Shown one piece after another: positions 1-64,000 of a stretch of DNA of 64,000 nucleotides. The stretch's first letter is position 1, and the number at the start of each line of letters is the position of its first letter. The stretch spans positions 6,931,079-6,995,078 of the forward strand of contig OZ316898.1 of NCBI GenBank assembly GCA_973895155.1. The letters are read 5' to 3'. Origin of the DNA: Marsupella aquatica (Eukaryota; Plantae; Marchantiophyta). The notes below the pieces were generated by a model. The model did not search any database. It was given only the letters and a program-made list of their open reading frames with translations, and had not been told where the DNA came from. Both the position numbers and the translations under genes were made by a program.

Positions 1-2114
1 AAAGGTAGAGGAAAAGCAGAAAGAGCAAGTCCCACCAGGGGAGAAAGTGATGAGGTTGGTGGCAACAGCTACTTCAGCCCCGGTGGCACAATACATAGCT
101 GAACCTGTAACAGCTTTGCACACCCTTGATCCTCGTGTGAAGCAGGTATTCTTCTCTTAATGGGTCCACAATGGCTCGTCGAAATGAGTATAAAATTTCA
201 GATTCTTGCCTTTCACACAATTCAAATGAGTACGATTTATTTGTAGTACTGCTCTGAGATCTGTGTACCTTCACTGGTTGAATTATGTTATATCTTTCAG
301 TAAGACCAGGGGAGGTTAAGCTGCTTTGTGGTTCAAAACACTCTGCTGATCAGCATATTTGTCTGATTTATTAGGGTGGGGTTGCAGGCCTGGCTCTTGG
401 CACTGGTAGTGGTGCCGTCCCGGGCTCATGTCAGTATTCGTTTAGGGCTGGTGGCGTTTTTGCTGCTGGCCACTGTTTGCAGTCTTCCTCGAAGGATATG
501 GCAGGTACAGCGGAAATGGCAAATGGAAATGCAAAGTTGTGTCTTTCTCCAATAAAATATGTGGAAGCCATGTAAGATTATTTGCCTAAGTATGTTAATC
601 CTTCAGAACTAAAATGGTTGCTGGTTTGTCTTTCAGGATCAACTGGGTCGTATGGTATTCCTGTCTGGGCTGCTCTTTGTATTCACAGCTCTTGGAACAG
701 ACGGAGTGCCTCCTGTAGTTCACACCCGCACGCCACCACCGTCCTTTGAAGGTTTCCCTGAAGTTCTTCCGTCTTTAACTGGGTATTCATATGTTCTCTT
801 CAAATTGGGTCCACTACAACTCACTAGGAAAGGTCTAGCGCTGGCAATTGGAGCCTCCTGCCTCTCTTTCACCGTAAGTTCCATTGGAGCTTTAAGTATG
901 ACTCTTCCGGACAAGATTATGGCCTTCCTGTTCTCCACGTAAATGGTGTTGACTTCTGTACTGCATTTTGAAGAGTACGGCCTTCTTCTAAACAGTATTT
1001 GAATCTGATGGCGTTGCAATCTATCTGACTACAAAACTCTAAAATTTTGTCGGTGTTATTTCTCACAACACGAACTGATTCTGGCAGGTCCTTCAAAGCG
1101 CAACACTTTGCTTGACCACTACCACTCCAGAGCAGCTAGCAGCTGGCTTACGGTGGTTCTTTGCACCCTTATTGCGTTTTGGAGCTCCAGTGGATGAAAC
1201 AATTCTCACTCTACTACTTTCACTTCGATTCATCGGCCTTGTATTTGATGAGGTAGAGTACAGTTCGCAGGTTTAGCTCTTTCTTGTCGGGACTCTTGGT
1301 CCCTGGTTGCGTTCCCAGGTTCTCTTGTTTGTTGTTGCTTTGTAGAATTCAGTGACGATACCTGTGATTTACCTGAGCATCCAGGTATTATTGAGTTAAT
1401 GGGGTCTTTCCGTGATGCCTCAGGTTCGCAATATTGCTCTAGCTGTGGTAGCTCGTGGTGTGCAGTGGAAAGCGTTGAAGCTCACAGAGACAATTGATGG
1501 TAGGTTTCAAAATTCTCAGATTCATTATACATGGCATAACTGCAACCTTTGTTGCTGCCTAGATTTGACTATTCAGATAGATGAAAAAAAAGTCAGCAGC
1601 GTCCTCAATCTACGAGCTGCTTTTTCGATCTGGGAAGTGACAGTTTTGTGTTGGACGGATGGCCATTGCAGTATTAGTTACCCTCTGTGGGAGGCTATTC
1701 AAGAATCTACTTAGTCATGCAGAGAAAATTTCGGAGGTCAGTTTTTTTTTTCCCGCGCTATCAATCACGCTTTATTTATTGCCCTGTCCATTGCAATTGC
1801 CTGCAACGAATTTATCGACGAGCAGTTAGTAGAACCTTATTCGAAATTTAACTGAAAGTATCTTTTTTCGACGGTTGAAGCTGGTTTTGTTGCATTCACA
1901 GGATAGTATGAGTTCTTAAAATGAATATCACCTTACATTGGAGAATGCTGTGGTACAGGCAATGGTTGCTCGAGGATTTAAAGGAGATCCTTCAAAACAC
2001 CGCATATATTTTCTCACCCCAATGGCACTGACGTTCCTAGACAAGGTGGCAATTCTCGCTTTAGTTCTTCTTGTGGTAGTGACCATAGTAGTTGACGTTC
2101 TAGTGCCCATTTAA
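1..2114 (+). CDS. ABCI12: ABCI12-like chloroplast ECF transporter T component (CbiQ/EcfT family), 5'-truncated by window edge
   Basis: GT-AG exons <1-145, 388-504, 637-873, 1088-1252, 1424-1499, 1672-1736, 1959-2114 join in frame: ...LHTLDPRVKQ|AWLLALVVVPSRAH...|DQLGRMVFLSG...|VLQSATLCLTTTTPEQL...LSLRFIGLVFDE|VRNIALAVVARG...|AMVARGFKG...PI*. LDPR, TTTPEQL, LRF and the two ARG motifs are EcfT hallmarks. Confidence 0.92.
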
Positions 2115-3939
2115 TCTTCTGTTGTCCTTCAGGGACATACACGTCAATCATGACAGTGTAATAAAATGACTTTTAGCTTTTTCACTGGCGTTTGTGATAC
2201 TGTGGGATGAAGGTTTGAATTAACGAACGAAAATAACAATTTGACTGCAGTTGATAAATTGTAGCAAGAGTCTCGAAGAGTTGGAGGCAAGCTTACACCT
2301 GGTATGAGGAACTTGGACGGGACCATAATTTGGGCTGCTCAGTTCCCCTTCTCAGCCAAGTATTTTGATCAAAGAAATCCTCACGTTTCAATTCTGGCAA
2401 GAGGTTCACTAGCGCGTTAAGTGCTTTCAATTTCACAATGGCATTTTTCATGTGGTTGCAAAGTGTATCAATATATTGGGATGTAGTTTTTGAAAGCAAA
2501 ATGTAAGAGTCACGGAACATTTACACCACTTGTATTTCAACCAGGCCCACATATGGTTGACTAGTGGGATTACAGTCATTGGGCTGACAGGTGCTTGCAT
2601 GGGCGCCACTCTCAATTATCACTCTAATTTGGTGCACTGCATACCTTACTTGTCCAGCGGTTGTCTAACTGCACAAGTGCTAAACTAGAAGACGGATGGG
2701 AAAACATCACATAAATTGTCTTTTGAGCAAGACTTCTACTTTTTCTTTCCTAGTTGTTGGTCGGAGTATATTTGTGAGTGGAAAATACAACTTAAAAGAC
2801 TCTCTCAAGCTCTTACATTCCTGGTTAAAGATGATTATTGAAAAAAGGAAAATAAATAAATTATAACAATAGGATTCTCAAAGGTGGGTCACTAGTGAAA
2901 GTTACTTATTTGTGGTAACTTTGGTTATGGGATCCAGTTATAGAATTATAAAAATGGAGGGAGAATTATAAAAATGGGGGGAGATAGCATTGACCCACCC
3001 CATAAGGCAGGAGTTATGGGCTTACAAGTCTCATAGCATATATTCTGTTTCCTCCATTCTTGATCATCAGGGTCTCAAATGCAGCAGCAATCACCACACC
3101 ATGAGCAAATCTCACGTGCCTTCAGTTGTAGCTTTCCAGAGTTCTGAAGTCCTGAATTGCCAAATTTCCAACTAAGGTTGCGAGAAAGTTATGGGTTAAG
3201 TGTTGAGCCTGGGGGCTTTCCTTATGGTAGCCGAAGATCGACTCCCATAATTTGTATTGGAGTTCCCATAATACTTAGACTTATGGGAGGGCTTTATCTT
3301 GTTAATGCCAAGCTAAGATACGCCCTATTGAAGCAAGAGGAATTGCCCTTGATGAATTGCACTTGTCTTTAAGAGGGAAAGTCTTGTCCTTAGGGCATTG
3401 TCCTTAAACCACCCCTAAGTCGTAGAAGTACCTTCTTTGCTTTTCCTTTCTGGGTGGGGGGTTGTGCCCCAAGCCAGATTAGGGATATGACCAACATAAA
3501 GTCCAGAGCACACAAACAGTAGCGTAGGAGGACTACCTAAGGCACGCCTGTACAGGGAAAATAAATTTTGAACTCACTTTCGAAGATCTTTTGCTGGAGA
3601 GGAGTTAAAGTAGTTTAGGATAACATGTCATATGTTCAGTGCAATAGCTCCAATGTTGTGATGATATTTCGTGTTTATCAAATCCTAGAGTTTGAAGTAC
3701 CACCAAAATGTCAAAAATAGTCATTTAACTGAAAGAGTTTGGGTTTAGGGACTTTGGGTTTTTTATGTGTTGAAAGGCCACCTCAATGGACACTTTCAAA
3801 TCTAGGGTTGAGCCTTGCAACCTCATCATTGAAAGACTGTTTAATTTATCTGGCAACCCTACTCATTGAGAGGAAACCAACTCCAAAGCTCGGACTTGGG
3901 TTCTTGTTGTATAATTCCCCTTGACAGCCTCTTCGCATG

Positions 3940-4091
3940 GCGCACACATCACATCATCTGTAAGCATCGCTCTATGAGTTTGCAATGATATGTTCTATGC
4001 AATGACATCTTTTCTACATACGACATTTTTTACGCGTCTGACATCTGTTATGCATTGACATTTTTTGAGCAACACATAGGTATTGAGCTAG
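3940..4091 (+). mobile_element. Probable Helitron 3' end preceded by degenerate ~19-bp GACATCTTTT-type repeats
   Basis: Ends GCAACACATAGGTATTGAGCTAG|T, resembling the plant Helitron 3' terminus (GCAACGCACGGGCA...CTAG followed by host T). The same architecture recurs at 53290-53668. Confidence 0.5.
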
Positions 4092-4519
4092 TTTATCCTA
4101 ATTGTTGATATATGTTCTTGTTTATTCCTATGCTTTGGTTTAGTTTTAATCAGTTTTCTCTGGTGTAGAAAGGGGGATCATGCTTGGTTTTAGTCCATAA
4201 CTTTTAGATATATATGGCAATGTATGTATACCAATCATCAAGTTTCAAAGCAACATGGGATGAGACACTACCTATGAATAAGCTTGAGAGGGGAAAAAAC
4301 TACCTTGGCAATATGTGTAGAGTAATCCACCCCATATTGAGGGGTTGATGGGCTATTATCTCGAAGGGTAATAAGTCCCTATTCCTTATCTAATTTAATT
4401 TATCCCATTAATTTATGAGTCTTAGATTTGCCTAGATTTAAAGATAATTTTCATGGCAAATGGGATCTATGAATATCTAGGGGAACTCCTTGGAACAATT
4501 TTTTTGGTTCATTTTAAGC

Positions 4520-5217
4520 TAGCAAAATACTTGATGGGGCCCCTCTAATGAAAAATATTCCTGACTAGCCCCTAACTTTTCAAATATACTTAATGGGGCC
4601 CTTTGTCCCTGTAACCCTTTCTCAGGACCTGTCATCTTAGTTTTTCCATTTTTCAATTGTAATATACTGTACAAATTTATACCTCAGTCCACCAGATGTA
4701 CTGTCTAGAATTCAATGTACTTTTGTTTGAAAATATCCATATAATTTATGTACAAAATATTTAGCACTTCTGACTCCCATATTCGCTACCCATATTCATT
4801 TGTTTCATGTTTTAAAATATTTCTACAAGGGAAGTAGTACTTAAGGTAAGCAAGTTCTGCTCTCTTTAGTTATTTTCTCTCAATGTAGGGAATTACTCAT
4901 ACCTGAAAATATTTCTCCTAAACATAGTTTCATCTGAACTTTAGGAAGGTGAACCAATGGGTTTGGGTGCTATCCGGGTGCTATTTGGGTGCTATTTTTT
5001 AAAAGTTGTTTTTTGCAAACAATTTTTTGATACTATTTTTCCAAACCATTTTTGGAAATATTCACCTTAGTCCTAAGTATAACCCTTTCTCAGGACCTGT
5101 CATATTAGTGTTTTTCACCTTCCAAAACATGATGTCACGTTAGACATAAGTATATTTGAAAAGTTAGGGGCTAGTCAGGAATATCTTCCATTAGAGGGGC
5201 CATCAAGGATTTTGCTA
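4520..5217. mobile_element. Non-autonomous Mutator-like element (MULE-MITE)
   Basis: About 72-bp terminal inverted repeats (4520-4592 vs 5147-5217, few mismatches), flanked by a 9-bp direct repeat ATTTTAAGC (4511-4519) / ATTTTAGGC (5218-5226). No ORF. Confidence 0.8.
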
Positions 5218-6446
5218 ATTTTAGGCCAAAGTCATCAATAATTGTTAGTGGGGTGAATTTTTACACTTTTAAAAACTAGGCTACTTACAAGTACACGAAA
5301 TGCAAAGAGTGGTCAAGGGATGGTCAACGAGGGTCACACATGATACTAACGCCGGTGCGGTCCACGACAGGGAAGGGTCTCATGCGGAAGAGCGGCAAAC
5401 CGCACTCCCACACCCCACCTCTCCACCGCCCTCAACAAACACAGAGGGAGCGGCAGATTCATTCCCGCCATCACCCGAGCATCGGTGCTTTTTTCGTCGA
5501 GAGAGGAAAGCCCCGGCAGAAAACCCCTCAAATTTAGCGGAGTCACGAGTTTAGGGTTACGAGTGCCCCTAATTGAGACACCCTCGACTGGGGGATGGCG
5601 GAAGTCTGCCCCCTGGACCCCGACCCGCTATTTTCTCCTCCCCATCCCTTCTCTACAAAAGTTTGGCGAAATGGAAAGAGCTTTAGTATGGTTCGGATTC
5701 TTTCGTTTTGGCGCTTATGGGTTTATACAAATTCGAGTCATTTCCCGCATTGGTCACGTCTGCGAAGTGACCGAGGGGCAAATCGATGATTGTGAAGGAG
5801 CTGACGTGAATTCCGAGGTGGAACTCGATCGAAGGGAGCAAGGAAAGGGACATTTCGTCGACGATGCTTCATATGCTTTGTTTGTTTTATGATGACGATT
5901 TGGACTCAGAACCAGTTTACAGTTCACCTGTCAAATGCCAGTTTGGTACTGGAGCTCTGCAATTTGCGAGGATTACGTTCCTCTGATGATTTGAAGTGAA
6001 AGACGGTCCAATAATATTCAATTTTGCTTTGCAATCGGCTGTAGGAGGTACGTTATTTCAGAATCGGTTGGTGGGTTGATTGTATGTCCCTGGGAATCTA
6101 ATCCGTGGGATGATTTGTCGAGAACTTCTGCCGCCTCTGTTGTGATTGAATTGAATCCGTTCTTGCCTGTTCTCCGTCTCTGAATGCAGTCGCTTCCGGC
6201 TCGATAGCTAGTTTCTTTTTTGAAACTCATCTTTGAGAGCCGTCTGTGAGCGCTATCTCTCTGTGACAAGCGAATTGTTGGGAGGTTTCATGATCGACGG
6301 TTTGTCCTATCTGGAAATCTGGTTGTTTGTTCTTCTAGAGGAGTCGAAGCTGGTCTAATTGTGATTCTGGATTTTACGTGCATTTTTATCATTGCTTACT
6401 TGCTCGTGTGTTCGGGATGTTGAATATCTTGTAGAGACTGGTGATA

Positions 6447-9400
6447 ATGGCTTCCTGCGTGACTCTGGCTCGTGCGGCGGCACAATCGCTTGTGGCCACT
6501 TCGGGTTCCCATGCTGCGCCAGCGGCATTGACCATCTCTCCTGGCGCTGCCACTGCGGCTCCAATGCGGGGACTCCTCTCTGTCCCAACTTCGTCATCCT
6601 CGTTCTTTTCTGGGTTTTTACCTGTGAAGAGCATTCCCGCAGCAAAGGGCGTCAGTGTACGTTCACAGTCCAGCGGGCGAGTGGTGGCTTCTGCCAACGG
6701 GACTGGTGCCTCCGCCGGTTTGGCGATCGACTTACGAGGTAACTTTCTGAGTTTGTTTTTCGCTTCTTTTGAAGCATGATGTAGTGAATCGATAAAAGAT
6801 TTGGCTTGCAGGTCCGCTTCCGATTTCAATTCTAGGCCGTATTCAAGTACTGACCTTAAAACGTATAAATCGGACTTTTGGCGAAAGGTACTCAGTTCCA
6901 TGAGCTTGTCTAGACTTATGCGAATTGATCTGACAGCATTTCCTCGCTTTAGTCCATTGATCATGTTAGTTTTGCAAAACTGGTCTTCAGCGTTGCTGTC
7001 TCCAAGGTGGTTTGAATGTATGTCGTCGTTATATCCATCTGCAGCGCGTCTAAGTTTTGTGATTTGGCCATGTGCAGGTAAAACTGCTTTTATTGCTGGA
7101 GTTGCCGACGACAACGGATTTGGGTGGGCAATTGCGAAGTCCCTTGCAGAAGCCGGAGCGACTATCCTGGTTGGAACTTGGGTTCCTGTAAGTGTGTCCT
7201 TGATAAGTCGCTGAGACTGTTTTCTGACGGTTTGATGTCTTTTGCCGCGACTCAATTTTATTCAAAATTCCTTTGAATTCCTTTTTTGACAAAGTGAAAT
7301 GTTTCTCTGTCTTTAGGCTCAGTTTGCCTTTCGAAAGGAAAAGTGTGAACTTTCACTCGAGTATCTTGCTGATGAGTTTCGAACTTTCGGCTTTGCAGGC
7401 TCTGAATATTTTTGAAACAAGCTTGAAGAGGGGAAAATTTGACGAGTCTCGAAAGTGAGCCCAACACAGCCGATTTGGATGGCAAGATTTTTTTCTTTTG
7501 TGATCTAATGTCATAACCTTAAAGCTGCTTGTCTCCTTCCATACTCAATCCTTGGTTGTAGTAACTGGCAGTGGCGGACCGTTTTGTCCGTTTTCGCTGT
7601 TGTGGACGACACGGATCCTCGAAGCTGACTAGAAGGTTCTTTTGCAGGCTGCCAAATGGGTCGTTGTTTGAAATTGCCAAGATTTATCCTCTTGATGCCG
7701 TATTCGATACACCAGAGGATGTTCCTGAAGATGTAAGTTAGAGCCGCAGTCACGTCATTGCGGTTGTGTATTGCTAGAACGTGTTTATGGAAGAAGAGCC
7801 ACGCAGGGTACGTACAGCTTTTGCGACTGTAATGTCTTTCCAGATATTGATCCGTTCTTATTGTCCTCTGGGCAGATTAAAAGCAATAAGAGATATGCGG
7901 GCGCCTCGAAGTGGACTGTGAAGGTACATTTTATAAGAATCGCTTGTGGGGCTATCTGCTCTAAACCTTTTTAAGATCTGTGATTCAAGATCATCGAGAG
8001 GTCAGTGCCGTAATAATACAACCTTGGATCATGCCTGAAGCAAGAGCTAAGCTAAGCCGGTCGTCTACTGCTCCACAGGAAGTTGCCGAAGATGTGTTTG
8101 CTGACTATGGAAAAATTGATATTCTTGTCCACTCACTAGCGAATGGTCCCGAGGTACGAGTTTGCAAGAGCGGCCCTTGATGTAGTCCTTAATTCTGCCA
8201 TGATAATGCCATTTATTGTCAATGGAAAATATCAAATAATTGGGGAAGTTACCATTTTCAGGCTGGTATTTGGATGCGCAGGTTACAAAACCTTTGCTCG
8301 ACACTTCCCGAAAAGGATACCTAGCTGCTCTCTCGGCATCAACCTACTCTTACATCTCACTTCTCAAGTATTTTGCACCTATCATGAATTCAGGTAACGA
8401 GCTATGTCAATGGATAAATGAGTAAATGCGTTAGTTCCATAAGAGCCGAAGTATGACATCTTCCGTGTCAATTCAAACTTTTTTTAGTTCTACTTGTTTC
8501 TTGAATTTTTATCTCATTTCAGGGACTTGTCACCGCATATCTATTTTATTTTATTTGTGCGTGGTGTTGGTGACGGTTTTTGTTTTTGTTTTTTTTGGGG
8601 GGGCAGTGTTGGGTTTCGACAAGCTGATAGATTTTGATTCCTGATTTAGTTCTCTAAACAAATGCGCGTCACTGTTGGCAGGTGGTGCTGCAATATCGTT
8701 GACATATATTGCTGGCGAGAAAGCAATACCAGGGTGAGTATGAGCGTTCTAATAGTCCCTCAACTATATGAAACAGACTAGGATGGAAGGTCTAGCGTAT
8801 GGATAAGAATTTCAACGGTTGGAACTGTGAGTACGAGAAGTCATATGAGAGTAAGCGGTCTAAGCACGTCCTATCAATCATCTTTGTCAACAAAATAGTG
8901 CATCATGGACTGGAGTGTTGTCAGAGCTCTCTTTGTGTGTCTTGTTTTACTTTGGGTTCCAAAGGCTTTCAATTTTTTTCATTCTCTACCTCAAATTTCC
9001 TGGATGTGTGGACATTACAAGTAGTGCACGTCTCACCTCAAAAGTTTCTTTTTCTTGAATTTTCAGATATGGAGGAGGCATGAGCTCTGCCAAGGCAGCC
9101 CTGGACAGTGATACACAGGTATATCCCTCTGACACATTAGGACGTCAGGTGATAATGGGCATAGCAAGAAGTTCGTGAGAGTTGTTGTTGGATACCGGCT
9201 GTGTTTTGTAGAGTATCGTATTTTGCACGTGATATGATCTAAAAATGGCAATGCCATGCGTTAGTTTCTTCTTGCACTTGTCTTCTGTGATTCCCTCTGA
9301 CTCCTCATTTCCTTGGAACTTTCAAGGTACTGGCTTTTGAAGTGGGGAGGAAATACAATATTCGAGTGAATGTCATTTCTGCTGGTATAATTTTCGGCTC

Positions 9401-9934
9401 TAAACCTTGTTTTCCCCATCATATCGCATTAATGTTTCAGTTCTGGGCTAATAAGAGTCACATGTGAACTTTGACTGGGAGCTGAAGTTGAGTTTGGTGT
9501 CTCTCAGGACCATTGGGAAGCAGAGCTGCCAAGGCAATCGGTTTCATTGATGACATGATCAAATACTCTTGCAGCAACGCCCCACTGCAAAAGGAGCTCG
9601 AATCCGGTTAGCGACATTCATACCGTTTTCTCGTTTTTTATTATTAAGCATTATTTGTAGTAGTGTGTGGATAAGGGATCTCTGCTATGAAGTTTTGCAA
9701 GCGCCAAATTCAGTCGAATCTCTCAGAAGTCTTATTGCTAACCTTAAGAAGTCAATGTTTGCAGGTAATGTCGGTACCACAGCTGCCTTCCTTGTATCAC
9801 CGCTTGCTTCTGCAATCACCGGAAGCGTTGTTTATGTCGATAATGGACTGCATTGTATGGGTGTAGCTATTGACAGTCCTGCCATCAGCAAAGTTGCAGA
9901 TGCTCCAACCGAGAAAGCTAGTGTACCAGCCTAA
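6447..9934 (+). CDS. ENR1: Plastid enoyl-[acyl-carrier-protein] reductase (NADH), FabI/ENR
   Basis: 12 coding exons: 6447-6738, 7078-7187, 7399-7454, 7648-7732, 7876-7923, 8079-8153, 8282-8393, 8682-8733, 9067-9118, 9327-9384, 9508-9606, 9765-9934. Ala/Ser-rich transit peptide, [38 protein letters not shown], catalytic [22 protein letters not shown]. 5'UTR intron acceptor at 6434. Confidence 0.97.
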
Positions 9935-12900
9935 CCTGATAAAATGGAATCAGCTACTGGAGCAAGTGTGCCCGAAGGGCACCTCGCCCATAGGATGTCA
10001 TTAAGTCTGTCAGTGAGAGCATGACGGAAAGCAGGTAACCCAGCTAGTCTGGTTGACTCTTATGCCAAGACTCACTCCATTTAGTGAGATACCTGTGGTA
10101 TATATTTTTCGCTGGCCAAATTGGCTGCAAAGGGTGGGTCACATTCCAGAGACGAGTTGGGAAGCACAACCGCAGTTAAGGCTGCATGCAGGATCGCACT
10201 AGGCAAACAAATGTTGGAATGTGATTGTATGACATTCTTCGGATATCTCAATGAAGCTGACGCCCAATTTTCCTATCATGGAATCACACTGCCTTTCCCC
10301 CTTCGATGTTCTTGTTTCACGTGTTTGGCTTGGCTGCTGTAGACTGAGGAACCTATTGCAGACGTGCTTTTGACGACACATTACGTAAAAGCACTCTACA
10401 AAACCTCTCAAATGAATCCATTTTGAGGATAGGCGACAAGGCCCCACGCTGCGAACTCCTTGACTGCGATACCAAAGCTTGAACTATATTGGTCTTGCAG
10501 TGAGTGCCCCTCGTATTGACCGTGCAGCTGGGTTTCATCGGCATTTCTATGGAGAGCCACAGACGAAGGCTCCTCGGGAGTAAATATTCGGCCCATTTCT
10601 AAAATGTGGCTGCAGGAATAGTCACCAACGATGCACGGTCGCTTGTTTTATCTAACTCACATGTATCAGTGAATTCCCTTTCCCCTTACATGAAGGAATA
10701 CAATAGGGAACATTGAATTCGGACCAATGGAGAGAATCTTGGATCTGGACGGGAAACGGTGGCAACAATGTTGGCAAAGTAGTTCTCAGAATGGTGGAAC
10801 TTTCTTCTCTTTCTATTTAAGCAGACAATGTTAACTACCCAAAGTTACACAAACAAGCAAGAAGAAAGAGTCCAGAGAGGACAGGCCAATATATATTTTG
10901 ACTCAGGGATATGCATTATTCTTGAGCTCCCAGATTTGGAGGGTGTAAGTGGGAAAGATGGAGAACAGACAATCTAGAATCTACTGGATTGGACATGCAT
11001 TATTCTTGAGCTCCCAGAGGTAAAGAGGTTAAGTGGGAAGGATGAAACCATAGACGGATGAAACCATTGACTGGTTATAATTTGCGTAGTAAAAGCAAAT
11101 TTTGAAATGTAGACTATGCTTGTGAGTTGGGATGGACAATGGGAGAATTTGGTCATGGGGAGCTCGTCTAGTTCATACAAACAGATATTCCTTTTAGGAA
11201 GAACTAATAGCCATCAGTTAGATTATCAAACTACCAAAACATCTAATGATTCTTCTCCTTTCTGGACCACACTAATCCACGAGATGTTTTCCCAATCAAT
11301 TCAACGTCCTTCTGTGGACAAGATTTCAAACAAGTGATAAATAAAAGGCAGGACCGTGAAAATCACTGGTGCAACACATCACGCTGCTAGCATCTCATGG
11401 AGTGGAACAAGGATCACCCACTGATGTTTCGTTTGGCCAAAAGTGACCAAGATTTTTCAGCCACGTGAAATTTGGCCACAAAAATGATAATTGGTGACAC
11501 TAGTAGTACAGAGGGTGAGCGATGTCTGACTCGAGGGGGGGACCGCACCCACTGGGGGGTGGCAAAGTGTCATAGTACGATGCCTACAGGATCACACCTA
11601 CCGTAGGGTGGGCGGGGAGGTGGGGGCCGGGGGATTTCCTTTGCTTCCAAAGGAGTGGCTTTTGTAGCTTTTAGAGATAACGACTAGAGATAACGATAAA
11701 TATGCACGTACTCCATAAAATTAACATCAATAAATTGAAGAATGTATGTGATAACATAAATGGCTGATGTACATAAAGATGTACTGTAGTACTCATTACC
11801 TGGTACCCAATATTCATAAGTGGCTGGGCTAATTTATTACTATTTGATTCCACCCCTTTCACTAAAACCAATTCTAAGCCAGTTTATTACTGAAATATTT
11901 TCTAAAGTTGATATAATTCTGTAATTTAAGGAATCTCATATCAGGATTAATGGGGGGACTCAAAATTAGGGTTGGATCTTTCTGTCATGGAATGACTCTT
12001 GTGCCTGTAAGGCCAACTGTGGGCTTGGCAAAATTTTGGCTTTTAATTTTTTCACACTCCAGGATAGAACTGGTGCGGGTGGGTGAGATACTCAAAGTTG
12101 TGCTGGGTGCTCAGCTTTCCAAAAGAAAATCACAGGGTGATGATTAGGCCCAAACAGTCATCGGAAGACGGTCAAAACTCGCAACCACATTGTGCGGACC
12201 TGCCTTGGGAGCTCTTGCACAACGTTACAGCCAAGTCTGCCCAAACCTAACTCGGACGGGCAGAAATGAGCCCCGGCCAATAGGGCATGTCACAGTACTG
12301 ACATAAGCAAGGTCTTATGGCTGAGACTTGTTGGACATGTCATCTGTATAGGGCACCTATTTAGGCAGCCTGTAACTTTTTATCCAGGCCCTAAGAACAC
12401 TGTCTTTAATATATCTTTGGCCCTAACTTACATATATGTGTCTGGGGTGTTTTATCTGAGTTTGGAGTATGCAAGGGTCAAATTCCCGCTATATATGCAT
12501 TCATGCTTTTGACACAAATCCCAGCCAAAGTGAGTTGTGGGCAAAAAGTGCTGCAAGCAGTGAGCTCAAGGCTCATTAAGAAGCCTCCATATTAGCCTTT
12601 GACATGAAGAAATTTTTCAAAGGACATATCAAGGGGTAACCTTCCACGAAATGTTAGAGCTTACAATCCAAAATGTTATGAATCAGAAAAGCTCTGATCC
12701 ATAACTTGATCATAAGGTTGCTGCATAGCTAGACAACATAAAAGAGAAAATGGGAGAATTTCAACTGACGTGCAAAAAGGTTAAAGACCAGCCAGAGACC
12801 TTTAGTAAGCAAAGACTTCCAAGGATTGAGAGGCCCTGTTACCTCCATTCCACCACTAATTTGCATGATAAGTGCCAAAATTCAACGAACAATAAACATG

Positions 12901-13708
12901 TGCCATGTGGACTCCTTTAAACTGCCAAAAGTTATCAATGCACTTGTAAAAGTGAATTAATGACCCAACACTCCTTTGAGTGTTGAGAAGAGTACTTGAC
13001 TTAAGAACAAAAATCTTTGACATCAGTCTAGCTAGCCCGCTAGCCCTCCTCACTGCAACTTGATTCCAAATTTTATTTGTATCCATAGTTAGCTATCAAT
13101 CAAGGTTCATCCCCTCTTTCACTATTGGTGTGCAATTTAACATTCTCTTTCACGGGCTCTTTCAATTTCAATACAAATAATATGCCTTCTCATGAATATG
13201 AACTTGGTACTAGGAAAAGAAAATGCATAAAAGCACAAACTGACAATGAGTTGTGCAATGAAAGCCACAACTCTCTTTTGAATGATTGATGTTGTTATTT
13301 TTTAGTCAGACAAGGTTTGGGAGAGGGGGAGGATATTAGGGGCAAGGGAGGGATGAAAGAAGGATTTTAGAGTTTAATCTCTTTGATTCAAGTCTGGCTG
13401 TCTCTTGCTGGGATTGCATCCTCCTCTTATGCCTAGAATTCCATACTAGAGTAGTCACAATTTTGTGCAGAACCTGCACAAAGCACTAATTATCTTTCAT
13501 TTGAGGTAGCAATTGCAAGGCCAGAATATTATTATTCTGTTCAGCTTTAATTTTAAAAACAATGCATATACTAAAATGTCAGTGTTTACACCAGGATGCT
13601 TACAATCTTCTTCAAATTCATGCGAAAAAATTCTTTCAAGGTTTCCGAGTGACCCCTAAGTATTTTTTTAGTTAGGCCCCCAAAAATGACAGTATGGTGA
13701 CCGGACCA

Positions 13709-14006
13709 TGTAAGCAACCATTGGCTCCAAACTAGATAGCAAATGCGGAACATGAGAACATCTAATCTCACACTACACCAACAAGACATCACAATGGAGA
13801 AACCCCTAAAGTATACATAGCTCATGAGAAAGTACATGTGAAGAACAAGGAAGAGATTACACTCCCTCCAACCTATACCCCCTAGGGGGCTCAAGATATG
13901 TGGGCCTAAACTAAGTGGATCTTATCCGAATGTAATCAAGGGTTAACTAACTTACCCTAGTAAGGCCAAACTAACTAAAGTTGAGAACTCGAGTCAACTC
14001 CTAACA
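13709..14006. mobile_element. Solo LTR (298 bp)
   Basis: TGTAAG...CTAACA termini flanked by a perfect 5-bp TSD GACCA (13704-13708 / 14007-14011). Confidence 0.8.
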
Positions 14007-14206
14007 GACCAGACAAAACCTTCCAAATCCAAATTAGGGAGTCCAAGTTCTAAGGTTCTTTGACTCCCTCCATCAAACTAAAATGGCACTTTTGTAGATG
14101 GGACTAGACAACCTTGGAAAACCAAATAAGGGGGTCCAAGTTCTTAGGTCCTTTGGCCTCACTCCATCCCTAGTACTTGTCGTGTCAAGTAAAAATCTTC
14201 CATGTC

Positions 14207-14360
14207 CATCTCTGCATTGTGATGGGCACTAGACTATCATACTCACAAAAGTGTTCAAATGTACCATATCTTCAGCTCCCTAACATCTCTGCATTGTGAT
14301 GGGCACTAGACTACCATATTCACAAAAGAGTTCACATGTACCATATCTTCAACTCCCTAA
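14207..14360. repeat. 77-bp tandem duplication
   Basis: CATCTCTGCATTGTGATGGGCACTAGACT...CTCCCTAA occurs twice (starts 14207 and 14284) with a few substitutions. Confidence 0.9.
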
Positions 14361-16603
14361 ACTTGTGAACTTGTGTTGGCAATGGAAAACTTTTCTTTGA
14401 TCAACTCTCCCTTTTCCAAGGACCTCCCTTTCCTCACTCCCTCCCCCCCCCCCCGTCCTTCCCCATTCTATCAAATTTTTTTCCATGCTTTAAAATGGCA
14501 CATACCTGACTCAGTTTCTTTTAATTTAATCTTTGAATTTTGATATTATTCCACATGAATCCCACACAGAAGGGGGGCAAGGGGGGGGGGGCAATGCAAG
14601 CATATCAGCACCTAGAAGGGTGAAACAGGCCAAAGCAACCCAGAAGGAGAAAAAACCATGGGGGGCAGGCCCACATATGGTGGGTACACAAGACCTGAGT
14701 CGCCATGCCAAACCACAATTGAAGCATCCAAAGAGTAAAAGGCAACATCCCTACATCACCTTCACACACACATACAAGAGTTATCATCGGGGGATTACCC
14801 CTCCACTCAATGTTGTGAAAGGTCTGCAATGGGTAATATGCATGTGCTTCAACTCACCAAGTGACAGTCTAACCTATTTAACCTTCAAGCACAGGGCCAC
14901 TGCAAGTCCCTTAGCATACATCACTCCAATGTGAGAGTTTCCGGGAGAGTTTCCAATGTGAGAGTTAAAGTAGTTGGCAAACAAATCTCATCAAACGGTC
15001 TCTTTTATCTGCAATCACTTATCTGGTCCTTAGTAATCTTTTATGTCCATTCTCTGGGGGAGTGGGACCTCCAACAGCAGTCAGGTGATCCAAGGCTTCA
15101 GCCATTTCCAAGTGTGGATTAAAGCAGCCTCTTTGATCAGGGTCAAAGGTCTGTCCAATCCTAGTCAGCCATATATCATAGTATTGATGTGGAAATTGCT
15201 AGAGCTTCCACACCTTCCCACCCTTCTGTATGCCTCCTACTTTGCTGCCCCACTCCATGTTGACCTCCATAGCTCTCTAGACAGGATTCACACACATAAG
15301 TGCCTTGTTTTAACTTCTCTTGTTCCATACTATCTGAATCCAAACTAAATGCAAAAGTGACAACAGCAGTCCCACCAAAATGAGTGGGGGACTGAGTACA
15401 ATATCAGGGCAAGCGAGTAAGAGGGCACTGGGCAAAAATTTTGCAACTATTTTTAGTTTTGGTCTGGTGTGGAAGTCACTGTGGTTTGGAGATAGTAGTT
15501 GCACCTTTTATAGTTCTCGATCATTGCTCGGACTGGTTCATGTAAGAGAATCATGGGGTTCCCAATGAGGAAATAGTCTATTGAGCAACTAGGGCATGGG
15601 AGAGGTTCAACAGGACCACCGCTATTGTTTTCACGACCCATTTCTGTGAATAGATAACAATGATGTACATCCCAATAGGCCCATAGCAAAGCCATCCATA
15701 ACAGATCATTTGTGGTAGCTAGGCACTAGTGCACCTCATTGGAGGCTTGCACACAAGTAAACATGGATGTACCTTGCAGATCTTTCCTTTCTACACATTG
15801 ACACAATATCCCAAAACTCATGACTACTATATGTGTTATATATGTTGATGCTTGTTTTTGACAAGCTTTGAAAAATATTTGTACATCTATTTGGCTGCCA
15901 ACAAGTTTTCATGCAAATCTTTCCTTTTGTATTGCTTTGTTCATTCGTACCACCTTTTTTCAAAAAGAGCCACCGGTAGAAGCATGCATCGAACTAGAAA
16001 ACCAAGACAAAAATAAAAATGGCTGTTGAACATGGGCTCGTCATAAGATAGTGATGCCCGTGGACACTATGTTATATCACACAATGTACACATGCAAAGA
16101 AGTTGCATTAGTTGGTGGTACTTCTTGAAACCCAATATAGGACACTGAATTACCTACATTGATTGTTGACCAAAGCTATGTAAGTTTAGCTTGATAAGAT
16201 GCAACACTGGTATTAACATGGTAACAAAGTGTTATTTAAGCACTTTTGGACTGTTGTTCAAAACTTCAAATTTGCATTGGGCCTGTGTTGGGTTTGTAGC
16301 AACTGTTGGTTGAATTGAGACAACACTTACTGTTAACATGGGATTGGGGGTAGAGATTGGAGATAATGACGTGTTGGAGGGAATTGTGCCCTCCTAAGTC
16401 TAATAGAAATACAAAGAGAGGAGAGAAAGAGACGTAGAGTTGACCTAAATGAAATAGAGCTGCTATGCAGAATACTTCAAGCTGCATTTGCTTAGCATAA
16501 AAAATTTCTATAGAGGACATTACCATACACATTATGGTCTGGTATCTGGAAGTTGATATTTGAATGGCAATATGTTTGACTAAGGGACTCTCATGGAGCA
16601 AGA

Positions 16604-16970
16604 TGTTGAGTAAAGATGACATTCACAATGGCAAGCCCATGATCATTCAATGCACAAGTAGTCAACACACAGAGAAAGTGGTTCACCTTAGTTGAGGCTA
16701 CATCTACGGGAACACACCCTGGAACACACAAGAACTTTGTTCACTTGTATTCTAGGCCCATTGCCCATACCGAGTCTCTGCAATACAAATTTTATCTCTC
16801 AACTGACTTTGTAACAATGAGTCTGAGTTCCTCCTATCCAAGCAATCACTACTTGGGATATAGTGTGTTACACAAGTAACCTAACCAAGCTACAACTAAG
16901 GTTAACCCTAACTACAGTAACAATTGTAACTCTAGACTAAAGAGTAAATGACTAACAATATCCCCCTTGA
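16604..16970 (-). mobile_element. Copia-type 3' LTR with polypurine tract (truncated element)
   Basis: TGTTGAG...CTAACA (16604-16957), followed by ATATCCCCCTTGA, which reads as PPT AAGGGGGATAT-TGTTAG on the minus strand. Shares the core CAAGTAGTC..CAC...GTGGTTCACCT...GAGGCTAC.TC.ACGGGAA with the solo LTR at 53752. Confidence 0.75.
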
Positions 16971-18827
16971 CTGTGGTCTAGGGGAGTGTGTACTGCTGAC
17001 CTATATGATTCCTTCGCGTGAAGTTTTGGACAAAAACCAAACCAATTTCCCCTCTCTAACTAGAGCAAACCAGAACTAAGCTCGGGCTCAACTAAAAAAG
17101 TATGCTCTAGGTTGTTATGCTTGACTCAAAAGTTATGCTTCAGAATGGACCAGGCAGGTTGCAATAGACCTTCAAAACATCTTGGAAAACCTGAATGGCT
17201 GATAATTGGTCTCTTGCTCAATATATTATATGTTGAAATGACTCCATGAATGGCTCGATCCTCCAAAAAAATGTGGAAACAAATAATACTAAAACAGGGC
17301 AACAACCTGCTATTTTTTTGAACTCTGGCGTTTTCTTGGGATGGCTGAAACCTGGCTCGGTGACCTTCCATTTGGCCCGCCATTTGGTAGTTGGCTTTGT
17401 ACTCTTTTTGCATTCAAATGGGTTTCTCTTGCTTGGTGTTTGCCTCAAACCAAGTGGAATACACTTTTGGCCTTTATGAATGAGTCTGGTCTAAGTTGAC
17501 TCCTTGGCCTTCCTTGTTTGGAGTGGATTATACCAGCTATTGTGTTTTACTTGTTAGTAAAGCATGTTTTTGAAACAAAACAAAGAACAATGACCTATAC
17601 TAAGCTTATTATTTTGGAGAAAACAAGAACAATGCATTAGGATAGCTGCAGCTTGGTTGGTGATTTTTGATTGCATAATGGCTACTTAAACTTGCTACCA
17701 GACTTTCACAGGTGCCCGCACAAGTGGCTGATAAAAACTTTCCCAGGCAAGGAGTTTTCTCAGCCTACCTTTTTAGGCATTTGTGATGATACCTGGCCAA
17801 GACATGTGTTCATGGCCTCCTTTGACAGAAGACACTGTTTTTCGGTCATTGACCTGAGTGCATAAATTAAAGCCATTTCTGGAATTTAATTTTCTACCCC
17901 TTTTTGCTGGATGGCTAGCACTTTTCAGCCCCTGTCGTTGGGACATCATATTTTGAATGGGGTGCCATTTTTCAATAACTAGTTTTTGTGCCAACTTACT
18001 ATAATTATGGCTACCAATAGGATAGTGTCTTGGATAGAGAGCATTGTGAGATATAATGTTCCCAAAATGGTTTCAATCATAGATTGAGGGCACACTAAGG
18101 CCCACAATGCCTGTAACCAAAACTCTTATGCATAAACTTGAGTGAGCTTTGGAAAAAACAAAAACTTCAAAATCACCAAAGTAAAAAATAGTATGTCAAG
18201 AAAGAAGAAAAAATTTAGGGTTGAAGCCATTCGGTCCATTGGTTTTAATGATGACCAGAACATAATGCATCCAGAAATTACACAAAAAAAACCGACAGAC
18301 AAATACATACATGGTAATGGTCTCGAGATGGGACCTCACTGAATATGAAGGTCAACTGTGTGTCGACCTACGTATGTTAGGAGGCATACGGGAGACCATA
18401 CTCGTATGCATAATGGCAAACCCATTGACCAATGTTAAGGGTATGTTTGCCACAAACAGGCCAGATAAGTTTTTGGCACAAACGACAAACAGGACTGTCA
18501 CCTTTTGACACACACCCTGATTGTACTGCCTTTGCACATCCTAGAAAATTATGATAATATCAATATCTCACATTATGAGTAATAATGTGACAATCTGGCA
18601 GATCTTGATTGACCCAAATGCTTCTTTAGTCAACCAATGCCCCTAATATATTTAGAAGAACACTCACTGATTTACACAAAATAACATATTTAGAATAACA
18701 TTTTCATTTGCACAAAATAATTGTGTTCATCCTGCTATAGAGCCACGTACACAATATAACACATTTAGAGTAATATATCAATTTAAACAAAACAATAGGG
18801 TTTATCATGGTATAGAGCCAAGAATGA

Positions 18828-19217
18828 TGCTGCCATGGACCACAACGTCGGTTTTTTAAACCCCCATGGACCACATTTCCCAAAATTTGAGTTTAATTGT
18901 AATAACTTGATGTTCATAAATTCAAATATTTTTTAGGTTCAAATATGTGCTACAGGAGTAGGTAAGCTACACTTCCATCAAAGTGACAGTGATTTTGGTC
19001 ATTTTGGTTGAGTTATTCATGATAGAATGCGGAGGGATAAATTCTACTAGATTAATTTGCATTGTCTTAATATGGAACATTAGGGCTTGTGTTTTTACTA
19101 TCTCCTCCTTCTCTAGTTGCCTTTCTAGTGAAAAATTAAAATTATTTTAAGACTCATAATCATCAAGTTATAAGCCCAAAACTCCCATGGACCACCAAAA
19201 TGTGGTGCACGGCAGCA
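18828..19217. mobile_element. MITE with 17-bp terminal inverted repeats
   Basis: TGCTGCCATGGACCACA at left versus TGTGGTGCACGGCAGCA at right (15/17 complementary); subterminal CCATGGACCAC repeats; AT-rich interior. Confidence 0.6.
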
Positions 19218-20058
19218 CTATGTCCGACATGGTGGTCCAACTGGGTTTCATGTTCATATAGAGCCACATAGTACATTTTGATGTGCAATATTTAGAAAGT
19301 AAAGCCTGGAAGACAGAGGGGTTTGCTGTAAAGCTTCCCATGGATTTCCAAAGTTGAGATGGACTGACTTAGAACATCAAAATCTGCTCGGATAACACTC
19401 TTTACAAGTTTGACTCACATACATGACCATTAAGTCACGGTTCACAATAACTACTCAGGGCATCCTTCATAAAAGTGAAGCATCCTTTCCCAAAGTGATA
19501 AGTTGGTGCTTGTGCCCTGAGAGCGTTCTTCACAAAAGTGAAGCATCTGTTGGTGGTTAGTTTACAATATTTGATCATCTTTGCACTCATCAACAATGCA
19601 TTAAATGGTTTCAGAAAAAAATGAAAATTTGTAGATAATAGATTGGCCATCAAAGAACATGCTTGAAAATTTTGAGCTGATCCAAAGCTATTTAATTAAA
19701 TGCACAAGTTTGCTGGAAAAAGTTGTTTCAGTAAATACACAAGTTTGCCCCAAAAATTAGCATTTCATAGTTGATCAACACACCTGGAAAAATTATTCAG
19801 TACTTCTCAAAAGTGAAGTGCCCTTCTAAACATAGCCAAAAAATGTGAATTTTTTGGTATAAGGTGAAGCAGTGTGTGTCCATGGGGATGGGCAAAACAA
19901 ACCTCTGGGTCCATGGGCTTAACTTTTTTTGTTGTGGCAATATTTAACACTCACTTTATATAATTAATTAACAAAACTAATTAACCGAGACATCTGCGTG
20001 CCCTCCGTTGGCCCTGCTTGCGTGATCCATACCACACCACTAAGTGGAGACTCCGTGC

Positions 20059-20088
20059 CTCTCTCTCTCTCTCTCTCTCTCTCCTCTC
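20059..20088. repeat. (CT)n microsatellite in the SAC gene promoter region
   Basis: Direct reading of the CTCTCT run. Confidence 0.9.
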
Positions 20089-20850
20089 GATCGTGATGTC
20101 TTCTACTCTTCCTGTCTCCGCAACAGTCCGCACGGCAGAGGCAAAGCGAATTGTAATTGACACGGACGGAGAGAGAGAAAGAGAGGAGCGACGGTGTGAC
20201 CAGACTTCATTGATTGCAGTGCAGGCCCCACTACGGTCGGAACTATTAAGAAGTTGAGACGTTTGGTCCTAGAGTGTGTTAACATAACAATAATAACGGT
20301 AGTCGCTTCGAAGGAGTGTGAGTGCGTTTCAAGAGAGAATTAGAGGAAGGAGAGGTTTTCTGTAGAGAAGTGTTTATTCGCTGGTGATGGAGAATTGCGC
20401 TTATTAAAGCTATGGTGGAGTGTGGGGAAGGATGTGACGAGAGATGCTGCGTCGTTGCTCATGAGTGTTCGGAATGCATGAGGGCTAGGCTGCGTGGGAC
20501 TGCGCTAGAGTGGGCCAGAGTACTGGGCCGGGCGGAGATTCCGGGAAGGCATTGGTCGGCGGCGAGGGTGCAACGAATGCATTTGTGGCATGAGTTGTGG
20601 GGCTTGAGGACTTCTGTGATGAGCTTGTGGTGAAGTCTTGGATGGAATTGAGCTGATGGAGAGAGGGGAGGGCATCATGGTTGCAGCAGATCGCAGACTA
20701 TTACTACCCCGACGTGTGGCCGCGCTGCGCAGCGCTGATTCGAATGCTGCGCTTGAGAAGAATTGGATTTGAGCAGGGAATTCTGGCTCTTTGGAATTCG
20801 CCGACCGATGGACTCATGATTTTTGTTACTCTGTCGGAGCTGATGGACTG

Positions 20851-23800
20851 ATGGGGAGAGACATTATGGCCACCACAGCCCCTACCCCCGCGCGCGGGGC
20901 CGTGGAGTCAGCAGCAGCAGCAGCAGCAGATTTCGATGCTGATCCTTATTCCCTCGAGAGGTTCACGCTGTATGAAACTCGAGCGGTAGGCTTGTCTTTC
21001 AATTCGTTCCGTTTATTTTAATCTGTAGTCTTTAGCATTTTGTCCTATTTTTGTTTTTCTCCGTCTCGGACTTTCGTCAATAGTTCTGGCATGGTTGGTG
21101 TCTCCGAGGGTCTCTTCGGGTTTATCTAATCTCAATTCTTGATTTTTGTCACCTGTGTCACAATCTGCGGAACAGAGATTCTATTTGGTCGGGAGGGACA
21201 AGAGTAAGACACATTTTAGGGTGTTGAAGATTGATCGATCGGAGACCTCGGAGCTCAATATCAGCGAGGATCCTGTAGTTTACACTCAGATAGAATGCAA
21301 TAATCTGCTGCAAAGGGTTGCGCAAGGGAACCTAGCAACTGGAGGATTGACCAAAGTCACGAAAGCGTATGGAATCGTTGGTGGGTACATATGCTCTGCG
21401 TAAATATATTATTGCCTACACATTCATAATTGTATTTGTCTGGCATGTCATCACGTCCCCCAAGATCGTTTGAAGAGACAATGGCCCAAGATGATCTAAG
21501 AAAATATCTTACTTCTTCCCTTGTTTTTCCTCATTATATCTAGTTGGTCCCGAAGTCTAATGTGTGCTGATTCTGGATCAAGCCATTCAGTGCAGGAGTT
21601 TCGTATAATATTGTTTGTTTGTCTGCGGTTCAGAGTCGCTCAATGTTCAAGAATATTGTGTATGGAATATTGGCTGACGGAACTCTTCCTCTCACAGGGT
21701 TCATAAAATTCTTGGAGTCTTATTACATGATTTTGGTCACAAAGCATCGTCAGATTGGGATGCTTTGTGGCCATGCGATCTATGCAATCGAGGAACATCA
21801 GCTAATTACCATTCCACATACGTCTGTTCAAACTGATGTTGCATCCTCAAAGGCAGAGCTTAGGTAGACTCTTATCGCTCACAATCACAAAGGTCACCCC
21901 CGTCCATTTCTCACTTGACATTCAGATACTTCTTGAATTCTGGATATGCGCTATGCACTCTCTATCAACGCTATAGATTGATCCTTTCCACTCGTGGATA
22001 GTCCGCCCGATTCATTATCCTGTGAATGTGTCCATTTGTAGGTAGTGCAAATAACCTTTGCTACATATCAGCTATTGATGTGATATTTTATGCCGACTAA
22101 ATGGGTTCGATGGACAGGTACAAGAAGTTGCTATCAGGAGTTGACCTGACTAAGGATTTCTTCTTCAGCTACACCTACCGCATCATGCAAAGCTTGCAAC
22201 GCAATGTCCTTGTCCCGGAGGGTGAACCTCTACCATATGAGAACATGTTTGTATGGAATGCTTATCTCACTCGAGGTATCCACGAACGACTCAATAGCAG
22301 TTGCTGGACCGTTGCCCTGGTTCATGGATATTTTGAGCAGGTAAATTGTCTGTTGTACCAAGTGAACTTTACGAGTAACCTGTCCTGGTTTATAGTGCAG
22401 ATCCCTTTGTAGAGCACTGTATGAAGGTTTGCGCAGATGTTGAAATTCTTTGCCGAAACATTACAGAATTTGGTCTAACTGGTGACAGTTCATGCCTGAG
22501 ACTTGTTCTGCCTGTCATTTATTTGCAGTCCAAGTTGTCTGTGTTTGGACGCATATTTGTGATCACCCTCATTGCCAGAAGGTCGAGACACTTTGCAGGC
22601 ACCCGGTAAGATCAGATCTCTATTCCTGTTCATGCTCTGGACGATGACATGTGACGACTAGCGTTTATCCTTTGCCTCAAGCGAAAGAAGTGTGTTTCTG
22701 CGGGATAGTGTCAAACCGACCGAATGAACGGGACTGGATTGTCAGAGTGTGATTGAAATGGAGGGCCCGGTACTGTACTGACAATTAGAGGGACTTTAGC
22801 AGTGTTGCGTTGAACAGCACTTCAACCGTTGACGTAACAAAAGACATAATACAAAGTGTTTTGGATGTGATTCCCATTTTTACCAGTTCACCAGCGCCAT
22901 TCACTTTGAAACTGCGAGTACTTGAGAACACTGGAGATTGTTGCTAAAATCATCTTGGGTCCCTGAAGTTTATGTCTGTTGGTCATAGACAGAGCTGAGT
23001 AACACATTGATATCGCTTCAATCCAGTGGGCCTTTTGTTGAACGTGAAAGTGAATGTTTTAAGCTCTAATTTATCGACGGGTCTTTGATCAGCCTTCTGT
23101 ATATTTTGACAGGTATTTGAAAAGAGGTGTCAATGATAAGGGTAAAGTTGCGAATGATGTGGAAACAGAACAGATTGTGCTAGACGAGGAGTCTGGATTT
23201 GGTGCAACTGTAGGCCAGATGAGCTCAGTTGTGCAAAACCGGGGCTCTATCCCACTCTTCTGGTCTCAGGAAGCTTCCAGGCTTAGTCCTAAACCAGACA
23301 TCATATGTACGTACGGCTATTTTATATTTACTAAGTTTTTAGTCGTGATCATGGCAAAGTATTTTTGCCTCCATCCTTCTTTCGACATCAGAGCAGAGTT
23401 TCTAGTCTTTTACTGTCGAGCTCTGCTCTGTCACCTATCTTATACCTCGGGGTATATTCTATATGTGATAACTTCGTTTGCTCTGCACAGGAGTTTAATG
23501 TTCATGGAGTTCTAGTTGGGTCATGTGATGAGGTGCAGTGACATGGAAGGACTGTTGGAAATGTTTGACTGAAGGATTGCTTTTGCTACTGTGGTGATAT
23601 TTTTCTTGCAGTGCAAAGATATGACCCAATCTATCAAGCTACAAAGCTGCACTTCGAGGACCTTGCTCAAAGATACGGCAACCCAATTATTGTTTTGAAC
23701 CTTATTAAGGCATGGTTCTTTCGTGCGTATCACAGCCCGTCCTTCTAGTCTACTGATTCTGATTTCTGTTGTCACCACCTGTTGCCAGGGTCACGACTCT

Positions 23801-26800
23801 TAATGTGCTTGAAGGGTTTAGGGATCAGTAAAAGCTGCGGATTTTATCTTATCCTGTCAATTTCTGAGAGGAGATCAGGTAGTCAGTCACCAGTGGACAT
23901 CTCTTGTTAGGTCATGCATAGTGCAAACAACAATTAGACTAATATCCGGTGTTTTTCCAGACGGTGGAGAAGAGGCCCCGTGAGATGATGCTTCGACGAG
24001 AGTTTGCAAACGCTGTTGGTTACCTTAACAACATATTTCCAGAAGACAGTCGGCTGAAGTTCATTCATTGGGACTACCACAAGTTTGCTAAAAGGTTTTC
24101 TCTCAGCTCCATTACCAATATCATATCTGAAGGTCGTTTCGGTCATTTTGACATGAATTAATGTGTTATCGTTTCTGTGTTGCAGTAAGTCAGCAAATGT
24201 TCTAGCAGTCCTTGGTGCCGTAGCCAGTGAAGCTTTGGACCTCACTGGCATATATTATAGTGGAAAGCCTTCCATAGCTAAGCGGAGGGGACGACTACAG
24301 AGATCTTCTACTACAACGATGCAAGTTTCTTCACCATCCTTTCATTCCTCTCAACAAATCCTCTTTGAGATGCTCGTCGATCTGATCTAACTTTGAAACA
24401 TTTAGGAGACTTGTTTCCCATTACTGGGTCTCTAGGGTGCCAACGTCTTTTTGCTGGAAGTCTGTGAGTATACAGAAACGATTTTAGTCCACCGACGAAG
24501 ATATTTTGCTGCATCTCCAGACCTAGGTGCGGCTGGGGGGTGACGAGAATTGGAAGAATTGTTCCGATCACCTGGAAGCATTGTGTTTAGGCTACTTCGG
24601 ACGAATGAATGCAACAGGGACGATTGTATCTGTGGAGTTGCTGTTGCTGTTAGATACGTATGATGTGCCACGAAGAACATGAAACCTTGTGCTGTACCCA
24701 TTTCTTGTTGCGTGTACAAAGGGTCCTGTTACAACCAGTAATTATTTGGATTGCTCTTGTGACTACAGGGAGACCATTTTGGGGCGAATGTCTCCCCCTC
24801 CAGTCAGAGAACTAACCAGAGATTTTGGGAGCATGACCATCACCGGCGTCAGCAGCATAATTCGGGATATAGAAAAGGATCGTGCGAAAGAAAGGCCGCT
24901 TGCTACAGGAAGAAAACCTCACTTTCAGTGCGGAGTTTTGAGAACAAATTGTATTGATTGTCTTGACCGTACAAATGTAGCACAGTATGCTTATGGATTA
25001 GCAGCCATTGGTCGCCAGCTCTATGCTTTGGGGTACACCGATGCAGTTAAGGTCGACCCAGATTCTGGAGTGGCGTCAGCGCTGATGGACATGTATCAAA
25101 ACATGGGTGATGCTCTTGCTTTGCAGTATGGTGGTTCAGCAGCGCACAACACTGTAAGTTTGGTGTTGTAGGAGAGTTTTAGTGAGAAACTCTCTGCTTT
25201 CTGTGAAGAATTCAGATCAGTAATGCATGTCATAGACAGAAACCAAGTACCATGATTCCAGAGTAGCTTTCAGTGCAATTCAAGGAAAATGTCCTCTAAT
25301 TAGAACATCCGATATCCATGGTATATTGTGGTTAGACCGTGCTTTTTTCTCTTTAACAAAACCCTTTCACGAAATCCCCGTTGAATTCCGTGTTTTCTGC
25401 TATTCTCTGTCTGGTCTAATGTGTGAGTTACACTGTTCTGCAGGTCTTTCATGAGAAACAGGGAAAATGGAAGGCTACGACCCAGTCGAAAGAATTTTTG
25501 AAGTCTATCAAACGTTATTATAGCAACACATACACCGATGGTGAAAAACAGGATGCTATAAACTTGTAAGGCTGGCCACTGTCCTTTATAATTTTAGTGT
25601 ATCGGTTTACATCTTCTCATAGATTGATTGGATGGCCGTTCGATACAATGCTTGCTTTGGTTCCCAACCGTGCATGTAGCGTTGTCTTATTCTGGATTTT
25701 TTGTGCCATGCTATTTGTTTACAATGTACTAGGAAAGACGTCACATGAGGCTGCGTGTGTCCGGTATGTGTGCTATATTTATTGATAAGGTTTCATTGCT
25801 TCTTTACCGACCTGAATGGACGTAAAAGGCCGAAATGAAAACAATTTCTTCCAGGAATTAGAACGAAATTTTGTTTGACAATATTGATGGCATACTGGAT
25901 AAAGACGCATGTTTTTCTCTTATGTTGATATTCCTCTTCTCGAGGAAGTGTTGTTGTAGTAGTTTGATACAATCAGACAATTCGTAGTACCATAGCTTCA
26001 CTAGCCACAATATTTAAATGGAAACTTATCACAATAAATAATGGTGCCATATTCGCTGCTCACGAATGGAAAACTCCTTGTGAAGGTTTTTGGGACATTT
26101 TCAGCCACAGGAAGGCAAACCTGCTCTCTGGGATCTTGATTCTGACTATTATCTACATCTGGGGGGCTTCGGTGATGAATCTCCAAAAGAAGCTGATAGG
26201 TAATGCTGGAAGCTTTTACTAGCTTTAGGTTCACGGCCACCTGGAACTTAGACGGAAGGGCATGGTATTTGATTTGTTCTTTCGATTGCTTAGGAACGGA
26301 GAAAACGAATAGTGCAAACGATTGCTTTGCAAATACTCGGAGGATTCTTTCGGTCAAAAACAGCTTCCCAGAATACCTGACACGGCACAGAAAGCGACTA
26401 CGGTTTTGATGTGAAATGGTCGTCGTTTCTACCTTTTCCTTGTTTTCCTTCTAGATTGGTGAATGTTTTGGAGTGCTGTGGTCAAGGGCTCACGAGTTTA
26501 CTCTCCCCCTGTTTTGGTGTACAGGGTTGCCCAAAAACCTTGGATGGAACCTGTGGTTCAACAAAACTTGAGTGGTGCTATCTCATTTTTCCCAGCATAT
26601 CGGCAGGATTTTCGACTTGCAAAGTTGACTTCTTTCGACAAGCTCTTTCAGATTACTTGTGGTCCAATAAAGAACGTCCGCTTGTATAATGAATCTGAGA
26701 ATAGGATTGGAGGAGTTTCAATCACAGCACCTGACGCTGCGTAAGTCTTATGGAGAAAGTTATCTCCTTTAACCGTTGTCGAGAGTCGAGATAGTTGTCT

Positions 26801-28442
26801 CTTTTAGTACATATTGCTGCTTATTGAAAGGTCTAGTCATGTTCGTTGTTTTAACCGATTCCTTAGTTGTTCAAAGCAGTCAGCACTGTTGGGACAAACA
26901 CCTAAAAGGCTCATAAGAGGAGTATTCGTTTGCTGGATTTTAGTAAATTATTTTTTAAGGATAGTCAACAGTCTTTCAACAGCATCGGGCCTTGAATGCG
27001 CTAAACAGTTCGTTTAAGTAAAAAACGTCGGCAGTCGAGAAATTGTATCAGTTCTGTGACCCTGTTCTTATTGGTGCAGCGAGGTGCAGCTGAAGAGTCC
27101 GAATTGGCTGTTTGGCCAACGCAAGCTTGAGGAACCAAATGTAACTAGTGCCGAGACTTCGCAAAAGGATAAAACCAAAGCGACAGATGATAAAGCCATT
27201 CGTGATTTTTCGGACTTCGATTGGCTGGCTTCTTCTGGGCCAACAGAAGAGGACATAAGCGATAGGTGAGATTTCCTTGATTACCCGGTTAAAAATTTTG
27301 ATGACGTTATTCTTGTTGGAATCTTTTGGAATTCAGTTTCTTTTTCTTTTCATGTACGCCAATTAGGATCAAAAATGATTGTAGAGAGTCCTTGCCATAA
27401 CAAGCAGCAATTTCTAGTCCACTGTAGGATTGCCGACATGGCTTGAAGATGTATGATAAGAACTTGCGAGGCTTATGTATGATAAGAACTTGCGAGGCTT
27501 ATGTATGATAAGAACTTGCGAGGCTTATGTATGATTTGATATAGTAGCTAAGGCTCATGTTCCAACTTTGCACAGGCAATTTCCGGCTTCTGTTGAGGAT
27601 GATCTGGGCTGGTACGGTACTCTTCTTCTTCCAGGCACTGTTGGGGATAGTAGAGCCAATCAACATTATGTGGATTGTTGCAAAGTAAGCTCTCCAGAAA
27701 GCATTAATCCTCCTTTGCATTTGGTCGAGTTCATCTCCTAGGTATGAAAGTGAGGGCTCCATTGCTTCTTGGTGAGCGATTCATTGTATATTCATGTTTG
27801 ATGAAGTAAGGTCTTAACTGTTCTACATCACCAATGGCGCTGCAAGCTCAAGTGGTATCGCCAGCGCAAATGTTTCTTGTTGCGCCATCTAATGTGATTT
27901 ATGGATGCTGGGCAGTGGATATCTATAGTTACTACGATTGCCTAACAGCATAAATTGGGCCAGAGTTACCCAAACAAAGACGTACCTCTGCTCCTAGTGT
28001 CCTACCATCTTGATTATGTGTTGAAATTTTTACTTTCAGTTTAGAAAACCACTATTTTTGAAGTTTAAATAAGATAGGATTTCTTGCGAAGAGCGAATAG
28101 TGTTCGACCAGGACGATGTTCCTGGGTGGAATATTGGTGATCTAACATATCATTGTGGAACTTTAGGGTCCAATGGAAGGCCTTGCGGACATCGAATCTG
28201 CGGAGGCATCTGACTTGCCTATAATGGATGAAGTGAGCGAGGAATATGCTAATACCTTCAAATCAGACGGCGTGGAAGCTGCCATGGCAGCTGCAATGAA
28301 AGAATACGGTGAGATTGGGAGTGATATCGCAAGCATAATGCCTGGTGGAGGGCCGTCTGTGGAATACAGCAGCAATTTTGCTCAATGGGTATTTAAAAGG
28401 GCTACTGAATATGTCAGAGAATCAGAAGTCTTTGTCGCTTGA
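20851..28442 (+). CDS. SAC1: SAC-domain phosphoinositide phosphatase, FIG4/AtSAC1-5 class
   Basis: Multi-exon model: [11 protein letters not shown]|RFYLVG...[50 protein letters not shown]|YLKRGVN...[25 protein letters not shown]|TVEKRPRE, catalytic [12 protein letters not shown] (CX5R), [34 protein letters not shown]; stop TGA at 28440-28442. The start could alternatively be ATG 20866. Confidence 0.95.
27449..27535. repeat. 26-bp perfect tandem repeat x3.3 in a SAC intron
   Basis: ATGTATGATAAGAACTTGCGAGGCTT starts at 27449, 27475 and 27501, plus a partial unit. Confidence 0.95.
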
Positions 28443-30159
28443 ACTGTCGGAAGCATTCTCAACCCTGTGTATATATTCTGGTGGACCTAGCTGACACATT
28501 AGAACCACTGTTCTGGTGTTACTGCTTCTTCCAAGCTCGTCGATGCCTTCCAGCTTTGTACATTAGACACAGGGCCATCGACGACCACCCTTTGAGGGGC
28601 CTTCTGAACGGCTCCATCACTGGATAGTTGAGTAAGATTCTAAACTCTGCCCAATTTTTGAGTGGTGGAGGGAAACCGGACTGCAGTTCACTACCATTCA
28701 AGAAGTGAAGGTTGCTTCACAACTTGATGGCATTCTTATCAATGGAGGGGATAGGTTTTTTACTGATTAGTGCTGGGTGTGATCGGTTCAACACTTAATG
28801 TGCTGACAATCTCGAAACTTCTTTGTCAGTATCTTATACATTTTGAGGTTCAGAACCAGCCAACTCTCGAACGTTGTCTTTATGTTGCTGGGACACATGA
28901 GGATCTCCTGCTCCTGTGCATTGGGTAATTGTCCTGCAAGAGTACGAAGATCATTAGGTTTGTCAGCTTTTGTTGCAAAAGCCGTGTGGAAGTACGAACT
29001 GTAGAACTCAGTCGACCATCAGAGATGTGTACAGATTTCTCACTAATATTTAATAGAAAGCAGTTTACAATGAACAAATGCGGCTCAAGAAATATAATTA
29101 TCTTTGAAGATCAGCCTGGTGTAGTGAGTAGCAAGCAAATTTGTAAAATTTGGTACTTCTGTGCCGTGACAATAAAGCTACACATGATGTGTGGAGATGT
29201 TGAGATGAGCCAGGAAGGTCCTGAATTGTCTGGATTCCAAATCGATAATCATTGCTGTCGATCATCTCCTTCATGGCTTCTAGGAATCTGTATTGACCTT
29301 TTCCAGTAGAATAGCCTGATCCCCTTGAGTTGAATGTGGGATGACTTTGATTGTTGTGTATGCACCTTTGCAATGGAGGTCAACGGAAGCAAGAGTAGCT
29401 TGTAAGGACGTCCCACGGTTAGTTGAATATTTCAGGACCTAGTTGAGAAGTTCTGACTTGCTGTGAATTGGTTCGCAGTTTCAATTTGAAATGAGTATTG
29501 AATGAGATTGTCCAAGCAGTACTCAGTGTGTGGCAACTTTAGAGGGAACAATTTCCTCTGTTTTTCTTAGTCTTACTCGTGCTTCCGTCCTCATGAGCAT
29601 GAGGGGTTTCAAGCAATTTTCTCCGAAGTTCTATGCCACAAGGCAGAACTAAATCCCTTGGAAGAATGGGTAGAAACTACTGCGACTTACAAATGACTCT
29701 CTTACAAGCCTCAGAGGACACTGGATCTCTTGAGCACTTCAGATTTGGATTTCTAATAGTTATCCTACTGCAACCTTCTCCTGTAGTATTTGACTGACAG
29801 ACTTTGCTGGCCCTCTTGTTTGAAAGCTCTATGGCATCGAGCCTACTGGAAGTTGGGAGAGTGGGTATGACTACAATTTTGAAGATCATGGCTAGACTGG
29901 CCTTTGCAATCTCTACCTACCTATTGCAGACCTCATAATATCTCTCTCGTAAAACTTGCTTGTATAAGCAACATGTGCAAGTATTTGTGGAGATTGTTGA
30001 CTACTTACCACAGGGATTTGGGAGAATGACTCCATACGAATCACTCACTGCATACGAACCATTTGCCAGAGCATGAGCTATTCTTAATCCGTCTTGCATT
30101 GATTGACTTAAGTCAGTTTCTAGTTCCAACCAATCACCTGGGAAGCGTGAGGAACTTCA

Positions 30160-30395
30160 TGAGAATATGAGATGGTGGAGCTTATGAGCCCTCACATGCA
30201 CAGAAGATTGCAAACATTTATGGCAATATAGACCTTCAAAAAATTGCTAGTGTTTGAGTAGATTGACAAGAGTTTGCAATCTAATAATACATTCCTCAAA
30301 GAGCTTTTGTGTTGGAGGAAAGCATAGGAACCATGCTTAAAGCAGGTTGCGTTATTGCTTACTTTTGGGTCGGTTTGAAGCAACTTCTGGGGTAG
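30160..30395 (+). mobile_element. Degenerate LINE (L1-like) ORF2 fragment, zf-RVT region
   Basis: Frameshifted, stop-interrupted translation RWWSL*...RLQTFMA...KKLLVFE...EESIGTMLKAGCVIAYFWVGLKQLLG resembles the zf-RVT pattern W..LW...K.F.W...EESI.H.L..C..A..FW. Confidence 0.45.
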
Positions 30396-30794
30396 AGGAT
30401 CCTAAACCCTCTTAGCAGAGTGGCCCCAGGGAACTGATTTTTAAGTCCCTAATGGAATGCAAATCAGTCAAATTGAAGCGTTGTGGTGGAACTCATGTGT
30501 CTGGAAAACCAGAATCTGAAGCCAGGATGTCTCCACATTTGTCAAATTGCTTGACTTTCTCAACTGGAATGGAAACTCCCTTTTCTGCTCAGATGATCCT
30601 TACTACACCTAAAGTGAAATGTGACAGAAAACTCGTCTTTGGAAAGTAGTAGTTCTTTGGATTCTCAATGAAAGTTGGCAAAATTAGACTTATTGGAAAG
30701 ATCTTTCCCAATGGCTTCTGTCAAACCCAAGGATAGCTATTCTGATGCATTGCAAGGGAAAATTGGAGGCCAAGATCTGTTGATAAAATAATTT

Positions 30795-30870
30795 TGTGGA
30801 GGGAGGATTGGACATGGGACCTCTCCATTCTAGGCTCATCCTTTGGCCAACTGATCAAAGCCAGTTGGTT
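30795..30870 (-). mobile_element. SINE head fragment (tRNA-derived)
   Basis: Matches the 5' tRNA-like head of the full-length copy at 39396-39725. Confidence 0.75.
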
Positions 30871-30944
30871 GACTCTTTATTTCTTCTCACATGTCACTCT
30901 CCCATGTAATCTCTTATGTAATATGTATCATCTGAGAAAACAAG

Positions 30945-31710
30945 AGGGTTTTGCTTTTGTATTCACGGTTGTCCCAGCCTTCCCACACAGTTTTGCAAAC
31001 CAAGAGCTTCATCTACTGTTCACCGGAATTAGTGTTATGCAAGAATTAATGTTAGTACAAAAATTAGTGTTACTAACTTATTAACACTTATTTTAGTAAG
31101 AGTTATTTTGAGTCCAAGTACCACTTATTTTTGTCGGGTTTTCAGAATATTTCTCTTCTCTTTTGTTATAATTTCTTGTAAAAAATGGATGATCTCGAGT
31201 CCAAAATAACACTAATTATTGTGGAGTTTTTGAAATAGATATTTTCCCTCTAGTTTCCACTTTTGAGACCACAATAACATTAATTCATGTGCACAGAAAT
31301 AGTGTTAGCACAAAATTACTATGAACTAATTTGCAAGTAGACTCTGAAAGTTGGCACTCTCAAATTAGTGTTAGTCACACTAAATATAGGAAACAATGAA
31401 AACTAATTTTCAAGTAGACCCTGAAAATTGGCGTTCTCAAATTAGTGTTAGTCACACTAATTATAGGGAACAAATTAGGTATATCCAAGGAACATACTTG
31501 TTCAGGGTTTTGCCTTTTTAACCATGGTGGTGAATGTTAGCTTGTGTCAAGGCCTAGTTGCTAAGAATATTTGTTATCAAAATTTTACATTATTTTTGAT
31601 CATTAAATCTCCCTAGATTCTGGCTAATGGGGTATGTTGATAGGCGAAAATTTGACTAGTGGAACAATAAAAAAAACTAGCCAAATTTCGCCAAAAGTGA
31701 AGAAGAATTT
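30945..31710. repeat. Dispersed AT-rich repeat with ATTAGTGTTA subrepeats (non-autonomous TE)
   Basis: Homologous in reverse complement to 51330-51660 and 51925-52100, for example AAATCTCCCTAGATT versus AATCTAGGGAGATCT. Confidence 0.65.
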
Positions 31711-32941
31711 GGAGCTCAATTAATGTTCGTTACAAAAAAATCATTTTCCAGGGCTCCGTTTCAAGTGTTCGCCACTAAAAAGCACGTGTCTGATCCTTTC
31801 CAAGACGATACACTATACGATATTACAAATGGATACCGATCACGCAATGATTATACGGTACGGTACCGTACCCGAATTGCAGGTGGACAGGCAGTTGACG
31901 TCCGGCCCAAAGTCCGAGGCGTCCCGTTGCCGAGCCCAAAGTCCGAGGCGGGGTGGCAGGCTGCGCTTGGATAACGAGTTGGACCGGGAGGAGGTCTGGG
32001 TGACCAGAGAGAATCGAACAAACAGTAACACACGGTAGAAAACACAAATGCGGTACCGACGCAATTCACTCAATTCACCCAACATCTCGGGCCCATCCAC
32101 GTAAACTACGCCCGGCATGACGGTGAGGTTACACTCTATAAGTGCAATATACGTAAGTGCAAAAATAGCCAGGCGTCCCCGTTCTTCGCTACTTTGCACT
32201 TCTTTTGCACTTTTTTAAGTGCAGAGAGTAGTACACTAATGGGAAAATATGTAAGTGGATACCCTATAACGGTTTATGCACGCATGTGGGTAACCGTACA
32301 ATCCTTGGACTTTAAGAGAAATCATTTTTATGTACACTTTGCACTTAAGAGATAGGGGATCACACTTAGGGCAAGGATGTAAAATTTAGAAGGGAATTCA
32401 CAAGAATGCAGAGGGCCATTGCATATGGCGGTGCTAGCTCTTACCAACAATTCCCTATATTTGCACTTATGATAAGTGCAAACCATTGTTTCGTTTTGTA
32501 TTTTCGACTTATGGCGAGAAGTCTCCATTTAGCAAAAATTGTGTACCTCACTGGTACGGCACACTATGACCACTAGATCTATTTATGGTCAGATCTGGAC
32601 CGTTGATCTGGCAGTTATTACTAAAACTTTGTAAAAACGTACTTTGTATCATCCTCAAGCCCTCTTCATCCTCACTTGGTAGCAAATGTATGAAAATTTG
32701 CCCACAAAGGAAACAGTGGCGCAAATCCTTGAGGCTCCAGGATGCATCCTGGAGGCTTCGTGAGGGAGTGTGCACTTAGAAAGAGATTACGGTACGGTTG
32801 TACGCACGATTTTAATGCTGCGCGAGCGCGCGTGGTTCGGTGGTCCTCCAATGAGGTTGGTTGGCGGGGCCACCGGGGCGTAACTTATGACCGGGGTTAA
32901 AGTGACCGCTGCTAATTAAGTACCGGAGACCGACAGAGATC

Positions 32942-32950
32942 AAACCCTAA
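32942..32950 (+). promoter_or_regulatory. Telo-box (AAACCCTAA) near the probable TSS of the SWIB gene
   Basis: Exact motif, downstream of a GC-rich GGGGCCACC element and upstream of a GA-rich 5'UTR. Confidence 0.5.
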
Positions 32951-33502
32951 TCAAAGGCCAATTCGCTGACGAAGAATGTCGATCGAAACAGAGTCTGAGG
33001 AACGGGATTGACTTAGACGGAGAGGGAGAGAGAGAGGCAGATAGGGAGAGAGCGAGAAGGAACTCCACGTCGTGCAAAGCCTTTTAGAAGGATTTGGTGT
33101 GAGGATGAGGCGAGATTTTGGAATTGGTGCTGAAAGACAAGGAAACAAAGGGGATTGTTGAACGACGTCTGTGGCATGGCGGCTTGTGGAAGAGGATGGT
33201 GGACGACTTCGACTCGCCGGGGGCAGGGAGCCATTTGGGACGAGAGGGCGAAGAAAGAGGAGTAATTAGGGGAATGTGATGGTGTGTTCAATTCGTTCTT
33301 GTGGGGACGATTGGAGCGATGAATGCATCGTGGAAGGAGGAGGGGTCCATGCTTGACGATTGTTGAAGATCCGGGTCCGTTCGGACTTTCGAAGAGAAGC
33401 ACGGAATTTATGATGATGGAAAATTTAGTTGGTGGCATTTGACGGTGGAAAGGGAATTGAGGCAGCTGGGCGAGGCGCTCTAGCGTGAAGTAAAGGAAGA
33501 AG

Positions 33503-36228
33503 ATGGTGTCGGATGCTGACATTGTGCGGCGTCTCACCAGCGTACTTCGGAAAGCCGACCTTTCTGTGACTACCACTGCTGCTATTCGGAAGCAGTTGGA
33601 GAGAGAGCTTGGGGTAGATCTCACTGAAAGAAAGGCCTTCATACGAGAGCAGGTTGATATATATTTTCAGTCTTTAGAGCAGCCCAAAGAGGAGGACGCG
33701 GAAGAGGTGCAAGAGGACGGAGAAGTAGACGGAGAAGAGGCAGAGGAACAGGGAGAAGAAGAGCAAGAGCTAGAGCAAGAGCCAGAGCCAGAGCAAGAGG
33801 AAGCAGAGCCGGAAGAGGAAGAGGAAGTAGAACAGAGGCCTGTGAAGAGGACAAGGCAGAGTACTAGCGAGCCGGATTCCAAACGTTTTAAGGCAAAGAT
33901 CGACCGAGCCATAAGAGCCAGGTCTTTCTTCGGCATTTCCCTTCAACCTTGGCCCTTCTGCTGTCTTAATTCCATGGTATGAAAAGGCTAGGGAAGTGTT
34001 GTCATAGTGCTAATCTGAATTGCTGGGAACCCCAGCAGGATATTGATGCGGCGTTCTTTACAAGGAATTCGCAAAATGTCTTCAATGTTTGGGTTAGCTG
34101 TAGGGTGGAACAAGAACTTTTCCTAAGGAGGCTGTGGGTCTGACATAGAGTCACATTAATATCACTGGGAGTGATATGACACCTCCAGTTTGACAATTCC
34201 GGTCGCCGTCCTAAAATATTATCGCACAAGAGCCGACTAGAGCAACAGTCTGAATCTCTTCTCTCAATACAATGGTTCAAGATTCTGGCCGATAGATTGT
34301 TTTGATTTCGGTGTCCGGTGCGGGTGAAGGGAACTTCCTGGTGCGCTCTCCGCGCGATTTAGCCTGATTTTGTTTTTTGATTGTTTCCAAAACAAGTAGG
34401 AAAGGACGCTACCTCACTCGGAGTGTGTCTTTGAATGTTTATCCGGGATTCCACGACTATGCCTCCTTACACTTTGTTTCAATTTTTGTGTATTTGACCA
34501 CTCAAGCCATTATACTTATTCCGGGATAGTGGTTGCGTCACTCGGGATACATGACTATGATTCCTAGAGTCGTATGAGTAGTGTATTTGTCACCAACCGT
34601 AAATGCTATTACCCTTGTCATGGATGGTCTTCGCCGGGGCATGGAGGGTGGGTGAAGAAACAGTGAGATTCTTAGTCGTCAATGTTTTATTTCTTTTATT
34701 CTTTTCGTACATTGTTTTGATAGATTTGTGCAGACGACCGCCAGATGACCGTAGGAATACAAATATGGGGTACAAGGTACAGAGGTTATAGTCTAAGCGA
34801 TAACATAGATGCAAGAAATGATCATATTCATATGACGGGAATCGGCACAAAGTCGCGAGTTGAAGCTAGATAGTCAACGGCTATTTGATAAGCCAATATG
34901 TCCCCGCGCCAGAGGTCTAAAGTTCAATCGTCATGCGATGCTTATTGTTATCGGTGGAGCTGGAGGAATTGGGAATGCCTTAGTGGGTCACTGACACTTT
35001 CCTCACTTGCTTTGCTTGTAGTTTGCCAAAAGAGAAGAAAAAGAGGAGCGGTGGAGGTGGAGGACTGAATAAAGCTTGCGGCCTTTCTCCAGAGCTACAA
35101 GCAATTATTGGGGAACCTGAATTGCCTAGAACTCAGGTGAAGATCTTGATTGATTGGTTAAGTTTCTCTTCGGGATCTTGCGGTGACACAATGAATCGAT
35201 TCCTAGTTCTGATAGGAATGAACCGGTTCAGGACTATTGTACTCAGTCAGGTACGTGACATATTTCTGCAGGTCGTAAAGCAACTTTGGGTATACATCCG
35301 TGCGAACGAACTTCAGGATCCTGAGAACAGGAGAAAGATACTTTGCAATGATGAACTACGTGGACTATTTGGTGTGGACTCCACTGATATTTTCAAGATG
35401 AACAAGCTCTTATCCAAACACATTTGGCCTCTTGATAAACCAGCTGATGGTAAGTACGATAACGCACGAGTTTGAATTCAACTCATCGTATTGTCAGAAA
35501 GATGGCTTGAGGATAGAATAGGTTTGCACCTCATGGAAGATTTATTGAATTATTGAACTGGCAGGGGAACCTAAAGCCAAGAAGCCAAAGGCTGAGAAAG
35601 TAGTTACGGAAAGATCAAACACCGATAGGAAGGAGAATGCGAAGGTGAAGAAAGAGAGTGATAGACAAAAGAATGAGAAGAAAGAAAGTGGAAGGGGGAG
35701 AAGTTCTGGACTCCTTCCTCTGTCCGAAGCTCTCGTGGAGTTCTTGGGTACGGATGAAGAAGAAATGGAGCAGCACGAGGTTACAAAGGCTCTCTGGGAT
35801 TACATTGCTGCCAATAAATTGCAGGTATGTTATTTTATCACCTGCAGTCTCTCTGAACTAAAAATATAGCCTAGGCGTAAGGGTAGTTGTGCTTGTGGAC
35901 GTTTTGCCTTCTCCTATAAACGACTAGCGAGGATCATCCTAACTGAAAGCTAAAATTCAGCCCAGACAGGGCGAAGGCAGTCACTATTAAGTGTTACCCT
36001 GCCACTTAGTGTGAAGGCTGCTTTTGCTGGTCTTCTTGTATTTGTACAAGCGAATAGCTCTGCTGCATTCAGGATGTCTCATCCCTTTGTTTATATCATC
36101 AATGTTCGCAGGATCCCGCAGACAAGAAGACTATAATTTGTGATGAGAAGCTTCAAGATCTTTTCGGATGTGAAACATTTGTTGGGTTTAGCCTCACCAA
36201 GCTTTTAGCCCCCCATCTGAAAGGGTAA
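33503..36228 (+). CDS. DEK-C + two SWIB/MDM2 domain protein (UAF30/Spp27-like)
   Basis: Exons 33503-33921, 35022-35136, 35272-35449, 35565-35824, 36112-36228. N-terminal DEK-C (MVSDADIVRRL...LGVDLTERKAFIREQVD), Glu-rich linker, SWIB1 (LSPELQAIIG...RTQVVKQLWVYIRANELQDP...MNKLLSKHI) and SWIB2 (LSEALVEFLG...LWDYIAANKLQDPADK...LTKLLAPHL). Confidence 0.93.
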
Positions 36229-38830
36229 ATTTATACACGTAGGAGCATACTTCAGGAACCCATGGTTGTCTTCGATCCTCGGTAAGAAGGCTTTATGTAA
36301 CACAGTAGAAAGAGGATCTAAGTTCAAACTTTTAATACATTTTGGTTCAGGTGCCATTCTTACCAAGTCAGGCACAAAACATAGTTACTCCTATCTCTCA
36401 AAGGGCACAGTCAAACATGCAAATCAAAGTGCAGCTTACTGGGGTGACAACATCGCCTTCGTCCCAGAAGGCAAGGATTCCTCAATCAAAGGAGAGGGCT
36501 TAGCCTATATCTTGGCAGTTGAGTCGCGAGTCAAACTCACTGAAGGCCATTCTGTGGAGGCATACTAAGGACTTTTCTGAGGTTTTTTTCTTTCTTTCTT
36601 TTGATTACAAAGTTGTTCACTAACTTGGCTGGCTCGTGTTATAAGTATATGTTCTTACGGGTCTTGATCTTGGGTTTTACATAGGAGCAATCTTCGTTAT
36701 CTCGATCGTTGTGGGTCTCTACGATTTGTTATGGCAGTGAGATTGTGGATTGGTACTAACTTGCTTACTCTTGCAATTGGAAATGTTCGGCAAGTGAATT
36801 CCATACAGGCTTTGTCTACTGAAATTGGGCATACGATATAGATGCTAAGAGGGTCTTAAGTGTTTCAATATACTGATTATGAAAGAGGATGTGCAACCGA
36901 TTCAGTATTCTGGTATTGTGTGAGTAGCTTCACAGTACACACTATGAGCGGTTAAAGTCCAGTGGTTCCAGTCTGCTTGCGGTATACATCAGTAGGCTGG
37001 AGTTTCTAGGATTGCTTCGTGTCTCTTGGATTAAAATGCGGCCAAGGACCTGTAAGGGTTTCGGGAGCAACGAAGTTTGTCTGAATGGACCAACTTTTCT
37101 GAGGTCGATATCAGGAAGGAGTTCAATTTCTACCCAGGTTTTGGTAGCCATCATGGCCTTGGTGTCATTTCATAGTTTGGCTCGGCTTCGAATAGAATCT
37201 GTATGGTCCAAACTTCTTGTGATGGTGGTAACAAGGCGGAGTCATTTTAACTCTCTTTTTTGCGTTCAAATCGAGGGCGCTACTGTCCAAGTATCTGATT
37301 ATTTTCTAGCGTTTTGTAGCGACCTTGTTCTTGCATTGTGTCCTTTGAGTTGTTACTGTGAAGTTGGAAATTCTTACTGGCGTGAAACATGACATCCTGT
37401 GGCGCGTGATCCAAATCTTGTTACTTTTTAATCCGCTCAGATTGCAATGCAGACAGTTGGTTACTTAAGGACTAATTTGGGTAACAATGGAGATGTTCTA
37501 CATGAGGGCAGGACATGTGAGTTGTTTTTGAGCAGGAACATTTAACTTCTTTTCTGTGCTACTTGAAAATATTGCAAAAATCTTCATGAACTTGGGATTT
37601 GTTGGTTTTCACGAGGCTTACAAGATTTTTCTTTTTGTATACTTCGTCGATTCTAATTGATAATGTGAATGTCTTACAAGTTCTTCGACTCGACAATGGT
37701 GCGGTGCAATCTTGACGGGTGACCAGCATTTACTGGAACGCATCCCTGGTTTCCTGTGCGTGATTGGATTGTTATTTTGTAAGTTCTGATTGGGTCTTGT
37801 CGGAAGATGGACTCTGCGTGAATGGTATCTTTACGTCATTTGTTTGGTTCTCTCAATCACGAGGTCCCTGAACCGGAAGTTTCTTATGTTCTGCATTTAT
37901 CGTGTAGTCCCATCTTAGTTTCGCTTCGGACTCCCCCCTCAAACGGGGGTATCCAAACAAAGGTGAGGTGATGGGTTCCGGAAGACAAAGTTGGAGAGTT
38001 AAATTTTTATTGAGAACGGGTGAATGCATATCTTTAATATTTAATCTGTAGTCCCGGTTCTGAGTTTTTATTTGTAATTGGGTCCTACCTATCCAGGACA
38101 ACAATATGTGATCCTGTTGCATGCAATTTGTTGTTGGACGGTCTCTATCCGGGACAACAAAGATTTTTAACTGTGAAAGGGATTTTCTTTATCTAGGGCA
38201 ACTAAGTAGTAGGTTAATTGTTCTTTATCTAAGATAACAAAGTAGCGGGCATTATATAATGGGCAAGGCACTTTTGTATTGAATGGACACTGGTTTACGA
38301 AATACTTTTTGTACACTAATGTAAGAATTCTTTGGCAGGGACCAGAGCACATTAATGCTGTGTCTTGGGAAATGTCCAAAGTGAAAGCCCTCCAGAACAT
38401 AACCGTGAGGCTTTTATTTAGGACAAATCTCTCTCGACCCCCGCCCCTCTATTAGGACAACCTCTCCTGACCCTCGGCCCCTTTACTAAGGACAATCTTC
38501 TCCCAGGAGAGCGCTTTACCTAACACAAAGAAGGATACAATGAAACAAGGGGAGAGAATTGAGCAAGAGTATCCAATGATTGGACTTTGTTCATTGAAGT
38601 GAGGAATGAAGCCTAAGAACTTTCTTCATTGAGTTGGGACTCCGCGAATGTCTGACAGACTTCAGCTGTTTCTCCGCTTCACCAAACTGGAAGTAATTGA
38701 CAGTATTGGAAGAGTCTCAACTACTTAATTCCAATGACCCTAAAATCATCTGGTTTCGACTAGAAAGCAGAAGCGATCTTCCAAAGTCCCCTGCCCGGCT
38801 GAGACTGTTCTTTACAAGATACTTCCTTTT

Positions 38831-41484
38831 TTAGAAAGAATCTGGATGCTTTCGGTAAACCTTGCCTGTAAGGGTAAATGCTTTTTGTTTCTTTTTGCAC
38901 CCATTTCCTTGCATTCTCCAGATTTTTTGAATATTTAAAACATACTTTCTGCTTTTGCATCGATTCACCTTGAATCTTTACATTAATTTGCCGGAATATT
39001 GGTTCAGGCTGCTTCCTGGCGAAAGACCTCAGAACCTGGGACACATGCCCACCGGCCGCATGCTTTATGTCATCTACTACGTAGTATGAACTCCGGGTAA
39101 ATTCTGACAACTTACACCTCGTAAGATCGAATAATCATACTACGCTTCGCAAGCTCGGTACAGTATTACTGGGTTAGCCTACTACTGACAAATCGCTTTA
39201 TTGTCAAGCTACGAACTGTAGCTCATTAGCTTACATTGAAAGCATTTGGAAAAACTAGCTTTTAATCTACGACCTCTACTTACAGTAGATGGTCCTGCCA
39301 CCAGCGTTTTCTTCCAGTTCAATGGATAATATCTGATGTCTTCAAATTTCTTCCTGCACCTCACGTCTGTTGGCATTCAGCCTACTGAGGGTGCCTTTTT
39401 TTTTATGCCTTGAAAACCCAAAGCAGGCCCATCCAACATATAATAGACGTCCTGTTTTGGAGCATGCATTTCTATGTAAGGCAGCCACAAGGGGACAATA
39501 CCTAAGGATCAGACAGGGACCCAAACCAGGAGGGAGAGAAGATTAAACCAGAACCCAAAGTGGACAACCAGGGCTGAGCAGATAATCAATACCCTCACCA
39601 CTACACTACACTCCACTCACACGCACACATACCCTCCACACCCCCTATGTGTGGAGGGAGGATTGAACCTGGGACCTCTCGGTTCTAGGTTCATCGTCTG
39701 GCCAACTGACCAAATCCAATTGGTTTACTGAGGGCGGCTTTACAAGAAGTTGGGGCAGGTTCCACCTTTTTTTGGTCCCCAAGATCAGATCAAGGTCATC
39801 CACTTGGGAGAAACTGCTGTTCACTTCACAAAACATTGGGGACACTTTCAACCAAATCTTATTACCAATGGTACAGAGTGGGCCCAATTTTTGCTTATGT
39901 AGAACACTCTTTTGTCCTAGATTTTAGACCACCTATGTTGAAGGTCTCTTTTTCTGGCTCCTTGGTCCATTCCTATTTTAAGTCATTTGCATTCAAAAGG
40001 GACTCACGTTGAAGGTCTCTTCTTCTGGCCCCTTGGTCCATTCCTATTTTAAGTCATTTGAATTCAAAAGGGACTCACGTTGAAGGTCTCTTCTTCCCAC
40101 CCCTTGGTCCATTCCTATTTTAAGTCATTTGAATTCAAAAGGGACTCACGTTGAAGGTCTCTTCTTCTGGCCCCTTGGTCCATTCCTATTTTGAGTCATT
40201 TGCATTCAAAAGGGACTCACGTTGAAGGTCTCTTCTTCTGGCCCCTTGGTCCATTCCTGTTTTAAGTCATTTGCATTCAAAAGTGACTCACATTCAAGGT
40301 CTCTTCCTCTGGCCCCTTGGTCCATTCCTATTTTAAGTCATTTGCATTCAAAAGTGACTCACACATCCTTCATAATATCTTCTCCTCTCACATCTAGAAA
40401 GACTTTAACCAAGGACTACCTGAAATTCAGGTGGAGTGGGTACTCAATCTGTCATCTTACAAATTAATGAGTGGGTACTCAATCTGTCATCTTACAAATT
40501 AATCTAGCATCAGTGGTTGCACTTGGCTTTACAAGACCTTGTGGGCCATAAAGGATTTCAAAAATGCTTTTAGCATGGGGACACTACATTTAGTGTGTGC
40601 AATGGCCCTCCAGGTTGCTTTGGTAAAAAAACCTCCAAGTGCCCTCAACTTCTTGGAAAGTACTCCTGAGCTGGACTTGATCTTGAATGATCAACCTAAT
40701 TCATATTTTTCAACTTTGGGATTCATGGTATATTTATCATCAAGCATGGAAAGACTTGGATTATAAAATTTCTTTATTTGGGGAAGGATCTAAGCAGATA
40801 TGTTTAATCATCTTGAACAAGTTTTACAATCAATTCTGACCCGTTTTCAAAGTCTACTTGGAACAATTTAAGCAGAAATGTTACATATCTCTTAATGTCT
40901 TGCAAATCAATTCAGACCCGGTTTCATAGGCTTATCCTTCTCTCTGCGCAATAAGGTTTCCAGCCTTAAAAAAAGAAGAAGGAGAAAATGAGAAGAATCC
41001 GGAGAGATAGATTACTGACCTACTGATGACCTCCGCCACCTTCAGCCACTCCCCTAAAGGCAGCCTAATAAGCCCTGAACTTTTTGGGAGTACCGTATAG
41101 CCCTACAATTCACTTTATTCCCCGCCGCCAAGTCGAAGCATCTGGCAGAAAAGCCTGCCCAGCTTCTTGACGAACAATATATCCGTTTTGGCTTTTGTTT
41201 TCTCGTTTCCGTTAATCTAATTGTTGTCTCAAACGATTTCAGAGAATTACATGGCTTTCCGTTAATCTATGTTTTGCCTTGGAGAGAATTATGTGTAATC
41301 TCGTTGATCTACCCCGTTTTTTTCAAAAGGAAAACTCAAGATTGAACCATTTATTAGCTGAGTTACTCTCCGCCATTCGAGAATATGCAGAACATGTGCA
41401 CTCATGTCTGACGAAATAGTGTCACAGGCTTTGTAGGCTTTCATGCCAAAGCAGAGAGTGCTCTACTTTCCTACGCGCCGCCAT
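38831..41484 (-). CDS. Unrecognised small basic protein (~90 aa), five short exons
   Basis: Exons 41484-41467, 41102-41020, 39353-39284, 39035-38969, 38865-38831, all GT-AG and phase-compatible. Product: MAARRKGYTVLPKSSGLIRLPLGEWLKVAEVISRKKFEDIRYYPLNWKKTLVAGPSTVLRSFARKQPEPIFRQINVKIQGKVYRKHPDSF*. Start context AAATGGCG. The first exon is the least certain. Confidence 0.62.
39396..39725 (-). mobile_element. Full-length tRNA-derived SINE (~330 bp)
   Basis: Minus strand has A box TGGTCAGTTGG, B box GGTTCAATCC, and 3' end TTTCAAGGCAT plus poly(A). Flanked by a 13-bp TSD TACTGAGGGTGCC (39383-39395) / TACTGAGGGCGGC (39726-39738). Confidence 0.88.
39937..40362. repeat. 71-bp minisatellite x6
   Basis: GTTGAAGGTCTCTTCTTCTGGCCCCTTGGTCCATTCCTATTTTAAGTCATTTGCATTCAAAAGGGACTCAC starting at 39937, 40008, 40079, 40150, 40221 and 40292. 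Confidence 0.97.
40434..40503. repeat. 35-bp perfect tandem duplication
   Basis: GAGTGGGTACTCAATCTGTCATCTTACAAATTAAT x2. Confidence 0.95.
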
Positions 41485-41764
41485 TTCGAAGTTTGGAAAC
41501 GACCTCAGATTCCTCCGTCCGAATTGATCCGTCGTCCCAAATTTTTCGTTCACAAGCACTGGCGACAACCAGATTTGTTCGTGTGTCACCAACGCAAGCC
41601 CAATAATTAATGGCGAAGCTACGAATTCTAGCAGTGCGGATAATGTAGATCGAATGTGATTATGTGAAGCTGGATTGTGCGGGGCTCGATCGGGGCGGGC
41701 ATATTGGCTGCTATCGACGCTACGAGGGCAACAAACCGACCGCCATGCCCGGCATGGCCTTTCA

Positions 41765-41910
41765 GTTGCAAACGGACCTCCTAGATTCATTCTTTTGAGC
41801 TCGCAAACTGACCGCCTAGATTCATTCTTTTGAGCTCGCAAAGGGACCGTCGAGCTTCATTATTTCGAGCTCTTTCGGATGCAAAGGGACCGTCTAGCTT
41901 CATTCTTTTG
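41765..41910. repeat. Degenerate ~35-bp tandem repeat (about 4 units)
   Basis: GCAAA.GGACCG.CTAG(A/C)TTCATTCTTTTGAGCTC units, upstream of the minus-strand small gene. Confidence 0.8.
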
Positions 41911-44900
41911 AAGGGAGGGACAGAATTGAACCAACACGACCCACACATAGTCCACACATATAGGGAACGGTGACACAGCATCCCAAGGGGCAACTTACCA
42001 TGCATTGGTAAGCATTTCTCCTTTTCGTAGGGGCAACTTCGTAATATCTTATAATAATTTTATATGGAACCAGCCCACTGTTGCAAGGTAGTCGTTGCTG
42101 CCCAATGCCTGTGTGTTGCAAGATTGTCATTGCAGCCATAAACCATTGCATCTTGTGGTAGGTGTGGTAATGTTGTGTCTTGCACAGCAAAGTCAAGGTG
42201 CGACAAAGAAATGCGGGGGAAGCGGAAGGGGAAAACAAAGAATTGTTGTTGGTTGGGCAGTTTTGTCTAGTAGACACAATCAGAAGTACCCCTAAGGTAC
42301 TTTGACTTATAAATTATTTACTTGTCTTTCACCTAAAAAGTATGGTAGTTTTTTCAGTTTAAAGATGTGCATTTTTATTCCATTTATTTCTTTGAATCAC
42401 TATTTTAATAGGTTTGAATACGATACTATAGCTGCTATTTGATAAACTATTTAAATTAATTGGTAGTTTACATAGGGTATAATTAACATTATTGTCAATA
42501 AATTAAACTAGCTGTGTCCTAGAAGGAACATGCTATATCATGAATCAAGAGTAGCATAATTTTTAAAGTTTTGTCGTTTTTGCCAGAGTGACTAATGTGA
42601 CTTTGTGTGTGCATAGAAGAAAAAACATTGCTTATCTAAAATGCTAAGATTAATTGCCCAGATTCTCGCTATTGGGGTAGGTGCCTACTCTTGGCAGAAA
42701 TTCAGCAACGAAGACTTTTCATACCTGGGGAAGACATTGAGTGGCCAAGATTTCTCAGAGAAATTAAATCTAGCAAATTTTAGGCCACTAGAACGAATGT
42801 AGATCAGTAACCATTACCACGAGAAAAGCAAGACAAAAGGAGCCTCCCATTAGATACCAAGCACCTCCAGGCAAGTGGACCATAGCACAGGTACTGTACT
42901 TGCCTCGTGGGGCGTCTTGAAAGTACAGTACCAGGGCATCATAATGTACTGCTTGTATCGTTGGCCGTGGCAAGGTTCTGTGGCCTACTGACGACCTAGC
43001 GCAGGTACTGTCCTTGCCTCGTTGGGCGTGGTGAGAGCTGGGGTGAGTGTTGTCACGTACTGCTTAGCCTTGTTGGCTATGGAGAGGTATTGTGGCGGAC
43101 TGAGGGCGAAGAGGCCAATGGTGGGGTCTAGGTAACTGTACACTAAAATACTGTGCTTATTTTGCGCCATCAAAAACAATTGGCTAAGCAAAACGAATTT
43201 GATTAAAAAATTTTTTTGGAGTGAACCAAAGACCAAAAAACAAAATACAGCTAGACTGAAAAGAAAATTTGAAAAATGTGATTTCATAAAGGAGGGAACA
43301 GTAAGAGAATCCAATGACAATTGTCTGGAACCCTAACTAAATTACTTTTTAAGTTGAACAGAAGGAAAGAATCTTTAAAAAGTGAAGAATCAAAGAATGA
43401 AAGGCAATGAGTACATTACATGACAATATATAAAAGAATAATAAACAACTTAGTTGAATTCTTGACATTCATTTAAAACATATGACAAAAGAGAGCACAT
43501 ATGACTCTATCTCAAATTTGATTTTGTTGGAATTTTAGAGCAGGTAGCCTTTGTCGACGCTACATGTATGAACGACTATACGGACCCACCTCCCAGTCCG
43601 GTGTACTCATTTCGGACGCCAATTGGGGGGAGGCCGGAGGCGAGAACTGAATCCAGCCCGGGCCCGACCCGACCACTTAGGGAAGAGTTGCATAGATCCT
43701 CACGGAACTTCAAGAGGCAACTAGAAGCTGCAACAGTTTGCTTTTGTCTAGCTCGAGTAACCCTGCTGTCATGTGGTAGCCAGCGTCGAGGGCGTTTAAA
43801 TGACTACAAATGAATCCAATTCGCCGTCACAACAGTCATACCAAGCCATCACAAGGAAACAATGTCTGGAGTCAAAAATCCTATGGGCGATTCATAAGAA
43901 GACCAACACCGTGAGCGGCCCCATCTTTAGCCCTACATTCAGTTTTGTTGTGAGATTGGAGGCCCTGAACCAGGATAAATTGTCGAGAGAAAACCTAGCA
44001 TATTAGCATCCTGCAAAAACTGCAACAATGGTATAGCACCGAGTCGCTCGATTATATTCAATATGTAACAATTTGTCTTTAACAAGTTACTTGCTGTATG
44101 TGACAATTGCTATGTGACATCTGAATTTACACTTTATACTCATGATTGATCAATCTAGTGTTCAAATAAGGCGAAATTGAAGTGCCGTTCTTATTAGTAT
44201 CGCCTTCAAAGAGCGACAGTACCGTGACTCATTCTAAGTAACACTGAAACGCAACGTCTTACTCACACTCTGTGTTATTACAATAATAGTTAATTTTGTG
44301 AACGAGTACTGGATAGTAGTTTTCGTGTCTGCCGAAAGTCCTCCATCGCCGGTAAATGTGATAAAACAGAAAAGAAACAGAGACCCCCGCAGAGACCACT
44401 GGCATTTTGGAAGATGCGAGGCACTTGGGCTTGAAAGGGATCCTCATCCGGAAAAAGTGGGAGATGAGTGAAAGGATGATGACGCCTACGGACGTGAGAG
44501 GAGGAAATTCTGTCCACCGCTGCATTACTTTCTCTTTGTCGATCAGCGGATCAGGTATTCCGTTATCTTGATCGTTGGGTTCTCAGTTCGACTGCGATAT
44601 TTCTTTGTTTGCCGACGCGCTCACTGTTATATCTTTCTTAACCATATGAATTTTGGTAATCTGGCCTCAATCCTTATCTGCGCGAGGGACTGATAAGGAA
44701 TAGCTAGAGGTAGTGATCAAACCTTAGAGGACTCTCTCAGCAAGTGAAAGTCTCGGTGAAAGTGATGGTCACTACAATCAGGTGACACAACGTGGTTTTC
44801 CATAATTCCTGGCGAATTCAAGGCATAATTTTCGTTTGAGCGCATGAATCAGCTTGGCTAACGATCAGACACTGTTCAACGGTTTTAGTTCAGTATCAAA

Positions 44901-47900
44901 TATTTGCTCAACGGCTCAACCTGAAGTGAAATATGAGGAGACAAGGATCATATATATGACGCAACTACGACGCTGGCTAGAGCGTAAGGGATAAAATAAG
45001 TTAGAGGAGCTCCTATCGCGTAATTATATGTCTTGTTTAATTGTCGCGCCCACCTCCAACTACTGTACTGCCATGCGAAGGTGATTCCGGCCATGTGACT
45101 AGTTTCGTTCCACGGCTCTCGGAGATTATTGTATTATGACATTGAAAGTGTCCTCTGAGTTGAATTGGTTCACGACAAGGGAAGAGTACAAAGATTTTAC
45201 AACTTGTTCTGGCATGACTCTGTTAAAAAGTATTATGATTAGGAAACATTGTCCTCTCATTGCTGAATAATGAGCGGATGACACGCGGGATACTTAAAAG
45301 ACCGTTCTACAAGTCCGGAGTCAACAGGATGTATAGGTGCTATTTTGCGGCATGAATGTATTGCACACAACTTCGCTGCTCATCAGGCCACAATTGCCTG
45401 CTAGCATGCTGTTGTGATGCGAGTCTACGACGCCCAAATGGCGGCTATTGTGGACCAGCAGGCCTTGGGCACGCTCTCATCAGACACTGCAGGGCTTACG
45501 TCCACGCCAAATGATTAATTGTTCCCTTCAAACACTGCGTCTTGCAATCCCTTTCACCCATTCTATTGTTAATTTAATCTGGCTCTGCGTGTATTCGTTT
45601 CTACCCCGAGTTCTACCTACTATTGTCCGTCCGTTATCTGGATGCGAAGCTCGATCAAGCCCTGCCAGCCTCCCAATCAAGGTTAGATACCGCCAGGACC
45701 TGCAAGCGTTTTCGGTCATCAATGGTGGAGAGAAATTAACGTTTTCTGTTTGAGTGCTGCTCGCCCCAACTAGGTCAATGTCGTACTCCTAGGAGCTGCT
45801 TCGCAATAACTTCATAGTTAATGCAGGTCCCAAGGGACCACGCAAGGTTAAAAATTATGTCCCGAAGGTTTGTAACTTTGAATAGTTGCCTTTCACGGGC
45901 TCAAATCCCCTGTCCACAGCACAACTCTACAGATGTACAACCTCTCTTGTCGGCCTTCCTTCCCTGTCCCACTGCGTTCTTGTTTGGTACTCTTGTCCCT
46001 TACAATTGTATCTTACAAGGCCATTTTCTCTCCGACACTTGCAGTACTTCCACTTAGAGTTTGGCTTTGTCCGACCCCAAATCTTCGCTGGTCACTTCTA
46101 TTTCTGAATAGGAAGGACAGCACAGTACAAAGCCAACTCCAAAGCCAGCTTGCCAAGGTGGAGGGGTACAGTGTTTGCCTGGCCCTCACCATTGGAAGAG
46201 TGGGATACCCAATACCTCCTTCATCAGGGTCACGACGCTCGTTCAACATGGTGTTATATCTTAGCTCAACACAGATTGAGACTCTATTGGGCAGGCTTTG
46301 GCAGTTGGCAATCCATTACTAATTTCCTTCAAAAAGAGTAAAGGTAAAGATTCCAACCGATACTTCACGAGCCATCGCACAATTTAAAATACAACGAGCT
46401 GACGTAGATCATCCATCTCCCAGCATAGGGACACAAGTGAGAGGCGCCAACTGAGACCACACGTTTATCTGAGAAAGGGTGACAAACTTACTTACTGGGA
46501 CACAGCCCTCGATTGCTGTGCTAGGGACCAAGCTTCCCGTGCCCCAAGAAAAGGGGGAAACATTCGCTAGCCAAACTTGAGTTTAAGTCAACCTCTATGA
46601 CTTCTACTTCTAGCCTCTCTAGTGCCTTGTAAGCCAAGGTCTACTCTTCTTGGGAAACTTATTTATTAGAACTCCATTAGTCCCCCATTTATTATAACAG
46701 TGGGTCCGGCTACCTGCTTGCCAGTTTCCATCGATCTCCAATTTACTGTAGATCTCCAATTTAAGATAAGTGTCAAGTCTTTGTCCAAAAGTTGATTCGA
46801 CCATTAAACTTAAACTTGTAACCTTACTTGCCACAACGAAAAAGTATTACTGGTCGGTTACCTGGCTGGTGTATAAAACTTTAACTTGAAACCTTGACGC
46901 AATGAAAACTATTGCTGTTGGGAGAACTAATGTCCAGCAAACCCTGCAATTCTGTAAAGCCATGCATTTGGAAATGCAAAGAAATCTACCTCATGTCTTT
47001 CATCTTATGTGTGCGATGGATAGCATGCGAGAGCAGACAGCACCCAAAAGGTACAATAAATGGGTTTCCAATAAACACTTCGGCCAGAAAAACAATAATC
47101 AAGGATGTGTTGTTTTCTTGGATGAAGAACTAACGATATCTATGATCTAGTGTAAGTTGCTCAAAGGCAGTTTCTCCTTCTCTAAACAAGATCTACGAGT
47201 CAGCACACTTAGATGTTCTTTACATATTGAGAAGATGTCATTCTCGTCTCGTCAAGAAGATACAGTAAGATTTCTAGGACGTTACGTGATTTGAGTTATA
47301 TCACAACTTTGTCATTTGAATGTAGATTTTTGGATACTTAATCAATGCTTCTGCAACTTCATTTTTATCTAGTTTTATCTAGATAAAATCTTAAAAGCAT
47401 ACGGCAGGCAGGCAGGCAATATTGAAACTTTTCATGATTGTGCTCTGAAATAGATTCCCAACGAGTCTTTGAATCGTCTCTCTCACTCGCGGGTGTGCCA
47501 ACCCACTCTCCAGAGGATTGAGGAAAACATTTGTACCGCGAGAAAATAAAAATCCCCAGACTTTCCCATTAAAGCATACAATCAAACGCCAATTTCCTTT
47601 TAAGCCAGGGGGGGGTGGGGGGGGAGGTGGGAAACGTTCCTCGCTCGCTGGCGTTGCGGAGAGATGCAGGTCTGAGCGGTCCCCACTCTTTCCAGAAGCG
47701 TCATTAAGTAAGAGCTAAACAATGCCCTTGCCAATAGGAGGTTATGTTCAACTAACGGACCCATTTGCGACGGTATCAGTCCATAGGATGCAAGTTGCAT
47801 CTGTAAAGGTGGGTAGGTGAGTTGAACACAGATATTTCGGCATCCACTAACAGGACATTTGCTGACCGACCAACTGAATGACATCTGGAGAAGTCTTTGG

Positions 47901-50900
47901 TAGAATGCTTGGACCTCAACCGACTCGTTAATACGACATTATAAGGTTGAACCATGAAATCAATGTGATTGTTAAGGTGATGTGTGTGACAATCATTGGC
48001 ACATTTGAACCGAGCTCACTATTCTTCCACTGTTTTTCTTACCATAATTCTTTCTTGTCACTCTTAGTAGACATTCCAATGTTCAGAATCTTGCAATCTT
48101 CCATCCAGATTCTAAAATGGCTGCAGCTCTCTTCAATCCTTCTGTCTGTCTCTGTCTCTCGATACTGGGGGACTCTATTTGATGGGCATAAAAGGCGAAC
48201 TCAAAATTGAGCACGAGGGTTTTGGAAAGCTCATCGAGTACGGTATGAATGAGCACATTGCAGGTCCAGTGGAAACGGATCTCCCCTGGATATATTTCCG
48301 AAAGTGAATGTGTCAGAAATTGTAAGCGAATGGGATGGACGACTCCACTCCGTGATTTTCGCATACTGCTGCTCATAATTACGACAAGAAGAGTTCTGGG
48401 TAGAATTAGCAGTCCCAGGTACCGAAACTCTTACAGTACTGATTGTTACGTACATGACACTTCCCATTCCTGTAGCTAATTGGTGAGAGGCTGAGAGTTT
48501 GGACATGTGTCTAAGCAGGTCTCTCTCATACACAGACCAATAGACCATCGATTTGAGAATCGGATGCGCTGTACAAATAGCACCTGGAATTCCCAGAGGA
48601 ACTTTCGTTAGTTCTGAAGTTCTGCATGAGTTATCTTTCACGGGTAGCCTTACGAGTCCTGCATGTGTAGTAGTTGCAGAGCAGACCTAGCGACTCAAGC
48701 CTCGCATGTGTTCCTTGTCGCGAGGTCCGTTGTTCTCAGGTACTCCAGTGATGTTCTTTCTTAGAGTAGCTACATCAGTCTATTGAAGGAGTCAGCAGAA
48801 CTGAAGGAGTCAGCATTATTATGTTATTATGCACTTCTTTAACTTGTCTTTCTTTTTCTTTAAGCTTCTTTAACTTGTCTTTCTTTTTCTTTAAGCTTGC
48901 ATCCGGCATTTTCTGCCCCCTTGTTTAGTACTAGTTTATTAATTTCAGAGAATTATTGGTTAGACTGTCCTCAGAAATGTATGAAGTTTGAAAAAAAAAA
49001 AAAACTAAAGGGGAGAAAGGGGAAAGAGAATGATCCGCTCAGAGGGTCTATCAAGCAGTGCCCAGATTACAGATTCTTGAAGACCCAAAGAATCGGAACT
49101 GTCTACAGATATAGAAGACTGAAGATAGCGGTCCAAATCTTTGGGACTTCATCAAATCATTGGCTCACCCTAATTGCACCGGATTCCTCATTTCGATGTC
49201 AAAGGGTCTTTCATTGAGAATAGACCTGGTCCTTTGAGATTGAGACATCCGGTGGACATCCTCACTGACTCTCAGTAATCATGAACCTTTGATATGAACC
49301 TAGGTCCGCAGTTCTTTCTACCTTTCTGACCAGATCTGTCTGCAGTCATATATCACATCAAAGTGCGATAATTCAAGTATGATAAGCCGTTAATCTTTGG
49401 AGACTATGTTGCGTACTCGAGGCATCGGAACCCTTTGACATTGTGCTTCAATAATTTACTTCTTCCTCAGAGCTCGGTTCTCTCATTTCCCCGTCAGAAC
49501 ATCATATCTGAGGGAGGGAAGGGATTGATGGGACTCCCCAAACTAAGACAAGAGAAGAGTTCAAAATTTCAAATGAATGAACCTTCCGGTGTGGCAGCCC
49601 CTGTGATCAAAAGATAATGTCTTCCTCGAGTTAGGTGTAGAGTCTGACCGATGGATTCACATCTAGAGAGGGACTGCCGGACTGGGCATGTCTGAAGACA
49701 ATCAAACGACAAAGAAAGTAACATGAGGACAGAATTTGCCAATTAGTTGCCGGACCTGCAATGCGCCATCAGCTTGTCAGAGTGCGTACTACAGTCGAAT
49801 ACAGTAGTAGGCTGACTCCTGTGTCTGGCATGGCCCCACCGTTCTTTCAACTCGATCCGCTTATTCCTTTCTTTTCCATAAGTGTGCTGCCAAAAGAACA
49901 GCCGGGGTAAAACATCAAAGCACATGTGACACGGAAAACCTGTCACGGTAGTACCCGAGCCAATCCTTCATCGTCATTCGTCATCTTAGCAGATCCAAGG
50001 ACTGAAATATCAGGATTAGGTCCCTTTGACATCCATCGTCAAATGATGTTGTCTCGAAAAATTCCTCCATTTTGACTAAACGGGCCAAATAAAGTGCAAA
50101 GGAGGTCCAGAGAGGACAAACACGAAACTCAATAGTTCAATTTCTTTTAAGTCGATCAAAGATCACACGACATCCTCCCAAATTTCCCAAAGGATCGGTA
50201 ACTGATATCCCAGACCATGAGTTGTCCACATTCAATCGATCACCCCTTTCACGTCCCAAGCATTGGTCCCGCCACTCCGGCGAGATGCCATTCGGCAGCT
50301 TACCAGAGTGGCAGAGAGAAAAGCAGATGCTGCAAATCCTACAGCTACAGCGAGGTTCTGTGACGTCACTGGTTACACGTACACTACAGGAATGTCCATC
50401 TTTGTTACCATTCTATTCCTTGCTGTGCTTTCCACTTTCACCAGTAAGCTGTACATTGACGGTACGTCGTGGACCCGCCGAGAGAATTCCTAGCACCATG
50501 CGTCGTGAGGACAACAGGAACGACAATGAGAACTACGGAGATAAATTTTTCCCCCATCCAAGCAGGCAGTGAATCCGTCCTTGCCCTCGACGGGCATTCG
50601 GCCCCAAACGAAACGGTGTACAACAAGGGCACGAAAAATCGAAGCAAGGTTTTGTCATTGAGAGGCGTACATAGCCAGTGGCAGGAAGTTTTGCTACGCA
50701 TGGAGGCAAAGCAATTTTTCATGACGAATTTGGTGAACTGACGCTCAATTCTTTCCAGGTCGACACTTCCGAGGCGTATCGGAATCTCTAGACGACTGAT
50801 CGAGGTCGCGTCCCAATTCGCGGAGCGCACCGCTCGGTCAGGTCCTTTCGACCTGCCTTTATTATTAATTCCCCTGCCTAGTGCCTACCTATGCAAATGT

Positions 50901-51329
50901 GTGGATATCAGGCTGATATCAGCAGATGGGCGCGATTCGCTCATCCGCAGAAGTAGAAAGCTCTCCAGTCTCCACGGTACCATTCTGACGGATCTAGATG
51001 ACAAACACGTACTGTTCGTGTACGTTGGCAGTTGACCGCATCCACTTGCACTGCCTGAGAGCCGCAACCCCACCCGTCCACTTTCGGGCATCTCGCCACA
51101 TTCAATCGCCGCTGACTCACTCGTCTCCCCGAGAGGGACTCAAGTCAGCGTATTTTTTAATGCGCATTTTGCCACATTCGACCTCCCCAACCCGCTTTCT
51201 CCACTTTTGGTGAAAATTTGCTAAATTGCTTGTTTCTCACCTGGACCCCATTCGCCGTCATCCTTCCCTCTGTGGCGAGATAAGGAAATAATAGGAAAAG
51301 CAGATTAAGAATCTACACTGTTCACCATA

Positions 51330-52100
51330 TAGAGTGTGTGACTAATATTAATTGTGGAGTGTTCATTTTCCTGGTCTATTCATGAATTATTGCTAGGTGT
51401 ACTGATTTTGTGTTAACATTATGTTTGCACACATGTGGTGTGAAGAGTGTAAAAGTAAAGGAAGATAAATTATTCTGAAATATCCACAAAAATTAGTGTT
51501 ATTGGGATTCAAGTATCATTCATGTTTTAACTAAAACTTTAAACAACAATAGAAATACAAAATTTTGAAAATCTAAAATTAATTAGTGTTATTTGGATTC
51601 AAAATCACATTCACCAAATAAATAACAACATTAATTTTGTAGTAAAACTAATTCTTGTCTTTCATAACATTGTAGCACGTTCTCCAGTTCAAAAAGGCTG
51701 ACATTTGCCTCATTGATTGGTTAAAAACGGACAAACGTTAGGAAATATGCTGACTCGAGTGATCAGTGAGCCATAAGAGCCATCAAAGATTCACCTTGAG
51801 GAGGGTTTCTTTAGTGGCAAACATTCACACATTCCACGCGTCCCTATAATTGGACATCAAAAACAGACAGCCGAATAAGGCATATGGACCAGTGTGCCAA
51901 AAATTTGTTAAATTCCACCTCCCAAAAAATCTTTTGTCACTTTGGCAAAAATTGGTTACTATTTTTCTGTTTCATTAGCACCTGTAAGTTTTAAATCTAG
52001 GGAGATCTGATGGTCATGAAAATAATTGAATAAAGAATCTTTTGAGCATATTCTCCTTCGCACCCTTTACATTTGCCAGAGTAAAAAGTAAAATCCTTAA
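51330..52100. repeat. Second copy (inverted) of the 30945-31710 dispersed repeat
   Basis: Reverse-complement similarity in two blocks, 51330-51660 and 51925-52100. Confidence 0.6.
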
Positions 52101-52649
52101 AAATACGCAGATGGACTATGGAGAGACACAGTAAGCAATATCTTGTCAATGCCACCTCCGTTTGTCACTTCTGGCTTATGTTGGTCACTGTTTGTGTCTC
52201 ATTGGCGAAATAGGTCATTTTAAGGTTTGTCCGTGTCAGCTAGGGTGCCCAATGTCTCACATTCTGGGAAAGGAGAAGATGCAAAGAATGTTCCCCATCT
52301 AATCAATGTCCGACACATAGATGTACCCCTCTAAGGATAACCATCGAAATCTAGGTACTGGGTATGTGACAAGAGTAGGTAGGAGATAAGCTAATGGCAG
52401 ACAAAAAAAACTTGCTACTGCTGCCAACAGTGATCAAATCCTGCTGTAGCTAATGGGGTGTGTTGCTGGTAAGAAACAGGCTACTGGAATAGTATGGTAA
52501 ATTTTGCCAGAAGTGGCTAAAAGTTTTTGAGAGGTGAAATTTTGCTAAATCTCTACCACTCAAGAAAAGCTTCCACACTTTCACAGGGTCATTTTAGCCA
52601 TAATTAACGGTACTCCTTAATACAGAGAACTCTAACTATTAATTAAAAC

Positions 52650-53668
52650 CTATAATAAAAGGTCCCGCCACTTTTTAGAGTGGTGGTTATTCAAAATCTA
52701 ATGTTTGCAGTGCCAAAATTAATAACTGAGAAAGCAACAACAAAAACAAAACAAAACAAAGTAATAATTGAGAAAGCAACAACAAAACCAAAACAAGAAA
52801 AGTAATAATTGAGAAAGCAGCAAACAAAAGAAGGTATGTGGAAACTTGAAAATAGAGATAAGATACACAAAACAAGTAAGGAATCCAGGAAATGGAGGGG
52901 AGAGAATTCAGGAGGATCTCTCCCCTCCATTTCCTGGATATTCAACCCTCCCAGGATCCACCTCCCAGACAAACAAGGGCACAAAGGGTGTGGCATTTTT
53001 CAGAGATTACAAGCCAAAATTAAACTCATTTACTAGACTATCAGGTGCGCCATTCCACCATGTTTTCTTTTGAAAGCCCAAATAGAATCACTTGTTAGCC
53101 TTTGCCCAAGGAAAGGCCTTTGCCCTTTGCCACAAATGCCTGTCCAGTACCACTAGTACCACTGCCCATCCTTCTCTTTTTCTTGGGCACACACCTCCTT
53201 ACCCCAAAACTGAAAATTACAGACCTTGGCGCATCTATGCATCTTTTGCTCTTTCCGTAGGCACATATGTCTTGCCTTGAAAACTTGAAACAATATCTTT
53301 TTCACAACTGCATCTTTTACACAACGACACTTTTCTGCAATGACAACAACAATATATTTTTTGCAATGACGTTTTAATTTTGTAACAACATCAACAATAT
53401 CTTTCCTGTAATGACAGGTTTTAAACAACAACACATTTTATGCATCTACATATTTTACGCATCAACATACTATGTAACAGCTGTTTTGCAAATAATATCT
53501 TTTACACAGTCAATGACATTTTTCATACAAACAAAATCTTTTGCGCAACAACATCTATCAACATACCTTATGTGACATCTTTTAAATTTCAAATGGTGTC
53601 TTTTACACAATGTCATTTTTTCCTGCAAACTAAATCTTTTGTGCAACGTCTTTTGTGTATTTAGCTAG
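52650..53668 (+). mobile_element. Probable non-autonomous Helitron containing ~42-bp and ~19-bp internal tandem repeats
   Basis: 5' CTATAATAAAAGG-like start near 52650; three AATAA(C/T)TGAGAAAGCA units at 52720-52830; (A/G)ACATCTTTT repeats at 53290-53650; 3' end GCAACGTC...TTTAGCTAG|T. The left boundary is uncertain. Confidence 0.5.
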
Positions 53669-53751
53669 TAATTAATAAAGGAAACTAACATAGGGGGTAT
53701 TCCTAGCATATTGTCTAGGGATCCCTTTGGAAAGGAAGCTACTATACAAGG

Positions 53752-54047
53752 TGTTGGGGATAATCCCTATCCCGAGACACCATGCACATGTGAACACCAT
53801 ACAAAGTAGTCGACACAGCGAGTACGTGGTTCACCTCATGACCGAGGCTACGTCCACGGGAAAACAAGAGACCTTTACTTCTCTCTTGCCCAACTCCAAC
53901 AATGAACTGAAGATCCACCAGGGGCTGGCATTAGCCTTGGTTATATACAACATGCATCACTGCTAACCTTGAGTAGCTAAGTCCTAACCTAAGTTAGCCT
54001 AACCACGATTAACTCTAGAGTCACAAGACTAAGAGCAATACTCAACA
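53752..54047. mobile_element. Solo LTR (296 bp), Copia-type
   Basis: TGTTGG...CTCAACA termini with a perfect 5-bp TSD CAAGG (53747-53751 / 54048-54052). Related to the LTR at 16604. Confidence 0.88.
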
Positions 54048-54098
54048 CAAGGGATCCTTTTTAGTGATCCCTTTACTAGTGAAAATGAGCCCTAAAAA

Positions 54099-54427
54099 TG
54101 CAAGTGGCTTTCATTGGTACGTTGGAGAGGATTAGCCTAGAAACAAGAGTTCCCAGCTCAATCCCCCCTCCACACATAAACTGTGTGGAAGGTATTGTGT
54201 GTGTTTGTGTGGGTGGGGTGCTCTAGTGGGAGTACAGCTGGTTTCTCCTAGGCCCCTGGCTGCCGGTTTGTGGTCCTAGTCCAACCCTCTCTCCTTATGG
54301 CGCAAGTCCCTGCCAGATCCCTGGATATTGTCCCCATTTGTGGGCTACCCTAAAGTGGTGCACACTCCAAACTAGAACCTCTATACTCTGTTGGATGGGT
54401 CTACTTTTGCCTTTCAAGGCAAAAAAA
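54099..54427 (+). mobile_element. Diverged copy of the tRNA-derived SINE
   Basis: Colinear with the 39396-39725 copy: CCTAGAA...CCCAG.TCAATCC.CCCTCCACACATA...TGTTGGATGGG...TTTCAAGGC plus A-tail. Confidence 0.8.
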
Positions 54428-55311
54428 GAAAGCCAAGGCAAGAAGATACCGTGCAACGAGTAATTTTTTTATAATAGATTTTATCAATTTCAGTAGATTT
54501 TTATGCCCACTAGCAAAATGCATATTGAGAGAGAAAAAGTTGATTTTTAACAGAGAACATTTGGGATCACATTTGAGTTCAGAGGTTTGTATTGTCAGTG
54601 GTGGAATTTTAGTCTAGAGGTGGCTTACCAAAGACCCTATCACGAGGCAAGGATTGAAGCTCTGCAAAAGTGCACCAACGTACTTAAGAAAAAAGAGCTT
54701 GGATGGACCACAAGCTTGAGAAGTTTTTGACAAAGGGTGATCATTGCAACCCAACTATAGCAGTTACAACTAGTTAGTGGACCCCCTATTGATGTATGTT
54801 TTAGTACTTGTCAGGAAGCTATTACACTTTCTCCTGTTTTTATTATTTTTTAATTTTAAAAATAATGCATACATTTCAAAGTCATTGTTTACATCAATTG
54901 TAAAATTAAAAACTGTGGCAAAGTAATGATTCTCAAAAAAGGATAAATCTTAGAAAACTGATTCTTAGTATTGACTATAGCCAGTTCTTCCACAAAGTAG
55001 TGTCCTGTGCTTCCAAAATTTTGCTGCATCAGGGCCCTCAATGGTGCAATTATGTGAATCTCATTCTGAACTGAGGTGTAGAGTCACACCTCCTTGGTTC
55101 ACTTTCACCCTTGTGGAATGGTCAGGTCCAGAGTTTAGGGTATAGACAAAAGACGACCAGTCCCATAGTGTAATCCTTTTGGTCTCAGAAAATAGGACAT
55201 GAATGACACGAAATTTCAAATCAATCTCAAAATGTACTTTCCGCTAGGTTAAAATAAATTTCCAGTTGGTTTGAGAATACGAAAAGGATTGTAGAAAAAC
55301 TCGACCTGTTA

Positions 55312-55790
55312 TTATGTGGGCACGTATGACAAGAGCTGACACCTCGCACCCCTATGGCCTATGGGTCTAGGGGCTTGGGCTGGACCACTTTTTCCAATTT
55401 TCTCTTTTACCTTTTCTTTTGATAGGGACCCATAGGAAGCCAAGTAGGTTTCCCTTTCTCTTCCTCCTTTCTAACGAAAACCACAATATTATTCATTGGT
55501 TAAAATTGCTTCTGAGAATACATTCAAACCCTAAACTTGTAATATCTTCCGGTAACAAGACTATCCAAGGAAACAATAATAATCTAATCTTCAATCACAA
55601 AATTTAGTCTCTGCCATTCTCTATGTGGGCGCGTATCACATGAAGCTGACACACCCCTACGGTTTTAAGACTTGGACGGGACCACTTTCTCAATTGGCTT
55701 TCTCATTTCATTTGAAGGGGACCCATTGCAAGCCAATTGCGTTCCCCTTTCTCGTCCCCCTGTCTTTTAAAAAAGACAAAACAACTAATC
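55312..55790. repeat. Diverged direct duplication of ~170 bp upstream of HAK
   Basis: TATGTGGGC.CGTAT.ACA..AGCTGACAC...GGACCACTTT...GGGACCCAT...AAGCCAA at about 55312 and 55622. Confidence 0.75.
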
Positions 55791-56763
55791 ATTAAGAAAA
55801 ATTCCCTTTCGAAAAACATTCAACCGGTAACTCTTCCGGTCAATAGACCATCATAGAAAAAAATAATAACAAACGTGTACACCGGTACAGTAGTACCCGA
55901 AAATGCAGTACTTCCAATGGAATAAACAGTCAGGAGAATCTCAATAACCAAAGGATATCTGGATGGATCTCGAGAGCCAAGCGAAAGCTGAGGAGGCGGA
56001 CGTCTCGCGCTCTGGCATGCAGGTGCTGTCCATTTGGCCCTCATCAGGAGTTTTTTTAATCGCAAAATTCAAGCTCCATCAGTTAGCTACTTTCGACTAC
56101 AAATCTCCTATTTCCCACCACACAGGATCCACTAGCCACAATCTGGCGGTTCCCCTTAAGTCTAGGGAGATCTAGTGATCCAGAATTTGTCCAGCAAACT
56201 GGCATATGGAATATTCCAAGGAGATACTCCATAGAACACGGTACCATTTGCCCCACTAGGAGTCCTTAATACTTAAAGATTACCCTAACCCTCATCGTAG
56301 TCTCATAGTTCATGCACTCAGGGAAACTTATTAATTATAACACTTTTGGTCTCACTCATAGCATTTCCAAGGCTGCCCATTTCTAGCTAGGTGATATGAG
56401 AGAGTGAACTTTAATTTTTCTTAGCATCAAATATTTTGTGTGCAAATGCCTTTGGTGAATTTGTCTTAAAGCTGGTAGACTTATGAAGATTGAACCTCAC
56501 TTGCTACAATGAAGAATGTTACTTTTGGGCTACCCTCGTTGGGACAAGTAATCTCAAGTATTGCATTTGTCCAGATTTGCACACCTAGATGGCATTCAGA
56601 AATGCAAAGACATGAATGCTCATGACTTCACTTAGTGTACACAGTAGTGCACCTCAAACCTCTCTATTCTGGCTAAGGTCAAAGTGACACAGGTATACTC
56701 ACGAATAGGTGGTTTAGGACTGGCAATCTGTGTCCAAAACTAACACTTTTGCTGTCTCAATAA

Positions 56764-57063
56764 TTTGCCTTGAAAAGCTAAAACAGGCTCATCCAACAGA
56801 GGGCAGAGACGGCATGCTACAGAGCATGCATTTCTAGGGTAGCCACTAGGGGACAATACCTAGTGAATATAGAGGAGAGAGGATTAAACCAGAACCCCAA
56901 AGTAGGTAACTAGTTACTGAGAGAATAATCAATACTTTCACCACTACACTCCACCCACAAACACACATACCCTCCACAGCCCTTGAGAGTGGAGGGAGGA
57001 TTGAACTTGGTACCTCTATGTTCTTGGCTCGTCTTTTGGCCAACTAACCAGAGCCAGTTGGTT
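56764..57063 (-). mobile_element. Copy of the tRNA-derived SINE with a small internal deletion
   Basis: Colinear with 39396-39725 (TGCCTTGAAAA...CATCCAACA...GGGGACAATACCTA...GGAGGGAGGATTGAAC...GGCCAACT). Confidence 0.85.
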
Positions 57064-58199
57064 GATGTCTTCACGAAGCCTAATAGCCTGATATATATTT
57101 AAAGATAATAATTACATTTATCACCATATTTTTATGATATAGAGTGATATGGTATACCCTACATTGCCACATATTGATATGTGAAACTCATACTTCTGGA
57201 ATTATAATTCTTTTGTGACCCTTCAGGTTTCAGAAGCTCTAAAAAGACTAAAATGGACAAGATTGAATGGTTGACGGCAATAGATGTTTCTTCTCGCGCA
57301 ATAAACGCTCGTCCAGAAGATTCTTTGGAGTGCAGCCTTGAAAAAGTTTTGGCAACCTTTCCTGTCCCCAATAGAAACAACGGTGACAGCAGGAAGCCGA
57401 GTCGATCAATTCAGACAACGAAGGTACGTCCGGCGACTCGATAAATTTAGACAGACGGTGTTGCTTCATGGGATAAATCTGCGGTCGGGATCTCCTCCAA
57501 AAATTAGTGGATCCTATTCCGACCGCTCGATGAAATTGGCGGTCTGGCGGCAACGTCATCTCGCGCTTGTGATTAATGCCAATCCCTCCATGAGCTGCAG
57601 GAAAACTTACGCGCATAGGCGTGGAGACGCTTGGGAAAGTGCGAGGAACATAGCTGCGCAAGAGAGACGATCGAACGAGTGTTTTGTTTGGGCGTTCGAG
57701 AGATTGACAAGGAAGCTTTGTGTCAAATCAACAACTGTAGATAATCCCGGCCGATGGATGGAGCCAACGGGCGGGCATTGTGTGGAAGGAAATGAGGAAA
57801 GGACGGGTATAAGTACTGCGGGAGACCCTCTGAAGCATTTGGCTTTCCCACTCATGTCGAATGTGCGACACTATTGGAAGCTACATACTCCGTTCTAGCT
57901 AGTGTTGTAAGAGAGTGGTGGAAAGGGCGACCAGGGTCGATCGGATGTCAAGCCAGTCAAGCAAATGGTCTACATGGCTCCTGCTGCTTTGAAATGGGAG
58001 CTTAGCTAACAGGTACCGGGTTGTATTCAGCTCGCATGCGGATCATGGGAGATCAATAATTGGTTCGCATAAGTGATGGTCTGTTGACGTCGTCGAGCAG
58101 GTGAGCAAGCATCCTCTCCCACAGGCCAGGGAGTGTCTGGCTCGCGGGATTGAAGGCAAGTGATCGAATTAGAGATCGATAAATTCTTGATCGCTCGCC

Positions 58200-61100
58200 A
58201 TGGGTCCTCTCAAAGAATCGACGACCGTGGCAGACGACGTATCGGCAGACGTCGCAGCCACGCGGGGTGAGCAGCAGGACGACGACAGTTCTGCTACTTA
58301 TAATGGAGCTCCTGCTCCTGACGCTGAACTGGAGAGCGGTCACCATACGACTCGCATCTCCTTCAGCGGGACGACTCAGGAGCGCTATCCTTCCAAGGGA
58401 TTGAGCGGGCGGAAATGGAGCAGCCGCCTCATCGGTTTGAACCGCAAGGACTCTTTAGAGTATGACGCTGCTCGAGTGAAGGGAGTCCAAGTCTCGCACG
58501 CTTCTTACGGCGTAAGTAGTTTCACCATTATTTTATTGGTTCTTCAACGCTAGTCAGCAGATGCTTCTAGAATTGACGCTGCTTGCCTTTCTCGAAGTTT
58601 TGCCACTGCTGTAGGAATGGTAAGCTGTAAGTACTCCCTGAGCTGCAGCAATTCAGGAAGGTAGCTCATGGACGTCTTTGGATTGCCAGCCTTAACGCCA
58701 GTCACGCCTTTCATCCCTTGAAATGTTTATCCATCGCATGTGAATTTCTTCTGTCAGTCCATGATCACTACTAAGAGTCACAAATGTAAAAGCACACGGC
58801 TGCAAATATAACGTCGTTGGAATTGGTTTCCAGCTTTGTCTGCATTGTTGTCCTAGTATGCTCACGATCTCATTATGTAGTAGTTCGTTGGTAGTAGCAC
58901 AAGATCGCTCCACTTGTATTTGATCGCTTTTAGCAACCTGCTCAGGCGATTTGATGGAGTTAGACCGGTGAAGTGAGCGCATTGAGTTTTGCAAACCCTC
59001 GTACTGGCGAGCCCGGATACGAATCTCATTCCTAATCTACCTTCGCTTTGTGTTGTGTGTTCAATACACTCACCTGCCGTTACGCAGGAGCGTCGCACAT
59101 GTCTTTTGCTTTCACTGCATATTATTGAACCGGTTCCTGCACTGTTGATCTTCTGCTCATTCTCATTGTATGGACCGTTACAATTATGTTTTCGCTCCAA
59201 CGTTGCGGAGAACTGTAGTGCACATTCATTCATTCTAGAGAGATGAGAACAATGGCTGTTGAAGTTGAAAGCTTAGTTGAGGAACTGTCAGTCCGCAATC
59301 AGACCTCGGATATTATAAGATATCGAAGTAAAGTCTATTTGAAGCTTGGCCCGGCTGAAGGCAAGCTCTTTGCTGTGGTAACGTTCACCAGCGATAGTGC
59401 GTAAAGATTCTCGTACAGAGCCAACGTCCCCTTACAATCACGACCTGTACCTGGCATCATTTGCAGCAGGCCCCTCCGTAGCCTTCAGTAGAAACTACTG
59501 GAGCTGTGTCCCGGCCGGAGTCTCCTATCCGGATCAGCTGTTGCCAGGTAACCAGGTAAGGGAGCTCCGAAATTGTCGAACCACAGTACAGAAACTGGCT
59601 TCGTGAATTGGGTGGAGCATAGGGAGGGTCCCAGTTTTGAGCTTAGAGTATGGCTGTCGAACGGGGGAAGGTGTCTGGTATGGCTGTCCAAACGGGGGTG
59701 GTCTACAATACATTGCTGATACCCAGGATAAAAACTATTGAGGCCAGTATTAGTACGGATTGAACGTCCGTGTACTTTTCAATCGTATGTCATATATGTT
59801 TGCTTCGTCGATAGCCTGGAACCACAGTGCTTAGACTCATCTATCTATCTATCTATGTACAGTATAATATTACATTAAAAAATACGATTTCCGGGTTTTT
59901 CTGGCCCCCTGGGATATCATCAGCGCCGAGATACAATTTTCAGTTTCGGGATGATCAACGACGAACCTGAATAGTTGATCAGCTGCGTTCATCGTCTGGA
60001 AAGGAAGAATGACACCTTCAAACTCCTGAGAGAGAATCCCTGGAGTACATTTCGTTTCAATAATAAGCTGATAGTGGATTTGAGATTGAGACTAGCTCTG
60101 GTTGCTCTGCAGAGCCGAAAGCTGCCCTGGAGTCTTACGCTACTTCTCGCGTACCAGACGATCGGAGTGGTCTATGGGGATTTGGGAACATCACCCCTGT
60201 ACGTGTACGCTGCGATCTTTATCGACCGGATCCCAACGAAGCAGGAGGTTTACGGTTCTTTATCCATAATCATGTACACTTTCACTCTTCTCCCACTCAT
60301 CAAATATGTGTTCATCGTCCTACGAGCCAACGACAATGGAAATGGTAAGCATTCCTGCTACCAATGTGCCCTACCGTAGCGAACCATAGCAAACTTGAAG
60401 AGAGCGAAAGAGCGAGAGAGACAGAGATTCTGTTGCTCCCAATGCCTGAGGATAACTTTTGAGGGTCAGGCTGATTCTTGAGGATCGTCAATGCATTGTC
60501 AGTGCACCCGATAGATGATACTATGGTGCGGAAATATCAAGAGAAGAGTGAGTTATCGTGAAGGTCTAAATTTTGTCAGGACATTCCTAGAAATACCTTG
60601 TGCGATAAATCTAATTCAAGCACTTGAGGGACAGATAGCTTGACAACTTTTCGGGACGAATGCGCCCGGCTCTTTGGTTAAATTAGCTTCTTCCTTGATT
60701 GTTTGCAGGAGGGACATTTGCGTTATACTCGCTTCTTTGTCGACACGCCAAAATTTCTGTCGCTCAAAATCAGGCTCCGGAGGATTCCGAGGTCTCGTCA
60801 TACAATCTGCCCACACCTAGCAGACAGTTTAGGCGCGCCAACCGGATGAAAGTGGGTATGCAGAGAAGTTCGTTTCTCAGAACCGGGCTGCTCTCCATTG
60901 CCGTTCTTGGCACCTGCATGGTCATTGGCGATGGTGTGCTCACACCTGCCATTTCAGGTACTGCACAGGCGATGCCTTGCAAGTCATTTAATTAATCTGC
61001 TTGCTGGGACCGCTATGTTGTTCGCTATGAGCCCTGCGAGGTACCTGCTTGGGAACAGGTCATTATAAAAGTCGACGCCGTCATCCTTTCTAAGGCACCA

Positions 61101-63674
61101 AGCATGCTCCGGATTTCCCCAGCTATGTAATCAAGAGAAACTCGAAAATGTGTAACTTTTTCACATGTGTTCTCACAGCCCAAACTGTCGACAGAAGGGG
61201 AAATCTTCAGTGTATGGGCCTGTGCCTGACGGAAATTAAATTGCTCAACTAAATAGTATTGCCTGATCAATCAATGATGCATGGATACTACTTGTATAAT
61301 GGTTTGGCCAGCGTGATCGTGATTCTTTGGTTGTTTTTTGTTTGTGATTGCTAGTTTTGTCGGCGATTCAAGGGCTCGAAACCGCTGTGAATGGTGTCCA
61401 TAAAAGTAAGTAACTTTGAGCCATTCGAGAATCCAGGAAATGGCGTTGTATGAGAATTGCCCAGTGTTGTGTGGTTTTCTTATCAAGAATAGGATTGGTC
61501 TATGTTCGTTTGGAGGGTCGTAGTGCCCCCATAGTTTCCACCGGGAAAGCCAGGAGCTGACGGAATTCTCGAGGTAATTGATATGGGTTCTCACTTCCTG
61601 CAAAGACTCAACTTCAGCTATCATACATCTGTGGGTAACAACATAAATCGGCTATGATATAATTTGGGAACTGAGAGTTATTCCAATGTTGCGATCTTTC
61701 AAAAAAAATCCTAATATTCCAGGCGGGCATCGATGATGGTGAACTCATTCACAGTAGTATCTTTTTAGGTGATGTACAAATTTTATCGTGATTTGGCTGG
61801 CACTAATTGTGGTGTTTTTCGTTTATCTGCAGATCTCGTGGTGATAATATCATGTGTGATACTGGTGCTCTTATTTAGTGTTCAGCGCTTTGGCCCAGAC
61901 AAAGTCGGTTATATGTTCTCACCGATTGTCCTGACTTGGTTTCTTTCAATTGCCGTGATCGGAGTTTACAATATCGTAAAGTATGACCCAAGCGTTTTCA
62001 AAGCAATCAATCCATGGTACATTATATTATTCTTCAAAACTGACAAGAAGAGGGCCTGGGTCTCACTGGGAGGAGCAATACTCTGCATCACAGGTAATCT
62101 CGCCCATATTAGTTGGCTGTGTCTTGAATAGTACTGCCTGTGCGCGCGGTTTGAACCGATGAAATGCGATTTGAAAAATGCTTCCAAGTAGCATCGTATA
62201 GTCTATCGCTTCCCGCGCTTGAATCATTCACGGGGCGTTCTCAATGGGAGACGTGATATACTCTTCAAATGCGATCCACAGGAACTGAGGCCATGTTCGC
62301 TGACTTGGGACATTTCTCAGTGAGAGCAATCCAGGTATTTATGGATATCAAATGAACATGTGAATATCGTAATAATGTTTTGTTATTGAACTGCTTCGTG
62401 TTTAATCTGTTTTTATGGTCGTTTCTTCAGACCATATCGTTTGAAAACTCAGCCTGTCTGGCGTTGAGGTCTAGCATAGTTTCTATTTCGCATGGTTCAG
62501 CGTACCAATGTCATATCGTAAGAGTATGCACTCGTTCATTGGCGCGTAGAATCAATGCCCTCTGTCAACATTGCAATTCTTGTTCTGGGAAAATTTGATA
62601 CATATCCATGCCTTGTAATTAGTGATAGTAAGTGAGACTTTCTTACAAAGTGGCATGTGCTTGCGATGGATACAGGTTGCCTTCACGTCCCTTGTTTACC
62701 CCTGCTTGTTAAGCGCTTACATAGGTCAGGCTGCCTACCTCACCGTTCATCCAGAAAATGTGGCTCAAACATTCTTCAAATCGATTCCAAGTAAGTGATT
62801 TTTCTAGTTTCCTTTGTTTCTCACGTCTACCTCCATCACACGCGAGTGCAATCGTTGTCTCAGTTCCCCGACTGGGCCATCTAACGAGAGACTCGAAGAT
62901 TGAATGTCTTCAAGGGAGATTAAATGCATTCCTGGGTACAGATGATTGCGGGTGGAATTTAAGAAAACGTCCACGAGTCGATAACCATGAGCAACAGTTA
63001 CTGAGAAGACGAGATGATAATAACAAGAACCTTAAGGGTAATTAAAAGGGTTGCCAGTTGCGTTTCTAAAATACATGGACATTTGGGAGTAATTTATGAT
63101 ATGCTGTAGGTGAATTATGGCTTAGGAGCTGGTATGCAAATGGAATTATAAATATGAGAGCGATGTGGAGTATAGCACGGAAATAGCCGCCGTAGTAGCA
63201 AATACCTTAGGCAATCGACCAGCACAAAGGGTTGCTCCTACAAGTCGAATTTGAAGCAGTATCTTGAAGTGTCTGAATAGACTTTCTTACCGTTTTTTTT
63301 CGGGTATATTCACAGAATAACTTAAAATGAAAATTTGACAAAGCCCATTTGTGGATGTACTGTGCTTTTTCACCAAGTTGAATGTTTTCTGATGTTCGGT
63401 TGCTGGGATGTCTTTCCAGAACCAGTTTACTGGCCCATGTTTGTAGTAGCCACAGGCGCAGCTATCATAGCAAGTCAGGCTATGATCTCAGCCACCTTCG
63501 CTATTGTCTATCAAGCCATGGCTTTGGGCTGCTTTCCCCGAGTTCGAGTGGTGCATACCAGTAAAAAGTACCCTGGTCAAATCTACATCCCAGAGATGAA
63601 CTGGCTTTTGATGATTCTATGTGTTGCCATTGCTGCCGGCTTTCAGGACACGAGCCAGATTGGAAATGCGTACG
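58200..63674 (+). CDS. HAK: HAK/KUP/KT potassium transporter (HAK5/HAK1-like), 3'-truncated by window edge
   Basis: Exons 58200-58511, 60113-60344, 60709-60957, 61355-61405, 61833-62093, 62282-62334, 62676-62790, 63420-63674. Motifs [109 protein letters not shown]. Confidence 0.96.
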
Positions 63675-64000
63675 GTGGGTACTACTGCACTCCCAAGATA
63701 AAATTTTCCTGATTCTCTAACTGATCAAACGAATTAAATTGTTCCTCTGGCAAATTGCAACTGGTTTCAGAAGATACATCAAAGAGCAATCTAGGTGGAG
63801 TGAGTTAGGCAATCGACACCCTCTGGGTGACGAATCTCTTCAGGAATCCCTCAATTCTGCTCATTTTATCGAGTTCTTATTCTTAGATTTATTATGGATA
63901 ATAGATCCGGTTTCACCTTGTTCCAGTAAAAAAACATTAACCTGTCAGTGCTTACGGATTATAGTTTTCCCGTACTCCTACCGGCTATTGGTGTCTACGT

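Follow-up and report, generated by a model that had tools for sequence, protein, structure and literature searches.

The exon-intron structure and splice signals of a five-exon chain on the minus strand (positions 38831 to 41484 of the window, the whole 64,000-nucleotide stretch of liverwort DNA that was analysed) do not exceed chance expectation. The original prediction had read this chain as a hidden gene for a highly basic protein of 90 amino acids. Since the chain is not above chance, carries weaker splice signals than verified genes and has no detectable relatives, we infer that it may well not be expressed as drawn; that the chain arose by chance and that no such 90-aa protein is made is our tentative reading, held with a confidence slightly short of an even bet. 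The informative features of the locus are a CpG island, an ATG-free leader and codon usage, and not the exon arithmetic.

Gene model and splice scores

The window carries four Pfam-supported genes on the + strand, each with a CpG peak: an enoyl-ACP reductase (about 7-9.9 kb; peak at about 6-7 kb), a SacI-domain gene (about 21.6-24.1 kb and beyond; peak at about 20 kb), a gene with a DEK_C and two SWIB domains (33.5 to about 37-37.4 kb; peak at 31.6-33.6 kb) and a HAK/K_trans transporter (about 56-64 kb; peak at 57-58.6 kb). The candidate would lie tail to tail with the SWIB/DEK_C gene, at the beginning of a 17-kb stretch that contains three orphan CpG islands and no recognised genes.

Re-reading of the letters reproduced the gene model as it had been described, with five minus-strand exons at the predicted coordinates, introns of the predicted lengths, the donors GTAGAG, GTCAGT, GTAAGT and GTGAAT, the acceptors TAG, CAG, CAG and CAG, and phases that agree along the chain. 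Splice sites were scored with a weight matrix (donors -3 to +6, acceptors -15 to +2) based on the published plant consensus (AG/GTAAGT, TGCAG/G, with the slash marking the exon border). This matrix suits the genome, as the Pfam-verified exon borders of the four genes read TGCAG/G, GTAAGT or GTATGT, and most of the splice sites in verified genes of the window, which are likely true sites, score 1.3-4.7 nats. Proposed exon 1 (41467-41484, 18 nt, MAARRK, start codon context ATGGCGGCG) ends in a weak donor, GTAGAG (-1.2 nats, 58th percentile), and is followed by intron 1 (41103-41466, 364 nt, GTAGAG...TTGTAG), whose last 20 nt have a pyrimidine share of 0.25 and in which no CTRAY motif was found. 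Exon 2 (41020-41102, 83 nt, 27 codons plus 2 nt) is bordered by an acceptor TGTAG/G of 2.6 (99th percentile) and a donor AG/GTCAGT of 1.35 (94th percentile). Beyond intron 2 (39354-41019, 1666 nt), exon 3 (39284-39353, 70 nt, 1 nt plus 23 codons) has the acceptor TGCAG/G at 1.0 and the donor GTAAGT at 1.4, both at the 95th percentile. Intron 3 (39036-39283, 248 nt, GTAAGT...TCCCAG) has a weak acceptor (-0.8, 78th percentile), and exon 4 (38969-39035, 67 nt, 22 codons plus 1 nt), which sits inside a 124-codon open stretch, has the donor AAG/GTGAAT at 2.6 (98.7th percentile). Intron 4 (38866-38968, 103 nt), with 46% A and 33% GC on the sense strand, ends in TTACAG/G (2.3, 98.7th percentile), and exon 5 (38831-38865, 35 nt) contributes 2 nt, 10 codons and the stop codon TAA.

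Translation exon by exon gave the predicted peptide, which amounts to 90 residues when the two split codons (R and G) are included, and the count of 20 K/R (11 K and 9 R) against 6 D/E (4 E and 2 D) was correct. Exons 2 and 3 have only one open frame each, as had been claimed, and the same is true of exon 4. The statement that none of the exons shows as an ORF of its own has to be narrowed, as exons 3, 4 and 5 fall within ordinary ORFs of 55, 116 and 45 aa, respectively.

Chains running from an ATG to a stop codon through exactly four GT-AG introns of 60-2000 nt, with every exon 15 nt or longer and a minimum of 90 codons in all, were searched by dynamic programming. The eight sites of the candidate total 9.25 nats (donors -1.2, 1.35, 1.4 and 2.6; acceptors 2.6, 1.0, -0.8 and 2.3), and six of them rank among the best 6% of the region's GT/AG dinucleotides. 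The best chain in the same stretch reached 12.65 nats on the same strand and 11.86 nats on the opposite strand. Among 82 control windows, searched on both strands, the best chains had a median of 13.8 nats and 95% reached 9.25, while control windows with real genes gave 22-26 nats; all 150 of 150 dinucleotide shuffles also reached 9.25. Because chains of equal score occur in 95% of the controls, in every shuffle and on the opposite strand, the matching phases and open frames are no evidence for a gene, and the structure that had been offered as the sign of one loses that meaning. In nearly every 2.7-kb segment of this genome it is possible to draw a canonical, phase-consistent open chain of five exons and 90 codons. 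When codon usage was added to the splice score the candidate stood at 10.05, a value equalled by the best chain in 57% of non-genic windows (median 10.8, 95th percentile 18.1); the best combined score in the region was 14.1, and the median for sense-strand windows of the four Pfam-supported genes was 25.3. Several other chains that start at the ATG at 41484 score as high as the candidate or higher. The CTRAY branch motif was sought in all four proposed introns and found in none, the pyrimidine share of their last 20 nt is 0.25-0.50, and the verified genes in the window have stronger splice signals.

The local repeats do all lie within proposed intron 2, as had been noted. Two are tandem arrays, one of six 71-bp copies (39937-40362) and one of two 35-bp copies (40434-40503). 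The third is an element of very high copy number at about 39436-40473, where contigs are stacked thousands deep, with depths of this order at about 39416-40035 and 40408-40655. The exons are single-copy, and CpG observed/expected (o/e) within the intron is 0-0.26. This arrangement had been taken to mean that the exons are under selection, but the same outcome results when exons are chosen from unique DNA. The intron 2 element was also examined as a candidate tRNA-derived SINE. Its copy number is very high and a B-box-like GGTTCAATCC can be read at about 39660, and a search of this element for a tRNA with ARAGORN and Rfam gave none.

If the chain is a product of chance, short open frames and GT and AG dinucleotides would have been strung together across unique DNA of the spacer that separates the convergent SWIB/DEK_C gene (+ strand) from the next gene, and the repeats would have ended up in an "intron" for want of a usable frame. 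The basic charge of the product would then mirror nothing other than an A+G-rich strand, and the island at 41.5-41.9 kb would be either unmethylated unique DNA or a promoter serving something else. Standing against a chance chain are the promoter-like island, the ATG-free leader, the codon score, the lack of cysteine, the six good sites out of eight and the quiet DNA upstream.

The 5′ end and codon usage of the proposed exons

These features would find their place in a real, unannotated and lineage-restricted small gene built roughly as drawn, a reading that we regard as doubtful. Transcription would start in the island near 41.6-41.7 kb under the control of a CpG-island promoter, four introns would be removed, and the product would be a basic, cysteine-free protein of some 90 aa that lacks detectable relatives. 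One argument for this reading is the CpG island, a putative promoter and 5′ leader at 41485-41900 (minus strand), which lies precisely at the proposed 5′ end. CpG o/e is 1.15-1.19 across 41201-41800, at the 98-99th percentile of the window (median 0.60), and immediately ahead of the proposed ATG, at 41500-41899, the density is 7-9 CpG per 100 nt. The remaining top CpG windows fall in the 5′ part of each of the four verified genes and in two orphan islands (44.0-45.2 and 50.4-51.2 kb). No ATG occurs on the minus strand in the 218 nt upstream of the ATG at 41484 (41485-41701), which places this leader in the top 2.1% of ATG-to-ATG gaps, and the context ATGGCGGCG, ideal for a plant start codon, is found once in 128 kb (both strands of the window), at this ATG. 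The 5′ end is thus promoter-like and the start codon credible, and a true gene start at 41484 is plausible, at about even odds. A 35-bp tandem repeat of three copies, at single-copy depth, lies some 290-390 nt upstream of the ATG (41768-41872).

Two other uses of the island were considered and set aside. When 41498-41650 was read in another frame as a coding exon, the translation was unconvincing, and its codon score is explained by CpG richness. A + strand gene starting from the island would have to contend with the many + strand ATGs within and beyond it, and Pfam gave no match for the ORFs at 42-46 kb.

Codon usage was assessed with a table of 781 Pfam-matched codons from the four genes of the window, and each gene was omitted from the table when its own coding sequence was scored. 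Over its 88 whole codons the model scored +0.8 nats, in line with true coding sequence (mean 0.48, sd 4.9), compared with a mean of -9.9 (sd 4.5) for unselected chance-open sets, among which the model lies in the top 0.9%; measured against the antisense of genic DNA it lies in the top 1.3%. The exons thus resemble the verified genes in codon usage and differ from the model's own introns, with a per-codon score of +0.009 in the proposed frame against -0.099 for chance-open frames in the introns and flanks. The case for a real gene is weakened by the poor frame periodicity of the exons: their +3 frame scores 0.033 per codon, and the same frame in true genes scores -0.15 to -0.22. The three-base periodicity is therefore weak, and part of the codon signal may be composition. 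Exon GC is 46% and intron GC 41-42%, a trend also seen in the verified genes; the base composition of introns gave no separation when used as a discriminator, the verified introns of the window not being strongly U-rich either.

The predicted 90-aa product has a net charge of +14 and no transmembrane stretch. A K+R share of at least 22% is seen in 6.5% of the chance-open frames of the window, so that the basic charge is unusual, not rare. Zero cysteines in 90 residues has a probability of 0.036 and counts in favour of a real gene. The first acidic residue of the predicted product is at position 24, which is only suggestive of N-terminal targeting, and binding of nucleic acid or ribosomes, proposed from the charge, is only a guess. 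A real gene would also account for the three strong donors and three strong acceptors and for exons that are single-copy and clear of repeats. Set against it are the failure of the chain to beat chance when the freedom to choose among chains is taken into account, the equally good scores of rival chains from the same ATG, and the weak first donor and third acceptor, together with the poor polypyrimidine tracts and missing branch motif.

Relatives, sequence variation and other transcripts

Homology was tested per exon, and pieces of 22-27 residues detect only close relatives, so that a diverged family may have escaped. The search for homologues that had been proposed was thus carried out exon by exon, in Pfam, PDB, protein and metagenome collections, and it yielded no relative of any exon. 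At E <= 10, exons 2, 3 and 4 matched no Pfam family and no PDB chain; the PDB copy was dated 2026 and includes solved plant mitoribosomes and respiratory complexes. In a word-indexed collection of 5.8 billion protein clusters there was no protein sharing three 5-mers with the exon 2, 3 or 4 stretches, in length ranges of 31-98 aa for exon 2, 30-96 aa for exon 3 and 68-217 aa for exon 4; as no 5-mers are shared to this extent, the model is absent from that collection at those lengths, which weighs against a real gene. Exhaustive phmmer analysis of the exon 2 stretch against 1.84 billion representatives gave no true match. Two phmmer hits, P0001 and P0002, align to the low-complexity tail derived from the intron, and BLASTP of exon 2 alone was blank in both. 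Metagenome tblastn with the stretches that carry exons 2 and 3, and ESM Atlas searches with the peptides of the same two exons, also returned none. The suggestion that the product is an organellar (for example mitoribosomal) or other nucleic-acid-binding protein had been drawn from its size and charge and gained no support from the per-exon Pfam and PDB searches; at the low power of single exons, no sequence match points to a mitoribosomal or other organellar small subunit.

Four public sequencing holders of this DNA were found, all of them genomic contigs, from two organisms, and no contig joint matches a proposed intron. One of the two, organism B, is a close relative, with SNPs at about 1.5% in introns 1 and 2 and at 0.6% in the 3′ part. 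Intron 1 has five SNPs in X3 and more in a diverged X4 contig. Exons 2-5 have zero SNPs in organism B where covered; exon 5 is identical in an X4 contig that spans 38798-39130 without gaps and carries a single SNP, in intron 3. At the end of exon 2, one X4 contig lacks 3 nt of a TCATCA repeat (at 41024), a deletion that keeps the frame and is the one indel seen in an exon. The SNP-free exons 2-5 and the in-frame indel would be expected of a real gene, but neither is significant, with one exonic SNP observed against about 3.6 expected (P about 0.13). That single SNP changes the final base of exon 1 (+ strand 41467 T>A; codon AAA to AAT) and is the only exonic substitution seen; it is non-synonymous (K to N), which counts against a real gene. 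The differences are too few for dN/dS to be obtained from organism B. Across the 516 nt upstream of the ATG (41485-42000) organism B has at most one SNP, and this low polymorphism would fit a promoter.

Such a promoter need not serve the five-exon chain. A minus-strand transcription unit may begin at the CpG island and give a product other than this protein, a reading that we consider unlikely; the unit could yield an RNA that is non-coding, one in which only the 20-codon unspliced ORF from the ATG at 41484 is translated, or an mRNA with other exons, for example with donor 41475 joined to acceptor 41053 or with exon 4 lengthened to begin near 39103. What points to a gene start is independent of the exon chain, and the top-scoring chains that begin at this ATG run through other sites. 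Around exon 4 the coding-like signal also continues for 17 codons upstream into proposed intron 3 (38973-39086). Against another transcript, none of the four public holders of this DNA is RNA, the alternative chains have no stronger support than the candidate, and some of them are built on repeat-derived exons. Rfam gave zero families at gathering score in the whole window and zero at E <= 1 in 38300-42000, which offers no non-coding RNA; owing to the same blank, no intronic snoRNA can be brought forward as an argument for a host gene.

Comparison with known small-protein genes

Among known systems, the small basic subunits of the mitoribosome and the respiratory complexes resemble the candidate in a length of about 90 aa, a net charge of the order of its +14, the lack of a transmembrane stretch and small exons. 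Mitoribosomal proteins of the mS33/MRP-S33 type, for instance, have about 90-110 aa. The candidate differs from these subunits in that its exons 2-4 have no match in Pfam or PDB at E <= 10.

Closer in kind are the orphan small-protein genes of bryophytes known as ab initio models, which likewise have a short multi-exon CDS with no Pfam domain and no detectable relatives, and which share with the candidate a plausible promoter and start codon. Accepted orphan genes, however, have transcript support, whereas the candidate is known from sequence and its chain is no better than chance chains; ab initio models of this type require RNA or comparative support. If the gene were true, it would be a further unannotated liverwort gene of the orphan small-protein kind, useful for annotation, and would provide a modest lead on lineage-specific microproteins, as yet with no functional handle.

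The candidate is also like chance spliced ORFs, the comparison that underlies our preferred reading, in its GT-AG borders, its phases and its open frames, which are found in 95-100% of controls, and in having its exons in unique DNA between repeats. Its codon usage, in contrast, is in the top 1% of chance-open frames, and a chance spliced ORF seldom has, as the candidate does, a CpG island and an ATG-free leader at its start together with an ideal start context.

Repeats in and around the proposed gene

Contig depth revealed a very high-copy element at ~39436-40473, inside proposed intron 2 of the five-exon model (39354..41019, - strand), where the summed depth of genomic contigs reached up to about 6,800-44,600 across the four runs, compared with about 17 to 100 for single-copy sequence. 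This element contains the B-box-like GGTTCAATCC, which is followed in the same proposed intron by a tandem array of six 71-bp units; no tRNA was identified in the element by ARAGORN or Rfam. Proposed intron 2 also holds a second high-copy block (40530-40655). Two tandem repeats flanking the model are single-copy: a 35 bp x3 repeat (41768-41872), which precedes the proposed ATG by 290-390 nt and is located in the CpG island of the putative promoter and 5′ leader, and a 34 bp x2.5 repeat (38418-38504) downstream of the model.

The locus in organism B

The locus (38300-42000) is present in organism B, a close relative, at about 98-99% identity (runs X3/X4). Two haplotypes or homeologues of it were seen in run X4, where one contig, covering 41235-41543, shows 16 differences plus 9 gap letters over its 309 nt.

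Other genes, an antisense frame and CpG islands

Pfam domains support a + strand gene at 33503-~37000 that encodes a DEK_C domain (33506-33661), two SWIB/MDM2 domains (35269-35424 and 35717-35824) and an acidic stretch, and its CpG island extends over 31.6-33.6 kb. Pfam also supports + strand exons at ~21600-24100, from a phosphoinositide-phosphatase gene with SacI homology (Syja_N), and at ~7000-9900, from an enoyl-ACP-reductase-type (adh_short_C2) gene; exons of both genes were included in the codon-usage training set. A 288-codon open frame (6389-7255, - strand) overlaps the enoyl-reductase gene in antisense at its 5′ end; this frame has a high codon score (11.3 nats at 6416-6643) and no Pfam match, and may be a mere mirror of the sense-strand exon. 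Two further CpG-rich islands (44000-45200 and 50400-51200; observed/expected CpG 1.08-1.11) both lie within the 17-kb stretch separating the SWIB and HAK genes. No Pfam-recognisable ORF was found near either island, and both may be signs of regulatory DNA or of genes that have escaped recognition.
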